Of a DNA stretch of 64,000 bases, positions 1 to 64,000 are shown piece by piece; the first letter of the stretch is position 1; every line of letters starts with the position of its first letter. The translations under genes and the position numbers were made by a program. The stretch is from Cenarchaeum sp. Its GTDB lineage: Archaea; Thermoproteota; Nitrososphaeria; Nitrososphaerales; Nitrosopumilaceae. The notes beneath the pieces are model-generated. The model was not told the origin of the DNA. It saw only the letters and a list, made by a program, of their open reading frames with translations, and searched no databases. The stretch lies in NCBI GenBank assembly GCA_965242695.1, contig CBDESU010000002.1:32001-96000 (forward strand), given 5' to 3'.

Positions 1-1857
1 CCGCGCCATCTCGGAGCGCACAAAGCGCGCGTTTATCGGGTGGTTGGCCGTACGCGCGCACTCTAGCACGAGCCGGTGCTGGCCGGCCAGGACGGCCCCG
101 TACCTTTTCACATCCTCGGCCGCGTCGGCCCCCTCCCTGACCCAGAGAAGCGCGTTCCTGCCGTCAGGCCCCTCGGCCCTTGCAAATTCCCTGCCGTCCC
201 TCAGGTAGCGCATCAGGACCGAGGCGGGAATGCGGCTCTCGGCCTCGGGCAGGTAGAGTACGTCCCGCCCCGACGCGTACCGCTCGGCGTCCGGCCTGAG
301 CGCCGCCTCGAGGACCTTGCGCCCCCTGTCGGTCACCGACAGCACTCCCTCGTTGCGGCTCAGGAGCCCCTGCCGCTCCAGGCCGGCTGCAATGTGCGGG
401 ACATCAAGCCGCCCGGATCCCGCGCCGCCGTCGCCGCCGTCCCGCTCGCCCCGCCAGTACCCCTCCAAGTCGAACTCGTGCTGGATGTCGGCGAGTAGGT
501 TCTTGCGGTCGGCGCCGCCGCAACCCACCCACGAGGCCAGGGACGCGATGTCGGTGCGCTCTCCCGATGCGATGTCGCGCGCGGCGACCGGCAGGCCCTC
601 GCCCGTCCTGTACTGCGACCAGGCGGCCCTCATGGCCGCTACCGTGTCAAGGAACGCACGCACGAGGCCGTCGCCATCGCCGTCGCCGCCTGCATGCCCG
701 TACGCTGCGGCCCCCTCGTCGTCCGTGGTTAGGCACGCGGCGCGCCGCACGATCGACGCATAGTCCTTGCCGTATCGTGCGGCAAGGCCGCCTGCGCCCG
801 CCCTGCCCCTCATGCGGACGTGCCCGATCAGGTCGTCCAGGACGGCCTCGCCGCTCTCGCACTCCTCAAAGTGCAGCAGCTCGAGGTACCTTGTCCGCGG
901 GGATCCAGAGGCGGATGCCCTCAGGCGGGGCTGGTACCATGCGACGGCCAGGAACCGGCCTTGCATGCCGGCAGCCTGCAGGGCATCGCCGCCGTGCGGC
1001 AGGCCGTCGGGAGGTGGAGGGCTGCCGCCGGGGCGCAGCGCAGAGACCGCCTCGCCCCCCAGGCCCCTGAACGTGACCATCGAGTCGTCTAGGTCCTCGA
1101 CCGTGCCAGGCAGAATGACCGGCGCGCCCAGGCGCTGCCACGAGTCGTCCTGGACGGATGCTATTTCGCAAAAGGCGTCCATCTCGAGCGAGTTCGAGAG
1201 CGCATCCAAGTCGGACGCCGAGGCCTTTAGAAAGTCCCAGTCGCCAAGGCACGGGGTGCGGCCGGGCAGAGGGGCGGCTTCGGTACTGGATACGCAGTGC
1301 AGGCGGTTTGTCAGCGGCATCGGCGTCGCGGGGCCGATCCGGCAAAAGCCGAGCGGGATGGCCTCGGCCACATCTTGCGGCGCGCGCACCGACATGCACG
1401 TCCCGAGGGAGGGCACGACCGCAGAGATTACGGTTCGAGGGCCAGCGCCAACGTCCGGCGGAGACGACTTTTTGAACACCCAAGAGTCAAAGTGCGCGGT
1501 GCTCGCGCCGGCATCGCGTACTTTGACGAGGTAGCGGGCCGCGCTCCTGGCGCAGCCTAGGAATACGTCGTCGAACGCCCGCGGCGTCTCGCATGTGAGC
1601 CGCGCCTCGGCAAGCCAGCCGCACGCCTCGGCCATCCGATCCCTTGTCGTGCCCGCGCCCTCGGCATCCTCGTGCCGCACGTCGGCGGGGTCCCTGTCGA
1701 GCAGCAGCCTGGCGTTGCCCGTCGTCAAGACCATTGCGGCGTAGATGTTGGAGAGCTGCGCGCGCAGCGATCGCTCGCTGAACAGCCACGGAGCGCCGTC
1801 GGAAGGGTCGCCGCCGTGCCCGCCGCTGCCGTCGGCATCGCCGCCCCCGCCGGCCAT
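1..1857 (-). CDS. Hypothetical protein (>=619 aa, 3' end runs off window), divergent from drmA
   Basis: Read manually: ATG at 1857 (MAGGGGDADGSGGHGGDPSDGAPWLFSERSLRAQLSNIYAAMV...) with no stop to position 1; protein-like composition; absent from ORF track because it has no stop; TATA box about 25-30 bp upstream. Confidence 0.75.
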   Translation of the reverse strand, partial: MAGGGGDADGSGGHGGDPSDGAPWLFSERSLRAQLSNIYAAMVLTTGNARLLLDRDPADVRHEDAEGAGTTRDRMAEACGWLAEARLTCETPRAFDDVFLGCARSAARYLVKVRDAGASTAHFDSWVFKKSSPPDVGAGPRTVISAVVPSLGTCMSVRAPQDVAEAIPLGFCRIGPATPMPLTNRLHCVSSTEAAPLPGRTPCLGDWDFLKASASDLDALSNSLEMDAFCEIASVQDDSWQRLGAPVILPGTVEDLDDSMVTFRGLGGEAVSALRPGGSPPPPDGLPHGGDALQAAGMQGRFLAVAWYQPRLRASASGSPRTRYLELLHFEECESGEAVLDDLIGHVRMRGRAGAGGLAARYGKDYASIVRRAACLTTDDEGAAAYGHAGGDGDGDGLVRAFLDTVAAMRAAWSQYRTGEGLPVAARDIASGERTDIASLASWVGCGGADRKNLLADIQHEFDLEGYWRGERDGGDGGAGSGRLDVPHIAAGLERQGLLSRNEGVLSVTDRGRKVLEAALRPDAERYASGRDVLYLPEAESRIPASVLMRYLRDGREFARAEGPDGRNALLWVREGADAAEDVKRYGAVLAGQHRLVLECARTANHPINARFVRSEMAR

Positions 1858-1880
1858 CCTGGGAGGGGCCGGCGTTCAAT

Positions 1881-1889
1881 GTTATATAG
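1881..1889. promoter_or_regulatory. Archaeal TATA box (GTTATATAG), probably bidirectional
   Basis: TATA-like patch in the 52-bp gap between divergent ATGs at 1857(-) and 1910(+), about 22-30 bp from each. Confidence 0.55.
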
Positions 1890-1909
1890 TAGACGGCGCA
1901 GGCGCGGAC

Positions 1910-4900
1910 ATGCGGGACGTCATGGTGGCCGACCTTGTGGCCAACCTGCTGGGTCCCCGTGGCGGGCGCGAGGAGGAGATGGAAGAAAGCCCCGTCTTCG
2001 AGTACGTGACGGGCATTTTGGCCCCGATAGAGGGCGGCGGCGAGAAGGAGACGGGCGGCGGCGAGCCCGGCATGGAGGACGCCGAGAGTGGCGGCGGTGG
2101 AAGCACGTACGAGGGGGACGAGGAAGGGGCCGAGGATGAGGCGGCCGCTCCGATCGCCCCCGCATCCCTGCCGGCGTTAGACCCAAAGAGGATGCCGTCG
2201 TCGATGGGGATGACGTTCTACGCGCAGGCGGACGGGGCGCCGGGGATCGACGTGTGCGTCACGTGGGCCAGGTACGCAATGCATGACGGGAAATGGAGGC
2301 GCATGCCGCGGCACGCCATCCTGTCCACGGGGTGCGCGGAAGACGAGGTGCGCTGGCTAGGCGGCGACGGAGGCGAGGCGGAGGACCGCGGCAAGGCGGA
2401 GGTATCGGTCCACATACGGCCAAAGCAAGAGGACGGCCACGTGTCCGTCAGCATGTACGTGGTAAACAGGATGGGAGCCGGCGCCAGCGCCTCAGAGTCC
2501 GTCAAGTTCCACATCTTTCAGCCGCAGATCAGAGTGCTGTGCGGGGACGGCGCGCGGCTGGTGCCGCAGCCCGGAGCGCGCTCCGGCTCCGACGCGGACG
2601 AGGCAGAGCAGGAAATGCTCTACAGGGACAAGAGGGCGCTCGGAAAGGGGCACCTGACTTCTGTGGTGTGGAGGGAGATTGATCCAGAGTGCCTGCGCGG
2701 CGAGTCCGAGCCGGACAACCCAGAGTGCCTGCGGCGGCCGGGGTTCTCGTGGATAGACGGCGCAGGGCTAGCCGACGAGGACAGGGAGCGGTTCTCAAGG
2801 GCCGACATTAGGACAGAGTTCGTGCCCATGTATGCCGTCCCCGCCCCCGATGCTGACTACTGGCCCGGCGGCCCCGGCGACAGGCCGCGCCTTGAGGCGC
2901 GATTCTACTCGGATCTATTCAACCCGGACGACCTCAGGGGCGCCCTTGCCCCGCTTGCCGAAGCGTATGGAAAATGGGCCAGTGGCCTCGAGAAGGCGGC
3001 AGAAAGCGAAGGCGGCGGTGAGATCGTGGCGGATGCGATCAGGAAGGCCAGAGAGGTAGAGAGGAGGATAGTGAGCGGGATCGGCCTACTCTGCGCGGAC
3101 GACGACGCAAGGCTGGCGTTCTGCTTTGCGTGCCGCGCCATAGACATGCAGGTGTCGTGGTCCAAGGGGCCCGACGGCTTTGTATTCCGCCCATTCCAGC
3201 TTGCGTTCGTCCTGCTCAGCGCCGAGTCCGCGCTCAACCCAAAGTCGCAGGACAGGGAGGCGTGCGACCTGCTATGGGTCCCGACGGGGGCGGGAAAGAC
3301 CGAGGCGTACCTGGTGCTGGCGGCGATGGTCGCAGCGCATCGGCGCCTCAAGGCGAGGCACAAGATCACGAAGGACAGGTCGGGGGTCGGCGTGTCGGTG
3401 ATCAGCAGGTACACGCTGCGCCTCTTGACGATCCAGCAGTTTCGGAGGACGCTAGCGCTGTTTACCGCCATGGAGTGCCTCAGAGTGGACGGTATGGGTG
3501 CGGCAGACGGAGGCAAGAGAATAGGATGGAGGCCGCAGGGATGCGGCAGGGACGAGGAATTCCTCGGGGGCACGGCCAGGTTCTCCGTGGGCCTGTGGGC
3601 TGGCACCAGGGTCACCCCCAACTGGCTTGAAGACAGGGGGTTCAACCCGTCCACCAAGAAAAGGATATCAGGGGCCCTGACTCTACTCAGGGAGCCGGAC
3701 CGCCAAGGTACAGGCCATGGCGAATCGCACGGCGAGCCGGCGCAGGTTCTAGACTGCCCCGCCTGCGGATCCATACTCTCGCTCCCGACCGGCGGGCTGC
3801 GGCGGGGAAATACGACGCTTCACTACGCGATAAGGGTGTCCAGCGGCGCGGACGCCGCGGCGGCAATGTCTCCCCCGGACGGGGACGCGGTCGAGGCCGA
3901 CAGCCAGGACGTGCGGGGCGTGCGAGTCATGATGCGGCGCGTGCGAGGACAGATGTTCACGATGACGATCAGCCTAGGGATCAAAGCCCGCCTCGATCAC
4001 CGCGCTCTGCGCGAAGTGTGCGAAAAGGTGAGGCTGCACCTCAAGAAGCTGCATGTCGATATCGAGTACCTTTCGGCGAGGTCGCGCCCCGGCTATTTTT
4101 TCAAGAGGTATGGGGACAAGGTGTACGACTTCGAGGTGTTCTGCCCAAACGCCGCCTGCCCACTCAGGCGCGAGTGGGCCGCGGGGACGGCGTGCGGCAA
4201 CGCCAACGGGACCTCGGACGACGGCCATCTGGCCGCAAGCCAGGTACGGGGCGTTGACAGCCCCGACGGCAACCTGTTTGTCGACGTCAACGAGGCGTTT
4301 CGGATCGAGCGGCACATCTCCGACCGCGTGCCGATACCGGCGTTTACGGTCGACGAGCAGGTCTACGCGAACATTCCGACCATGATCGTGGGCACGGTCG
4401 ACAAGTTCGCCCGGATGCCGTTCGAGAGCAGGGCGGCCCAGCTCTTCGGCAACGTCGACCACTGCCACCATGTACGCGGGTACTACAGGCTGGCCGGGTC
4501 GGGGCATCCTGGACCGACGGGAAGAAAAAAGTCAGGCCTGCACTATGAAAAGCTCGAACGAAGGATAGAGCCACCCAACCTCATCATACAGGACGAGCTC
4601 CACCTGCTTGACGGTCCACTCGGGAGCATGGTCGGCATCTATGAGACGGCCGTCGATCGGCTCGCATCCGGAAAGACCTCGCCCATAAAGTACGTCGCGT
4701 CGACGGCCACGACGAGGCGTGCCGACCAGCATGTCGGGGCGCTCTTTTCAAGGGACCTCGCGGTCTTTCCGCCGCAAGGCATCAGGGCAGGCGACAGGCC
4801 GTTCATAGGCGAGCCGGGCGGCGCCACGCCGCTCGACGAGTCGGGGCCCGGTAGACTCTACGTCGGCGTGTGGACGCCAGGCAGGGGGCCCCTCACCCCC

Positions 4901-5863
4901 CTAGTCCGCATATGGTCCAGGCTCGCCTGCTCGATTAACTGCAACGCAGACGACCCGAATGCCGACAAGTATTGGACTATAACGGGCTACTTTAGCAGCG
5001 TACGCGAGCTGGCCGAGGCCAGGTCGCTGTACAGGCAGAACATCCCGGAGCGGGCCCGCGACCTGCCGTGCGGGGACGGCCCGCGGGCGTTCGGCGAGGA
5101 TACGGCGCTAGAGCTGTCGGGCCGCACACCGTCGGCCGATCTTCCCGCATACCTGCGGCTGCTCGAGGGAGGTGAAAGAGAGGCGGCGCCAGAGGCGCTG
5201 TTCACGACATCCATGTTTGGGACGGGCATCGACGTCTCGAGGATAAGCACCATGGTCGTCGCCGGCCAGCCCAAGACGCAGTCCGCGTACATACAGGCCA
5301 CGGGCAGGGTGGGCCGCACCAGGGGGGCGATCGTCGTCACGCTCCACAAGCCAGGCAGGCCGCGCGACCTCAACCACTACGAGCTCTTTGCGCGATACCA
5401 CATGCAGCTGCACAGGTTCGTCGAGCCGCCCACGGCGTTTCCGTTTGCAGCCGGCGTCATGGAGCATGCGGCGGGGCCTGTCATGGTCGGGCTGCTGCGC
5501 AACATGAGGGGGCTTGACGCATGGGCGCCAAAAGACAGCGGCGCACTGGAGGCCAAGACAAGGCAGGGCGACATGGATGCGGTCAGGGCGATGCTGTCCG
5601 GGCGGGCGGCGGCGCAGCCTGAGCGCAAGCGCCCCGATCCTGCAGACGTCTCGAGTGCGACAGGGCTGGGAACGGGGAGATGGAGCTCGGCGGCCGGCAG
5701 GTTCGCCGATCTGTCGTACTACGAGTACGCCTGGCGCGGCGATCCAAAGAAACACGTCGTACTAGGAAGCCCCGCGCACAAAAAGGCGGACAAGAGTGGC
5801 GTGTTTGAGGATGTGCCAAACTCGATGCGGAGCGTCGAGGAGGAGGCGGTGTTCGAGGCATGA
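1910..5863 (+). CDS. drmA: DISARM DrmA-like SF2 helicase (copy 1)
   Basis: LWVPTGAGKTEAY, SRYTLRLLTIQQF, GTVDKFA, IIQDELHLLDGPLGS, GTGIDVSR, YIQATGRVGR, RPRDLNHYE; followed by a DUF1998 gene; start set at ATG 1910 after the TATA box. Confidence 0.88.
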   Translation: MRDVMVADLVANLLGPRGGREEEMEESPVFEYVTGILAPIEGGGEKETGGGEPGMEDAESGGGGSTYEGDEEGAEDEAAAPIAPASLPALDPKRMPSSMGMTFYAQADGAPGIDVCVTWARYAMHDGKWRRMPRHAILSTGCAEDEVRWLGGDGGEAEDRGKAEVSVHIRPKQEDGHVSVSMYVVNRMGAGASASESVKFHIFQPQIRVLCGDGARLVPQPGARSGSDADEAEQEMLYRDKRALGKGHLTSVVWREIDPECLRGESEPDNPECLRRPGFSWIDGAGLADEDRERFSRADIRTEFVPMYAVPAPDADYWPGGPGDRPRLEARFYSDLFNPDDLRGALAPLAEAYGKWASGLEKAAESEGGGEIVADAIRKAREVERRIVSGIGLLCADDDARLAFCFACRAIDMQVSWSKGPDGFVFRPFQLAFVLLSAESALNPKSQDREACDLLWVPTGAGKTEAYLVLAAMVAAHRRLKARHKITKDRSGVGVSVISRYTLRLLTIQQFRRTLALFTAMECLRVDGMGAADGGKRIGWRPQGCGRDEEFLGGTARFSVGLWAGTRVTPNWLEDRGFNPSTKKRISGALTLLREPDRQGTGHGESHGEPAQVLDCPACGSILSLPTGGLRRGNTTLHYAIRVSSGADAAAAMSPPDGDAVEADSQDVRGVRVMMRRVRGQMFTMTISLGIKARLDHRALREVCEKVRLHLKKLHVDIEYLSARSRPGYFFKRYGDKVYDFEVFCPNAACPLRREWAAGTACGNANGTSDDGHLAASQVRGVDSPDGNLFVDVNEAFRIERHISDRVPIPAFTVDEQVYANIPTMIVGTVDKFARMPFESRAAQLFGNVDHCHHVRGYYRLAGSGHPGPTGRKKSGLHYEKLERRIEPPNLIIQDELHLLDGPLGSMVGIYETAVDRLASGKTSPIKYVASTATTRRADQHVGALFSRDLAVFPPQGIRAGDRPFIGEPGGATPLDESGPGRLYVGVWTPGRGPLTPLVRIWSRLACSINCNADDPNADKYWTITGYFSSVRELAEARSLYRQNIPERARDLPCGDGPRAFGEDTALELSGRTPSADLPAYLRLLEGGEREAAPEALFTTSMFGTGIDVSRISTMVVAGQPKTQSAYIQATGRVGRTRGAIVVTLHKPGRPRDLNHYELFARYHMQLHRFVEPPTAFPFAAGVMEHAAGPVMVGLLRNMRGLDAWAPKDSGALEAKTRQGDMDAVRAMLSGRAAAQPERKRPDPADVSSATGLGTGRWSSAAGRFADLSYYEYAWRGDPKKHVVLGSPAHKKADKSGVFEDVPNSMRSVEEEAVFEA

Positions 5864-7692
5864 CGGGCAAACTGATGGTGCGGCCCTCGCAGTTTATACT
5901 GACGTATGGGCCAGGGGCCCTGCTGGAGGGACCCGACGGCCCTAGGCTCGTACGGGACGCCGGTATCGGCCTGTTCTCCGAGCACGGGGGAAAGGATCCG
6001 AACCAGTACAGGATAGACGACGACAGGATGTCAAGGGGACTCCTTGGCGGAGCCAAGATATACCGCCTGCCGACAGAGTCCGAGACGGGCGAGGGCGAGC
6101 CGTACAGGACGATGGAGTTTCCCAGGTGGAAGCTCTGCCTCAACCGGCACGGGAAGGGAGGGGACTACCTCCTGCACAGGAGGCAGTCGTGCCCCGACTG
6201 CGGGGAAGACAGGTGGCAGGGCGCCATCAGATTCGTCGTAGCCTGCAGTGAAGGCCACTTGGACGAGCTCAACTGGGACTATGTCGTGCACCGCAAGTCG
6301 GGCCATGCGGTCGACACGTCAAAGCACAGGATAGTCGAGGGGGAGGCCTTTTACTGGCACCGCCGCGGCGGCGCGCTCGGCGACATCGTAATAAGGTGCT
6401 ACTACCGCGACCAGTGCCATGCGCAGGCAAACCTAGGCGAGGTGTACTACCGAGCCCACCCATGCAGCGGCCGCCACCCGCACACGGAGGTTACAAGCCC
6501 TCCCACCAGGCCGATGAACTGCAAGGCGTCCGCCCGCGTGGTGCCGCGCCAGTCGGCCGCCCTGAGGATAGCCGAGACCAGGACTCTGCTGTCCATACGG
6601 CCTGTCACAGAGGTGCATACGCTGCTCCAAGACGATGCCCTCAAGGGCGCCATAGCCCAAGAGAGGGCGCACGGTGAGATCGATGCAGAGGGGTTCAAGA
6701 GAATCGTCGGCATACAGGAGGAGACGGGCAACATAGGCGCCGACACGAGGTACAAGCTCCTCGATGCTCCGTGGAGCGTCGTGGAGGATGCCCTAGGCTA
6801 CCTTGCAAAGCGCGACCTGACGACGTATGATGCGCTGATCAAAGACGAGCTGGCGGGCCTCCTGCTGGCATCTCTGCACGGGGCGCCGCCGCAAGGATCG
6901 CCCGACACGGACGGAGTCAAGCATGTCCTTGAAGTCAGGCCCGACAGCAGCGAGGTGCTTGATGCGGGCGGCGCCCTGATGCGCGTCACACCGGTTCAAA
7001 AGCTCAGGACGGTCACCGTGCAAAAGGGGTTTAGGCGAGGCGTGGGCGGGTGGGAGTCGCTCCCCGAGCTGGTCGACGTGTCGTTTGCCAGGGGAGGCAA
7101 GAGGTGGTACCCGGGCGTCGAGTACATGGGCGAGGGCATATTCATGCGGCTCGAGGAGAACGACGGCTGGGCTAGCATGCAGGCGGACGGAGCGCCCGGC
7201 ACATGGCTCGACATGCTCAAGGGGCACGACCGCAAGCGCTACCCGTCTCATGTGTTCAGGGACGACGGCGCGAGGGAGGAGATGCACCCCGGCTTTGTCT
7301 GGTGGCACACGCTGGCCCACCTTCTGGTGCGCACCATCGGCGAGCATTCGGGATATGCGGCAGCGGCGATCAGGGAGAGGGTGTACTTTGAGCAGGACGA
7401 GAGCGGCGGGAAGTTCAGGGGCGGGTTGCTGCTGTACGCCACGCAGCCTGGCAGCGAGGGCACGATGGGAGGGCTGGTCGGCATGATGCCGCACATGAAG
7501 GGCCTGCTAGACGAGTCGTTCGAGAGGGGCAGGCTGTGCTCGGGCGACCCCCTGTGCAGCGAGAGCGAGCTCAAGGAAGGCGGCCACAACGGGGCGGCCT
7601 GCTACGCATGCCTTCTCAACTCGGAGACGTCGTGCGAGCACAGGAACATGTGGCTGGACAGGAACGTGCTCGGGCAGGGGCTGCGGTCGTAG
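5860..7692 (+). CDS. drmB: DISARM DrmB-like DUF1998 protein (copy 1)
   Basis: RPSQFILTYGPGAL, RFVVACSEGHLDE, HTLAHLLVR, AIRERVY, C-terminal CSGDPLC...ACYACLLNSETSCE; ATGA overlap with drmA. Confidence 0.9.
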   Translation: MTGKLMVRPSQFILTYGPGALLEGPDGPRLVRDAGIGLFSEHGGKDPNQYRIDDDRMSRGLLGGAKIYRLPTESETGEGEPYRTMEFPRWKLCLNRHGKGGDYLLHRRQSCPDCGEDRWQGAIRFVVACSEGHLDELNWDYVVHRKSGHAVDTSKHRIVEGEAFYWHRRGGALGDIVIRCYYRDQCHAQANLGEVYYRAHPCSGRHPHTEVTSPPTRPMNCKASARVVPRQSAALRIAETRTLLSIRPVTEVHTLLQDDALKGAIAQERAHGEIDAEGFKRIVGIQEETGNIGADTRYKLLDAPWSVVEDALGYLAKRDLTTYDALIKDELAGLLLASLHGAPPQGSPDTDGVKHVLEVRPDSSEVLDAGGALMRVTPVQKLRTVTVQKGFRRGVGGWESLPELVDVSFARGGKRWYPGVEYMGEGIFMRLEENDGWASMQADGAPGTWLDMLKGHDRKRYPSHVFRDDGAREEMHPGFVWWHTLAHLLVRTIGEHSGYAAAAIRERVYFEQDESGGKFRGGLLLYATQPGSEGTMGGLVGMMPHMKGLLDESFERGRLCSGDPLCSESELKEGGHNGAACYACLLNSETSCEHRNMWLDRNVLGQGLRS

Positions 7693-7994
7693 AGAAGAGG
7701 GTAGCGGGGCAATATCCCGTGCTGTGAGGGGCATCTGCCCGCTTGCCGCTCCCGACGCCTTGTGCAGCCATCCGGAGCTGGAGTTCACACTGCAGTACCG
7801 CTCGCCACCGCGCCATCGTGCCGTGTAAAATGAAACCCTGTAAAGCGAAGTACGGCATGTATAGGATCGGCGGACGGAGGCTCTGACATCAAGAGTCCGT
7901 CTGAGTGTCTGTTTGTGGCATCCCATGCAGATGCTTGTACTTACTGAAAGCACAGTCGGAGATCATGCAATTGCCGGGCACAGGTGGTGGCATC

Positions 7995-8531
7995 CTACCC
8001 AATATTCGTACTGATGCCAGCCCGCGGCAACCCAATCCAAAACTCCTCATTCGAGTGGTCTATGTACACGCGGGCCCTGTCGAAAAAGCCGTTCAGTCCA
8101 AGCAGAAGCGGGTGGCCTATGTCCGGATCCCGCGACCATGGCGTGTCAGGGACGATGACTTTGGACACGCCTATGTCAAACCACGCTTCGTAGCACTGGA
8201 TCTCCATGCCCACCATTGCATAGTACGCCCAAAACAACCCCGACGCGCTGTACGCCTTGTGTCGCGTGCCCTTATCGATCGGTATGCCCCGGTCCTGGAG
8301 CAACCACATTGGCATTGCCGGCATATCTGCCCCAGTGTCCAGCAGTCCGTCGGCCTGGACGTTGTGCTTGCCCTGCCCGGGAAGGCTGTCCATAGGCCTT
8401 GGGCTAACTGTAAGGGCAGCCCGGCGAACTGATACAGGCGCACCGCCTCCCCGTGACGGTACCGACACGCTTCGATACTTAAGCCGCATCCACGACGAGG
8501 GGAAGTGTGGCTGGTCACTGCTTTGGAACAT
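7995..8531 (-). CDS. Retropepsin-like aspartyl protease (cassette A, intact)
   Basis: Catalytic LLDTGAD motif and C-terminal LLLGLNGFFDR motif; overlaps upstream DUF5678 gene. Confidence 0.78.
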   Translation of the reverse strand: MFQSSDQPHFPSSWMRLKYRSVSVPSRGGGAPVSVRRAALTVSPRPMDSLPGQGKHNVQADGLLDTGADMPAMPMWLLQDRGIPIDKGTRHKAYSASGLFWAYYAMVGMEIQCYEAWFDIGVSKVIVPDTPWSRDPDIGHPLLLGLNGFFDRARVYIDHSNEEFWIGLPRAGISTNIG

Positions 8532-8862
8532 AGAGCCAAGGCACCTCCTCGGGCTTTGCATAGATGTACCGCATGTGAGGACCTCCCTTGCCGGCTTTGC
8601 GCCCCTCTTGGCAGACCAGCCCCGGGTCTTTGCCGTGCGCTACGATTTCGCCGTCGGCCACGGCTATCCACTCGCCCATGTATTTTTGTGCCTCCTCGGG
8701 CTTCATTGCGTTGAGGAATGCCAGGTTCTTCACGGCGCCCTCGTCGATCTGCGTGCACTGCGGGGGGTATCCGACGCGCACGTCCTCGGGCGATATGATC
8801 ACGTCCCCCTCAAGCATGGGTGGAAGGCCTGTCCCAAGGCGCCGGCCGGTATCGTCTGCCAT
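8515..8862 (-). CDS. DUF5678-family protein (cassette A)
   Basis: KYMGEWIAVADGEIVAHGKD motif; TTAAATA box about 25 bp upstream. Confidence 0.8.
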   Translation of the reverse strand: MADDTGRRLGTGLPPMLEGDVIISPEDVRVGYPPQCTQIDEGAVKNLAFLNAMKPEEAQKYMGEWIAVADGEIVAHGKDPGLVCQEGRKAGKGGPHMRYIYAKPEEVPWLYVPKQ

Positions 8863-8929
8863 TGTAAGGCGCAGAATAGCCCCTCTATTTAACCGGTGCG
8901 TCGGGCGCCGCACGGGCTACCCGGCCAGG

Positions 8930-9247
8930 CGCCCCGTCCGAGCCGCACCCGGGGCGCCGTGCCTTGTACACCTAAGCGCCGCGGTGCGGAGCCGGCGCGG
9001 GGCTAGTCCGAGGAGGATGTTCGCGCCGGCGGGCGGCGCGGCAAGGATACAGCATCCACAAACGAGGGGTGCAAGGGTTCGCCGCCGCGGCCCGCTCTCG
9101 TGACGGCAACGCCTCGCATGCGCCAAGAGGCGGAGGCCCGGCTTCTAGCCGATCCGGTCCCGTGCCCCTGTGGTGCATCGGCGCGTAGTGACAGTCAAAC
9201 CGCGCCCACATCATGGAAGTGTACGGCCGGTCATTGCCTTGGGACGT
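8930..9247 (-). pseudogene. Decayed 5' remnant of aspartyl protease (cassette B)
   Basis: N-terminus (..SQGNDRPYTSMMWARFDCHY) aligns to protease A start; no DTG motif, frame lost. Confidence 0.5.
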
Positions 9248-9599
9248 AGAGCCAGCCGCTGCCGAGCCAAGGCACCTCTTCGGGCCTTGCATAGATGTAC
9301 TCCACGTGGGGGCACCCCTTGCCGGCCTTCCACCCGGCCTCGCAGACCTGCATGGGATCCTCGCCGTGCGCTACGATTCCACCGCCGGCCACGGCTATCC
9401 ACTCGCCCATGTACTTTTGGGCCTCCTCGGGCGTCATTGCGTTGAGGAAGTCCATGTCCTTCTTGGCGCCCTCGTCGATCTCCGTGCACTGCGGGGGGTA
9501 TCCGACGCGCATCTCCTCGGGCGGTATGTACCGGACTTTGCCTAGGCCTGGTATGGGAGGAAGCGGCGGCCCGGCGCGCCTGTCGTTCTCGTTCGCCAT
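9231..9599 (-). CDS. DUF5678-family protein (cassette B)
   Basis: MANENDRR...KYMGEWIAVAGGGIVAHGED...WLYVPRQ; paralog of cassette A. Confidence 0.8.
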   Translation of the reverse strand: MANENDRRAGPPLPPIPGLGKVRYIPPEEMRVGYPPQCTEIDEGAKKDMDFLNAMTPEEAQKYMGEWIAVAGGGIVAHGEDPMQVCEAGWKAGKGCPHVEYIYARPEEVPWLGSGWLYVPRQ

Positions 9600-9867
9600 T
9601 GCGGGGCTAGAATCGCGCCCCCATTTAGGCAGTTTGATCAGGCGCCGCGGGAGGGGGCGCCCCTGCGCCCATGCCGAGGCCCCGCCCGGGCCCCCGCAGC
9701 GCCCCGATGCCGTGTACGCCTGGGCAATGCGGGGCTGTTGCGCGCCAAGCGGCGGCAGGCTACTGCGCGCCGGCAGTCGGGCCCAACGAGGCAACGGATG
9801 CGGCGGCGAGCAGAGTGCCGGCAGACACCCGCTGCTCGCAGCGGCACGCCGCCCGCCCCCGTTCTCG

Positions 9868-10365
9868 TCACTGTCCTGTGGGCATCTCAAGCCGAAACCC
9901 CATCGGGCGGTCGATGGGCATGCAAGCCCTGTCGAAAAAGCCGCCGAGTCCAAGCAAGAGCGGGGATGGTGAGCCCGGATCCCGCGGCCGCGGCGTGCCG
10001 GGGACAGGGGCGTCGGACGTGCCGATGTCGCGCCATGTGCCGTTGCGCCGTGCGCCCAGAGTGCCCTGCCGCACCGCATATCCTCCGCAGCGCGCCCTTG
10101 TCGATCAGAGCGTCCGGCCGCCGGGGCGGCCGCACGGTCAGTGCCGGCGCAACCGCGCCGGCGTGCATCTGCCCGCCGGCGGGCCGGCCGGCCGGGCGGC
10201 TGCGCTTACACGGTTTGGGAGCCCGTCCGGGAACCTAGCGCGAACCGCTGGGGCCGCCCCAGCCGCTGCCGGCCCGCCGCCTCCCGGCGACGGCACTGTC
10301 ATATTCGGGCAGCCAAGGTGCATTGCACGACGAGGGAAGGTGTGGCGGTCACTGCTCTGGGACGT
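9868..10365 (-). pseudogene. Degenerate aspartyl protease (cassette C)
   Basis: Fragments in different frames (SQSSDRHTFP..; RDPGSPSPLLLGLGGFFDRACMPID) align to protease A; DTG motif destroyed. Confidence 0.65.
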
Positions 10366-10696
10366 AGAGCCAGGGCACCTCTTCCGGCGTTGCGTAAATG
10401 TAACGCATGTGGGGACATCCCTTGCCCGCCTTCCACCCTGCCTCGCAGGTCTGTATAGGATCCCTGCCGTGCGCGACGATTCCACCGCCGGCCACTGCGA
10501 TCCACTCGCCCATGTACTTTTCGGCCTCCTTGGGCGTCATCGCATTGAGAAACTCCATGTCCTTCTCGGCGCTCTCGTCGATCTCTGTGCACTGCGGCGG
10601 ATTCCCGACGCGCACATCCTCGGGCGATATGATCACGTCCCCTTCGGACATGAAGGGAAGTCTCGGCTCGGCGCGCCTGTCGCCGTCGTCCGCCAT
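10349..10696 (-). CDS. DUF5678-family protein (cassette C)
   Basis: MADDGDRR...KYMGEWIAVAGGGIVAHGRD...WLYVPEQ. Confidence 0.8.
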   Translation of the reverse strand: MADDGDRRAEPRLPFMSEGDVIISPEDVRVGNPPQCTEIDESAEKDMEFLNAMTPKEAEKYMGEWIAVAGGGIVAHGRDPIQTCEAGWKAGKGCPHMRYIYATPEEVPWLYVPEQ

Positions 10697-10817
10697 GCCG
10701 GGGCGCCGATTCCCCCTTATTTGAACGGTGCGGCCGGGCGCCGCAGGGAGGCGGATACGCGGGGCGCGGCTCTTGCCCGAGCCGCGACGCAGGGCGCCGC
10801 CTGTCCCATTCCCGCGG

Positions 10818-11332
10818 CTAGGCCACGGGCAGCTCGAGCCAAGACTCTTCCCTCGAGTGGTTGATGCACATGTTGACCCTGTCAAAAAAGCCGTCGAGTC
10901 CGAGCAGGAGCGGGCGGCGGATGCCCGGGTCCCGCGACCACGGCGTGTCGGGTACAAGGACGTTGCCACGCCGATGTCGATCCACGATCTGCCGCACAGG
11001 ATCTCCATGCCCAGCTGTGCTACGTAGGCCCAAAATTGCCCGGAGGCGCTGTACATCTTCCGCCGCGTGCCCTCGTCGATTGGAATTCCCAGCTCCTGAA
11101 ACAGCCAGAAGGGCGCCGCCGGCGCATCTGCCCCGGTGTCCAGCGCCGCGTCTGTCAAGATATCCGGTTCGGCTAGCCCGGGGGCGCTGTTCGGGGGCCT
11201 GGGTCGAACCAAGAGGGCCGGCTTCCTAACCAATGCCAGCCCGGTGCTCCCCGCCAACGGCACCGTCACATTCATGTAGTCGAATCGCATCCACGCCAAG
11301 GGGAGGCGCGGCAGGTCATTCCTTTGGAACAT
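10818..11332 (-). pseudogene. Aspartyl protease (cassette D) with single 1-nt frameshift near 10965; possibly intact
   Basis: ALDTGAD in first frame, VLVPDTPWSRDPGIRRPLLLGLDGFFDR in second; adding one A to GCAAC restores a full-length paralog of protease A. Confidence 0.7.
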
Positions 11333-11669
11333 AGAGCCAAGGCACCTCGTCGGGCCTTGCATAGATGTAGCGCATGTGCAGGGCCCCCTTGCCGGCCTTG
11401 CGCCCCTCTTTGCAGACCTGCCTCGGATCCTCGCCGTGCGCGACGATTCCCCCGCCGGCCACGGCTATCCACTCTCCCATGTACTTTTCGGCCTCCTTGG
11501 GCGTCATTGCATTGAGGAACTCTAGGCCCTTCTTGGCGTTCTCGTCGATCTGCGTGCACGACGGCGGGTATCCGACTCGCATGTCCTCGGGCGCTATGTA
11601 CCGTGCCTCGGCAAGGCCTGGTACGGGGGGAAGGGACGGCATGGTGTGCCGGCCGTTGTTGTCTGCCAT
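11316..11669 (-). CDS. DUF5678-family protein (cassette D)
   Basis: KYMGEWIAVAGGGIVAHGED motif. Confidence 0.8.
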   Translation of the reverse strand: MADNNGRHTMPSLPPVPGLAEARYIAPEDMRVGYPPSCTQIDENAKKGLEFLNAMTPKEAEKYMGEWIAVAGGGIVAHGEDPRQVCKEGRKAGKGALHMRYIYARPDEVPWLYVPKE

Positions 11670-11879
11670 TGCGGGGACTAGAATCGCGCCCCTATTTTGG
11701 TAGCTCGATCAGGCGCCGCGGGGCGAGCCCTGCGCCCATGCCCGACCCCCGCCCGGGTGCCGCAACGTCCCGATGCCCTATGCGATAGGCGACGCAATGC
11801 CGAGCCGCTGCGGGTGCCAAGCGGGGGCAGGTTACCGCGCCCCGGCAGGCAGGCGCATCGGGGCGGCGAACGCGGGCCG

Positions 11880-12033
11880 CCCTCGCAACGACAGGGCTGC
11901 GCTGCGCCAAGAGGCGGGGCTTGGCGCCTGCCGATGCCAGCCCGTTGCCGTCCAGCGACGGCACCCTTACATTCATGTAGCCGAACCGCATCCATGCCAA
12001 GTCGAGGTGCGGCCGGTCGTCACTTTGGGACAT
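11880..12033 (-). pseudogene. Truncated protease N-terminus (cassette E)
   Basis: MSQSDDRPHLDLAWMRFGYMNVRVP matches protease D N-terminus; similarity ends before the DTG motif. Confidence 0.6.
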
Positions 12034-12370
12034 AGAGCCAAGGCACCTCTTCAGGCTTTGCGTAAATGTACCGTATGTATATGCTTCCCTTTCCGGCCTT
12101 CCGCCCCTCTTGGCAGACCTGGTGGGGGCCTTCGCAGTGCGCGACGATTTCCCCGTCGTACACGGCTATCCACTGGCCCATGTACTTTTCCGCCTCCTTG
12201 GGCGTCATTGCGTTGAGGAAATCTAGGTTCTTCTTGGCGCCCTTGTCGATCCGTATGCGCGGCGGACGGTATCCGGCGCGCGTGTCCTCGTCCGGCGCGC
12301 CCAAGGCCTCGTCGGGTGCGAATATGGAAGGAAGCCACGGCGCGGGGCGCTCGTTGTCAGTGTCCGCCAT
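12020..12370 (-). CDS. DUF5678-family protein (cassette E)
   Basis: MADTDNER...KYMGQWIAVYDGEIVAHCEG; TTTATATA box at 12393-12400. Confidence 0.8.
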   Translation of the reverse strand: MADTDNERPAPWLPSIFAPDEALGAPDEDTRAGYRPPRIRIDKGAKKNLDFLNAMTPKEAEKYMGQWIAVYDGEIVAHCEGPHQVCQEGRKAGKGSIYIRYIYAKPEEVPWLYVPK

Positions 12371-12579
12371 TGGTAGCGGTGAACCGCCCCTGTATATAAA
12401 CAGCGCGATTGGACGCAGCGGGGCCTCGGGCACGGCTCGGAGCCGGGTGATCCCGCGTCTGGCCGCAACACGGCATGCTCCGGCCCGAGACGACACGGCG
12501 CGGCGCCCCCTGCGACCGTTCGGAGGCATGTGTATGCCACGCGCCGGCAGGCAGACAGGAAAGCGCACGCAGTGCGGCG

Positions 12580-15420
12580 CTACACCCGGATGATGCCCAT
12601 GGATACGAGGAGTCCAATGCCGCGTGCAAACGCCTCGTCCGAGACCAGGCCGTCGGCCCACCGCTTGGCCCCGGCCTTGACCCACTGAGGTATGGCCGGC
12701 GGTCCGCCGTCCGCGCCGCCCTCGGCCCCGTCCGCCTGGCGGACCTGAACAATCCCGTTCTGGATCATGTACTCTATTCCCCGGACAAACGCCTCGTCCG
12801 AGACCAGGCCGTCGGCCCACCACCCGGCGCTCGCCTTTATCCAGGCAGGAACCACAGCCTGTCCGGCGCCGGGCCCCGGTTGCGAGGATGCGGCGTACGG
12901 GCGTGGCGAGGCGGCGCCGGCGGGGCCCAAAGATGCCGGCGCGGCCCCGTCCGGCGCGCCCTCGTAGAACCTGCTCTTGTACTCGACGGGGTTGTTGGGA
13001 ACCGCAAACCCGTCCGTCCCGTACATCTGCGCCACGGCCGCCGCGTTGAGGTCCGATGGAACTCCAGACTCTGGGCCAGGCCCGGGGCACGTGGCGCGGC
13101 CGTCCTCTGCGCTGCACATCAAGTCGCCGGCCTTGTTGAACGTGTGGCCGAGCCCGACCGCATGTATGAACTCGTGTGCGGCCGTTTCGGACGCATCGGA
13201 CCGGGACACCGGACTTCCGCCGCTCGTGGTGCATACGACGGTCTGCACCGTCTTTGGCGGGTCGGAGTGGAGCTCCGACCGTCCCGAATACTCGTCAAGG
13301 CATCCGGCATCGCCCTCGTGACTGATCAAGTTCACAATCACGTCGGGGCGCCCGTCAAAGAATGGGTCGCCCGGCTCGACGACCGAGAACGTCACGCCCC
13401 AGTCGCCGCCGTACCTGCCCTCCATCGCCGATGTCCACGTCAGTATCCCCTCCTGTACAGGCACGATGTACCGCCTTGCATCGCCGGGGCCGTCGGGGCT
13501 CGGCACTATCGCCACGTGCGGCCGCCCCGGCATGGCCTGCGAATAGTGCATCTCCATGTACGCGGTTCCGTCCCCCCAGCGGCCGTAGGCGCCGCCAGGA
13601 TCGCCGCCGCGTCCTTCGCTCACGGCAATCTCGACGGTGCCGGTGCACATGCCCCCAAAGTCGAACGTTGGGCCCTCGTCGCACGTGGTCTGGCGGTAGA
13701 ACCTGTCGCTGCCCTCAAACACCGCGTACACGTCCGCCGTACGGTCCGCATCAACGCGGCTCGCAAACCAGTTGGCTGCAAACCGCCCGTCGGCGCCGAC
13801 GTAGGCTGCCGCCAGCAGGTCGTCCGGGTTGAGCATATCCTCGTCCATGATGTACACCTTTGCGCCCTCGGTCTCGTGCCCGTCCAGGGCCAGGGTGCCG
13901 GTGAACATGACGACATCGCCCTCGGCGACGCTGCGCGGGAACGGGTCGAAGCGTATGTCGCCGCCGTACTTTAGGACGGCCATCTCCTGCCGCGCCGTCT
14001 GCGACTTTTCGTAGCCGCCAGCCCCGCCAAACTCGGCGTACACGTCAAAGTCCGTCTCGACCAGGCCGGGCGAGGCGGTCCACCTTACGGCAAACCCGCC
14101 GTCGGGGCCCGTCCAGCCGCTCCCGAGCAGCTGGTCGGGCTTTAGCGGATCGTCCTCCTTGATCTTCACGACGGCGCCCTCCAACGGCAGGTTCGCATGC
14201 AGGAGCCGCCCCGTGAATGCGACCGTGTCGCCGACGTAGGCCGCACGCGGCAGCGCGTCCAGCTCGAGGGACGTCGGGTAGGTCGGGGCGGGGGCGACCA
14301 CGATCGCGCGGCGGGAGGTCGTGGACGGGCCGTGCAGGGCGTCGCCGTCGTACTCGGCGTACACGTCTAGCTCGGTCTCGACCAGCCCCTGCTCGGCGGC
14401 CCATGGTATGGAGAAGCGGCCGTCGGGGCCGGTGCGGCCGTGCGCCAAGAGGTCGTCGGGGCGGAGCAGGTCGTCGTCCTTTATCTCGATGAGCGCGCCT
14501 GCCACAGGGCGGCCACCCGACAGGAGCGCACCCTCGAAGGTTACCGTCTGCCCCTCTTGGACGTAGCCCGGGACGGGGCCGAGCGACAGCTGCGTGGGGC
14601 GGGTCGAGTCGGGCGGCCCGGCAACCGCCACGCTGTAGGTGCGGCTGCGCGACTCGGACAGGGAGGCGGTCCCCTCGAACGCGGCGTAGATGTCCCACGC
14701 GCCGCCGCCGCCCCGCTCCGAGGCGGTCCATGCCCCGCGGAACGTGCCGTCCTCGCCGGTGGTAAGGTATCCGAGCGTGTCGTCGAACCCAAAGTCGACG
14801 TCGTCCTTGATCTCTATCGAGGCGCCCTTGACGGCGTACCCGTCCGAGTCGGACAGCCAGCCGTAGAGCTCGACGGCGTCGCCGGCGGTAGCCGTCGAGG
14901 GCAGGGGCTCGAGGTGGAGATTGGTACCGCGCTTGGCCGGTGCCGTCGGCGCGGGGGCATCCACGACGACGACGCTGTAGGTGCGGCTGCGCGACTCGGA
15001 CAGGGAGGCGGTCCCCTCGAACGCGGCGTAGATGTCCCACGCGCCGCCGCCGCCCCGCTCCGAGGCGGTCCATGCCCCGCGGAACGTGCCGTCCTCGCCG
15101 GTGGTAAGGTATCCGAGCGTGTCGTCGAACCCAAAGTCGACGTCGTCCTTGATCTCTATCGAGGCGCCCTCGACGGCGTACCCGTCCGAGTCAGACAGCC
15201 AGCCGTAGAGCTCGACGGCGTCGCCGGCGGTAGCCGTCAAGGGCAGGGGCTCGAGGTGGAGGTGGGTGTAGCTGTACGCGTGTGCCGGCTCGACCGCAGG
15301 CGAGGCGATTGCAACGACAACGGCCGCCGCCGCAAGCAGGGGCAGGGCATGTCCCCCATGCCCGACCCCCCACGCATTCCAAAGATGCAGCATCCCGCTC
15401 CGCCTGCCTGCCGGCGCCAC
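12580..15420 (-). CDS. Secreted zinc metallopeptidase (metzincin-like) with N-terminal Ig-like repeats and thaumarchaeal C-terminal repeats
   Basis: Signal peptide; 4-5 related ~100-aa beta repeats; HEFIHAVGLGH...DLM zinc motif; two PxWI/VKxxAxxWADGLVSDEAF repeats; start could be ATG 15393. Confidence 0.8.
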   Translation of the reverse strand: MAPAGRRSGMLHLWNAWGVGHGGHALPLLAAAAVVVAIASPAVEPAHAYSYTHLHLEPLPLTATAGDAVELYGWLSDSDGYAVEGASIEIKDDVDFGFDDTLGYLTTGEDGTFRGAWTASERGGGGAWDIYAAFEGTASLSESRSRTYSVVVVDAPAPTAPAKRGTNLHLEPLPSTATAGDAVELYGWLSDSDGYAVKGASIEIKDDVDFGFDDTLGYLTTGEDGTFRGAWTASERGGGGAWDIYAAFEGTASLSESRSRTYSVAVAGPPDSTRPTQLSLGPVPGYVQEGQTVTFEGALLSGGRPVAGALIEIKDDDLLRPDDLLAHGRTGPDGRFSIPWAAEQGLVETELDVYAEYDGDALHGPSTTSRRAIVVAPAPTYPTSLELDALPRAAYVGDTVAFTGRLLHANLPLEGAVVKIKEDDPLKPDQLLGSGWTGPDGGFAVRWTASPGLVETDFDVYAEFGGAGGYEKSQTARQEMAVLKYGGDIRFDPFPRSVAEGDVVMFTGTLALDGHETEGAKVYIMDEDMLNPDDLLAAAYVGADGRFAANWFASRVDADRTADVYAVFEGSDRFYRQTTCDEGPTFDFGGMCTGTVEIAVSEGRGGDPGGAYGRWGDGTAYMEMHYSQAMPGRPHVAIVPSPDGPGDARRYIVPVQEGILTWTSAMEGRYGGDWGVTFSVVEPGDPFFDGRPDVIVNLISHEGDAGCLDEYSGRSELHSDPPKTVQTVVCTTSGGSPVSRSDASETAAHEFIHAVGLGHTFNKAGDLMCSAEDGRATCPGPGPESGVPSDLNAAAVAQMYGTDGFAVPNNPVEYKSRFYEGAPDGAAPASLGPAGAASPRPYAASSQPGPGAGQAVVPAWIKASAGWWADGLVSDEAFVRGIEYMIQNGIVQVRQADGAEGGADGGPPAIPQWVKAGAKRWADGLVSDEAFARGIGLLVSMGIIRV
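14630..15261. repeat. Near-identical ~290-bp intragenic direct repeat (14630-14919 and 14972-15261)
   Basis: Two copies offset by 342 bp with only a few substitutions. Confidence 0.9.
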
Positions 15421-15426
15421 GGGCAG

Positions 15427-15627
15427 CTAGTCCTTAAGCGCTACGGCCGCGGCGCGGCGCACTGAAGCGGGCAGTGCGGACTCACGGCGCCGGCCAGCGG
15501 CTATGCAGACCATCTTGGCAAGCGGGCTCGCAATCCCGGCGCCGCCCAGCGACGGCACTCTCACACTTGGGTACTCAAACCGTATCCACGACGGAGGGAA
15601 GTGCGGCCGGTAGTCACTTTGGTACAT
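15427..15627 (-). pseudogene. Truncated protease N-terminus (cassette F)
   Basis: MYQSDYRPHFPPSWIRFEYPSVRVP matches protease A N-terminus; no DTG motif. Confidence 0.6.
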
Positions 15628-15958
15628 AGAGCCAAGGCACCTCCTCGGGCTTCGCATAGATGTAGCGCATATGCAGGGCCCCCTTGCCGGCCTTGCGTCC
15701 CTCTTCGCAGACCTGCTCGGGATCCTCGCCGTGCGCTACGATTCCGCCGCCGGCCACGGCTATCCACTCTCCCATGTACTTTTCCGCCTCCTTTGACGTC
15801 ATTGCGTTGAGGAATTCTAGGCCCTTCTTGGCGTTCTCGTCGATCTGCGTGCACTGCGGGGGGTATCCGACGCGCATGTCCTCGGGCGCTATGATCACGT
15901 CTCCTTCAAACATAGGTGGTAGTCCCACGCCGGCGCGCCGGCCGTTCTCGTCCGCCAT
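15614..15958 (-). CDS. DUF5678-family protein (cassette F)
   Basis: KYMGEWIAVAGGGIVAHGED motif; TAAATAA box upstream. Confidence 0.8.
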   Translation of the reverse strand: MADENGRRAGVGLPPMFEGDVIIAPEDMRVGYPPQCTQIDENAKKGLEFLNAMTSKEAEKYMGEWIAVAGGGIVAHGEDPEQVCEEGRKAGKGALHMRYIYAKPEEVPWLYVPK

Positions 15959-16024
15959 AGCAGGGCGGCGATCCCCCCTTATTTAGACGGTCCGGCGGGG
16001 CGCCGCGTGGGCGCAGCCTGTCCA

Positions 16025-16375
16025 AGCGCCCCGTCCGAGTCGCCCCGCGCGGCGCAGCGGCCTTGTGCGCCCCGAGTGCCGCTGTGCAGAGCCGGCACGG
16101 CGCCAAGAGGCGACAGGACGGCTCGCGCCGGCGGGCAGGCGCGGCAAGGGGACGGCGGCCGCAAACGAGGGGCCGCAAGGGTTTGCAGGCGCGGCGCGCC
16201 CTCGCGACGGCAGCGCCGCGCATGCGCCAAGAGGTCGAGGCCCGGCGCCCATCCGATGCCGGTCCCGTGCCCCCCATCCCCACTGCGGCGCATCGGTGCG
16301 CTGGGACGGTCGGGCCGCTCCCGCATCATGGGAGCGTATGCAGGTCATTGCTCTGGGGCGTAGAACGAGGGGATA
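16025..16375 (-). pseudogene. 3' remnant of a further cassette (DUF5678 tail plus decayed protease)
   Basis: Homologous to 8930-9250; tcattgctctggggcgtaga matches the DUF5678 stop region. Confidence 0.5.
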
Positions 16376-16996
16376 TCGAGTCCGAACAGGCAGGCCCTCT
16401 GCGCCTCCGCGCCGACGCGCGGCGCGCCACCCGCTGCCGACACCGGCATAGTGGCAAGGGCTGGGGCGGCGGATCAGGCGGCGGCAGACGAGGTGCGAAC
16501 AGCAACAAGGGCATGCGGCGCGCCCATGCTCGCGGCGCAGTGAAAACCATCGATCCACTATTCATCCTCCCGTCCAAACATCGAAGCCCAAACCTGCGCC
16601 GCAGGCGGACGCGCAGGCGGGACATCAAGGTCAAAACTTGCAAGCCAGGCGGCCGGACATTGGCATTGGCGGCGGATACGCGGACAGGCGGCCGCTCATT
16701 GGACTGCAGCTGCGCACAAGCGGGCCGCGGATGCGCCAGTCGGTGGAGGCGGCATGGATCATGCGGCGCGTCCGGCCGACGGCGGGCGCGCAGCGCGCCG
16801 GCTGTGGCCTTGCCAATCCCTTCAATCCCCCACACGACTATCGCGCCCGTCATGCCGCCGGGTGGGCGCCGGATGCGGGGGTTGTGTTAATATGCGCGAG
16901 AGGCCGCGGCGGGCCGTGGGGGACAGGCTGCGCCAGGAGGTTGCGCACGACAGCTCTGCGGCTAGCGGGCGGCGCGGCTTGGATCGCGCAGGACGC

Positions 16997-17734
16997 ATGG
17001 CCTCAGACGCGCACCGCGGTTCCGACGCAGCGGCGGCCGCGCTTCCAAGGGAGGGCGAGAAGTTTACCGAGGGCCAGATGGTCGAGAGGTTTGGCACCTC
17101 GCCGCCTGGCGGCATACGATTAAGCAAGATATCGAGCGACATAATTCTTGTCCGCAGCGCAGACGTCCCAAATCACTGCGATGACGGCGATCCTGGAGAC
17201 TGCATCTACCATGGCGGCTACGCCGAGGAGCATGCCGACCGGATGATCGACTGGCGCAACAAGGCGCTGAGCGAATCGGGAAAAAACGGCAACCGTGTGC
17301 TGCTTTTTGCCAAAGACGGCGACAAGCTCGTGTTCCACGGCTGCGTCGAATGCGCGGGGTGGGAGCACGGGAACGTCCCGAACCGCGGCAAGGCAGTCAC
17401 CTTCAAAATGAGGCGGATCGGCAGTGCGGCGGCGCGTCCCGCGGGCCCTGCAAGGTACGCCACAGCCGTGAAGATTGCCAGGGACGAGGACGGCGGGTAC
17501 GTTGCTACCGCCCCCGCACTGCCGGCCTGCATATCCCAAGGCGAGACGAGGGCAGAGGCCCAAGAAAACTTGGCAGAGGCCATATCGCTGTATTTGGAGT
17601 ATCATTTGGAAGGCAAAGAGGACTTTTCGCCCGATCTTCCCGCCTCTCTTGACGTTGCCAGTATCCATGTGGACGGGGGCAGTGTCGACACAAGGATTGC
17701 CACTGTGCCGCATTCACGTCCTCGGGCGGTGTGA
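16997..17734 (+). CDS. SRA/YDG-like domain fused to HicB-like antitoxin domain
   Basis: N-term RFGTSPPGGIRLS..NKALSES..RVLLF..FKMRR (SRA-like); C-term RDEDGGYVATAPALPACISQGETRAEAQENLAEAISLYLE (HicB). Confidence 0.7.
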   Translation: MASDAHRGSDAAAAALPREGEKFTEGQMVERFGTSPPGGIRLSKISSDIILVRSADVPNHCDDGDPGDCIYHGGYAEEHADRMIDWRNKALSESGKNGNRVLLFAKDGDKLVFHGCVECAGWEHGNVPNRGKAVTFKMRRIGSAAARPAGPARYATAVKIARDEDGGYVATAPALPACISQGETRAEAQENLAEAISLYLEYHLEGKEDFSPDLPASLDVASIHVDGGSVDTRIATVPHSRPRAV

Positions 17735-17806
17735 CCGCGTCCCCTTCAGGCACGGGCGGCATCGCCTCGCCGCCTCGCCGGCGCGCCGGCCGTTCTCGCC
17801 CGCCAT
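17714..17806 (-). pseudogene. 5' remnant of a DUF5678 cassette
   Basis: MAGENGRRAG.. and ..EGDAVTPPEDV match DUF5678 N-termini; upstream 17810-17990 matches 9620-9780 and 11690-11850. Confidence 0.6.
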
Positions 17807-18102
17807 GGCGGGGCGGCGATCCTCCCTTTGTTTAGCCGGCGCGAATGGGCCGCGCCGGCGGGGGCCTGCGCCCATGCCGAGACCCCGCCCTGCTGCCGCG
17901 GCGCTCCGATGCCTTGTACGCATGGGCGCCGCGGTGCCGAGCCGCTGCGGGCGCCAAGCGGGGGCAAGTTACCACTATCCGGCAGGCATGCGCACCGAGG
18001 CGGCGATGCGGCCGCCAGACAGGCGCGGTGCGCCGCCCGCGCCCGTCCCGCAGCTAGCCCGATCGCATCGTATATATAGCAACCTTGGGGGGCCCCGCCA
18101 GC

Positions 18103-18732
18103 ATGCGCCAAGAAGTCGTCCAAGAACCGGCTGAGGGGAGACCAGACTCTATGTCGGTGCTTGGTAGCGAAAAAATGGCGGGCGTTGTGTTGCACGGCTC
18201 GCACGCGGACATGCTTCAGCAGGGTAGCAAGTTCAGCGACGAGGAGCTCGGCGCGCGGCTCGGTGTGCCCACGACGGGTGGCATACGCGTCAGCCACGAG
18301 AACAAGTGCATAGTGCTTGTGGATCGCCTTGGCGGTGACGACACACGCGGGGGCAGTGTCGGCGACATAGTCAGGTACGCGGGGCAGGATCTTGGCGGAG
18401 GGGCGGAGGCGGACCAGGTGCTGGACGGCGCCAACCTAGACTTGGCCCTCTCAAAGGCTAGGGGGTATTCTGTGCTCGGCTTTTCAAGGGAGGGTGAAGG
18501 GTCGCTCGTGCTCGACAGGGTCGTAGAGTGCGACTCGCTTTGCTTCGAGAGGGGTGGCGGGCGCAACGTCATCGTTTTCAAAATGCGGGTTGTCGACGGT
18601 GGGGTAAGCGACTATGAAGGACCAAGCCCCGAGGTCGAAAGGGCGCTCCAGTCAATAGAAGCGGGGACATCTGCCGGCAAAAGGTACACGATTGACGAGT
18701 ACATTGAGTATATCAAGAAGGTTATGGGATAA
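18103..18732 (+). CDS. SRA-like domain protein with C-terminal antitoxin-like tail
   Basis: LGVPTTGGIRVS..VRYAGQD..DQVLDGANLDL..VIVFKMR; tail PEVERALQSIEAG..KRYTIDEYIEYIKKV; TATATATA at 18071-18078; TAATG coupling to toxin. Confidence 0.7.
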   Translation: MRQEVVQEPAEGRPDSMSVLGSEKMAGVVLHGSHADMLQQGSKFSDEELGARLGVPTTGGIRVSHENKCIVLVDRLGGDDTRGGSVGDIVRYAGQDLGGGAEADQVLDGANLDLALSKARGYSVLGFSREGEGSLVLDRVVECDSLCFERGGGRNVIVFKMRVVDGGVSDYEGPSPEVERALQSIEAGTSAGKRYTIDEYIEYIKKVMG

Positions 18733-19022
18733 TGCCGCTGTGGGAGGTGAAGAACGAAGGTAGGATTGTCAAAGGGCTAAAAAACCTCAAGGGCAATACG
18801 ATGGTAATGAACAGTTTCGTCAGGCTTATGGAAGAGATAAAGTACTGCACAGACCCTTCCATCTTTGGCGAAAGAAAGCGCTGGAAGTACAAGTACTGCT
18901 ATGGAGTCCACCTTACGAGATCCATCAGTTTCATTTACAGGGTGGATTATGCATCCCACACGGTCTACGCTTTAGACATTGGCGATCACAAGTGGCTGTA
19001 TGGTCGGGACAGCCGTTCATGA
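18732..19022 (+). CDS. RelE/ParE-superfamily toxin-like protein
   Basis: 96 aa, basic, FIYRVDY..VYALDIGDHKWLYGRD; translationally coupled; low GC. Confidence 0.7.
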   Translation: MPLWEVKNEGRIVKGLKNLKGNTMVMNSFVRLMEEIKYCTDPSIFGERKRWKYKYCYGVHLTRSISFIYRVDYASHTVYALDIGDHKWLYGRDSRS

Positions 19023-19372
19023 TCTTGGGGCGCCCCAGACCAGTAGCCCACTTTCTCGGTTCCTCGTGCGTTCAATTCTAGGCTGGCGTCGGAGTCGACC
19101 GTGGCATATCCCTCTCAAGCTGAAGAGCCGGGATTGGCGCCGCGCATCGCGCCCCGCCGACATGACCGCCCCGATGCGGCACGGCATGCCCACCCGCGAT
19201 GCCGGCATGCGGCCGGAACGCCCTGCGAAGGACGGGGCGGCCCGTCCGAGACCATGCAGGGCGCAGGGCGCCTGCCCGTTCCGCTGGCGCAGGGGCCGGC
19301 CGCGGGCGTTCATGCACGGCGGGCACCCGCGCGCGCATCGCACGCGGTAGCAGATCCTCGGGAGACATCCCG

Positions 19373-20005
19373 TCACCGGGCCGCCGGCATCCAGAGGCGC
19401 CTGGCGGCGGCCAGGTCAGAGTCGGCCCTGTCGGCAACGGCCCGGGCGGCGGAAACGGCCCCGTCGACGAGCTGCCCGGCCGAGACCGCCTGGACGGCGG
19501 CATCGGCGGCCGCCTCGGCGCCGCCGGCCTGCCGGGCCGCGGCCGCGGCCGCCGCGGCCGCCTGCGCGACCGCCCCTGCGGCCGAGTCAGCCGCGCGGGC
19601 GGCCGCGGCGGCAAGGACGCCGCCCCAGGGCATCTCGTCCACGGCACGGATCGACTCCTCTGCTACTGCGGATGCGACCTCGCCGGCGGCCAGAGCGGCC
19701 CTGCCCGGCGGCCCGGCGGCCGCGTCTTCCAGGTCACGTTCGCCGCGCGACTCTATGCCGTCCGCCGCCCTGCGGGCGGCATCGACAATCCTGCGGGTCA
19801 CGAGCGCGGCGGCCGCGGCATCGGTGGCGGCGCGGGCAAGCACGTAGTTTGCCCCGCCGCCCGCGGCCCCAGGGTCGACGCGGCACTTTTCCGCCTTGCG
19901 GGCCGCCTTGTAGGCGATTTCCGCTACAATGCCGGCCGCGCAGGCGGTTGCGAAGGCAGCGTCGGCGACCGCATCGCCCTCGGCACGGCCGCCGCTCGCA
20001 TCCAT
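19373..20005 (-). CDS. Alanine-rich hypothetical protein
   Basis: Helical Ala-rich open frame; start uncertain. Confidence 0.4.
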   Translation of the reverse strand: MDASGGRAEGDAVADAAFATACAAGIVAEIAYKAARKAEKCRVDPGAAGGGANYVLARAATDAAAAALVTRRIVDAARRAADGIESRGERDLEDAAAGPPGRAALAAGEVASAVAEESIRAVDEMPWGGVLAAAAARAADSAAGAVAQAAAAAAAAARQAGGAEAAADAAVQAVSAGQLVDGAVSAARAVADRADSDLAAARRLWMPAAR

Positions 20006-20203
20006 CGCCACGGCGCGCGCCGCGTCGCTCGCGCAGTCGGCTATCCCCCTGGCTTCTTCGTCAGCGGAATAGTCTACGACTGCGGACAAGACGGCCGGGC
20101 CTGCCGCTGCGCGCCTATATCCGCTGCCGCGCCGGCCTGCTGGCGAGGATGCGCCGGCATGCCCTGCGGGCATCCCACGAGACGCGTTTCGGCGCGCCGG
20201 CAG

Positions 20204-20229
20204 CCCCCCCCCCCCCCCCCCCCCCCCCC
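20204..20229. repeat. C26 homopolymer
   Basis: Direct count of uninterrupted C run. Confidence 0.85.
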
Positions 20230-20583
20230 GCCCGCCCAAGGCCGCGCAATAGGGGCTACAAAATTCCCCGCAGGGCCGCCGCGCGGTTCCGGACGCGCCG
20301 CCGCGGCCGCGCGTCTCATGCACCGTCCCCCTGCGGGCGACCGATCATTCACGCGGCAATGCACCCAGAGCCACTCGTTCCAAGCGTCCATTCCATCCCA
20401 TGTGCCAAGGCCTGCTTGCCGCCTCGCGCATGGGGAATTCGCAGTGGCTCGCATCAAATGGCATTTATGCGCCACGGGCGGCCCACGGCCATGGGAGCGG
20501 GCGGCGGAAATGCGCGCGGCGGCGAGGCGGGTGCGCCGCCAAAGCCGGAGCGCGCTGCCGGAGGCGCGGGCCCCGCGGCGCAC

Positions 20584-21006
20584 ATGAGCGATGCCCTGGC
20601 CGCCGCGGCGGCCGGCGCCGAGCGCCCCACATGGGGGCTTGTCGAGACGCTGGACATTATGGCCGATGCGGATATGATGAGGCAGATTGCAGAGAGTGAG
20701 GAGGATAGGCGGGCGGGCAGGGTCGTGTCGCTGAAGGATTTCCTCAAGAAACTCGAGATTGAAGACAGGGAAGAAGGCGGCCGGCGGCGGGGCGCGGAGG
20801 CGGGCGTGAAAGGCGCATGCGATCCCGGCCTGGCGCTGCGAGTGCGGGCGCGGAGGGAAGAAACCGCGCCGGCGGGGCGTCAGGTGGATTCTGCCGCCAC
20901 GATGGATGACAAGGCAGCCACGGCCGGCGCAATTGCCGCGCGCACCGCGTCCCTGAGCCACGGGTGGGCCCGCTCCAGGTCGGCCACCGCAGGCGAGGCC
21001 GCATAG
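20584..21006 (+). CDS. Orphan antitoxin-like protein (Phd/YefM C-terminal-like)
   Basis: ETLDIMADADMMRQIAESEEDRRAGRVVSL; 3' part overlaps a convergent gene, so the true end is uncertain. Confidence 0.45.
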   Translation: MSDALAAAAAGAERPTWGLVETLDIMADADMMRQIAESEEDRRAGRVVSLKDFLKKLEIEDREEGGRRRGAEAGVKGACDPGLALRVRARREETAPAGRQVDSAATMDDKAATAGAIAARTASLSHGWARSRSATAGEAA

Positions 21007-22439
21007 TACGCGGCGCTGAGCGCCGAGAGGATCGGGGCTGCGTGCGAGGCGTCGGCCAGCGCCGCATCGCGCAGCTCGCGCAGCGCCTGCACCTGCGGCG
21101 CCAGCTCCGACCCGTACGCGGCCGTGGCCACAAGGCACCCGCCGCCCCCGCCAGGGGGATCGGAAGAGTCGGGCGGTAAGGGAGGGGGCGGCACTGGCCC
21201 TGCCTCCCCGCCCGCGGCATCGCCGCCGCCGGGGCCGGGCGGCGCGGCGGGCGACTGCCCCTCGCTTGCCGCCTCGCTTGCCGCGGCATCCTGCCGCTCC
21301 GGCGGCGCCCCGGGCGCCGCGCCCGGCTGCGCGGCCCCCGACGCAAGGTGCCTCTCTACGCAGCCCTCGTCGAGCCCGACGGCCGCGCAGATCGGCCCGT
21401 ACGCGGGGGCGTGGTTCTCGTCGTACCACTGCCGGTACGACTCGTCGGCCGCGTACCTGGCGATGTACGCAGAGGGGTCGAGCCCGCCGGCGAACGGGCC
21501 GGCGCCGCTCGGCGTCGCCGGCGATGCCTCCTGCGGGGCCGCATCGGGCGGCATCGGCGGCTGCGGCGGCGCGCCGCCGCCGGCGGCGGAGACGGCATCG
21601 CCGCCGTACGTCACGTACACGCGCTGCCCGGTGCACGAGTCGCCGACCCTGACGGTCTTCGAGTCGACCTGCAGCGAGCGGCCCTCCAGCGCGAATACGC
21701 GCAGCAGGAAAAAGTCCGGAATGTACGCGGCCTCGTATATGGCGCGTCCGGGCAGGTCCTGCACGGCCGCCGGCGCGGCGGCGACGCGGCCCTGGCCCGA
21801 GAACAGCTGCACGTCGTAGTCCCCGCCGATCGAGACGACCGCGCGCGTATAGTCCTCGCCGCAGTCCCAGGATACGGAGTATATGACGACGTCCTGCGAG
21901 CCCGACGGGGTCCCGGTGCGGCCGCCTCCTCCGCCCCCGCCTCCGCCTCCTCCGCCCCCTCCGCCTCCGACCACAAACGGCGGGGAAACCGCGGGAGGTG
22001 CGACGGGGACGGGAGGGGCGGGCGGGGGTTGAGGGGCGACGGGGGGCTCTGGAGGCGGGGGAGGAGGAGGCGGCGGCGGATCGGCATCGGGCGGCAGTAT
22101 GACGGCCGCGTTGGACTGCTCGCCGGTCGGCGAGGCGCCGCGCCCGTCCTGCGTCGCATTGCCGTCGCCTGGCGAGGGGGTTGCGCGCAGCCTGCCCTCC
22201 TCGGCCGCCGCCCCGGGCAGCGCAAACGGGCCGCGCGGCGCGGCGTCGCGCCCCTCTTCGGCCGGGCCGCCCGAGGGCGGCGCGGTGCCGGCGGCCAGGA
22301 AGAGCGCCAGCGCCAAGAGGGCCATGGCCGCAGCGGCCGCCATCGGGGCGCGGCGCAGGGGCGGCGGCAGCGGCCTGGAGGGTCGGGCAGTGCGCACGGC
22401 CGCCCGCGCTAGATGTGCCGCCCTAGTCATAGTTGCCAT
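20880..22439 (-). CDS. Exported Pro/Gly-rich protein with CFI-box-CTERM domain
   Basis: Hydrophobic N-terminal segment; C-term GGGCLVATAAYGSELAPQVQALRELRD..YYAASPAVADLER. Confidence 0.75.
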   Translation of the reverse strand: MATMTRAAHLARAAVRTARPSRPLPPPLRRAPMAAAAAMALLALALFLAAGTAPPSGGPAEEGRDAAPRGPFALPGAAAEEGRLRATPSPGDGNATQDGRGASPTGEQSNAAVILPPDADPPPPPPPPPPEPPVAPQPPPAPPVPVAPPAVSPPFVVGGGGGGGGGGGGGGGGRTGTPSGSQDVVIYSVSWDCGEDYTRAVVSIGGDYDVQLFSGQGRVAAAPAAVQDLPGRAIYEAAYIPDFFLLRVFALEGRSLQVDSKTVRVGDSCTGQRVYVTYGGDAVSAAGGGAPPQPPMPPDAAPQEASPATPSGAGPFAGGLDPSAYIARYAADESYRQWYDENHAPAYGPICAAVGLDEGCVERHLASGAAQPGAAPGAPPERQDAAASEAASEGQSPAAPPGPGGGDAAGGEAGPVPPPPLPPDSSDPPGGGGGCLVATAAYGSELAPQVQALRELRDAALADASHAAPILSALSAAYYAASPAVADLERAHPWLRDAVRAAIAPAVAALSSIVAAEST

Positions 22440-22790
22440 CCCCGCGCCGGAGCGCCCCCTGCCTGCAAGCGCAATTGGCCATCCCGTAGCCGGGGCGTAT
22501 ATCAAGAGTCCCCATGCGGCCGGGGACTGGGCGGCAGGCCTGCACGGATGTCCCCGCCGTCTGTCGGGCGCAGAGCGCTGCGGCCTAGCTTGGGGGCGTG
22601 GGGGACGGGCCGGCACGGATGTCCCCACCCCGATGCGCCAGGCAGGCCGGCCATGGGCGCAGGCAGTGTGCCAGCCCGGCAGCCACCGCCGTTGCGCGGG
22701 ATTGCCACTTGCTCAAGCACATGGGACGACCTGTGCTACGCGTCAAGGCAGAAAACGTGGCTATTTATAGCGGTGATTGTGAGCCGGTTT

Positions 22791-23393
22791 GTGGTAGCGC
22801 AGGAGGCAGTCAGAGAGTCGGCGGGGGCAGCAGTAGTTGCGCATACGACCATTGCGGAAGAGGTCGGCACGCCTGCGCAGCAACGGCAGGCCCGTACCGT
22901 TGCAGCCAACGCCTCGGTTGCATCTAGGAGCGGCACTGCGTCGCAGGGCGCCCCTGACCGCGGCACAGTCGAGATGGTCGAGCGCGCCATATTCCTGCAC
23001 CACCCGTACGATAACAGGGAGCGCCTGCGCAGCATCCTGCCCAGGAAGACTAGCGTTGAGGCCCTCGATCGCGTGCTGGACCACCTAGAGCGCTCCGGAA
23101 GGATCGCCATCGACGGGGAGGCCATACGCTGGGCAGCAGAGGCGGACGGCGAGGCGGACGGCGCCCTAAAGGCCGACGACAAGTCGATACTCGCGGGCAC
23201 GAACCTCGAGTGGCTCGAAGAGGGCAAGCTGCCGACCGAGACGATCGGCGAGTACATTGTGAGGGTGACCAACGCCCACGAGCCTGGGTCGTGCACGGCA
23301 GAGGATGCAAAGGAATACGACGAGGATATGCGCCAAGCGGCAAGGGGCGTGTCATATACGCACGAGCAGGTTTGGAAAGAGTTCGGGCCATGA
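22791..23393 (+). CDS. wHTH protein with antitoxin-like C-terminal tail
   Basis: TTTATA box 22764-22769; LDRVLDHLERSGRIAID (wHTH); tail YDEDMRQAARGVSYTHEQVWKEFG followed by ATGA into only a 31-codon stub. Confidence 0.6.
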   Translation: MVAQEAVRESAGAAVVAHTTIAEEVGTPAQQRQARTVAANASVASRSGTASQGAPDRGTVEMVERAIFLHHPYDNRERLRSILPRKTSVEALDRVLDHLERSGRIAIDGEAIRWAAEADGEADGALKADDKSILAGTNLEWLEEGKLPTETIGEYIVRVTNAHEPGSCTAEDAKEYDEDMRQAARGVSYTHEQVWKEFGP

Positions 23394-23646
23394 CGCACAG
23401 TGCGGAACATGGACAAGATACCAAGGACGCTAGGCAATGCCAGCTGAGATGGTGGGAGGAACAAGCCGCGGCGATGGCTAGTTGATCCGTACCGGACAAC
23501 ACGCATGGCCGGGAGCATGCCCCGTGGGTGCCGGGCAAGCCCGGAGAGGGGCGCAACGCAAGGCGCTCCGCGCGCAGAGGCGGGCGCAGGATGCCTTTTT
23601 TGCCGCCGTAACGCGCATCGCCTAGCGCCGATCCCCCGCGCCGCCC

Positions 23647-25038
23647 CTACTCGACGTAGTGGTGGTGGACGAGGTTGTCGTAGAACCGCACCGACTTTAT
23701 GTTGACGAACTCCAGTATGCCGTACCGCGACAGCTCGCGCCCGAACCCGCTGTGCTTGATGCCGCCGAACGGTATGCGCGGGTCGGAGACGACGACGTTG
23801 TTGACGCTGACTATGCCAGACTCTATGCGCCGCGATATGCGCTCGGCCTTTGAGAGGTTCGTCGACCACACGCTCGCTCCGAGCCCGAACTCTATGTCGT
23901 TGGCCATGCGGACGGCCTCGCTCTCGTTGTCGACGACGGTGACCGGCGCGACCGGCCCGAACGTCTCCTCTCTTGCGATCCGCATATCCGGCGTGATCCC
24001 CGTGAGTATGGTCGGCTTGTAGTAGTAGCCGCGGCCGCCCGGGGGCTGGCCGCCGATGACGACGGATGCGCCCTTTGAGACGGCGTCGTCGACGATCGAC
24101 GATATCGACTCCAGGCCGTCCCTGCTCGCGAGCGGCCCGATGTCCGTGTCGGGCGACTCGGGGTCGCCTACTCGCAGCCGGGCCGCCTCCTTTGCAAACC
24201 TCTCTACGAACTCGTCGGCTACGTTGCGCACGACGAAGAACCGCTTTGATGCGATGCAGCTCTGCCCGCAGTTTATGAAGCGCCCCTTGACGGCGCCGGC
24301 GGCGGCCTTTTCGACGTTTGCGTCCTCGAGCACGATGAACGGGTCGCTGCCGCCGAGCTCCAGCACGCACTTCTTGAGGCTCGCCGATGCGCGCTGCGCT
24401 ACCTTTGCTCCGGCCCCCGTGCTGCCCGTGAACGTGACGGCGCTGACCGGCGAGTCGACGAGGTCGCCGGCCGACTCTACGCTGCCGACGACCGTCTGGA
24501 AGACGCCCTCGGGAAAGCCGGCCTCGGTGAACGCGCGCTCCATCTCGATGCCGCACTGCATCGAGACGCGGGACGGCTTCATGACGATGGTGTTGCCGGC
24601 CATGAGGCACGGCGCGGCGAAGCGCAGCGCCTGCCAGTACGGAAAGTTCCACGGCATTATCGAGCCGATGACGCCGAGCGGCTCGAACGTCAGAAAGCTC
24701 TTGCGGGCGTCGGTGTGGAGGACCTCTTCGTGGAGAAAGCTGTCGGCGTGGTCGGCGTAGAACTCTAGGGCCCACGCGCACTTTTCGACCTCGCCGACCG
24801 ACTCCTTGAGGACCTTGCCCATCTCGCGCGTCGCGACGCGCGCAAGCTCTTCCCTGTGCGACTTTAGGTACGAGACGAGGTTGTACACGTAGCTGCGCCG
24901 CTTCTCGATGTCCTTGCGCCACTCGAGGAACGCGCGGCGGGCCGTCTCGACGAGCTGGTTGACCTGCGCCGTCGTCATTGCGTCGTAGGTCTGGATGGGC
25001 TCCTCGGTCGCGGGGTTGACCGTCGTTATCTGGGGCAT
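23647..25038 (-). CDS. gabD: NAD(P)-dependent succinate-semialdehyde dehydrogenase (ALDH family)
   Basis: MPQITTVNPAT, IMPWNFP, FTGSTGAG, LELGGSDP, NCGQSC, EETFGP, PFGGIKHSGFGRE. Confidence 0.9.
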   Translation of the reverse strand: MPQITTVNPATEEPIQTYDAMTTAQVNQLVETARRAFLEWRKDIEKRRSYVYNLVSYLKSHREELARVATREMGKVLKESVGEVEKCAWALEFYADHADSFLHEEVLHTDARKSFLTFEPLGVIGSIMPWNFPYWQALRFAAPCLMAGNTIVMKPSRVSMQCGIEMERAFTEAGFPEGVFQTVVGSVESAGDLVDSPVSAVTFTGSTGAGAKVAQRASASLKKCVLELGGSDPFIVLEDANVEKAAAGAVKGRFINCGQSCIASKRFFVVRNVADEFVERFAKEAARLRVGDPESPDTDIGPLASRDGLESISSIVDDAVSKGASVVIGGQPPGGRGYYYKPTILTGITPDMRIAREETFGPVAPVTVVDNESEAVRMANDIEFGLGASVWSTNLSKAERISRRIESGIVSVNNVVVSDPRIPFGGIKHSGFGRELSRYGILEFVNIKSVRFYDNLVHHHYVE

Positions 25039-25191
25039 GCGCAGGGCGGGCGCGCAGGCCGGACAATTTAAGGTGTGGCGGGCGCTCCGTCGCGGCGGCC
25101 CAGAGGTCCTGCGCGGCGCGGCTTGCCGAGCGCGGGCGGAACGCCGAGCGCGGGACGGAGCGTTTAAGGCGGGCTGGCAACCACGCGCGGC

Positions 25192-25941
25192 ATGCAGGCG
25201 GGGCGGGAGCAGGAGGCAGGGCGGGCGGCGCATGGCAACGCCTGCCCCGCCGCAGCGGCCACAGACGGCAGGGCCGAGTTCAAGGAAAGGCTCGTGTCGC
25301 TCGTCGATCCGGCCGGCCTGATGGACATGGGGAGGTGCGGCAGGACCGCATCCCTCATGGAGAGCGAGTCCTCGCGGGCAGGGTACGCGGCCGGCGTGAG
25401 GATGTCGCGCCTCTGGGCAGCCATCTTTGCGGACATCGACTACATAGCCGGCATGCCAGTCGAGGACGGGGTGCTAGGCCACGCCTCTGTCGCCGTCCGG
25501 CACATGAAGGAGGTGCTCTTCGAGACGGCCGATGCGTACAGGGACGGCAGGGACGCGGAGCCGATTGCAGAGCTGGAACATGCCAGGGACGCGGTCGCGC
25601 TCCTCCGGGCCGAGGCAGACGAGTGCGCCGAGGCGGTGAGGGCCGCGGGCGGCCCGCCCGGCGCGTCCCTGCCCGACTCCGACAAGAAGCACATCGGCAG
25701 GGCCTGCAGGGATGTCATAAGAGATATTATTGAAAGGGTGCGCGCGGAGCGAAGGGAACTCGGGGAGGATCCCATATTCCCGCCAAAGCCCGGGCCGATC
25801 GAAGATCACTTCGGGGATGCAGACGACCCCAACCTTTCTGTGCTCGACTGGCTTGCCATGGAGAGGGGCGAGGGAGTTCCCGAAGGATACCATAGGGACG
25901 AGGTTGACGACGATGTGGTTGGGCGGCAAGGCAGGGACTAG
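25192..25941 (+). CDS. Hypothetical protein / putative VapB-like antitoxin (copy 1)
   Basis: 249 aa, close paralog of 26212-26961; TTTAAG box upstream. Confidence 0.7.
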   Translation: MQAGREQEAGRAAHGNACPAAAATDGRAEFKERLVSLVDPAGLMDMGRCGRTASLMESESSRAGYAAGVRMSRLWAAIFADIDYIAGMPVEDGVLGHASVAVRHMKEVLFETADAYRDGRDAEPIAELEHARDAVALLRAEADECAEAVRAAGGPPGASLPDSDKKHIGRACRDVIRDIIERVRAERRELGEDPIFPPKPGPIEDHFGDADDPNLSVLDWLAMERGEGVPEGYHRDEVDDDVVGRQGRD

Positions 25942-26100
25942 GGGCGGCCTCGTAACAGAGTGATCGCGGCACTTACCTTTTGCGAAATGCACCACTTGGG
26001 AGCACCTAGGATGTTCGACGCGGCTAATAGGAGCAGGTGCAGTGTAATCACCTCGCGGCTGGCCATTATGTAGGCGCCGGTGCGGCGCGCCGGAAGGCAC
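25913..26100 (+). pseudogene. Decayed PIN-domain toxin
   Basis: Nucleotide match to 26933-27120 with frameshifts, stops and truncation. Confidence 0.7.
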
Positions 26101-26211
26101 TCCATCGCTGCGGCCGCGGGAGGGCAGGGGTAGCACAGCATGCCCCGCACTGCACGGCCCGCCTAGCGTGAGGCGGAATGTTTAAGAAGGGCAGGGCAGG
26201 CGGCGCGCGGC

Positions 26212-26961
26212 ATGCAGGCGGGGCAGGAACAGAAGGTAGGGCAGGCGGCGCGGCGCAGTGCCGGCTCCTCCGTAGCGGCCACGGATGGCAGGGCCGAGTT
26301 CAAGGAAAGGCTCGTGTCGCTCGTCGATCCGGCCGGCCTGATGGACATGGGGAGGTGCGGCAGGACGGCGGCCCTCATGGAGAGCGAGTCCTCGCGGGCA
26401 GGGTACGCGGCCGGCGTGAGGATGTCGCGCCTCTGGGCAGCCATCTTTGCAGACATCGACTACATAGCCGGCATGCCCGTCGAGGATGGGGTGCTAAGCG
26501 ATGCCTCTGTCGCCGTCCGGCACATGAAGGAGGTGCTATTCGCGATGTCCGATGCGTACAGGGACGGCAGGGATGCGGAGCCGATCGCAGATCTGGAAGA
26601 GGCCAGGGACGCGGTCGCGCTAATCCGGGCCGAGGCCGACGAGCGCGCCGAGGCGGTAAGGGCCGCGGGCGGCCCTCCCGGCGCGGCCCTCCCCGACTCC
26701 GACAAGAAGTACATTGGCAGGGCCTGCAGGGACGTTATAAGGGAGTATATTGAAAGGGTGCGCGCGGAGATGAGGGAGCTTGGCATCGATCCCATATTCC
26801 CGCCAAAGCCCAGGCCGATCGAGGAGTGTTTTGGGGACGCAGACGACCCCAACCTTTCGGTGTCCGACTGGCTCGACATGGAGAGGGGTAAAGGAACACC
26901 CGAAGGGTACCATTTGGACGAGGTTGACGACGATGGGGTTGGGCGGCAAGGCAAGGACTAA
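26212..26961 (+). CDS. Hypothetical protein / putative VapB-like antitoxin (copy 2)
   Basis: Overlaps downstream PIN gene; 1020-bp offset duplicate of copy 1. Confidence 0.7.
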   Translation: MQAGQEQKVGQAARRSAGSSVAATDGRAEFKERLVSLVDPAGLMDMGRCGRTAALMESESSRAGYAAGVRMSRLWAAIFADIDYIAGMPVEDGVLSDASVAVRHMKEVLFAMSDAYRDGRDAEPIADLEEARDAVALIRAEADERAEAVRAAGGPPGAALPDSDKKYIGRACRDVIREYIERVRAEMRELGIDPIFPPKPRPIEECFGDADDPNLSVSDWLDMERGKGTPEGYHLDEVDDDGVGRQGKD

Positions 26962-27556
26962 GGTCTACCTCGACAGCGGAGTGATCGCGGCACTTGCTCT
27001 TTTCTTCGACATGCACCACTTGGGCGCATTCAGGGTATTCGACGCGGCGAGGAAGTGCGGTTGTGAAATAGTCACCTCGCGGCTGGCCATTATGGAGGCG
27101 GTCAGCGTGGTGCGCCGGAGGACTGTAGAGGCGCACAAGCGGCGGTCTGAGAGCGGCTCGGATCTAGCAGGTGTGGAGGCGCACATGCGCGAAGCCGTGT
27201 CGAGGATGTTCGAGCTCGTGCGTGGCCTAGAAAATGCGGGCATCTTGAAAGTCGTGGAAATCGACGACAGGACCCTCGACCTTGCCCTCCTGCAGCGCAA
27301 GGTGGTCGAGCACGTAGGTCGGATCAGAGTGCCGGCCGCCGATGGCAAGAGGTTCCGGCACATTGGGATCGGGGCGTGCGACTGGCTGCACATTTGGATT
27401 GCCAAGTGCATCGACGCGGACGTGATCTGTACGACCGACGCGGCATTTGTCGAGATAGTTGGCAACGACGACGAGTTCGGCCACATTCAGGTGCAGATGA
27501 CGAACGGGCCGCTGATCGACCTGCTGGGCGGCGGCGGGGCCGGCGAGTCGGGCTAA
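26933..27556 (+). CDS. PIN-domain (VapC-like) protein
   Basis: KVYLDSGVI, TSRLAIMEA, CDWLHIWIA, ICTTDAAF acidic tetrad. Confidence 0.8.
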   Translation: MGLGGKARTKVYLDSGVIAALALFFDMHHLGAFRVFDAARKCGCEIVTSRLAIMEAVSVVRRRTVEAHKRRSESGSDLAGVEAHMREAVSRMFELVRGLENAGILKVVEIDDRTLDLALLQRKVVEHVGRIRVPAADGKRFRHIGIGACDWLHIWIAKCIDADVICTTDAAFVEIVGNDDEFGHIQVQMTNGPLIDLLGGGGAGESG

Positions 27557-27707
27557 ACGCTGTGCGCGGATGCGATGCGCCCACGGTCCTAGTACGCAGG
27601 CCTGGTGGCGCACTGCCGCCAGCCCGGTCTAGCCGCAGAGCAAGAATTTGGCGGGCGGCGCCTGATCCTCCGCGCACGGCAGTCCGCCCGCGCCCCGCCC
27701 GCGCGGC

Positions 27708-28493
27708 CTACCCGAATAGTACTTCCTGCGCCAGGCAAAGCCTGCCCCGGACGGCGGCGGCCGACGCCGCCGCTCCCGCCCGTCCCGCAAACTCCTCGCT
27801 GCCGCGCAGGCGCTCAAACCGCGCCCCCACGTCCGCAGGGGGGCCGCCCGCGCTGCGGGCAAATGCGACGAATACAGAGTCGAGCAGCGGCATGCGCAGG
27901 CGCCCGCGCCCGTCGCCGAACGGCCGCGGTCCGAGCGCGGCGCGGACGTCCCGGCAGACGGCCGCAAACCTGCCGCGCTCCCCGTCCACAAACTCCCCGC
28001 CCGGGTCCCTGCGCCTTGCCATGAACCCGGACAGGAAGGCCCTCATCGGCGGCCCGTAGCCTGCGCCCTCGCGGAGCAGCGCCATGCAGCGAAGCACCGC
28101 CTCGACGTCCCGCATCTGCGGATCGGGGAGGGGCAGCCCGAGCACGTCCCTCCAGTCCTTGTCGAGGTTCATTTCCACAAGGGCATCGGCGAGGCCCCCC
28201 GCCAAGAGGCAGCTGCGGGCCTCCGGGGGTCCGGCGGGCCCGCCCGCCGTGTGGAGGAGCTCGAACATCTCGTGCATGGCCATGCCGCCGGCGTCCGCGT
28301 TCAGGAATATTACCGCCCTGAGCACCGCGCCCCTGAGCCTCTGCTGGTCGTCCTCGTCCAGGTCCCAGAACGTCCTGCCGCAGAGCCTGCTGGCCCTGTT
28401 GATCCCCGCAATGCGAAACCTCCCGCCGCCGCGGGGCGCGCTCCCGGGGTACCTGCGGTCCAGGCAGGAAAACACCGTCAAGGGGCGCTGCAC
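27708..28493 (-). pseudogene. DUF262 (GmrSD N-terminal/ParB-like) protein, 5'-degenerate
   Basis: Begins at QR of an eroded DGxQRL motif; EMFELLHTAG resembles eroded IFERLNTGG; upstream frame broken. Confidence 0.5.
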
Positions 28494-28804
28494 TGCTCGT
28501 TCAGGGCAGACGGGGTGACCGTGGCGTCGGTGCCGCAGGTCGCGGCGGACCTGTACGATGCGGGCGGGCCGTGCGTGGATGCCGCCGGGATGCTCGTCGA
28601 GAAGGTGAGGGATGCCGCCTTACGAGAGGCATGAGGCGGATATCTGGCGGCGGCGTCCGAGCCCGTGTCCTGCTCGGGGGTTGGCTGTTCACACGGCGGT
28701 CAACTCGGGGTCCGGCTTTAGAGTGCAGGTTCTGCCAGTCTCCCCCGAATACGGGCGGGCGGGGGCGAGCAATAAGATATACGGGCGCCCCGGAAGGCCG
28801 GGGC

Positions 28805-29350
28805 GTGCAGGGGAGCGGCGGAGCCTCTGGGGACGGCAAGGGCGGGGAGCGCGGGCCGCGGCTCGACAGGCGGGCCCTGCCGATGATCGTCGCGGCGGCC
28901 GCAATCGTGGCCGGCGGCATCGTGGTGTTCAACCTTCCCGATGCGCCGGGCGGAGGCGGCGTCGGTACGGCCCCGCCCATGGGCGGGCCGTCGGCGCCCG
29001 GCCTGCCAGTCTCGTCGGGCCCCGTCACCGTAATGCAGTACGGGCACCGCCTCGGCGACAGCGTGTTCGTCAACGTGGCAGGCCTCGCGCCCGGCGAGGC
29101 CGGCGCAATCGCGGTTCTCGCCCCCGACGGCACGGCGTACAGGCAGTACGAGTACGACGGTTCCGCCAAGGGGTCCTTCAACGTGTACTTTATGCCAGAC
29201 ACGTCGGCCCGGCTCGGCCTGTGCACGGCAGGCGACCTGGTCGGCACATGGACGGTCGTGTTCGCGGGAGGCGCATACCGGCCGCTCCAGTTCGCCGTGG
29301 TGGACGAGTGGGTTCCCGGCGCCGAGGATACGATCGGGGACGAGTGCTGA
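28805..29350 (+). CDS. Membrane-anchored hypothetical protein
   Basis: TM segment MIVAAAAIVAGGIVVF; globular C-terminus; AT-rich box 28771-28781. Confidence 0.65.
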   Translation: MQGSGGASGDGKGGERGPRLDRRALPMIVAAAAIVAGGIVVFNLPDAPGGGGVGTAPPMGGPSAPGLPVSSGPVTVMQYGHRLGDSVFVNVAGLAPGEAGAIAVLAPDGTAYRQYEYDGSAKGSFNVYFMPDTSARLGLCTAGDLVGTWTVVFAGGAYRPLQFAVVDEWVPGAEDTIGDEC

Positions 29351-29362
29351 CCGGCGGGGGCG

Positions 29363-29710
29363 CTACGGCCGCCGCCCGCCCGGCGCGTCCAGCCCGTTGT
29401 GGAAGCACGTCCGCTCGCCCATGTGGCAGGCCGGCCCCGCCGGCTCTACCTGGTAGATGACGGCGTCCGAGTCGCAGTCGACCAGGATGCGCCTTACGGC
29501 CTGCGTGTTGCCCGACTCCTCGCCCTTCATCCACAGCCTGCCGCGCGAGCGGCTCCAGAACCAGGACGATCGCGTCGAGGCGGTGCGCTCCAGCGACTCG
29601 CGGTTGGCGTAGGCGAGTGTGAGCACCTCTTTTGTTTTTGCGTCCTGGACGATGACGGGGACGAGGCCGCCGCCCTTGCCAAAGTCGATCTCGTCCAGCC
29701 TCTTTTCCAC
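29363..29710 (-). CDS. hisI: Phosphoribosyl-AMP cyclohydrolase
   Basis: FWSRSRGRLWMKGEESGN, DCDSDA, ACHMGERTCF. Confidence 0.95.
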   Translation of the reverse strand: MEKRLDEIDFGKGGGLVPVIVQDAKTKEVLTLAYANRESLERTASTRSSWFWSRSRGRLWMKGEESGNTQAVRRILVDCDSDAVIYQVEPAGPACHMGERTCFHNGLDAPGGRRP

Positions 29711-30098
29711 GGGCGGGCCGGGCGGGCGGGCCGTAATATTTCATGGGGTACGGGGCGGCGATGCGGAGCCTGAGGGGCGCGTCCGCTCCCCGCGTCACCC
29801 GCGTCGGGCGGCATCCGCGGCGCGGGCGGCCGCACGTTTTGGCCCGGGCCGCGGCGCGCCAGCGGCGCCCCGCATCAAAGGGCAGGCGCATCTCGCCGGC
29901 AAGCCCCTCCGAACCGCTGTCGCATGCAGGTTCCGAGCGTCCCGTCCCGCGTCCGGCCCGCCTGCAGCACCGCCGATCGCCGGGCTGCGCATGCCTGGGG
30001 GTGGCGGCCCGCAGTCCAAGCCGCCCGTCCGCCGGAAAATCGGGCCGATGCGGCCACCCTACAGGCAATCTTTATCAACCCCCGATCGGCGGGCATGC

Positions 30099-30191
30099 CG
30101 GCGACGGCGGGAGTCGAACCCGCAAGGCACTTGGTTGTGCAAGTGCCGGCGTGGTATCAGCACGCTGGGCTACCGATTGCCCATCGTCGCC
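30099..30191 (-). tRNA. Non-canonical tRNA: anticodon GAU (Ile) with long class II variable arm and G73
   Basis: GGCGACG-AT-GGGC AATCGGTA GCCC-A-GCGTG CTGATAC CACGC-C-GGCACTTG CACAAC CAAGTGCC-TT-GCGGG TTCGACT CCCGC-CGTCGCC-G; all five stems perfectly Watson-Crick paired. Confidence 0.85.
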
Positions 30192-30212
30192 ATTTTTGCC
30201 AACAGCAGATGA

Positions 30213-30240
30213 TTGACATACCTTGCGGCAGGGTATAATA
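30213..30240. promoter_or_regulatory. Putative promoter/operator upstream of the tRNA-like gene
   Basis: Minus strand TATTATA (30240-30234); near-palindrome ATACCTTGC-G-GCAGGGTAT; plus strand reads TTGACA-N15-TATAAT. Confidence 0.4.
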
Positions 30241-30602
30241 CGGCATTTGGCGGGCCGGCGCCGCGCGGCGTGCGCAGCGGGGCGGGAAGGTTGGAGGAGG
30301 ATAATGCTGGCGGGCGGCGAATATCCTGCGCCCGTCGACGGGATGCGCCAGGCCCGCCCCATGCGGCGGCAAGGAGCGTGCCTGCCCAGGCATCCTGCGA
30401 GAGCCCGCCCCCCCCCATCCGCCCGCCCGCCGGCAGCTTGCCGCGGCACAGGGCCCCCGCAGGCGCGCAGGGGGATGCCCGGCGGTCGGCGCTCTGCACG
30501 TGCACGGGGCTGGGACGAGCCGAGCGCTGGCGCGCAGGCGGCACCCCCTTGCACGGCCGCACTGCATGATAGACATAATTGATCAGCGGGCCGCGGCCTG
30601 GC

Positions 30603-31451
30603 ATGGGCGGGCAGGGCGCGGTGGCCGTCGTCACCGGCGCCTCGTCGGGCATCGGCCTAGAGACGGCCCTGCTTCTGTCCGGCTCGGGCTATGCGGTGTA
30701 CGGCTGCTCGAGAAGCCCAGAAAGGATCAAGACGGCCGCGGCCGGCAGGGACGGCGGCGCCGGCATCAAGGCGGTCAAGATGGACGTAGACGACACGACG
30801 AGCGTCAACAGGGCCGTCGCCGGCGTGCTAGGCGAGGCCGACAGGATCGACGCGCTCGTCAACTGCGCAGGGTACGCCCAGATCGGGGCGATCGAGGACA
30901 TGACGATCGGCGAGATGAGGGGCAACATGGACACCAACTTTTTCGGGACCGTACGGGCTACAAAGGCCGTCGTCCCGGCCATGCGCAGGCAGGGGGGCGG
31001 CCGCATAGTCAACGTGAGCGCCGTGGCGGGGCGCACGGGGTTTGCGTTCGGGTCGGCGTACGTGGCCTCAAAGTTCGCCGTCGAGGGGCTGACCGAGTCG
31101 CTGCGGCACGAGCTGAGGCGGTTCGGCATACGGGTGTCGACCGTCGAGCCCGGGGTCGTCAGGACCGCGTTCCACGGCAGGATGGACACGAAGGCCCCAA
31201 AGGGCTCGCCGTACGCGGACATGGTGAAGAATCTGGTCAAGAGATCGGAGCGGCTGTACGCGAACGGGGCCGACCCCAAGGACGTGGCCCGGACCATACT
31301 CGAGGTGCTCGGCGAGGACGATCCGGCCCCGCGCTGCGCGGCAGGCAGGGACGCAAGGGAGCTCTTGGAGGAAAAGGCGAGGAGGACCGACGCGCAATTT
31401 GAAGAGTACGTGCAGGACATCTACGACGACGTCATGAAGCTTGGCGACTAG
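30603..31451 (+). CDS. Short-chain dehydrogenase/reductase (SDR)
   Basis: VTGASSGIG, LVNCAG, YVASK. Confidence 0.92.
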   Translation: MGGQGAVAVVTGASSGIGLETALLLSGSGYAVYGCSRSPERIKTAAAGRDGGAGIKAVKMDVDDTTSVNRAVAGVLGEADRIDALVNCAGYAQIGAIEDMTIGEMRGNMDTNFFGTVRATKAVVPAMRRQGGGRIVNVSAVAGRTGFAFGSAYVASKFAVEGLTESLRHELRRFGIRVSTVEPGVVRTAFHGRMDTKAPKGSPYADMVKNLVKRSERLYANGADPKDVARTILEVLGEDDPAPRCAAGRDARELLEEKARRTDAQFEEYVQDIYDDVMKLGD

Positions 31452-31485
31452 CGTGCGGGCCCCGGCCCGGCGGCCGGCTCTGGCC

Positions 31486-34400
31486 CTACGTCGGCGGCGG
31501 GACGCCGCCCGGATGCTGCTCGTCCTCGGCAGCGGCGCCGGCCGCGGATGTCACCCCTGCAGACTCGGCGAGGTCTGCATCCTTGAGGAACATCGCATGC
31601 GCCTCGGCCGCGTCCAGGCCCGGGTACAGCGAGCGGAGGCGGCCGCCCGACGACGGAACTCGCTCTGCCATCTGTCCGGCATCCGGCGCGGCCCCCAGGA
31701 TGCCGGAGAGCCGCCGGTAGTCCGATCCTAGCGCCTGGAGCGCCATGGTCCGGTCGTACTCTTCGGCGCTGGCAAACTCCGTCATTGTCCCGAACAGGCC
31801 CAGGTAGTACTCGATGCCGAGGCCCGACATGCTCCGCGCCTCGTCAAAGTGCGGCGCGCGGCCGAGCTCCCTCCTCATCCGCCGGTAGTCCCTGAACAGG
31901 GCCGCCTTGGTTACGGTCGTGTCTAGGCGGGACATGCGCCCGATGATCTCGTCGGCCGCCCCCTGGAATAGGCCGTAGCTCCCAAAGCACTCGGCATAGT
32001 CCTCTGAGGTATACACGCCGTCACTGTCGACGTCCGCACGCGACGGAGGCGCCCTCTTTTTCTGGTACAGCGCAAAGTAGGCCTCGTACAGCCTGTCCCC
32101 GAGGGCTGGATCGTCTCGGAGCGAAATGTCCCTCGACTCGAGGTAGGCGGCGTACCCGCCGTGCAGCCGCTCTGCCGCATCCACCGCGCCCTGCGGCGCC
32201 CTGGCCCGGAACTGGCGGGAGGTTGGCGTGTGCCCGTACTCCTTGTCGCGCAGGTAGGCAAACTCGTCGTCGAGTGCGGCCTGCGAGCGCGCCTCGGCGG
32301 CGGAGCGGCGGCCGGCTCCGGCCCTGCCCGCCCTGGCTGTTTCGGCCCTGCCCGCCTCTCCGGCCGCGCCGGCTTTGGCCGTCCCGGCGTCCGCCCCGGC
32401 GCCCCCGGGAGGCGCACCTGCCTCGGCCTCGGCCTGCGGGGCGGCCTCCCCGTCCCCGCCGCCGCCGCCGCCGCCATCCTCGTCCCACCGCTTCCAGTAC
32501 TGGCGGTATATCTTCCAGCCGACCTCCTCTATCGACTCGTCGTGGCCGTAGTCGAGCTGGAAGTTGTCGTCTATGTCGATGATCACGACGTCCCTCGTGC
32601 CGCCGCTCCGGGTTCCGCGCATGCCCCTGCCGATCATCTGCGTGTACAGCAGGGTGCTCCTCACCGGCCGCCCGACGAACACGCAGTCGATGTTGGGCGC
32701 GTCGAATCCCGCCGTCAGGACGCCGTAGTTGCACAGCACCTCTAGGTCGCCCGTGCGGAACCGCTCTATCGCGGCGGCCCGCGACTCGGCGTCCGTGCGA
32801 GAGTCGATGTAGGCGGCCTTGATGCCGTGCAGGGCCTTGAGCAGGACGGCGATAAGCCTAGAGTGCTCCACGCTGCACCCGAAGAAGAGTATCTTCTTGC
32901 GCCCGTATGTCCCGTTCATCTCGCTGATCTTGTCGAGTATGAGGCGGTTTCGGGCAGGCATGTTGCCGATCCCCTTGATCGTATCCAGGCCGAACTCGCC
33001 GAACTGCCTTACGTGGTCCATGTCCCGGGCCGTGAGGCGGATGCCGTCCGACGGGAGCACCCTGTGGTACACGTCGCACAGGATCTTCCTCTTGATCAGC
33101 CGGTGGTAGAGGCGCTTTTGCCTCTCCGGCGCGGCTGCCCCGTCCGCGTCTCCGCCGGCGTCGGCGGGCCTGTCCCTGATCCGCAGGTAGGCCGACGCGC
33201 TGCCCGTGTCCCCCTCGTTGTCCGTCACGGTCAGGGTTATCTTGTACTCGCCCGGGTTGTCGAGCTGCTCTACGATGTTTTTTTGGCCGCCGATGCGCCG
33301 CGCCGCGCGCCCGCCGCCGGCCTCGCCGGGGCCCCGGTACATGTCGATGAACGGCCTCGTCTTCTCTATCGTCCACAGGTACCCGTCGTCGCGTATGTAC
33401 CCGTCGCGGTCGTACGACCGCTCCCCGAGGATGCGGACGGGGTCGCCGGCGTACGCCGACGGCTGGCAGTCGATCAGCGCGTGCGGGCGCTCGTTTCCGC
33501 CCACGCCGCCGCTGCCGTCGTAGTACGGGATGTCGGGGTAGACGACATCGCCGTACCGCCTCTTGAGCTGCGCCTTTTCCTCGGCATCCCCGGTGCCGCG
33601 GAACGGCGTGGCCGTCAGTCCGATCAGCACTATGCCGAGCTCGGATATCTCCTTCTTGCGGTTGTCCCAGTTGAAGTGCATCTTGCGCAGCACGTCCGAG
33701 TAGGACCTCGCCGTCGAGTGGTGCGCCTCGTCGACGACGATGCACGACGTCAGCCCTGCGAGGCGGTCGAGCTGCCCGGGATCCCTCTTGAGGACCTTGT
33801 CGAGCGACTGCATCGTGGCCACGATGACGCCCCTCTCGTCGAGCAGGTCGCTCATTTCCATCGACGGCAGGACTCCGCCCTGCCCCCAGAACCGGTGCAG
33901 GCGCAGCGTCGTGCCCCTCTTGCCGAGCGCCTCGAAGACCTCCCGAAAGCTGCCCACCGCCTGCTCGCACAGCTCTTCGGTCTGCGCCACCCATACGATG
34001 AACTTCGAGTCGGACTGCTGCCTGTTCTCGGACCTCTTGCCGTCGTTGAGCCACTCGACGAGCGTCTCGACGACCATGCGCGTCTTGCCCGATCCCGTCG
34101 GCACCGCGATGAGGCGCCGCTTGATCGGGCGGCCGTCCGCGTCCTTCCGCGTCCCCTCCAGCATGCCCCGCACGAGCAGGCCCGCCGTGTACTGGTAGTC
34201 GTACAGGGGGTTGAGCTGCGAGTGCGGCTCGACGACCTCGGTGGCAGGCGGCCGCTGCACGCGCTCCTTCCTGGCAGTCGACGGCGGCAGGCCGAGCTTT
34301 TCGGCCAGCAGCATGCACCACCTGTCCGACAGGCGCGCCCGGGCCACCTCGCCGAGCGACCGGAACCGGCGGTAGTGCATCTTGTGGGCCGCATCGAACA

Positions 34401-34725
34401 TGCCGGCCTCTTCGATGTCGCCCCTTGCGGCGGCGGCGCGCAGCATGCGCTCGACAAACCTCTGGCGCTTTTCGGGATCGCCGTCTATGTTGCGCAGAAA
34501 GTGCGGCCCGACGCACGTGTAGAGTATCTCGGAGAGGCGCCCGGCATCGCCGATCTCTTCGTGCGCCCCGAGCATCTCGGCCACGGGCGCGCTGACCTCG
34601 CCTAGCACGTCTCGCAGCTCGTCCGGCCCCCACCACTCGGCGAACCTGCGCAGGCATGCCTCCCTCGAGCCCGTGGCGGATGCGCCGCCGGGCGCGGCGC
34701 GGGGGATCTCAACCAGCGCGACCAC
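31486..34725 (-). CDS. SF2 (ResIII/DEAH) helicase with inserted PKD domain and C-terminal helical repeats
   Basis: VPTGSGKT, VVDEAHH, GLTATPFR, GFDAPNID, TQMIGRGMRG; PKD-like SYDRDG..YLWT..PGEYKITLTVTDNEG; repeats like YRRMRRELGRAP..YYLGLFGT. Confidence 0.85.
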   Translation of the reverse strand: MVALVEIPRAAPGGASATGSREACLRRFAEWWGPDELRDVLGEVSAPVAEMLGAHEEIGDAGRLSEILYTCVGPHFLRNIDGDPEKRQRFVERMLRAAAARGDIEEAGMFDAAHKMHYRRFRSLGEVARARLSDRWCMLLAEKLGLPPSTARKERVQRPPATEVVEPHSQLNPLYDYQYTAGLLVRGMLEGTRKDADGRPIKRRLIAVPTGSGKTRMVVETLVEWLNDGKRSENRQQSDSKFIVWVAQTEELCEQAVGSFREVFEALGKRGTTLRLHRFWGQGGVLPSMEMSDLLDERGVIVATMQSLDKVLKRDPGQLDRLAGLTSCIVVDEAHHSTARSYSDVLRKMHFNWDNRKKEISELGIVLIGLTATPFRGTGDAEEKAQLKRRYGDVVYPDIPYYDGSGGVGGNERPHALIDCQPSAYAGDPVRILGERSYDRDGYIRDDGYLWTIEKTRPFIDMYRGPGEAGGGRAARRIGGQKNIVEQLDNPGEYKITLTVTDNEGDTGSASAYLRIRDRPADAGGDADGAAAPERQKRLYHRLIKRKILCDVYHRVLPSDGIRLTARDMDHVRQFGEFGLDTIKGIGNMPARNRLILDKISEMNGTYGRKKILFFGCSVEHSRLIAVLLKALHGIKAAYIDSRTDAESRAAAIERFRTGDLEVLCNYGVLTAGFDAPNIDCVFVGRPVRSTLLYTQMIGRGMRGTRSGGTRDVVIIDIDDNFQLDYGHDESIEEVGWKIYRQYWKRWDEDGGGGGGGDGEAAPQAEAEAGAPPGGAGADAGTAKAGAAGEAGRAETARAGRAGAGRRSAAEARSQAALDDEFAYLRDKEYGHTPTSRQFRARAPQGAVDAAERLHGGYAAYLESRDISLRDDPALGDRLYEAYFALYQKKRAPPSRADVDSDGVYTSEDYAECFGSYGLFQGAADEIIGRMSRLDTTVTKAALFRDYRRMRRELGRAPHFDEARSMSGLGIEYYLGLFGTMTEFASAEEYDRTMALQALGSDYRRLSGILGAAPDAGQMAERVPSSGGRLRSLYPGLDAAEAHAMFLKDADLAESAGVTSAAGAAAEDEQHPGGVPPPT

Positions 34726-34768
34726 CTGCGGGCGCGGCAGGGGAAGCCGTTGCGCCCATGCCGCGCCC

Positions 34769-36622
34769 TCATTCGAGGCCGCTAAAAAAGCCTAGCGAGT
34801 CGTCGGCGACGAGCGCGCGGTCGAGCAGCCAGTTGGCGTTCTCGCAGCTCGTCTCGGGCAGGAGCGCGCAGGCGTAGCACGCCGAGCCGTTGAGCCTCGC
34901 CACGGGCGGCATGCCGGCCTCCCGCTCCTTGAGGGCAGGGTCGTCGTCGGAGCAGAGCGGATCGCCCGAGCACCGCCTCGAGCGGCGCACCGCCGACCTC
35001 AGCGCGTCCCAGAACGCGCCGGGCTCGCCCTGCCTTGCAAGCCCCCCGAGGCTGCCGTCGGACGACGGGCTTGCCGTGTACAGCAGCATGCCGCTGTAGC
35101 CGTCCCCGCAGTAGAGCCGCTCGCGTATGGACGCCTCCGAGTAGCCGGACCCGAGGGCCAGTTCCCTGGCCAGCAGGTGCGATACGGTGTGGATCAGCAT
35201 GTACCTCGGGCTCGCCTCGCTCCGCCTCCACCCGCGCTCGGCCACCCACTGCCCGACCGCCCTGATCGTCGGCGCGCACCGCGCGGCGACGTCGGGCCTG
35301 CCCTCCCACCTGCGCAGCCTCTCCTCGCTCAGCGAGAACAGGATGCCCTCGCCGCGGTTTTCGACTGCGGGATACCACTTCATGTGGTCGCGGGATATAC
35401 GGCAGTAGTGCGTCTCGGCGGCCTCTTCGGTCGAGTACGGGTCGGGCGCGACGCCGCGCGTGAACGACCGGACGACCCTGATCTCGGTGAGGCGCCCGAC
35501 GACCCTGAGCGACGAGAGATACTCCGACGCCTCGGCGCCTAGCGGCGAGCTGGCGATCTCGAGATAGTCGCCCGCCCGGAACGCCTCGTGCGCCGTCAGG
35601 TCGTCGTACTCGATGCGGCGTATGTCCGCCTCGCTGAAGGCCTTTGTGATCCTTGTCCCGCCGGAGGTCGGGCGGTAGCACTCCCGGATGTGATCGGCGA
35701 TCTCGCCGGCGGCGTACCTTTCGCGCAGTCCGGCGAAGAGGGAGTGGCGCTCGGCGACGTCGTCGGCCGGGTTCATGTCCAGCGCGCTGTCGACCTCGGC
35801 CTTGTGCTCGGCGATGAACTGCCGTACCTCGTGGAGCATCCTTGGTATGTACAGCGCCGAGACGGTCGACGGGTAGTAGAGGCTCGTCGAGAGCGTCTGG
35901 ACGCCGCGAGGCCTGCCGGGGCCGTTGCCGCCGGCCGATCCGGCGCACTCGTCGGCCCGGCCGCCGAGCCACGGCGACAGGCCGCTGCAGCGGTCGACTA
36001 TGCCGTCAAGGCCGTCGCGCGAGACGGCCGAGCCGCACGAGCGCGATGCCCCACACGAGTCGCACCTTACGTAGTAGTCTGACAGCGCCGTGCTCCTGCC
36101 CCTGGCCCGCATGCGGAGGACGGGGTGCGGGTCGTCGCATTCCTTCTTCGACTCGCTGTGGGCCCACTCGCGCCACGGAAAGTCGTCGAGGTGGCCCCTC
36201 TCGCACATGACGATGAACCGGGCGGGGTACAGCGAGCTCTTGCACAGGTCGCACCTAAACTCGGCGCGGCCCCTCGGCGGCGCATCCCTGTGCGGCTGGA
36301 GGGCCTTGCACGCGGGGTTTGAGCATACGCCCCACATTGGAAACGACCTGCATGCGACGACCCTTTCCCTATCATCGGCGTACGGCATGCGAAAGTGCGT
36401 CTTGCCTAGCAGGGCCTCGAGGTACGCGTGGTGGATCACCTTGTAGTGCCCGCTGTGCTCGGCCCAGCTGTCGGGGCCCATTATGACGACCGAGTCGTTG
36501 CGCGTCTGCACGAGCGAGCCTGGGCCGAACGACGAGATCAGCTGGCTCGGGCGGATGGTGCCTGCCGGGCTCGCGTATGGATTCTGTGATGCGCCCTGTC
36601 CGCGGCTCGGCATGCCGGCCAT
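34769..36622 (-). CDS. drmB: DISARM DrmB-like DUF1998 protein (copy 2)
   Basis: RPSQLISSFGPGSL, RFIVMCERGHLDDFPW, HTVSHLL, SIRERLY, CSGDPLC..ACYACALLPETSCE; TGATG coupling to drmA. Confidence 0.9.
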   Translation of the reverse strand: MAGMPSRGQGASQNPYASPAGTIRPSQLISSFGPGSLVQTRNDSVVIMGPDSWAEHSGHYKVIHHAYLEALLGKTHFRMPYADDRERVVACRSFPMWGVCSNPACKALQPHRDAPPRGRAEFRCDLCKSSLYPARFIVMCERGHLDDFPWREWAHSESKKECDDPHPVLRMRARGRSTALSDYYVRCDSCGASRSCGSAVSRDGLDGIVDRCSGLSPWLGGRADECAGSAGGNGPGRPRGVQTLSTSLYYPSTVSALYIPRMLHEVRQFIAEHKAEVDSALDMNPADDVAERHSLFAGLRERYAAGEIADHIRECYRPTSGGTRITKAFSEADIRRIEYDDLTAHEAFRAGDYLEIASSPLGAEASEYLSSLRVVGRLTEIRVVRSFTRGVAPDPYSTEEAAETHYCRISRDHMKWYPAVENRGEGILFSLSEERLRRWEGRPDVAARCAPTIRAVGQWVAERGWRRSEASPRYMLIHTVSHLLARELALGSGYSEASIRERLYCGDGYSGMLLYTASPSSDGSLGGLARQGEPGAFWDALRSAVRRSRRCSGDPLCSDDDPALKEREAGMPPVARLNGSACYACALLPETSCENANWLLDRALVADDSLGFFSGLE

Positions 36623-39600
36623 CAGGCGCCGCCCCCTCCGCCGCCGCTGCCGCCGCGCACGTCGTCTAGGTACCACACCGGCACCGGCGGCTCGGCGTCC
36701 CTGAGCGAGTTGGGCACCTCTTCGAGCCCCCTCGATGCATCCTCGCCGGTCGGCCGCATCAGGTACTCTGCATTCTCGGGCTGCCGCGCCAGGCGGTGCC
36801 ACGGCCGGCTGTACCTGAGTGGAAGCCGCCCTGTCGCCGCCTCGTGCCAGACCCCCGCAAGCCGGTCAATGTCCTCCGACGTGCCCACTTCCTGGTCGGG
36901 GTCGACGCTCCTGGCCCTTTCCAGTATAGCGGCGCGGGCCCTCTCGAGCATGCCGGCGACATGCGACTCGGGAGGGGACGCGCGGAACTCGGCGGCTCCG
37001 GAGGCGCCGGCGAGCCTTGTGCCCTCGTGGCGCAGCATGGCCACGAGCACGGCTAGGAGCGCCCTGTCGCGCGAGCGCGACGAGAACGGCGTGACCGTGT
37101 TCGGCTCGACGTTCTTGTGCAGGGTGGAGTGGTAATGCACAAAGTTCTCGTAGTGCGACAGGTCGCGCGGCTTGAGGTAGTTTAGGTTGGCGATGACGAG
37201 GCCCGGCGATGCGCGCCCGATCCGCCCCGTCGCCTGTATGTACTCGGAGTGGTTCTTTGGCTGGCCGTTGACGATCATGACGCCGAGCCGCGGTATGTCG
37301 ACGCCGACGGAGAGCATGTTCGTGCAGAGCAGGACGTCGACGGGCGTCGGCGCGATGCCGGCGCTCCCAGGCTCCCGCGGCCGGCCGGCGCCCTCTACGG
37401 CCGCCTCCAGGCCGCGCAGTATGTCGGGTATGTCGCTCGAGTCGATGCGGCTCGTCAGCTCCTCCTTCATGAGCAGTGCGTCCTTGTACGCCCGCCCGCC
37501 GTCCTTTTTCCCGCCGCCTCCGCCGGCGGCGGCGGCGGCATCCTCCTCAAAGTTGGCGTATATCCTCTGGATGAGGCGCGGAACCGTGTCGTCGTACATC
37601 TTGTTGGCCCCGCCGAGGTCGCGCAGGGTGTTGAAGTAGGCCACGAGGGTGTGGTACGGGTCGAGGTCGCCCGGCGCTAGCTCGCCCCCCTCCTCGAGCG
37701 CGCGCACCTTGCGCAGGACGGCGGCAGACAGCCTGCCGAGCACCGTCGGGCCGCTTCGCGACGTGACGCACATTCCGACGTACGCCCTGCCTGGCTTGAT
37801 CGAGGGGTCGGCCCTTGTCGCAAAGAACGACTCGCCGTAGTCTAGGCCCTGCGGGGGAAACACCCTGCTGTCGCGGCGGTCAAAGACCGCGGCTATCTGC
37901 CCCGACGCCTTCTTGGCCGTGGCGGTCGAGGCTATGATCTTTGGGCGCCCGGCGCTGCCGCCGGAGCACAGCGCGTCCACGGCCGTCTCGTAGATTCCCG
38001 TCAGCGTGCCGAGCGGCCCCGATATCAGGTGCAGCTCGTCCTGTATGACGAGCTCGGGCGGGTCGAGTCGGGCCTGGCCGTGGTCGCCTAGCAGGAATGT
38101 CTCGGCGTTGCCGTGCGCGCCGCAGTCCTTGTCGAGCGCGTCGACAGTAAAGCCGTGCTTTTGGCAGTACTTGTCGACGCGGCCGAGGACGGCGCCGGCC
38201 TCCCACTTCCACGTGAGCTGCGCAAACTTGTCGACCGTCCCTATCACCAGGGACGGGCACCTGCTGTAGATGTCGTCGTCGACGACGAGGACGGGCAGGT
38301 TGGACTCGTAGCCGGCGCCCGGCTTGTCGGAGAATTCGCAGTACTTGTTCGGGCAGTACACGCGGCACTGCTCGGGCCTGCCCGACACGCGGTAGTCGCG
38401 TGCTGTAATCTCCTTGCCGCACCAGGGGCACTCGATGATCTGCACGGGGTTCTCGCCGCGCCTCGGCCGGCCGGCCCTCGCCTCCTCGATCGCCTCCCGG
38501 GCGCTCTGGAGGCGGTTGGGCGTCGCGCCAGACCCGACCCACAGCCCGACAAGGAACGGCTCGTCGCCCCACTTTGCCGGGGTGCGGCGCCGCACGGACT
38601 CGCATGCGCACATGAGGGCCGCGGCCCTGTGGAACTGTTGCAGCGTGAGCAGGCGGAGGGTGTACCGCATGACGACGGCCGTGCCGTAGCGGAGGTGGTT
38701 GGCATCGTGGGAGCGCAGGCGCCGGTGCGCCAGCGTAAAGGCGATCAGGCCGAGGTACGCCTCCGTCTTGCCCCCGCCGGTGGGAAACCACAGCAGGTCG
38801 GCGGTGCGGCGGCCCTCCGAGGACGGATCCGTGATCGACTCTATGTTGAGGAGGAAGAAGGCGAGCTGGAACATGTGCCACCTGCACTCGCAGGGGCCCG
38901 GCTCGTAGGCAGGCGCCTGGAGGCCGGCTCGCTTGTCTCGTATCCACCGGGCGTGCGACATCTGCAGGTACATGGCCCTGTTGGCGAACGAAAAGGCGTC
39001 GGCCGCCGCCTCATCGGTCGAGACGATCTCGATGCCGCGCCGGATGCGCCGCAGTGCGCGCCGGCACTCGGCTGCCTGTCGGTTGGCGGCCGCCCTGTGG
39101 CGGGCCGGCATCCGTGCCGCGCGCGGCTCCAGATCGCCGGCTATCCAGGCCTCGTACTCGTCGGCGAGCGGCGAGAGGAGGGCGGCATAGTCAGCCGCCT
39201 TTGCCTCGTACAGCGTCCTCATGTCCAGGTATGCGGCATCGGAGGGGCGGGGTCCGACGTGGGGCACGTCGTACCGCGGCACAAAGGTCGTCTCTAGGGA
39301 CGAGACGGCGCCGTGCTCGGCCGCCTCTTTTTCGTCCCACACTACGGCGCAGCAGTGGCCGGCCGCCACATGGACTTTGTCACGGAACATCATCTCAAAG
39401 AGGGCGTGGTCGGGGTCGACCTGGTCGCCGTCCGGCGGCGGCGCGGCGGCGGCGCCGACGAATATACGCGCATTCCCGCCTGCGGCGCCGTCCGGCGGCA
39501 GCAGCGTTATTCGCGGTTGGAAGGCGCACCGCGAGACGCCCGGCGGCGCAACCGCGAGGTGGATGTTCGTGTTTACCACGAACACGCGCAGGGCCGGGCC

Positions 39601-40230
39601 CCCGCCCGGGCCTCCGGCCTTGACAGAGTACCGAACCTCGAACTCTGGGTGGTCCTGCAGGGGCACGGATGCGGGGCCGGGCCGGCCCACGGGAATGTCG
39701 ATGGTCTCCGAGTGCGGGACGCGCCGGAACCGCCTGGCCTTCGAGTCCTCGGAGGGCTCTTCGACGTACGTACCGTACTCGATGCGCGCCCGCACGCGGC
39801 TTGTGCCCGGCGCGAGGGTGCAGCTAAGTCCGAACGACGACGGGTTGGCGCCCGTGGAGGGAACGCCCCCGGCGCCGGCGGCGGAGTGGCCTGCGCCCGC
39901 ATCGGCGTCTCCGCCGTCGGCGGCGGCGGCCCCGCCGCCTGCCTGCACGCCGGATCGCCCCTCGTTGTCCTCCTCGTCTGCCTGCATGTGGCGCGGGAAC
40001 AGTATGCCCGACATGTACCCGCGCAGGGGGCTCTCGCTCGACGGCAGCTTCTCTTCGGGGCCGCCCCGCGGCCCGACTATGTCGGCGCGCAGCTCGTCGA
40101 TGAGCATCTCGCGCACCTCGAGTGCTCCTTGCCTGCGGAGGCGGGGGGCAGGCTCGCCGTGGGCGGGGGGCAGACGGGACGAATCGCGGAGCTGATTGGC
40201 GCCGGGGGCGGCATCGCCGGCAGAGCTCAT
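36622..40230 (-). CDS. drmA: DISARM DrmA-like SF2 helicase (copy 2)
   Basis: LWFPTGGGKTEAY, MRYTLRLLTLQQF, GTVDKFA, IQDELHLISGPLGT, TNMLSVGVDIPRLG, YIQATGRIGR. Confidence 0.9.
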   Translation of the reverse strand: MSSAGDAAPGANQLRDSSRLPPAHGEPAPRLRRQGALEVREMLIDELRADIVGPRGGPEEKLPSSESPLRGYMSGILFPRHMQADEEDNEGRSGVQAGGGAAAADGGDADAGAGHSAAGAGGVPSTGANPSSFGLSCTLAPGTSRVRARIEYGTYVEEPSEDSKARRFRRVPHSETIDIPVGRPGPASVPLQDHPEFEVRYSVKAGGPGGGPALRVFVVNTNIHLAVAPPGVSRCAFQPRITLLPPDGAAGGNARIFVGAAAAPPPDGDQVDPDHALFEMMFRDKVHVAAGHCCAVVWDEKEAAEHGAVSSLETTFVPRYDVPHVGPRPSDAAYLDMRTLYEAKAADYAALLSPLADEYEAWIAGDLEPRAARMPARHRAAANRQAAECRRALRRIRRGIEIVSTDEAAADAFSFANRAMYLQMSHARWIRDKRAGLQAPAYEPGPCECRWHMFQLAFFLLNIESITDPSSEGRRTADLLWFPTGGGKTEAYLGLIAFTLAHRRLRSHDANHLRYGTAVVMRYTLRLLTLQQFHRAAALMCACESVRRRTPAKWGDEPFLVGLWVGSGATPNRLQSAREAIEEARAGRPRRGENPVQIIECPWCGKEITARDYRVSGRPEQCRVYCPNKYCEFSDKPGAGYESNLPVLVVDDDIYSRCPSLVIGTVDKFAQLTWKWEAGAVLGRVDKYCQKHGFTVDALDKDCGAHGNAETFLLGDHGQARLDPPELVIQDELHLISGPLGTLTGIYETAVDALCSGGSAGRPKIIASTATAKKASGQIAAVFDRRDSRVFPPQGLDYGESFFATRADPSIKPGRAYVGMCVTSRSGPTVLGRLSAAVLRKVRALEEGGELAPGDLDPYHTLVAYFNTLRDLGGANKMYDDTVPRLIQRIYANFEEDAAAAAGGGGGKKDGGRAYKDALLMKEELTSRIDSSDIPDILRGLEAAVEGAGRPREPGSAGIAPTPVDVLLCTNMLSVGVDIPRLGVMIVNGQPKNHSEYIQATGRIGRASPGLVIANLNYLKPRDLSHYENFVHYHSTLHKNVEPNTVTPFSSRSRDRALLAVLVAMLRHEGTRLAGASGAAEFRASPPESHVAGMLERARAAILERARSVDPDQEVGTSEDIDRLAGVWHEAATGRLPLRYSRPWHRLARQPENAEYLMRPTGEDASRGLEEVPNSLRDAEPPVPVWYLDDVRGGSGGGGGGA

Positions 40231-40539
40231 GCTCCTCCGCCCCCTCCTCCCGTGCAGGCCGACAACACGGCCGGCCGGATATTGCTCAATAAAAGCGTGC
40301 AGTGTGAGGGCCAGCGAGTGGCCATAGCCCTGCACGGGGCGTTTGGCCAATACTGAAGCAGCTGCGCCGTTCCATGCCTATTTCTGACTTGCCGCTGTAA
40401 AGACTTTGTAGACTACAACCGCATGCCGGAAGCTATGGCGCAGTGCGATGCCAGCCCCCGTGCGTCCCCCCCCCCCACAAGTAAACCCAAGTGATCATGA
40501 CACTCGGCAGCGCGAGATCCTGTGGGCAGGAGCAGGCCA

Positions 40540-40831
40540 TCATGGGCGGTTGTCGCGCCCATACAGTTGTTTATGATCGCCAAGATCAACCAGGTGGACA
40601 ACATGTGCATGGCAGCCTATGCGATAGATAAGACTAACAGGTTTTGTGAGGTGAAATCCGTAGCAATCATGGTACGTCCATGCTTTTTTTTTCACCAAGA
40701 GTTGATGAGTCATTGCACGATTCCGGTTCGTCGATAAATGCATCAGGCAGGCGCTGTGCGGGCGCATTGCTTTTAATGTTTTTGAGCGCCTTCGTTATTC
40801 TGGGATGGCTTGATACCTTCCAATGTGTCAT
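40540..40831 (-). pseudogene. RelE/ParE-like toxin frameshifted in an A9 tract
   Basis: MTHWKVSSHPRITKALKNIK..LGEKK | AWTYHDCYGFHLTKPVSLIYRI..LVDLGDHKQLYGRDNRP aligns end-to-end with 18732-19022 if A9 (40684-40692) is read as A8. Confidence 0.75.
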
Positions 40832-41421
40832 TCTTCAAGGACCCTCTTCACATGCTTTTTATATTCGGCAGGCGTGTATGTTTTGGCGACGTATGTCCCC
40901 GAGTCAATGGCTTTGAGCGTCTCTTCTATTTCGGGATTGAATTTTTCGTAGTCGTCTGCATCGCTTGCGGCGCTTTCAAGCAAGCCGTTCTTGATCAGGC
41001 TGTTTGTCGTGTACTTGGGATAAGCGTTATAGGCGTCCCTTAATAAGTCGTGTAGATTTCTTTTGTTGAGGCGTGCAAGCTTGTCATACAGCTCCTTTAT
41101 CACCGATCCATTGTCCCTGACCAGTGTGCGCAGAATTTTCCTGCCCTTGGGCTTGAGGGCATACACGTAGATCGTGTGCCCATCTGGTGTGGTCTGCCGT
41201 GCTTCGCCAAGAATGTTTGCGTCAATGCAGAACCGCACATCTTCTGCCAGATCACGGCTGTATGGGCCATAGTGGTATGGCTCCCAGTCGTGGTAAAAGT
41301 CAAGGTCCAGCAGGTCGTCCCTGCACAGATGCGCGGCGATGAAGCCATACTTTTGCAGGCGTAGCCTTCCCCGAACCGTCAGCTCGTTTACGAGGACGAC
41401 TAGTCGCTCGGGTCCCGCCAT
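40828..41421 (-). CDS. Panacea/DUF4065-like wHTH antitoxin with C-terminal tail
   Basis: GRLRLQKYGF, WEPYHYGPYSRDL, YNAYPKY; tail PEIEETLKAIDSG..KTYTPAEYKKHVKRV; ATGA coupling. Confidence 0.7.
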   Translation of the reverse strand: MAGPERLVVLVNELTVRGRLRLQKYGFIAAHLCRDDLLDLDFYHDWEPYHYGPYSRDLAEDVRFCIDANILGEARQTTPDGHTIYVYALKPKGRKILRTLVRDNGSVIKELYDKLARLNKRNLHDLLRDAYNAYPKYTTNSLIKNGLLESAASDADDYEKFNPEIEETLKAIDSGTYVAKTYTPAEYKKHVKRVLEE

Positions 41422-41591
41422 TCCCGCGCCCCGCCCATCCCGCCATAATAGTCCATTGGACGGCGGGGAGGCACCTCGCCATCTTCCACAAGCCGCGGCT
41501 CGGGGCGAAAGCCGTGCATGGCCTGCCGCCGGTTCCTGGCGGGCCGAAGTAGCCGGCGGCAGGGGCAGGCGCCCCCCCCCCAAACGCAGAT

Positions 41592-42602
41592 ATGCCGGCC
41601 GGCGCGGGGCACCGCGTGGACGCCGACATGGTCAACCACCTGCTGCACATGCAGGCGGCGCTCGCCACCGGAAGGTCCAACCGCCACTTCCGGCTCAACA
41701 AGAGGCACGGCCTGGCGATACGCAAGTCGAACATGGAGGACGGCGCAATGGCCGACACGGTGTGGTCGCTCGGTGAGATCCACACGTGCGGCGCCGCGCA
41801 GGAGTACTTTGGAATGATCGACGCGAGGAGGGCCGGCAAAGTCATCGACCGGTTCGAGGGCGCGTGGCCCGACTACGGAGAGGCCGTCCGCAACCGCAAG
41901 CGGTGCATCCTCGACCTTGCGATGCGCCATGCCGGCCGCGCCGGCATACGGCAGGCCGTCATACTCGGCGCCGGGTTCGACGCGCTGTCGCTCGAGATCG
42001 CCGCGCGCAGCAGGCGCGCCGTGTCGTCGTACGAGGTCGATGCGGCGGCGATGCCGTACAAGCGCCAGGTCATGTACGACGTGGACGGCGGCGCCGCGCC
42101 GGACTATCTCAGGTGCATTACGGCCGACCTGTCGGCCATTACGCCGCGCCGCCTCGGCACAGCGCTCACAAAGGAGGGATGGGACTACGACCGGCCGTCG
42201 CTCGTCGTCGCCGAGGGGATCACGCAGTACCTGCCAAAGTCCAAGCTGGCCGCCCTGCTCTCGCTGTTCCGCACCCCGAACGGGTCGTCGCGGATCATAA
42301 TGGAGTACATACGGGACAAGTCCTCGATCGACCCCGGCAGGGCCGGCGTGCCCGAGCAGCTGCTCGGCTGGCACGGCGTCATGATCGGCGTCGACAGGCT
42401 GTCGAGGTACTCTGACGCGCAGGCGCTCGACTTTGCCGCGGGCGGGACGGGGCGCGGCGGCAGGGCCGGGGTCGACGCGGCCGCGGCCGCGGGCATGAGG
42501 ATCGCCGGCCCCGCGCATATGGAAAAGGCGCGGACGGGGGACAACGCCTTCTTTCCGGACGACCGCAGCGGGTGGTTTGCCGTGTGCCACGGCCCCATCT
42601 AG
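41592..42602 (+). CDS. Class I SAM-dependent methyltransferase (LCM/PPM family)
   Basis: QAVILGAGFDAL, YEVDA, ITADL, VVAEGITQYL. Confidence 0.8.
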   Translation: MPAGAGHRVDADMVNHLLHMQAALATGRSNRHFRLNKRHGLAIRKSNMEDGAMADTVWSLGEIHTCGAAQEYFGMIDARRAGKVIDRFEGAWPDYGEAVRNRKRCILDLAMRHAGRAGIRQAVILGAGFDALSLEIAARSRRAVSSYEVDAAAMPYKRQVMYDVDGGAAPDYLRCITADLSAITPRRLGTALTKEGWDYDRPSLVVAEGITQYLPKSKLAALLSLFRTPNGSSRIIMEYIRDKSSIDPGRAGVPEQLLGWHGVMIGVDRLSRYSDAQALDFAAGGTGRGGRAGVDAAAAAGMRIAGPAHMEKARTGDNAFFPDDRSGWFAVCHGPI

Positions 42603-42800
42603 CCCCGCGCGCAGTCCGGCCGGGCGTGAGTGGGCGCCGCCCCTGCCGCCGCCTCCAAGTCCCTGCCGCATGCGCCCATCTCCCTGCTCGCCCGGTGTGC
42701 GGCGCGGCCGCCTCGGCTGCCGCGGCGCAGCAGCGGGGGCGTTCCGGCGTACGCCGCGGCGGGGAGCGGGATCAGCTGGCGCGGGCGCGGGCGCTTCGCG

Positions 42801-45302
42801 CTAGGAGGGTGCATCCGCGTGACCCGCTAGCGCAAGCGGCGCAATCACGGGAGTCAGCGCGGCCAGGACGGCCTGCCTAAAGGCAGGACTCTGCCGCTCC
42901 AGGTCGGCGACTGCGGGCGAGACCGCATAGTATGCGCCGTTGAGCCAGGCCATGAGCGCGGCGCCCGAGTCCGTCCCGCGCACGGCGGCATCGCGCATCT
43001 CGCGCAGCGCCTGCACCTGCGGCGCCAGCTCCGTGCCGTACGCGGCCGTCGCGACAAGGCAGCCCCCTCCCTCCGGCGCTGGAGACTCTTGCGCGGCGCC
43101 CCCTACAATCTGGCAGACGCCGTCCTCGTCAAGGGCAGTGCCGGGGCCGCACAGGGCAGGAGGATCAGAGTCTGAGGAGGGAGGCGCGTCTGGGGCGGCT
43201 TGGGGCGGCGCGTCGCTGCCGTCATCCGATTCCGGCCGGGCGGCAGGGGCCGCGTCGTCTCGCGCCGCATCCGTGGCCGGTGCCTGGTCTGGTGCGGCCG
43301 CGGGGGCCGGTGCGGGGTCGGGGGCCGCGGGGGCCGCGGGAGGAGGCGGAGGGGGTGCGGGGTCGGGGGCCGGTGCGGGGTCGGGGGCCGCGGGAGGAGG
43401 CGGAGGGGGTGCGGGGTCGGGGGCCGGTGCGGGGTCGGGGGCCGCGGGAGGAGGCGGAGGGGGTGCGGGGTCGGGGGCCGGTGCGGGGTCGGGGGCCGCG
43501 GGGGCCGCGGGAGGAGGCGGAGGGGGTGCGGGGTCGGGGGCCGGTGCGGGGTCGGGGGCCGCGGGGGCCGCGGGAGGAGGCGGAGGGGGTGCGGGGTCGG
43601 GGGCCGGTGCGGGGTCGGGGGCCGCGGGAGGAGGCGGAGGGGGTGCGGGGTCGGGGGCCGGTGCGGGGTCGGGGGCCGCGGAAGTCGGGAGCGCCCTAGC
43701 CGGGACGGGCGGAGGCGACGCGCCGTCGACCTGGAACGTGGTGATCCCGACAACCTTTCCCCTAAATGTCACCAGCACCTCGTACGTTCCCGTGGGCGAC
43801 TCCGAGTCGAGCATCACCGGCAGGCTGTACCTTCCGGTCTCCGTGGTATAGATTAGGCCTCCGTCCGTGTTTCCGTCGGGGCGCGTGATCGTAATCGCCA
43901 CGCGGTCGCCATCCTCGCGATTGTGCAGTATGCCGGACACTGTCGCGTATACGGTCTGGCCGTACCTTACGGAGTAAAAGCCCTCGTCTACGGCGACCGT
44001 TCCCCGATCGGCGGCGGCGCCTGCGCCGCCGCGGCCCGGGGCGGTCCCGGCCGAGACGGTGACGGTCCCGGACATCCAGGGATGGACCACGCAGTAGTAC
44101 GGATAGCTGCCGGCTGCCGCAAACGTGTGCGCAAACGCGGATCGGGGCCCGATCAGGCCGCTGTCGAGCCGCCCGTCCGGCCCGCCCCCTGCTGTGCCGC
44201 CGACCACCGTATGCGCCGAGCGGTCGCCGTTGGTCCACGTCACCGTGCCGCCCGTGCCGATCGATGCGTCCGACGGCACGTAGCACGTGTCGTTGTCCTC
44301 GCAGCCGGGGACCGACGACCCGAGCAGTATGCTGACGTCCGCGCCGGCCGCCGGCGCGGCCGGCGGCAGGGCAGGATCCGGCTCCGAAGGGACCGGGACC
44401 GGATCGGCGCGGCCGCCGGCCCCGCCGGCTCCTCCGCCGCCGCCCGGCGTCGGATCCCGCGGCAGTTCCGGCTCGAATGGCGGGGCGCGCATGCCGCCGC
44501 CGGGCGCCGAGACCTCCCTGTACTTGGCCGTTATTGTGACAAGGCGCTCGGACAGCTCGTCGCCCGTGATGATGAGCAGCCCGCCGTTGCTGGACACCGA
44601 CTCGCAGAGGCCCCCGTACCTCAGGTACCCCTCGCCGTAGCAGGACTCGGACGAGTAGTGGCTGAACGGCTCGCCGTCGGACCACCTGTCGAAGGACTCC
44701 CTGCCGGGCACGACGTACACGTCGAACCCGTGGGTCGGATCGTCGATCGAGACGTGGTACTCGAACGAGGTGATCTCCCGGGACGTGCAGAACGGCACAT
44801 AGTGCGCGTGGTCCACGACGGTTGCCAGCTCGGTCTCGACGATCCCGTACGTCTTGTCGAGGGCCACGGGGTACATGATGCTCGACCGGTCGCGGGTGTG
44901 GCCGTACCCGAGTATGTGCCCGATCTCGTGCGTCATTATCTGCGCTACGTGCTGCCCTGAGTACGGGTGCCAGCGGTCCATGCAGTGGCTGTCGCCCAGC
45001 CCCACCTCTATGAACCGGTTGCCGTACGCGTACCCCACGTGCTCTACGCCAAAGTCCCTCACCCACTGCACGCTAAAGTCCGCATCGCGGCGGCTGTCGG
45101 CGACGTAGAACTCGGTCCCGGGAAGACGGTCCGACCAGTACTCGGTCGACTCGTACATGACGTTCGATGCGTACGAGGCCCAGTCGGGAAGCTCTTCGGT
45201 GTAGACGAGCAGGCTCGTCTCGGCGTGCGACATAGGCGCGGCCGCGGCCGCAGCGCACAGCGCCAGGGCGGCCCCGACAAGGACGCAAGGCTCGGGGCGC
45301 AC
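42801..45302 (-). CDS. Exported multidomain protein: matrixin metallopeptidase + cupredoxin + Pro-rich stalk + CFI-box-CTERM
   Basis: HEIGHILGYGH..SIM; WTNGDRSAHT..YYCVVHPWM; GGGCLVATAAYGTELAPQVQ; start uncertain. Confidence 0.82.
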   Translation of the reverse strand: MRPEPCVLVGAALALCAAAAAAPMSHAETSLLVYTEELPDWASYASNVMYESTEYWSDRLPGTEFYVADSRRDADFSVQWVRDFGVEHVGYAYGNRFIEVGLGDSHCMDRWHPYSGQHVAQIMTHEIGHILGYGHTRDRSSIMYPVALDKTYGIVETELATVVDHAHYVPFCTSREITSFEYHVSIDDPTHGFDVYVVPGRESFDRWSDGEPFSHYSSESCYGEGYLRYGGLCESVSSNGGLLIITGDELSERLVTITAKYREVSAPGGGMRAPPFEPELPRDPTPGGGGGAGGAGGRADPVPVPSEPDPALPPAAPAAGADVSILLGSSVPGCEDNDTCYVPSDASIGTGGTVTWTNGDRSAHTVVGGTAGGGPDGRLDSGLIGPRSAFAHTFAAAGSYPYYCVVHPWMSGTVTVSAGTAPGRGGAGAAADRGTVAVDEGFYSVRYGQTVYATVSGILHNREDGDRVAITITRPDGNTDGGLIYTTETGRYSLPVMLDSESPTGTYEVLVTFRGKVVGITTFQVDGASPPPVPARALPTSAAPDPAPAPDPAPPPPPPAAPDPAPAPDPAPPPPPPAAPAAPDPAPAPDPAPPPPPPAAPAAPDPAPAPDPAPPPPPPAAPDPAPAPDPAPPPPPPAAPDPAPAPDPAPPPPPPAAPAAPDPAPAPAAAPDQAPATDAARDDAAPAARPESDDGSDAPPQAAPDAPPSSDSDPPALCGPGTALDEDGVCQIVGGAAQESPAPEGGGCLVATAAYGTELAPQVQALREMRDAAVRGTDSGAALMAWLNGAYYAVSPAVADLERQSPAFRQAVLAALTPVIAPLALAGHADAPS
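43300..43680. repeat. Intragenic tandem repeat, 6 copies of 54/63-bp units encoding (PAA)PAAPDPAPAPDPAPPPPP
   Basis: Unit starts at 43339, 43393, 43447, 43510, 43573, 43627. Confidence 0.92.
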
Positions 45303-45420
45303 GGGCGGGGCGCGAGGGGCGATCCTAATATCGTCTGCGCAGGAGTGCCGCGCGGGCGGGGCGCGCCCGGGGGTCGGGCTGGACGGCAGGCCTGGAGCGG
45401 AGCCCCCTTCGCCGGCGCCG

Positions 45421-46299
45421 TCACAGGCGCACCGGAACGCCCGCATCGAAGAGGAACCGCTTGACGGCGGCGATGCCGTACGAGCCGTAGTGGAATATCG
45501 ACGCGGCAAGGGCCGCATCGGCCGCGCCGTCCCTTCCCGCAAGCACCTCGGCCATGTGGGCGGGGGTGCCGCACCCGCCCGAGGCGACGACCGGTATCCC
45601 GACCGAGCCAGACACGGCCGACGTGAGCTCTAGGTCGTACCCGTCCTTTGTGCCGTCCCGGTCGATGCTCGTGAGGAGGACCTCGCCGGCGCCCATCTCC
45701 TGCGCGCACGCGGCCCATGCGACGGCGTCGATGCCGACAGGCCTCTTGCCGCCGTACACGTGCACCTCGAACCAGAAGGGGCGCCCGTCGGCATCGCGGC
45801 GCACGTGGACTGGCCCCGCGATGCCGGCGCCGTCCCCTCCTCCCCATCCCCTGGCCGCCCCGGCCGCCGCTTCCGCCCCGCCGCCCAGGCCGTAGTTGCG
45901 CTTTGCGTCGATGGCCACGACAACGCACTGCCTGCCGAACAGGTCCATGAGGCCGGTGAGGACGGACGGGTCGCGGACGGCGCCGGTGTTGATCGCGACC
46001 TTGTCGGCGCCGGAGAGCAGTATGTCGCGCGCGTGCCGCAGCTCGCTCACACCGCCGCCGACCGTAAACGGTATGTCCAGGACGCCGGCGACGTCCCTTA
46101 CGAGCGCAGTTATCGTCCTGCGCCGCTCCTCGGATGCCGTAATGTCCAGGAAGACGAGCTCGTCGGCGCCCTGCTCGCCGTACCTTGCGGCAAGCTCGAC
46201 GGGATCGCCGGCGTCGCGCGTCGAGACGAACCTCGTCCCCTTTACGACGCGGCCGCCGGACACGTCCAGGCACGGGACGATCCTCCTCGTCAGCGGCAT
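45421..46299 (-). CDS. hisF: Imidazole glycerol phosphate synthase cyclase subunit
   Basis: RIVPCLDV, GADELVFLDI, LLTSIDRDGTKDGYD, ALAASIFHYG. Confidence 0.95.
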   Translation of the reverse strand: MPLTRRIVPCLDVSGGRVVKGTRFVSTRDAGDPVELAARYGEQGADELVFLDITASEERRRTITALVRDVAGVLDIPFTVGGGVSELRHARDILLSGADKVAINTGAVRDPSVLTGLMDLFGRQCVVVAIDAKRNYGLGGGAEAAAGAARGWGGGDGAGIAGPVHVRRDADGRPFWFEVHVYGGKRPVGIDAVAWAACAQEMGAGEVLLTSIDRDGTKDGYDLELTSAVSGSVGIPVVASGGCGTPAHMAEVLAGRDGAADAALAASIFHYGSYGIAAVKRFLFDAGVPVRL

Positions 46300-47018
46300 G
46301 CCTCTTTCTTGGCCTCCCGTATCGTGACCCGCCCCTCGTAGAGGGCCCTGCCGAGTATGACGCCGGCCGCGCCGGCCCTCTTGACTAGCCCCACGTCGGC
46401 GGCAGACGAGATGCCTCCGCTTGCGATCACGGCCGTTTCGGGCTCGGCGCACGCCCGGCCGAGCCAGTCCAGGTCGGGGCCCTCCATCGTCCCGTCCCTG
46501 CCGACGTCGGTGAGCAAAAACTCGCGCGCGCCGCCCTCCGCGAGCGACCGCACCCCCTCGAGCAGCGGCACGCCCGTGTCGCTCTGCCAGCCCCTCACGA
46601 GTATGCTGCCGCCCGAGTGGTCGACGGATACGACGATCCGGCGCGGGCCGTGCCGGGCAAGGAGCGAGCGCAGTGCCGGCCGGTCGGCGAACGCGAGCGT
46701 GCCGACGACCGTCCGGCTGCCGTCGATCGAGTCGAGCAGGGCCGAGACGGCGCGCGGCGTGCGCAGTCCGCCGGCGATCTCGACGGGAACGGTCGCGTGG
46801 CGGCACATGTCCCTCACTAGGCGCAGGTTGGATCCCGACCCGAGGGTCGCGTCCAGGTCTACGATGTGCAGCATGTCGGCGCCGTCGGCCTCCCACCTTC
46901 GCATGACGGCCACGGGGTCGTCGCCGTACACGGTCTTGTCGGCCGGGTTGCCGCGCAGCAGGCGGACGACCTTGCCGCCCAAGAGGTCGATGGCAGGAAT
47001 GACCCTCACTTGGCGCAC
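46290..47018 (-). CDS. hisA: ProFAR isomerase
   Basis: VIPAIDLLGGKVVRL, LHIVDLD, TDVGRDGTMEGPD. Confidence 0.95.
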   Translation of the reverse strand: MRQVRVIPAIDLLGGKVVRLLRGNPADKTVYGDDPVAVMRRWEADGADMLHIVDLDATLGSGSNLRLVRDMCRHATVPVEIAGGLRTPRAVSALLDSIDGSRTVVGTLAFADRPALRSLLARHGPRRIVVSVDHSGGSILVRGWQSDTGVPLLEGVRSLAEGGAREFLLTDVGRDGTMEGPDLDWLGRACAEPETAVIASGGISSAADVGLVKRAGAAGVILGRALYEGRVTIREAKKEACR

Positions 47019-47635
47019 CCCCTCAGGAAGTTTTCGAGCATGATGCGCCCGGCGGGGCCGGACTTTTCCGGGTGGAACTGCGTGCCGGTGATCGAGCCGG
47101 ACTCTACCACTGCGGGCACCCTCGCGCCGTAGTCGGCCTCGGCGGCCACGACTCCGCCTCCGCCGTCAGCAGGCCTCGCCATGTACGAGTGCACAAAGTA
47201 GGCCCATATAGGCCCGCCGCCGGCGCCTGCGCCCTCTAGGAGGGCAGACGGGCGCGTCTCCTCGAGGCTGTTCCACCCCATGTGGGGCACCTTCATCGTA
47301 CTCGGCAGGTCGACGACCTCGCCGGGCAGCAGGCAGAGGCCGCGCTCCGAGCCCTCGGCGCTGCGCTCAAAGAACGCCTCCATGCCGAGGCATATGCCGA
47401 GGACCGGAAGGGAGCCGCCGGACATGGCCTCGAGGACGGCGTCGGGCAGGCCGGCGCGCAGGGCCCTCACCGACGGGTCAAAGTTTCCCACGCCGGGCAG
47501 GACGATCCCCGAGTAGGGGTGCGACCTGCCGAGGGACTCTATCACGTCGACTGCGGCGCCGGCGCGCTCGAGGCCCGCCCGTATGCTGAATATGTTTCCG
47601 GCCCCGTAGTCGAAGACGGCGATGCGGCGGGCCAT
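47006..47635 (-). CDS. hisH: IGP synthase glutaminase subunit
   Basis: DYGAGN, LPGVG, GICLGM, PHMGWN, QFHPEKS. Confidence 0.95.
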   Translation of the reverse strand: MARRIAVFDYGAGNIFSIRAGLERAGAAVDVIESLGRSHPYSGIVLPGVGNFDPSVRALRAGLPDAVLEAMSGGSLPVLGICLGMEAFFERSAEGSERGLCLLPGEVVDLPSTMKVPHMGWNSLEETRPSALLEGAGAGGGPIWAYFVHSYMARPADGGGGVVAAEADYGARVPAVVESGSITGTQFHPEKSGPAGRIMLENFLRGCAK

Positions 47636-47636
47636 G

Positions 47637-48257
47637 TCACATGTTACCCTTTGTGCTCGGCGGTCCGGCGCGCCGCGGATCCCTCGAGGCCGCTGCCCTT
47701 AGGGCGACTGCGAGCGACTTTACGGCAGCCTCGGCCCTGTGGTGGTCGTTCTCGCCGTACCTGACCGACAGGTGCACGCAGCAGTCGAGGTTCTCGAGGA
47801 GCGAGCGGAAGAAGTGGTCGAGGTCCTCGCGCGCGACGCCCTCTATGTCCTCGCGGCGGAGGGCCACGTCGAGCGAGCAGTGGCGGCGGCGCACGAGGTC
47901 GACCGAGGCGTCGGCAAGGGCCTCGTCCATGGGGACGGACGCGTGGCCGAACCGCACTATTCCCGAGCGGTCGCCGAGGGCCTCGTCGATGGCAGAGGCG
48001 ACCGTAATGGCCGTGTCCTCGATGAGGTGGTGGCCTATGCCGTCAAGCGACCTTGCGCTCACGTCCAGGTCGATCATCGAGTGCTTTGAGAGGGACGCGA
48101 GGAGGTGGTCGACGAACCTTGCGCCCGTGCGGGCGCTGCACGCGCCGGTCCCGTCGATGTCGACGGCCACCTCGACGGACGTCTCGCCTGTCGTGCGCGT
48201 GCGCGAGGCGGTGCGGGAGTCGGGGGCGGCAGGGTGCTGAGGCGGAGGCGGCGCCAT
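47637..48257 (-). CDS. hisB: Imidazoleglycerol-phosphate dehydratase
   Basis: [32 protein letters not shown]. Confidence 0.95.
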
Positions 48258-48837
48258 GCGGGGGCGGCAGGGGGGCGCAATTTATGGGTTGGGCGCTGGA
48301 CGGAGACAACCCGTGCGGAGCCCGGCCGGCATGCGCCGGTGTCTTACCAGGCGTGCACAGGAGCGTCGATCGCCCGGTATAGTAGTCTAGCCTAAAGCGT
48401 CACGCGCACCGCGCAATTGCACGATGTGGCGGCAATGCAGGACAACCTCTTGCAGTGCGCCGGACACGGCGCCGTGTGCGCCCCACATCGTCCTTCCCCG
48501 ACATGTGTCGAGTACGTAGGATGTCGCCCTGCGAGGAGACCCACGCGATGACGACGCCCGACACATGCGCCACCGCGGCAGCAGCCGGCAGAGGTGGCAC
48601 CCGGCGGCCGCCATCGGCAGGTACGACATGGCACGGCGCATCGAAAACGATGCGGCCCGTCTGAGTTCAGCAGATGTGAACGCATTCTGAATGCTGACCG
48701 GTTGTCCAGTCTCCTCGGCTAATGGGCAGGCATTGGTTGCAGAGGATGGCCGGCAGGGCACAGAGGGCGCGCCGATAGCCGATATAAAGCACAGATCGTC
48801 CGAAGTGTACCACCGCCGATGTCTGCCGGCATCCAGG

Positions 48838-49317
48838 CTAGCGATCGGCGTACGAATTTGCAAGTTCCGAGCCGCAGGGCAGTACTTGCACACTGTGCCG
48901 TTTTCCGTTTATCTTGATCTTTTGGGCGCGCCAAAACACGTAGAAAAATTTTCGTTTGCGGCCCTTGATGAGCAGTAACAATTTTGGGTGACATTTCCTG
49001 TTTCTAAGAACATTCCGTTCAATCAGTGGAATTAGTCTGGAGGTGGGCAGAAACTTTTCCAGAACCCGCGTCTGCTCTACATTGCCGCTTTTGAGTTCAA
49101 CGAGCGACACGCGCGGTGGAAGCGTGTCGCGGATCACTATACAGTCGCAGGCTTTGCTACTTTTGATCACATCCTCGCCCTTTACCACTGCATAGTCGTC
49201 AATCCCAGTCAGGCTCAAGGAGCAGCCATGTTCACGGCAGCTTTCCCGCACAGCATTTCCGAACGTTGCGCGAGCCAGATGCCGCAGGTTTGCCCCGGGT
49301 GACGATTGTGCTGTCAA
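48838..49317 (-). CDS. Hypothetical protein, possible PD-(D/E)XK nuclease
   Basis: ACDCIVI..SLVELKSG pattern; overlaps ATPase stop; lower GC. Confidence 0.6.
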   Translation of the reverse strand: MTAQSSPGANLRHLARATFGNAVRESCREHGCSLSLTGIDDYAVVKGEDVIKSSKACDCIVIRDTLPPRVSLVELKSGNVEQTRVLEKFLPTSRLIPLIERNVLRNRKCHPKLLLLIKGRKRKFFYVFWRAQKIKINGKRHSVQVLPCGSELANSYADR

Positions 49318-50852
49318 TTCATGTACTCCTCGATGCGTATGTTGATGTCGTATAAAAATTTTTCGGTGTCGATAAACTCATCTTGTAAAAATCCATCCTC
49401 GGCCGACATGTCAATCTTCTTGGCGACGCAGCCGCCCTTCTCGTCTGGCGCAAAGAGATGCGGCGCGACCTCGTTCGGGCAAAGGTACAGATTGTCCGTC
49501 CCCACCGCCCGCCTTCGCTTTTCAGGAGGCAGGGGGCTCACCTCTAGGTACTGGCTGACTGCCTCGAACAGCGTGCCGCTGTGCGTCGTAATCATGACGT
49601 TGGCGCCGCCCCTCACAAGGCCTACTAGGTGACCGGCTAGGCGTATTTGGTTGCGTGGGTGCAGATGGGCCTCTGGCTCTTCTATGATGAGCATTCCACC
49701 GCGCCCCATGCTGTGCTTGAGGTACAGCGTGATCGGGGCAATCTCGGAAACCGTCGACGATGCCCGGTGTATCGGCACCTTGTCGGCATGGTTCCTGTAG
49801 ACGAGTTCCGGCAGGGCGTGGCGGCCGGGGTAGATCAGGGACACTCGCCCACCAAGCATGTCGCTTTCAATTTGCTCGCCGTGCTTCATATAGGGACCGC
49901 GAAGTGGCTGGATGTTGATTATTGCCGTGGCAAAATCAGAAACCACGCCCGGCAGTCCCGGGGCATGCCCGCCACGCGTTCCGCCAAGAGATGTACCGTC
50001 TATCATGCCTGACGAAATTGTCCTGTGCGCCTGCAGTATGCCCGTCCGCCCTGCCGGAAAGTAAAAGCTGCCTGCCGGCAAGCCAGGGATCATTCTGGGC
50101 ATGATTCTTTCTTCAATCATGCTGCAAAGGCGGCGCGCCGCGGTCGCCGCAAATTTGTGTGCGATCAAGCCGGGGTGTATTCGGCAGAGAATTTCGTTGT
50201 CGGCGACGAACTCTGCATCCAGTTGCGGCAGGCCAGAAGCCCTTGTCGCCTGGAGCGAGATAGAGATCTTCTCGGGCGATCCCAGCTCGAACCCGGATGC
50301 CCCATACCTCAAGATCTGCCGGCGGCCGGCCTTCAAGTCCACAGAAAAGCGCTTTGTCTTGCCCCTAGCCAAGCTTTGCAACGGGGATGCAAAGTTGAGC
50401 TCCAGCTCCCGTTCAAGCCTCGCAGCGAGGCGTTGTCGACATGACGATGTTATCTGAGATGCCAGGCGGGGCGGGCACTTGTACACCCTTCCTGGCGCGA
50501 GGGAGAGGAGCGCCTCCGCCATGTTTTTGTCCATGGCGCTAGATACGGCCTTGCCTCCGTCGGGTGCGGCCGTCGCCATATGGCGCCTTGCCGTGCCTAG
50601 CCCCGAGGAAATAATCGAGTGGGCCAGCATCGCTGCGTACGATTTTCCCGTGTTGCTCGGGCCTATGAAGATCGTAAGGGGCCGCAGCGAGAGCGATGCC
50701 CTCTTGATCGGGCCAAAGTTCCTGATCGCCATGTCCAAATGCAGTGGCGCGACGTCTTCTTGCGCGGGCTCGGCAGCCGGCATGGGCGCATCCAAGTGCT
50801 GTGCAGGGCGCCTGCCAACCCGTGTCTTTCGCTTCTCGCTCTTTCCCTTCAC
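49314..50852 (-). CDS. ABC-type AAA_15/AAA_21 ATPase (defence-associated family)
   Basis: IRNFGPIK, FIGPSNTGKS, ASSTVSE, IIEEPEAHLHP, ITTHS; TATATAT box about 50876-50886. Confidence 0.85.
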   Translation of the reverse strand: MKGKSEKRKTRVGRRPAQHLDAPMPAAEPAQEDVAPLHLDMAIRNFGPIKRASLSLRPLTIFIGPSNTGKSYAAMLAHSIISSGLGTARRHMATAAPDGGKAVSSAMDKNMAEALLSLAPGRVYKCPPRLASQITSSCRQRLAARLERELELNFASPLQSLARGKTKRFSVDLKAGRRQILRYGASGFELGSPEKISISLQATRASGLPQLDAEFVADNEILCRIHPGLIAHKFAATAARRLCSMIEERIMPRMIPGLPAGSFYFPAGRTGILQAHRTISSGMIDGTSLGGTRGGHAPGLPGVVSDFATAIINIQPLRGPYMKHGEQIESDMLGGRVSLIYPGRHALPELVYRNHADKVPIHRASSTVSEIAPITLYLKHSMGRGGMLIIEEPEAHLHPRNQIRLAGHLVGLVRGGANVMITTHSGTLFEAVSQYLEVSPLPPEKRRRAVGTDNLYLCPNEVAPHLFAPDEKGGCVAKKIDMSAEDGFLQDEFIDTEKFLYDINIRIEEYMN

Positions 50853-51063
50853 GACCGCCGGTGTATTTTTGTCTAATATATATATGAGGCGTACGGGACA
50901 GCAAGGCATCAATGCCTGTGGGCTGCCGGAGATGGCGCGCCAGAGCCCGCGCGCGGCGGCAGTCGAACCTGGAGGAAGATGTGGCGGGCGCAGCTGCCGA
51001 GAAGCGGCCGTTCCGGCGGCGATCGCGGGCGCGGACAGGCGCGGCAGCGGGCGCGCGCAGGCC

Positions 51064-52124
51064 CTAGGCGCGGCCTCTGCCGGCGGCGGCGGCATCGGCC
51101 GCCTCCAGCACGCCTGGCAGGAGCAGTATGGAGTCGAGGACGGCGTCGGCCCCGCCGGCGTCGAACATCTCTAGCCGCCCCCGCGGGCTCGACGTAGAGC
51201 CCGTGATGCCGCAGAACGCGACCTCTATGTCCTCGCCGGCGCTTTCAGCGGCCTGGCCGGCCCTGCGGGCCATGAGCAGGTCCTCGTACGAGTCGCCGGC
51301 GTACAGGCAGCGGCGCCCGCCCATGGCCCGTATCGAGCGGAGGAGCGCCTCTGGGTTGGGCTTTGCCATTTCGCGCGGCTCGTCCTCTAGGAACGCGGAC
51401 GCGCGCATGTCAAGGACGTCGAGCAGGGGGCCGAGCGTGTGCCGCGCCGGCGCGATGCCCCTCCCCGTCACGAGCGAGGCGCGGCCCGAGAACCTATCAC
51501 GCAGGGCCTCGAGCACGCCGCGCGTGGCAACGACGCGGTCTCGCTCGATGAGGCCCTCTTCGGAGAACGGCGAGGGCGCTCCGGCGAGCCTCTTGTACAG
51601 GGCGGGGCCGTAGAAGAGCTGGTCGAACATGTCGCGGACGGGGCAGGGCCGGCCGGGCTCGGGCGGGTACGGGCCGAGCGACAGGCGGGCGGCGCGGATG
51701 TCCTGCGCTGCGCGGGCCAGGTGGCGCTCGACGGACGCCACGCCGCGGTCGTCGGCGGCGGCTGCCGCATCGAGCACCGCACGTGCAGAGTCGGCCCCGG
51801 CCTGGCGCGCTACGACAACCGACAGGGCGATCGCGTACGCTACGTCGACCTCGTCGTTGAACCCGCCGGCCGCCTTGAAGTCGTCGATCATGGCAGGCGT
51901 GACGGCCGGCGGGTCGGCTATTCCGGCCAGCCGCCCTAGCGCGTGGCGGACGGTCGATGCGATGGCCGCATCGTACGACTCGGAGACGTCGACGAGCACG
52001 CCGTCGCAGTCGAGCGCGATGCAGTCGGCAGAGGCCAGGCGGGAGTAGGCGGCTGCGCCGCCGGCAAGGTATGCGCCCTCTCCGGCCGGGCGCAGGGCTC
52101 GCAGCGGCCTCGTCGCACGTTCAC
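51064..52124 (-). CDS. HAD-superfamily hydrolase in his cluster (probable histidinol-phosphatase); 1-nt frameshift near start
   Basis: IALDCDGVLVD motif I just upstream of the listed ORF, VTGR, KPNP, YAGDSYED; GTG overlapping the hisC stop is one base out of frame. Confidence 0.8.
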
Positions 52125-53377
52125 CCCAGGAGGTCCCTCACGGCTAGCAGGAACCTAGAGTTCATCTCGCGCGTGCCGATCGTGACGCGCAGGCACCCCT
52201 CGCGGCGGCCTATCCGGCCCAGGCGCCTCACCGAGATGCCCTGCTCGGCGAGCGCGGCGTGCACGCGGCGGTGGGCCCCGCCGGCGTCGAACAGGACAAA
52301 GTTGGCGTCAGAGTCGAACACGTCAAACGCCCCGTGCGAGCGCAGCTCGCGCGCGACGCGCGTCCTCTCGCGGCGCACAAGGTCGGCGACCTCGCGCACC
52401 TGCCCCGAGCGGCGCAGCGCCTCTATGCCCGCCTCTACGGCCAGCGAGCTTACGGGGTATGGGTACCCCACGGCCCGGTTGTACGCCTCGGCGATGCGCC
52501 CGCCGGCGGCAAAGTAGCCGAGGCGCAGGCCGGCGAGCCCGAACGACTTTGAGAACGTGCGGACGACGGCCAGGTTGTCGATGCGCCTTGTCCACCGCAC
52601 CGCCGTGTAGCCGGCAAACTCGGCGTACGCCTCGTCGATTACGACGAGGCCGTCGAACGCGGATGCAACGTCCTCTAGGTCGGTGCGGCCGAGCTGGAAG
52701 CCGGTCGGGTTGTTGGGCATGTCGAGGTAGAGCATGCCGGGCGCGCCGCGCGGGCCGCCCTTGAAGGCGCGGCAGGCGGCCAGCAGGGCCCCCGCGTCGA
52801 GCGTCATGTCGTCAGAGTAGGGCACGGATGTGACCGGAACCGAGTAGAGGCGGCAGCGGTCCTCGAAGAAGGCAAACGTCGGCGAGGATGCAAGGACGCG
52901 CCCGCCCTGGCCTGCGACGAACGCGGCGAGCAGCTGGTCGAGTATCTGGTCTGACCCGCTGCCGATGCCGACCGACGAGGCCGGCACCCGCAGGTGCCGC
53001 GCGATGGCGCCGGCAAGCCTCTCCGCGCCGCCGAGGGGGTACTCGCGGACGTCGACGGCCTTGCGGGCGGCGCGCAGGAGATCGGCCTGGAACTGGCGCG
53101 GCATGGCCATGTTCTCGTTCGAGTCGAGCTTTAGGTAGCCGGCGGCCCGGGCGGGGGGAGCGGAGGCAGGCTGCGAGGATGGCGGGGATGCCCGGCCGGC
53201 CGCGGACGCCGCCTGCCGCGCGGCCGAGGGCGGGAGGTCGGGCTTTTCGTATCCCTGCATCGCCGCGTACCGGTCGGCAAGCCGCTCTAGGGCCGCGCGG
53301 CCCCGTCCTGCCGGCGCGGCCGGCTTGGCGGCCCGGCCCGCGGCGCGCCGCCGCGGCGCGGCCCTAGCGGGAGCCAC
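52121..53377 (-). CDS. hisC: Histidinol-phosphate aminotransferase
   Basis: LKLDSNEN, PNNPTG, IDEAYAEF, RTFSKSFGLAGLRLGY, LRVTIG; start uncertain. Confidence 0.92.
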   Translation of the reverse strand: MAPARAAPRRRAAGRAAKPAAPAGRGRAALERLADRYAAMQGYEKPDLPPSAARQAASAAGRASPPSSQPASAPPARAAGYLKLDSNENMAMPRQFQADLLRAARKAVDVREYPLGGAERLAGAIARHLRVPASSVGIGSGSDQILDQLLAAFVAGQGGRVLASSPTFAFFEDRCRLYSVPVTSVPYSDDMTLDAGALLAACRAFKGGPRGAPGMLYLDMPNNPTGFQLGRTDLEDVASAFDGLVVIDEAYAEFAGYTAVRWTRRIDNLAVVRTFSKSFGLAGLRLGYFAAGGRIAEAYNRAVGYPYPVSSLAVEAGIEALRRSGQVREVADLVRRERTRVARELRSHGAFDVFDSDANFVLFDAGGAHRRVHAALAEQGISVRRLGRIGRREGCLRVTIGTREMNSRFLLAVRDLLG

Positions 53378-54697
53378 CTGCAATCCTCTCCTCGACGGCC
53401 GCATGGTGCGCAGGCAGGCCCTCCGCCTCTGCAAGGGCCTTGATGTTCGCCGAGACGCCCTTTAGCTCGCGCCTTGTCGTGCGCAGCACGGTTACGAGCC
53501 GGACAAAGTCGAGCGCCGAGAGCGGGCCGCGCGCCCGGGCAAGGCCGCCGGTCGGCAGCACGTGGTTTGAGCCGAGCATGTAGTCGCTCGCCGACGACGG
53601 CGAGTGGTGCCCTGCAAGGACGAGGCCTGCCGGAAAGGGGTCGGCCAGGGCAGTGGCAGCCGACGCCCTGGCCGATGCGCCGCTGGCGTCCCCGACCATC
53701 AGCTCGAGGTGCTCGGGGGCAACGGCCCGGACAAGCGCCTCGGCATCCCCGAGGCTGCCGCACACGGCGATGAACCCGTGGGCGGACAGGGCAGACCGGA
53801 CAATCCGGCCGCGCGCCGCACCCCTGGCGGCGGCAAGTACCTCTGATGCGATCTCGCGCGCCTTGGCGCCCGAGTCGGTGGCCACAAAGCAGAACGCATC
53901 GCAGCTGTGCTCGGCCTGCGAGACGAGGTCGGCGGCGACGAGGCGCGCATCGGCCGACGAGTCGGCCAGTATGCCGAGCTCGGTCGGCCCCGCCACCATG
54001 TCGATTGCGACGTGCGCCGAGGCGATCGACTTTGCCAGGGTCACAAACCTCCCGCCCGGCCCCGTTATCTTGTCGACTCGCGGCACCGCGGCCGTGCCGT
54101 ACGCCAGGGCCGCTACGGCCTGCGCGCCGCCCATGCGATACACCTCGGTCGCCCCGCACATGTCGGCGGCGGCGAGCGTAAGGGCGTCGACCGACCCGTC
54201 GGGGGCCGGCGGCGTGGCCACGGCGATGCGCCGGACGCCAGCGGCCCGGGCCGGCACGACCTGCATGACGGCCGAGCTCGGGTACCGCGCAAGGCCGCCG
54301 GGCACGTAGCAGCCGACGCTGGCGATCGGCGCCATCCTCCTCTCGAGTACGGTCCCGACCGGCGTCCGGGTCGAGGCCCTGCCCGAGGCGAACTCGCGCA
54401 TGACGGCGCGCTCGGAGGCGAGCAGGCGGCGGCGCGCCTCGTCAATGGCCGCTAGCGCGTCCGGCGGCGCGTCGCGGCGCGCCCGCCTGATCTCGGCGCG
54501 CGAGACGCGCAGGGGCATGTCGTGCCGCGAAAAGCGCCGCTCGTGCTCGGCCACGGCCTCGTCGCCCCGCTCGCGCACGTCGCGCATGATGCGCTCGACC
54601 GCGCGCCGGTCGCGCTCGGGCGGCGGCGGGGGCCGAGCGGACGCGGCGAACTCGGCGATCGCGCCCTTGCGGACGCGGACGATGCGGATTGCGCCAT
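53364..54697 (-). CDS. hisD: Histidinol dehydrogenase (apparent 1-nt frameshift just after ATG 54697)
   Basis: YVPGG, GGAQAVAALAYGT, IDMVAGPTE, SQAEH, APEHL, GSNHVLPT; frame open to about 54737 without canonical start upstream of 54587. Confidence 0.92.
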
Positions 54698-54717
54698 CCG
54701 CGGCGGCGGCGGCGCGG

Positions 54718-55698
54718 CTACTTTTCCTCGTCTCGCTTTACCTCCTCGAGTTCGAGTATCTGGCGCGGCTCGTGGACGACGAGGCCCTGCGCGGTGCGGC
54801 GGAGCCGCGGGATGAGCTTGTGGTAGTCGGACTTTAGTATGACGGTGTTGACGCCGTACCACTCGCCGTCCTCGCCGGCGAGCCGGCTGACGGTCGGGCG
54901 CTTGAGCGACGGGATGTCGCGCAGCAGGCCCTTTAGGTTGGCCCCCTCGACGTTGAGGTACAGGTGGAGGTACTTTTGGCCCTGGACTGCGCCGCGCATG
55001 AGCGTCACGATGTCGAATATCTTTCCGCGCTTTGCGGGGTCCTTGAGCGACGCGCGGTTGGCGACGAGGTGCGCCGTCGATTCCGTCACGGTGTCGGCGA
55101 TCTTTAGCTTGTTCTGGCGGAGGGTCGTGCCCGTCTCGGTCACGTCGATGATGGCGTCGACGTCGTCGGGCGGCTTTGCCTCGGTCGCGCCGAACGACAG
55201 GTGTATCTGCACGGCCCGGTTAGAGCCCGTGCGGAGCCACGGCGTGACGATCAGCGGCTTTTTTGTTCCGTGCGCCCTCTTGTACGACGGCAGGCCGGCG
55301 ATGAACGCGGATGCCGTCGTCAGGTACTCGGACGAGACGCGCAGCGTCCTCTTCCTGCGGGCATAGTCGGCGACCATCGCGTCCATGTCGCGGTACCGGT
55401 AGCGGTCCGGAAACGCCACGACGAGCCTTATGCGGCCGTACTCTAGGTCCAGCAGCGGCTCGACGTCGGCCTTTGCCTCGGCGACCCAGTCCCTGCCGGT
55501 GATGCCGACGTCGTACAGCCCCTCGGCGACCAGGGTCGGTATCTCCTGCGGGCGCAGCATCTTGACGGCTATGCTCCGGTCGTCAAGGAAGACGCGGTAG
55601 GTGCGGCTCTTGCGGGTGACCCTCGTCCACGACCGCTCCAGCAGGCGGAACGTCGCGTCCTCTAGGCTGCCCTTTGGTATGGCAAACTTTACCTGCAC
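54718..55698 (-). CDS. hisG: ATP phosphoribosyltransferase
   Basis: FAIPKGSL, RPQEIP, DVGITGRD, GATEA, DVTETGTTL; TTATAT box at 55721-55726. Confidence 0.95.
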   Translation of the reverse strand: MQVKFAIPKGSLEDATFRLLERSWTRVTRKSRTYRVFLDDRSIAVKMLRPQEIPTLVAEGLYDVGITGRDWVAEAKADVEPLLDLEYGRIRLVVAFPDRYRYRDMDAMVADYARRKRTLRVSSEYLTTASAFIAGLPSYKRAHGTKKPLIVTPWLRTGSNRAVQIHLSFGATEAKPPDDVDAIIDVTETGTTLRQNKLKIADTVTESTAHLVANRASLKDPAKRGKIFDIVTLMRGAVQGQKYLHLYLNVEGANLKGLLRDIPSLKRPTVSRLAGEDGEWYGVNTVILKSDYHKLIPRLRRTAQGLVVHEPRQILELEEVKRDEEK

Positions 55699-55798
55699 GC
55701 CGGCCGTGCCGCGAGGGCCCATATAACAGGGCCCTGCGGGGCGGCGGAGAGGATGGAGGGGCGCCCGTATCCACCCGCCCGCCCCCCTGCCGCGCGCG

Positions 55799-58507
55799 TC
55801 ACCTTGCCATGCACGCCTGCAGTATCTTGGCGGCCCCCTTCTTGTCCAGGTGCCGGTTGAAGTGCGAGCAGCCCTCCCACTGCGTGCAGCGCGGGCACCC
55901 CTCGACGTACTTGCACGGGCACTGCTTGACCAGCCCGGCGGCGCGCTTGATGATCGCCTTTTGCCGCTCGAAGACGGCCTTTGAGAACCCGTTGCCGCCG
56001 TTCATCGAGTTGTCGTAGAGCATGACGATCCCCTGCTCGGCGTCGATCATCCCCGCAATGTCGCCGGGGCTCGCCCCCGTGATCATCGTCGCCGCGTGGG
56101 CGAGCAGGTGCTTTGCCCCGTGCACGGCCCCGTCGAGCTCGGTGAGCGAGTCGGCAATCGACATCTCGGCGGCAAGCGGCTCGCGCTTGCCGCGCAGGGA
56201 GCGGTCGGCCGGCGCGGCCGGCTTTGGGGGCTCGTCGTCCTCGCCGCCGCTACCGCCGCTCCCGCTCCCGCCCCCCTTCTCCTCGGGCCTCGGCTCGGCG
56301 ATGCGGAACGCGGCGCCCGTCGTCGCGTAGTCGAACTTTAGGTTTGTGCGCGACTCGTGCAGGACGGCCTTGTCCATGGCCGCAAAGCGGCTCTTTTCGT
56401 AGTAGCCTGATATGGTGTGGTACACGCGGACGCGGCCGTATCCGGAGGGGGCGCTGCCGCGGCTCGCCCGCGACTCGATCATCCGCTCCATGCGCGCGCT
56501 CTTGTATACCACGGGCGTGGTCACGTTCCTTACGTTCACGCGGCGCAGGATCGCCGCCGGGTGGTCGCCCCTGTTCAGGGAGATGGAGCGGTACGTGCGG
56601 CGGTCGTGGAAGTAGAGCGCGCCCGGGTGCAGCCAGTAGTAGGCAAGCGGTATCTCGACCTGGCCTATGCGCGTGCGGCGCCCGCCGCCGGTCGCGTCGA
56701 GCAGCGTGACGGACGAGCCGATGTCGCGTATGCTGTACGACTGTACGGCCTCCCAGCCCTGCTCGGTGCACCTGTACGTGCCGTCCTTGCCGGCCTCGAG
56801 CAGGCCGTCCCGCGCGAGCGCCTTTGCCGTGCCCTTGTGGCCGGAGGGCATCTCGCCGGCGGCGATCGGCCGGTCGAGCGCCATCAGGACGAGCTGCTTT
56901 TCGTCTACGGTCGGGTTTTCCATGCCGGGGCCGTGGCTCTTGGCGTCGGCAAGGTACTGCTCGGGGTGGTACGCGTAGTAGCCCGGGATGGCGCTGTTCT
57001 CGTCGAGGACCATGACGGCGTTCGACGCCTGCCCCTTGCGGCCGGCCCTGCCGATGCGCTGCAGCAGGCGCGGGTGCGGCGCGTACGACGAGACGACGGC
57101 GTCCAGCTTGCCGAGGTTGATGCCGACCTCCAGGGTCGGCGTGCATGCGACCGCCTGTATCGAGCCGGAGCGGAGGCCCGACTCGATGATGGCGCGCCGC
57201 TCCTCGGTTATCCCCGAGCGGTGGACGTGTATCTGCAGCTTCGAGTCGCTGCCGTCGATGCCGATCACCTCGGCCTCCTTGCGCGACCTTGCAAACGCGA
57301 GCGTCTGGCGCGAGTCGAGGGCGAACATGCGTGTGAGGTCGGTCATGAGCTTGCGCTCGGACTCGGTCCGCACGAGCTGGAGCGTCATCGGGCCGCGGTT
57401 GCCCGACCCCGCCACCTCTTCGACGTCGGCCGAGAAGAGCCTCGAGCAGAAGCCGACGGGGTCGTCCATGGTAGCCGACGATGCGACGAGCTGCACGCCG
57501 GGGTTGAGGCGGGCGAGGCGCCGTATGATCCAGGACACGTTGGCCCCGAAGAAGCCGGTGTACTGGTGCGCCTCGTCGACGACGATGAAGCGCAGCGAGT
57601 CGATTATGCGGCAGAACTGCTCCGAGGCCGCCGACCTCTCGGAGCGCGCAAGGTGGTACGAGACAAAGTCAAAGTTGGTCGCGAGTATGTCCGGCGGGTC
57701 GGCCAGCAGGGCCTTGCGGTATCCGGGGTCCTTCTTGCTGCCGTCGAGCTGCTTTGCCGAGACGCCGCATGCGTCGGCGATGCCGCCGATGTTGGCGATC
57801 TGGTCGGACGCGAGCGCCTTTGTCGGGTACAGGAACAGCGCCGAGACGCCCTTCTTGCGGCGGCTGCCGCGCCTCAGTATCTCGTCCATGACGGGGACAA
57901 GGAACGCCATTGTCTTGCCCGATGCTGTCGAGGCCGTGACGACGACGTTGCGGCCGGAGCGTATCCTTTTGATGGCGTCGGCCTGGAACTCGTAGAGGCG
58001 GTCGATCGTACCGCCCACGGCTGCGCGCAGGCGGCGGCTCTTGACGAGCTTTTCGAGCGGCTCTTCGGCGTAGCGGGGCGTCTCGGCGGGGTACGTGTGC
58101 TCGTAGACGATCGCGCTGTCCTTGCGGCCGCGCACATGGGCCGCGTACTCGGAGGCGTTGCGGGGCGAGAGGTCGGGGAGGGCCGGCTCGTCGGGGCTGT
58201 CGGAGGGCGGGGCGGGTGCCGGGGCGTCCGCGCCGGGGGCGGCGCTCGGGTCGGGGTTGGAGGGGACAGCAAGATCGGGCGCTGTCGGGGCTGGGGCGGA
58301 CGCGGGGCCGCGGCGGCGGGCTGGGCGACGCTTTGCGGCAGGCTTTTGCACGCGGCGGACAGGGGGCGCCCACTGGCGGGCCGTGGGCGATGTGGTCACC
58401 TTGTACTTGCAGAGGCTGCATACCTGCGTCTCGATGCCGTTGACGAGCTGCTCGTAGAGGCGGCCGCGGCACTTTGGGCACACCTTGGGCTGCGCAGAGT
58501 ACGACAT
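55799..58507 (-). CDS. DEAD/DEAH helicase with C-terminal DUF1998 (Hrq1/MrfA-like) and N-terminal Zn ribbon
   Basis: CPKC..CSLC; TASGKT, YPTKALASDQ, VDEAH, TLEVGIN, QRIGRAGR; CPC..GCPRC. Confidence 0.88.
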   Translation of the reverse strand: MSYSAQPKVCPKCRGRLYEQLVNGIETQVCSLCKYKVTTSPTARQWAPPVRRVQKPAAKRRPARRRGPASAPAPTAPDLAVPSNPDPSAAPGADAPAPAPPSDSPDEPALPDLSPRNASEYAAHVRGRKDSAIVYEHTYPAETPRYAEEPLEKLVKSRRLRAAVGGTIDRLYEFQADAIKRIRSGRNVVVTASTASGKTMAFLVPVMDEILRRGSRRKKGVSALFLYPTKALASDQIANIGGIADACGVSAKQLDGSKKDPGYRKALLADPPDILATNFDFVSYHLARSERSAASEQFCRIIDSLRFIVVDEAHQYTGFFGANVSWIIRRLARLNPGVQLVASSATMDDPVGFCSRLFSADVEEVAGSGNRGPMTLQLVRTESERKLMTDLTRMFALDSRQTLAFARSRKEAEVIGIDGSDSKLQIHVHRSGITEERRAIIESGLRSGSIQAVACTPTLEVGINLGKLDAVVSSYAPHPRLLQRIGRAGRKGQASNAVMVLDENSAIPGYYAYHPEQYLADAKSHGPGMENPTVDEKQLVLMALDRPIAAGEMPSGHKGTAKALARDGLLEAGKDGTYRCTEQGWEAVQSYSIRDIGSSVTLLDATGGGRRTRIGQVEIPLAYYWLHPGALYFHDRRTYRSISLNRGDHPAAILRRVNVRNVTTPVVYKSARMERMIESRASRGSAPSGYGRVRVYHTISGYYEKSRFAAMDKAVLHESRTNLKFDYATTGAAFRIAEPRPEEKGGGSGSGGSGGEDDEPPKPAAPADRSLRGKREPLAAEMSIADSLTELDGAVHGAKHLLAHAATMITGASPGDIAGMIDAEQGIVMLYDNSMNGGNGFSKAVFERQKAIIKRAAGLVKQCPCKYVEGCPRCTQWEGCSHFNRHLDKKGAAKILQACMAR

Positions 58508-58705
58508 TGACGGCGGCGCGCCGCAGACGGCTTGTATTACTCTTGCGGGGGCGGCGCACGGAAGGAGTCGTCTTGCTGCAACCAGATGCGCGGCTGCTTT
58601 CGGGCTCTACATGGAACGACATGCCAATAGGCATTGCGGCGGCTAGTGCGGCAAGATTGACGATCTAGTGAAAAAAAGGGCGGGTTTGCCCCAAGCGGAG
58701 TAAGC

Positions 58706-59326
58706 CTAGCGTGACTTGACATCGAGTGTGCCCCGCGTCGGGTGGCCAGACACGTGGCGAAACCGCGGATTGGACGGATCGGGGCAGGCCCGACGAGGCA
58801 GGCGCCTGCGGCGTTTGCCCTTCGGCGCCACCGGGCATCCAGTGGGGGCGCTAGGCATCGGGTGGTAGTCTGCGCGGTACTCGTAGAGTCCATAGGGCAA
58901 GCCGTGCGTCTCATCAGGATTGATGCACGGTACACCTTCAGCCCGGGCGACCTTGACCAGAGGACCGTCGCGTGTCCAAAGGGTATACTTCGTATGCTTG
59001 GCGTATGCGAGAACAAAGTTGTCGGGATCGTGAAGAAGATCGTGGAGACACTCCATCTCAACGGCATCGGCGCGCATCTCAGGAGTCAGGTCATCACGAA
59101 CCGTCCTGGCGACGCCTAGCTGTTTAAGCATGGTACGAATGCCTTCAAAATCCACACGCCTTTTCTTGTACATCTCGTGGATGACCGGTTCACAGACATG
59201 GGCCACGACACCCTTGAGGATGCCCTGATCCTGCACCATCTTGAAGTAGACCGGCTTGTCGCGCATCTCTATGAGAGGGCATGTGTCAACCGTGACGTGC
59301 CTAGGTTTGGGTATTCTTTCCAACAT
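58706..59326 (-). CDS. PIN-domain protein
   Basis: VTVDTCPLI, PVIHEM, PDNFVLAYA, LWTRDGPL. Confidence 0.7.
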   Translation of the reverse strand: MLERIPKPRHVTVDTCPLIEMRDKPVYFKMVQDQGILKGVVAHVCEPVIHEMYKKRRVDFEGIRTMLKQLGVARTVRDDLTPEMRADAVEMECLHDLLHDPDNFVLAYAKHTKYTLWTRDGPLVKVARAEGVPCINPDETHGLPYGLYEYRADYHPMPSAPTGCPVAPKGKRRRRLPRRACPDPSNPRFRHVSGHPTRGTLDVKSR

Positions 59327-59540
59327 TGCCCGGAGCGCCCAATCTACCTAATATAAGGATACTTATTTTCAATGTAAGTTTGGAAGTGCAACTAAACAAC
59401 AGTGTAAAGATTTTAGATAAAATTACATCAATGTATGGATAAAATTTTAAAAAGAGATTATTACACGTATAAATCACAAAAAAAGGGCCAAAAATGTGAA
59501 AATTTGCCAGATCATGCATACGTAATGGCTATAAGGGCCT
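59327..59540. other. Strongly AT-rich intergenic region between divergent genes
   Basis: About 200 bp of A/T-dominated sequence in a GC-rich window. Confidence 0.7.
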
Positions 59541-59556
59541 ATGATCCGGCCCGGCC

Positions 59557-60786
59557 ATGGCCAATGTAGGCGGATATGACCCCATGGCGGCCGACGCCAA
59601 GAGGATACGAGAGCTGGTCGTGGGGGGACGGTACTCCAGCACCGGCGCCTTCATCGACAGGGCCGTGAGCATACTGCTTGCATGGGAGAGTGAGCAGCCG
59701 CAGGACACGATCAGGATCATGCAGTCAATGATGCCGTTCACGCCGGAGCAGGAAGAATTTCTCAAGGAAAAAATGAAGGATGACGAGCGCATGAAGGACT
59801 TTGGGGAGACGGGCGGGGAGGAGTCTGCCCGGCACGCGGTCCTAGGCATTTCGGACCTGGACCACAGGCGTGTGAGGCAGAACATGGAGAAGGCGGCCGA
59901 GTTCATGAGGGGGCTGGCGACTCCCGAGCCGGCCGAGTCGTACGGGTACGACGGATACCCCCTGCTGTTCAAGATGTACAGCAGGTTTCTGCCGGTCCGG
60001 ATCACAATGGCTGTCCTTGCCAACATGCTGTACGAGAGGGGCGAAGATCGCGTGCCGCTCGACGATCTGCGAGGAGCTGCGTACGACATAGCGGAGGAGA
60101 TAGGCGGGCGCCTCGTCGAAGGTGAGAGAAAGAGTGGCATCGGACGCAACAAGAGGGTCTCGACAGGTCTGCCGACCAAGGCGGCCGACGACAGCCAAGC
60201 GGGGGTTGAAAAAAAGGCGCATGTTCAGAAGAGGTTCAAGGACCAGTACGTGGGCAGGGTGCGCAGGGACAGAGCGGCGGGAACGGGGCATGCGGACGGG
60301 GCTCCGGCCGCGCTGGGACTGGTGACTATGTTCGAAGAGAACGGCAGGGTTGCAGTGGCGCTCACCGACGCAGGCAGAAGGTTTTGCATGCTGGACAACC
60401 CGGTGGTAAGCGGCGAGTACGGTGGCGGCAGGGCACTGGGGGACGAAGAGGCCGCGTTCATACTAGGCGAGCTGCTTCCGCGCCTGCCCTTGGAGCATGC
60501 GCTTGCAGGCGCGGCCGTCGGGGCGGCTGAAAGGGCAGGCCCCGAGGGAATCACCACGCCGGAGCTGGACAGGATATTTCTAAAGGAAGCCAGGGCGTTT
60601 GCCAAAAAGAATCCAGAGGCAGGCGGCAGGCTGGGACTCGAGGGGTTGGACAAGGAGGCGACGAGTGCGCGCATAGTAGGCTGGAGGGTGGCGACCATGG
60701 GCAGGCTGGCCGAGCTCGGCGCAGTGGAGTGGAGCGTCAAGAAGGACGGCTCGTCCGTGTTCCACCCCGGCAAGGGCGGTAGCTAG
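59557..60786 (+). CDS. Hypothetical protein with possible N-terminal ribbon-helix-helix motif
   Basis: 409-aa protein-like ORF; IRELVVGGRYSSTGAFIDRAV resembles ParD/CopG; TATAAG upstream. Confidence 0.7.
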   Translation: MANVGGYDPMAADAKRIRELVVGGRYSSTGAFIDRAVSILLAWESEQPQDTIRIMQSMMPFTPEQEEFLKEKMKDDERMKDFGETGGEESARHAVLGISDLDHRRVRQNMEKAAEFMRGLATPEPAESYGYDGYPLLFKMYSRFLPVRITMAVLANMLYERGEDRVPLDDLRGAAYDIAEEIGGRLVEGERKSGIGRNKRVSTGLPTKAADDSQAGVEKKAHVQKRFKDQYVGRVRRDRAAGTGHADGAPAALGLVTMFEENGRVAVALTDAGRRFCMLDNPVVSGEYGGGRALGDEEAAFILGELLPRLPLEHALAGAAVGAAERAGPEGITTPELDRIFLKEARAFAKKNPEAGGRLGLEGLDKEATSARIVGWRVATMGRLAELGAVEWSVKKDGSSVFHPGKGGS

Positions 60787-61060
60787 CAGTCTGGCGGCAG
60801 CCGGCTTGGCTTATACCTTGTAGCCATAGTCGTGTATGCCTTAGTGCGGTCGCTAGCGGGCAGTCTGGCGGCAGGCGCATCGGGCTTGCCTGTGCGGCGA
60901 CCATGTCTGGTGCCGCAGTGGCAGGCCGACAGGGTGCAAGAGAGAAGGGGGGCAGGTCGGAGATCTGGGTCTCGATGGGCCCGATGGGCAACGGTCGGCG
61001 GCCGCGGGCCCGCGGCAGCCTCAAAAATCATTTAACGGCCCGCCGGCGCGCGGGCACATC

Positions 61061-61477
61061 ATGGACAGGCGCTACATGAACAACAGCGAGATGTGCATAT
61101 GCTGCTTCAGGCCCCCGACGGCCGGCGGCGACCTGGCCATACACCACATCAAGTACTTTCCCGAGCTGTGCTGCTACGTCCACGACGGGTGCCACGAGGA
61201 GATACACGGCACGCCGAGCAAGTACCCGTACCTCATACAGTACGAAGAGGGAGACAACGTAAAGTTCTACGAGATGAGAATAATGAGCGCAGACTCGGGG
61301 GGCGGGCGCGGCAGGGGGCGCGGCAGGTACAGGAAGGGGAGAAGGGGCGGCGGCCGGCGGCGGGACAGGCGGCCCGACGAGGACGAGCCGGGCCGGCGGC
61401 GGAGGCGCGGCGGCCGGGACAGGGACGGCGGCCGGGACAGGGACGGCGGCCGGGAGCAGCGCAGGCGCCGCAGCTAG
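61061..61477 (+). CDS. Small HNH/Zn-finger-like protein with Arg/Gly-rich tail
   Basis: CICC..LAIHHIKY..VHDGCHEEIH; TTTAA box 61031-61035. Confidence 0.65.
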   Translation: MDRRYMNNSEMCICCFRPPTAGGDLAIHHIKYFPELCCYVHDGCHEEIHGTPSKYPYLIQYEEGDNVKFYEMRIMSADSGGGRGRGRGRYRKGRRGGGRRRDRRPDEDEPGRRRRRGGRDRDGGRDRDGGREQRRRRS

Positions 61478-62892
61478 CCCCCGGCGGCTGAGGATGCGGC
61501 CTCGGCGGCAATCTGGCGGGCCCGCTCGGCCGAGACGCGGCCCTCGGAGACCATCGTCCGGGCAATCGCATCCGCGTCGATCCCCCCGCCGCCGCAGGCT
61601 GCGGCCGCCGCCGCGGCCAGGTTTCTTGCGTGCAGGCCCATGTGGCCCCTCTGTATGCCGTCGGTGCACAGGGCGTGCATTGCGCCATAGTTCTGCGCAA
61701 GGCCGGCCGAGGCGATGCAGCATGCAAGGTCGGCCGCGGACGAGGCGCCGAGCAGCTTGATGCAGAGGCTGGCCGTCGGGTGCACGGCGGCCACGCCGCC
61801 GACCGTGCCGACCTGCATGGGCATCTCGAGCGAGCCGACGAGGTTGCCGTCCCCGTCCCTCGACCATGCGGACAGCGATCGGTACGCGCCGCTGCGCGCC
61901 GCGTGCGCGTGCGCCGCTGCCTCGATGGCCCTGACGTCCTGCCCGGTCGCGCACGCCACGGCGGCGCACCCGTTCATTATCCCCTTGTTGTGGGTGACGG
62001 CCCTGTACACGTCGTCGCGCGCCAGCCTGTACGCAAGCAGCATCGAGTCGACGACCCGCGGGCCGCCTACGGCATCGGCTGAAAACGCGGCCTCTGCGCG
62101 CACCGTGCGGACCGTCGAATAGTTCGACAGTATGCGCAGGAGGACCCTGCCGCCGACGGCCCGCTCGACCAGCGGTGCGACGGCCTCGCACATCGAGTTT
62201 GTCACGTTCGCGCCCATCGCATCGCCTACGTCGACGTGCAGCTCCACTAGGAGCATGGTAGGATCGTCGCCGTTGCCGTCCGCCTCCGCCGCCGCACCTG
62301 GCCCGCCGACCATGCGGCACGTGACGGCCCTTGCCCCCCGGCCCGACCGCGACAGGGTCGAGCTGCATGCGTTGGCCGCGGCCAGCATCTCGGCCGCCGA
62401 CCCTTCGATCCGGCGGCGGGCCTCGTCTAGGGTCGGCGGGCCGGCGGCATCTTCGTCGTCGTACACGACCTGCACCTGCCCTATGCACACCTGCGGGCCG
62501 GCCTCGGCCCTGAACCCGCCGAGGGCGCGGGCCGCCTTTGCCCCCTTCGATGCGGCCGCTATCACCGACGGCTCCTCGATCGCCATCGGGACGAGCGCAT
62601 CCCGCCCGTTGATCACAAAGTTCGTCGCCAGTCCGAGGGGCACTGCCATCGTGCCGACTGCATTCTCGACCATGCGGTCGGCCCGGCCAAAGTCCAGACC
62701 TCCGGCCGGGTCGGCAAGCGCGGCCGCCTCGGCCTCGGACAGTCCGGCAAGGGAGGCGGCCGCCCGCACCCGCTCCTCGCGGCCGAGCCGGAAGAACCCC
62801 GGCATGGCAGAGGTCTTCGGCTGCGCCGCCGCCCCGTCTCCATGCCCGGCTCCGCTGCCGCCGCTGCCGCCGCCCGGCCCCTCTGCGCTCAT
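61474..62892 (-). CDS. hmgA: Hydroxymethylglutaryl-CoA reductase (class II)
   Basis: ENAVG, PMAIEEPSVIAA, DAMGAN, THNKGIMNG, GTVGG, GIQRGHMGLH. Confidence 0.93.
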   Translation of the reverse strand: MSAEGPGGGSGGSGAGHGDGAAAQPKTSAMPGFFRLGREERVRAAASLAGLSEAEAAALADPAGGLDFGRADRMVENAVGTMAVPLGLATNFVINGRDALVPMAIEEPSVIAAASKGAKAARALGGFRAEAGPQVCIGQVQVVYDDEDAAGPPTLDEARRRIEGSAAEMLAAANACSSTLSRSGRGARAVTCRMVGGPGAAAEADGNGDDPTMLLVELHVDVGDAMGANVTNSMCEAVAPLVERAVGGRVLLRILSNYSTVRTVRAEAAFSADAVGGPRVVDSMLLAYRLARDDVYRAVTHNKGIMNGCAAVACATGQDVRAIEAAAHAHAARSGAYRSLSAWSRDGDGNLVGSLEMPMQVGTVGGVAAVHPTASLCIKLLGASSAADLACCIASAGLAQNYGAMHALCTDGIQRGHMGLHARNLAAAAAAACGGGGIDADAIARTMVSEGRVSAERARQIAAEAASSAAGG

Positions 62893-64000
62893 CTCTCGAT
62901 CCTCACCAGCCTGTCGTCGTCGGCGTCCGGAAACCCCTTGCCGTCCGTGTTCGACGTTATCAGGTAGACGAGCCCGTCGGGGCCGACGGCCACGTCCCGT
63001 ATGCGGCCCAGGCCGCCCAGTATGCTCTGCTGCCCGGCAGGCGAGCCGTCGCCGCCCTGGCCCAGGTCGACCGAGTACAAGCCGGCGGCCCTAGTCGAGG
63101 CCATCAGCAGCGAGCCGTCCGGGAGCAGGGGGCCCCTCGCGCCCTCCCCGCCGCCGCCTACTCCCCCGTAGTCGTACACGGCCAGCCCGCCGGGCTCTAT
63201 CGCGGGGTCAAAGCACGCGGCCGCCCCGTCGTACCCCGGCGGATGGTCGTCCGAGCACTCGTACTCGGGCCACCCGTAGTTGCCGCCGGGCCGCACCTCC
63301 ACTATCTCGTCGTTCTTTGACGGCCCCAGGTCGCTTGCGTACATGCGCCCTGCGGCATCCCATGCAAACCCCTGCGGGTCGCGCAGTCCCGAGGCGTACA
63401 CGCGCGAGCCGCCCTCGGGATTGTCGCCGGGCACGGCCCCGTCGTCGCCCATGCGGAGCACCTTGCCGGCAAGCGAGTCCGGGTCCTGCGCCAGGTGCAG
63501 CGAGTCCGAGACCGAGCCGGTTCCGACGTAGAGCATGCCGTCGGGGCCGAACGCGATCGCCCCGCCGTTGCTGAAGCGCGATCCTGGTATGCCGTCGAGC
63601 AGTACGTCGGCCCCGGCCAGCCTGCCGTTCGGGACGTGCAGGCGCAGCACCTTGTTGAGCATCTCGCCGCCCTCTTCGTACGTGTGGTACGCGTACAGGT
63701 AGGGGCGGGCCCCAAAGTCTGGGTGCGCGGCGATCCCGAGCAGGCCGGCAGAAAAGCCGTCGGCCGTGCGCAGGACCGCGACCGGGTCGTCCAGGACGGC
63801 CCCGTCCCGAACGGCCCTGACAACGCCGCCCTTTTCGGCGACAAGCACGTCGCCGCCGGCGAACGCGATCGACCGCGGGTTGTCAAGGCCGGTCGCAAGG
63901 ACGGCCGCCGACGGGCCGGCCGACGCCGTCGTCGACGGGTCGGGCAGCGGGAGCGGGATGGGGTTGGAGGGGGAGGTGAGGACGTACACGGAGAATGCAA
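62889..64000 (-). CDS. PQQ-dependent glucose/sorbosone dehydrogenase family protein (5' end off window)
   Basis: GLLGIAAHPDF, FGPDGMLYVGTG, GLRDPQG, NYGWP, GRIRDV. Confidence 0.88.
   Translation of the reverse strand, partial: AFSVYVLTSPSNPIPLPLPDPSTTASAGPSAAVLATGLDNPRSIAFAGGDVLVAEKGGVVRAVRDGAVLDDPVAVLRTADGFSAGLLGIAAHPDFGARPYLYAYHTYEEGGEMLNKVLRLHVPNGRLAGADVLLDGIPGSRFSNGGAIAFGPDGMLYVGTGSVSDSLHLAQDPDSLAGKVLRMGDDGAVPGDNPEGGSRVYASGLRDPQGFAWDAAGRMYASDLGPSKNDEIVEVRPGGNYGWPEYECSDDHPPGYDGAAACFDPAIEPGGLAVYDYGGVGGGGEGARGPLLPDGSLLMASTRAAGLYSVDLGQGGDGSPAGQQSILGGLGRIRDVAVGPDGLVYLITSNTDGKGFPDADDDRLVRIER

What the first reader, a model, noticed from the sequence alone, without database searches (positions are those of the whole stretch)
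30099..30191. tRNA with an isoleucine anticodon (GAU) on a serine/leucine-type class II body: candidate recoding or mistranslating tRNA
Seen: perfect 7-bp acceptor, 4-bp D, 5-bp anticodon, 8-bp variable and 5-bp T stems, canonical TTCGA and D-loop GG, loop CU-GAU-AC; but A8/U9, A15-U48, C38 and discriminator G73. Known: tRNA-Ile(GAU) is class I with a short variable loop and A73; in archaea long arms mark Ser/Leu (and Sec) tRNAs, and SerRS reads the long arm plus G73 while ignoring the anticodon; analogous V-arm oddities are nematode nev-tRNAs and bacterial allo-tRNAs. The arm has no bulge-helix-bulge, so it does not look like an intron, and perfect pairing implies selection. Inference: it may insert Ser (or Leu) at AUC/AUU codons, or act as a decoy or backup against anticodon nucleases in this PIN/RelE-rich defence region, or donate amino acid outside translation.
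Basis: partly seen in the sequence, partly recalled or inferred. Interest (0 to 1): 0.9.

Follow-up and report, generated by a model that had tools for sequence, protein, structure and literature searches.

The report
Serine-type extra tRNA with isoleucine anticodon
This is a real, intact long-armed tRNA gene with an isoleucine anticodon on a serine-type body, one of a small family of extra tRNAs in a few ammonia-oxidising archaea that may put the wrong amino acid at common codons.

Summary
Window 30099-30191 (minus strand) encodes a 93-nt class II tRNA with anticodon GAU, G73 and an 8-bp variable arm (Rfam tRNA 47.8 bits; fold z -5.4).

It is not a one-off. I found 18 copies in 4 of 151 genomes searched in its family: 4 in this genome, 7 in a congener, and 7 in a second genus. 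All carry A35. The anticodons are GAU 6, CAG 4, UAG 3, AAG 2, GAG 2 and GAA 1.

The cloverleaf, including the long arm, is kept by compensatory changes (11 pairs changed on both sides; slid controls at most 1). This excludes an intron.

The body is serine-type. A model built from the family best matches tRNA-Ser elsewhere (13 of 14 archaeal hits typed, none tRNA-Leu; also bacterial tRNA-Ser(GCU)). GCU to GAU is a single base change.

A canonical intron-bearing tRNA-Ile(GAU) with A73, and canonical tRNA-Leu genes, exist in the same genome. I found no extra synthetase or elongation factor.

Each copy has its own TATA-like promoter and a conserved 3' motif. Copies sit at non-syntenic sites, and 5 of 18 are decayed.

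Best reading (0.45): an accessory tRNA charged by SerRS that can read AUC/AUU. Charging and expression are untested.

The parts
30099..30191 (-). 93-nt class II tRNA gene, anticodon GAU, discriminator G73 (copy A of the family)
   Evidence: ARAGORN. Rfam tRNA 47.8 bits. Cloverleaf MFE with z -5.38. Family model R1 115.9 bits.
30156..30158 (-). anticodon GAU (tRNA positions 34-36) in the loop C32 U33 GAU A37 C38
   Evidence: Sequence. A35 is present in 18 of 18 family copies.
30126..30147 (-). variable arm: 8-bp stem GGCACUUG/CAAGUGCC with the 6-nt loop CACAAC
   Evidence: 6 of the 8 stem pairs show changes on both sides across 15 aligned copies.
30212..30224 (-). TATA-like promoter element AAGGTATGTCAAT at -33 to -21
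   Evidence: Aligned with AAGGTATAAA-type elements at the same distance in the other subfamily-1 copies. Canonical tRNA genes of this genome carry a TATA-like box at a similar distance, followed by G+C-rich spacers. The function is inferred.
30232..30243 (-). upstream conserved motif CCGTATTATACC. Other copies have TATACCGTATA, a palindrome, and subfamily 2 has AATGCCGT.
   Evidence: A role as a regulator-binding site is inference only.
30192..30200 (-). A-rich stretch GGCAAAAAT directly before position +1. U(-1) could pair with G73.
   Evidence: (A/G)AAAAT or GAAAT precedes +1 in 10 of 11 subfamily-1 copies (the 11th has GGAAT). Subfamily 2 has AATGAC with C(-1).
30079..30093 (-). 3' trailer hairpin CCCGCCGATCGGGGG
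   Evidence: A hairpin of different sequence occupies the same place in copies B, C and D.
30070..30078 (-). conserved 3' TATA-like motif TTGATAAAG. Most copies have TTATAAAACCTGCGG, and subfamily 2 has TCTATAAAAAAGTAGGG.
   Evidence: TTATAAAACCTG occurs once in this whole genome. Its function (outward or antisense promoter, or insulator) is unknown.

Best explanation
This is a functional accessory class II tRNA gene. It belongs to a lineage-restricted, multi-copy family found in a few large-genome ammonia-oxidising archaea.

The family body derives from a tRNA-Ser of the GCU-isoacceptor type. It has a long 8-9 bp variable arm, G73 and a normal 7/5 acceptor/T geometry. Its middle anticodon base became A35. 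GCU to GAU is one change, and GAG, NAG and GAA are each one further step from GAU.

Each copy is a self-contained unit of about 200 bp, with its own archaeal TATA-type promoter and a conserved 3' motif.

SerRS ignores the anticodon and reads the long arm plus G73. The genome's single SerRS is therefore the most likely charging enzyme. If so, this tRNA would deliver serine to AUC/AUU codons, and its paralogues would deliver serine to CUN and UUY codons. They would compete with the canonical tRNA-Ile, tRNA-Leu and tRNA-Phe. Because AUC and CUG are very common codons here, this would have to happen at a low or conditional level.

Shown: the gene, the family, the structural constraint, the serine-type body, the canonical counterparts, and the lack of an extra class Ia (LeuRS/IleRS-type) or seryl synthetase or an extra elongation factor.

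Inferred: transcription, serylation and use on the ribosome.
For: 1. Real tRNA.

2. Family size: 4 copies in G000, 7 in congener G004, 6 in G104 and 1 in G120 of a second genus. That is 4 of 151 genomes searched in the family.

3. Structure under selection, on 15 aligned copies: 98.8% of cells paired, and 11 pairs changed on both sides. The slid controls gave 0-1, and 2 of 500 shuffles reached 11. The variable stem accounts for 6 of its 8 pairs. That alignment was fitted to the model.

4. The anticodon loop context C32 U33 NNN A37/G37 is kept in both subfamilies even though the stems have diverged. A35 is present in 18 of 18 copies. G73 is present in 17 of 18, and the exception is a damaged copy.

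5. Serine-type body. Under family model R2:
- The best non-family hits in 151 genomes of the phylum scored at most 55.2 bits.
- Of the 14 of 41 such hits that I fetched, 13 are tRNA-Ser (9 GCU, 2 GGA, 2 UGA), 1 is tRNA-Lys and 0 are tRNA-Leu.
- Bacterial tRNA-Ser(GCU) in acidobacterial tRNA arrays score 62.5-68.5 bits.
- The host's own tRNA-Leu genes score 22.7-34.1 bits and its own tRNA-Ser genes 21.3-37.6 bits.
- Three soil-metagenome tRNA-Ser(GCU) genes share positions 8-26 exactly and have G73. The D- and T-arm identity in those three was imposed by my search pattern.

6. Published identity rules (passages of PMC9976931; passages of PMC5389517):
- G73 is an antideterminant for Haloferax LeuRS.
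- Changing A73 to G73 switches Leu identity to Ser.

7. Canonical tRNA-Ile(GAU) (class I, A73, 14-nt intron) and canonical tRNA-Leu genes (A73, G37) are present.

8. Genomes with and without the family have the same set of class Ia synthetases, one SerRS and four translational GTPases.

9. The promoter-like flank is conserved.
Against: - There are no expression, processing or charging data. No RNA run was available.
- AUC (25.6 per 1000 codons), CUG (36.0) and CUC (29.2) are among the commonest codons here. Efficient serine insertion at them should be harmful.
- 5 of 18 copies are decayed, including 3 of the 6 GAU copies. This fits weak or negative selection on at least some copies.
- Copies are absent from three of five genomes of the genus and from the orthologous sites of relatives, so they are dispensable.
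- A35 invariance is not explained by anticodon-blind serylation alone. IleRS and PheRS read the anticodon and might charge the GAU and GAA copies.
- The serine-type call rests on covariance-model similarity, not on isotype-specific models or biochemistry.
Confidence: 0.45

Rival explanations
1. It is a tRNA-shaped RNA that is not used for decoding. It could be a small self-contained genomic unit (promoter, tRNA-like RNA, 3' TATA-like motif) that spreads or is tolerated as a selfish or regulatory module. Possible roles include processing signal, outward or antisense promoter carrier, regulator or toxin decoy.
For: - The conserved unit is only about 180-270 bp, and copies lie at non-syntenic sites with no shared neighbouring genes.
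- Orthologous sites in relatives are empty.
- 5 of 18 copies are decayed.
- In G104, copies sit in IS-rich DNA, and IS66-family transposase genes lie 27-64 nt away.
- The 3' motif is conserved more strongly than a plain trailer would need.
- Allo-tRNA(UAU) genes in bacteria were likewise suggested to be non-translational and linked to transposons or toxin-antitoxin systems (passages of PMC5389517).
Against: - The 7-nt anticodon loop with U33 and a purine at 37, the T loop and G73 stay conserved across two subfamilies whose stems have diverged.
- Anticodon variation is confined to sense triplets one step apart, which looks like selection on decoding.
- No target-site duplications or terminal repeats were found. 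IS66 ends lie at different distances from the copies, so the IS does not carry the tRNA.
Confidence: 0.2
2. It is charged according to its anticodon: IleRS for this copy, PheRS for GAA, LeuRS for NAG. On this reading it simply supplements decoding of abundant AUC, CUG, CUC and UUC codons in the enlarged G+C-rich genomes.
For: - Several anticodons match the commonest codons (AUC 25.6, CUG 36.0, CUC 29.2, UUC 19.1 per 1000).
- IleRS and PheRS use the anticodon as a determinant (Table 1 passages of PMC9976931).
- Two G004 copies have G37, as normal tRNA-Leu(NAG) genes do.
Against: - Ile, Phe and Leu identities all normally use A73, and the family keeps G73.
- UAG and AAG copies serve rare codons (CUA 4.6, CUU 7.3).
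- The body is serine-like, not Ile-, Phe- or Leu-like.
Confidence: 0.12
3. It is charged with leucine regardless of its anticodon, as nematode nev-tRNAs are. The GAU copy would then put Leu at Ile codons.
For: - 11 of 18 copies carry Leu anticodons (NAG).
- nev-tRNA-Ile and nev-tRNA-Gly are class II tRNAs charged only with Leu (abstract of PMC3333845).
- A15-U48 is a leucine element in E. coli (passage of PMC9976931).
Against: - G73 replaces A73 in 17 of 18 copies, and G73 blocks Haloferax LeuRS.
- The variable-loop sequence is free to vary and mostly lacks the AG found in the host's tRNA-Leu loops.
Confidence: 0.1
4. It is an ordinary class I tRNA-Ile(GAU) whose 'arm' is an intron at a non-canonical position.
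For: This genome has intron-bearing tRNAs, for example the canonical tRNA-Ile and tRNA-Trp.
Against: - The arm is a perfect hairpin with no bulge-helix-bulge.
- Removing the arm leaves 3 nt (C plus UU), which is fewer than a class I variable loop has.
- The arm covaries as a helix in 15 copies.
- Most paralogues carry Leu anticodons, where a long arm is native.
- A canonical tRNA-Ile(GAU) already exists.
Confidence: 0.02

Closest known systems
Bacterial allo-tRNAs (Mukai et al. 2017, PMC5389517; passages read)
   Same: - Long variable arm plus G73/U73, which is a serine-type identity, combined with non-serine anticodons.
- Those anticodons include Ile, Leu and Phe.
- Some copies are decayed.
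- They lie near transposons and toxin-antitoxin genes.
- The bacterial tRNAs that look most like this family also come from acidobacterial tRNA arrays.
   Different: - Allo-tRNAs are defined by an 8/4 or 9/3 acceptor/T geometry, whereas this family is a normal 7/5.
- The host is an archaeon, and the genes have archaeal TATA-type promoters.
- The anticodon set is narrow: all have A35.
Nematode nev-tRNAs (Hamashima et al. 2012, PMC3333845; abstract read)
   Same: - Class II tRNAs with a normal cloverleaf whose anticodons (Ile, Gly) are neither Leu nor Ser.
- A lineage-restricted multi-gene family.
   Different: - nev-tRNAs derive from tRNA-Leu and are charged with Leu.
- This family is serine-like with G73.
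- The Ile anticodon is GAU here, not UAU.
- The host is an archaeon.
tRNA-Ser(CAG) of CUG-clade yeasts, including stochastic Ser/Leu decoding in Ascoidea (PMC6041473; abstract in a search listing only)
   Same: A serine-type tRNA carrying a Leu anticodon (CAG, as in 4 family copies) that competes with tRNA-Leu.
   Different: - In the yeasts this is a fixed or stochastic code change of one codon across the whole genome.
- Here there are several anticodons, the copies are dispensable, and canonical tRNAs are retained.
Mistranslating tRNA-Pro variants of Streptomyces and relatives (PMC10404621; abstract in a search listing only)
   Same: Naturally encoded extra tRNAs whose anticodon does not match their acceptor identity.
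   Different: - Those are class I tRNAs. From recall, they are partnered with a dedicated ProRS paralogue.
- I found no extra synthetase or elongation factor here.

Membership tests
tRNA (Rfam RF00005) | Cloverleaf scoring above the curated cut-off | tested here: met
   47.8 bits against a cut-off of 29. Missed by the default filters.
tRNA (Rfam RF00005) | Helices kept by compensatory change in relatives | tested here: met
   11 pairs changed on both sides and 98.8% of cells paired, across 15 copies.
Serine-type class II tRNA | Long variable arm and G73 | tested here: met
   8-bp arm and G73. G73 in 17 of 18 copies.
Serine-type class II tRNA | Nearest relatives are tRNA-Ser | tested here: met
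   13 of 14 typed archaeal hits are tRNA-Ser. Bacterial tRNA-Ser(GCU) score 62.5-68.5 bits.
Serine-type class II tRNA | Serine anticodon | tested here: not met
   The anticodon is GAU. No family copy has a Ser anticodon.
Serine-type class II tRNA | Charged by SerRS | not testable with these tools
   One SerRS gene is present. No biochemistry was possible.
Canonical tRNA-Ile(GAU) | Class I body (short variable loop) and A73 | tested here: not met
   25-nt variable region and G73. The genome's canonical gene at C1:253024-253113 has both features.
Archaeal tRNA-Leu | A73, with the variable-arm loop read by LeuRS | tested here: not met
   G73 is present. The loop varies freely among copies. The identity rule is taken from passages of PMC9976931.
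allo-tRNA | 8/4 or 9/3 acceptor/T-stem geometry | tested here: not met
   The geometry is 7/5 in the fold and in the covariation analysis.
allo-tRNA | Long arm plus G73/U73 with non-Ser anticodons | tested here: met
nev-tRNA | Derived from tRNA-Leu and leucylated | tested here: not met
   The body is serine-like and none of the 14 nearest neighbours typed is a tRNA-Leu. Charging itself is not testable here.
Intron-bearing archaeal tRNA (non-canonical intron) | Bulge-helix-bulge at the exon-intron borders | tested here: not met
   The arm is a perfect hairpin without bulges, and it covaries as a helix.
tRNA-Sec | 13-bp acceptor/T domain (9/4 in archaea) and UCA anticodon | tested here: not met
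   The geometry is 7/5 and the anticodon is GAU.

The most novel reading that the evidence does not exclude
Archaea harbour a natural, possibly regulated 'mistranslator' system. Self-contained, spreading genes for serine-accepting tRNAs read the commonest hydrophobic codons (Ile AUC, Leu CUN, Phe UUC). This would give conditional Ser-for-hydrophobic substitution across the proteome, for instance as a stress response, a symbiosis trait or an abortive-infection device. It would be the first such case in the archaeal domain. It would also be a third, independent appearance of long-armed tRNAs with isoleucine anticodons, after nematodes and bacteria.
Probability: 0.15. Interest if true: 0.9.

Novelty: new variant of a known kind. 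Interest (0 to 1): 0.75.

Why it matters
Class II tRNAs whose anticodon contradicts their acceptor identity are known from nematodes (nev-tRNAs), bacteria (allo-tRNAs) and CUG-clade yeasts. My searches of the held literature found none described for Archaea.

This family has several features that make it useful:
- It has an ordinary 7/5 cloverleaf.
- It shows clear purifying selection on structure.
- It has a narrow and interpretable anticodon series (GCU to GAU to GAG/NAG and GAA).
- It reads very common codons.

If it is charged with serine, it is a natural experiment in how much sense-codon ambiguity a cell can carry and how anticodon shifts begin. If it is not used in translation, it is a new kind of small tRNA-shaped genomic unit in archaea. 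Either outcome can be tested directly with tRNA sequencing, charging assays and metaproteomics.

Tried and rejected
Intron reading: rejected. There is no bulge-helix-bulge, the arm covaries, and the remaining loop would be too short.

tRNA-Sec or allo-tRNA geometry: rejected. The geometry is 7/5.

Dedicated partner enzymes: none found. G000, G004 and G001-G003 have the same class Ia synthetases and one SerRS. G000, G004, G104, G001 and G003 have 4-5 translational GTPases each, with no extra one in carriers.

Shared neighbouring gene: none among the G000 and G004 loci.

Cargo of an IS element: rejected for G104. IS66 ends lie at different distances from the copies.

Virus or plasmid origin: no blastn match in the phage or plasmid collections. 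No pattern match in viral contigs.

Exact 5'-half pattern: 0 hits in genome contigs and in metagenome contigs.

3' pattern: too generic. It mostly found bacterial tRNA-Cys.

Insertion borders: not resolved.
- The hisI-SDR spacer of G004 does not align with that of G000.
- The ThrRS-side insert in G000 is about 1.15 kb, with no obvious duplication.

Expression: no RNA holder was listed. The contigs I laid only showed that assemblies break at this repeat and that sponge metagenomes hold the region.

Taxon from the protein atlas: uninformative.

Crude pairwise scoring of tRNAs: discarded. The loci it compared had been selected by patterns taken from the family, so the result is biased.

Supplementary files were not opened. 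The supplement of PMC5389517 lists many irregular tRNAs and could contain related sequences that I could not see.

Full report
THE OBSERVATION

On the minus strand, window 30099-30191 reads as a 93-nt cloverleaf. Its parts are:
- acceptor stem GGCGACG/CGUCGCC
- A8 and U9
- D stem GGGC/GCCC with loop AAUCGGUA
- A26
- anticodon stem GCGUG/CACGC with loop C-U-GAU-A-C
- C44
- an 8-bp variable stem GGCACUUG/CAAGUGCC with loop CACAAC
- UU, then T stem GCGGG/CCCGC with loop UUCGACU
- G73

ARAGORN calls it tRNA-Ile(gat). The Rfam tRNA model gives 47.8 bits against a cut-off of 29. Rfam's default filters lost it in the whole-window scan. The minimum-energy fold is exactly this cloverleaf (-50.3 kcal/mol, z -5.38), and none of 200 shuffles folded as well.

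THE ORGANISM

The genome has 2 contigs, 3.89 Mb and 67-68% G+C. It has no tmRNA and has intron-bearing tRNAs. It encodes archaeal AmoA. Sponge metagenomes hold the window region.

It is therefore an ammonia-oxidising archaeon. That it lives in sponges is my inference from those runs.

The genome has a normal tRNA set. This includes a class I tRNA-Ile(GAU) with A73 and a 14-nt intron at C1:253024-253113 (54.8 bits). It also includes tRNA-Leu CAG, UAG, GAG and CAA with A73 and, in the three CUN readers (CAG, UAG, GAG), G37. Its tRNA-Ser genes have G73.

IT IS ONE OF A FAMILY

Three more copies of the same body lie in this genome:
- C1:407285-407377, anticodon CAG
- C1:407462-407554, anticodon UAG, in tandem with the previous copy
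- C2:1303050-1303142, anticodon CAG

A congener of 3.7 Mb (G004) has seven copies: AAG, UAG, UAG, AAG, GAG, GAU and GAG. The last three are damaged. The three other genomes of the genus (1.8-3.2 Mb) have none.

A search of 151 genomes of the family found hits in four. The two new genomes belong to a second genus:
- G104 has six copies: intact GAU, CAG and GAA; two GAU copies with D-arm deletions; and one divergent CAG copy.
- G120 has one GAU copy.

Wider searches found nothing further. In 151 genomes of the order, only G000 matched, apart from one 52-bit hit in an unpublished genome that I ignore. In 151 genomes of the phylum, no non-family hit scored above 55.2 bits, whereas intact family members score 89 bits or more.

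Across the 18 copies the anticodons are GAU 6, CAG 4, UAG 3, AAG 2, GAG 2 and GAA 1. A35 is present in all 18. G73 is present in 17, and the exception has a damaged 3' acceptor strand.

So the isoleucine anticodon is not an accident of one gene. It recurs in all four genomes and is the commonest in the family.

THE STRUCTURE IS UNDER SELECTION

The two subfamilies differ in 3 of 7 acceptor pairs, 2 of 5 anticodon-stem pairs and most of the variable stem, and the changes are compensatory.

On 15 aligned copies, 98.8% of cells pair and 11 pairs changed on both sides. With partners slid by 1-3 columns this count is 0-1, and 2 of 500 shuffles reached 11. The variable stem alone has 6 of its 8 pairs covarying. 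The alignment was fitted to the model, which favours pairing, but the slid controls are on the same alignment.

The anticodon loop frame (C32, U33, a purine at 37), the T loop and G73 stay constant.

This excludes an intron. Further points against an intron: the arm has no bulge-helix-bulge, and removing it would leave only 3 nt. It also argues for an RNA that still meets the tRNA machinery.

WHAT KIND OF BODY

I built a covariance model from the family itself, whose anticodons are Leu, Ile and Phe, and asked what else it resembles.

In the phylum sample there were 41 non-family hits. I fetched 14 from the upper part of that list. Thirteen are tRNA-Ser (9 GCU, 2 GGA, 2 UGA), one is an intron-length tRNA-Lys call, and none is tRNA-Leu.

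The best outside matches of all are bacterial tRNA-Ser(GCU) genes in acidobacterial tRNA arrays, at 62.5-68.5 bits. These loci had been fetched for a different tRNA in the same arrays, so the match is not by construction.

Three soil-metagenome tRNA-Ser(GCU) genes share positions 8-26 exactly, have G73 and have the anticodon loop CUGCUAA. [quoted passage not shown] The isotype, G73 and A8-U9 were not.

The host's own class II tRNAs score only 21.3-37.6 bits. The body is therefore serine-type, GCU-isoacceptor-like and foreign to this lineage's own tRNA-Ser. Whether the donor was a bacterium or another archaeon is open.

GCU to GAU is one change (C35A). GAG and GAA are one step from GAU, and the other NAG anticodons are one step from GAG. 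The whole anticodon set is a short walk from a serine ancestor through GAU. This last point is inference.

WHO CHARGES IT

According to the review passages I read (PMC9976931):
- Serine identity rests on the variable arm and G73 and ignores the anticodon.
- Changing A73 to G73 switches Leu identity to Ser.
- G73 is an antideterminant for Haloferax LeuRS.
- Ile, Phe and Leu identities use A73.

The allo-tRNA paper makes the same inference for long-armed G73/U73 tRNAs, and shows serine insertion in E. coli (PMC5389517).

The carriers have no extra LeuRS/IleRS-type enzyme, one SerRS (with the N-terminal arm domain) and no extra EF-type GTPase.

SerRS is therefore the most likely charging enzyme, and the product would read AUC/AUU as serine. 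I put this at 0.45. Nothing about expression or charging could be tested, and AUC, CUG and CUC are very common codons here (25.6, 36.0 and 29.2 per 1000). Use would have to be weak or conditional.

The decay of 5 of 18 copies, including 3 of the 6 GAU copies, and their absence from close relatives show that the genes are dispensable.

THE GENE UNIT AND ITS SETTING

Every copy sits in a conserved unit of about 180-270 bp. In subfamily 1 the unit contains:
- a palindromic TATACCGTATA-type motif near -55
- a TATA-like AAGGTATAAA at -33 to -24
- AAAAAT directly before +1
- a short hairpin after the tRNA
- TTATAAAACCTGCGG at about +20 to +35

Subfamily 2 has the same layout with different sequences (TAATCTAATATAC upstream, TCTATAAAAAAGTAGGG downstream) and shares an AATGCCGT motif upstream.

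Canonical tRNA genes of this genome also have a TATA-like box near -30. They have G+C-rich spacers and none of these other motifs.

Copies are not syntenic between the two congeners:
- G004 lacks the insert between hisI and the short-chain dehydrogenase gene.
- G004 also lacks it upstream of ThrRS, where G000 has about 1.15 kb extra.
- G002 lacks it beside AlaRS.

I found no target duplications, and no phage or plasmid match.

In the window, the gene lies between hisI (29363-29710) and a dehydrogenase gene (30579-31451). It sits at the edge of a block with a restriction-like helicase and a DrmA/DrmB pair that interrupts the histidine operon.

COMPARISON WITH KNOWN SYSTEMS

It works like an allo-tRNA or a CUG-clade tRNA-Ser(CAG): serine body, non-serine anticodon. 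It fails the defining 8/4 or 9/3 geometry of allo-tRNAs.

It resembles nev-tRNAs in being an ordinary-looking class II tRNA with an Ile anticodon. Those, however, are leucine-derived and leucine-charged.

My literature searches found no archaeal case. The supplements of those papers were not seen.

VERDICT

It is a new variant of a known kind, of high interest to people who study tRNA identity and the genetic code. The decisive steps are experimental.

Noticed in passing
G000 C1:407285-407554 and C2:1303050-1303142 (loci L168, L169): Two of the three family loci in this genome lie beside synthetase genes whose enzymes hydrolyse mischarged serine. The tandem pair lies 237 nt from ThrRS (with the archaeal editing domain), in divergent orientation. 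Copy D lies 757 nt upstream of an AlaRS-LeuRS pair. In G004 none of the seven copies is adjacent to a synthetase gene (MetRS lies about 3.8 kb from one). This may be chance. The note that these two enzymes edit Ser is from recall.
   Followed up: partly
window 1745-7692 (+) and 34769-40350 (-): Two separate DrmA/DrmB (DISARM-type) gene pairs lie in one 64-kb window. A restriction-like helicase with HNH repeats lies at 31486-34725.
   Followed up: partly
window 29363-29710 and 46290-55722: The histidine biosynthesis genes are split. hisI lies about 16 kb from hisA/F, hisH, hisB, hisC, hisD and hisG. The intervening block holds the dehydrogenase gene, defence genes, a methyltransferase gene and a 913-aa metalloprotease/cupredoxin protein gene.
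   Followed up: partly
window 8515-8913, 10349-11362, 11316-11669, 15614-15958 (all -): Four proteins carry DUF5678. A HicB-like antitoxin domain lies in the ORF at 16754-17734.
   Followed up: no
G104 loci L170, L171, L174: The family copies of the second genus lie in repeat- and IS-rich DNA. IS66-family transposase genes end 27-64 nt from two copies, and in one copy the IS is inserted 8 nt after G73.
   Followed up: partly
all family copies, position -1: The base before +1 is U (subfamily 1) or C (subfamily 2) and could pair with G73. In the precursor this would give an 8-bp acceptor stem. Where the 5' end is cut is unknown.
   Followed up: no
L048, L066, L101, L115 (acidobacterial contigs): These contigs hold dense tRNA gene arrays, with dozens of tRNAs within 8 kb. 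The arrays include the tRNA-Ser(GCU) genes that resemble this family most.
   Followed up: no
G000 whole genome: In this G+C-rich genome ARAGORN reports several long 'tRNAs' that the Rfam model does not support, for example Asp 99 nt, Thr 93 nt and Pro 100 nt on C1. With introns allowed it reports 108 genes, against 43 Rfam matches.
   Followed up: partly
window 22413-23393 (+): An ORF here has a weak hit to the SelB winged-helix domain (E 2.8e-5). It is probably just a winged-helix protein.
   Followed up: no
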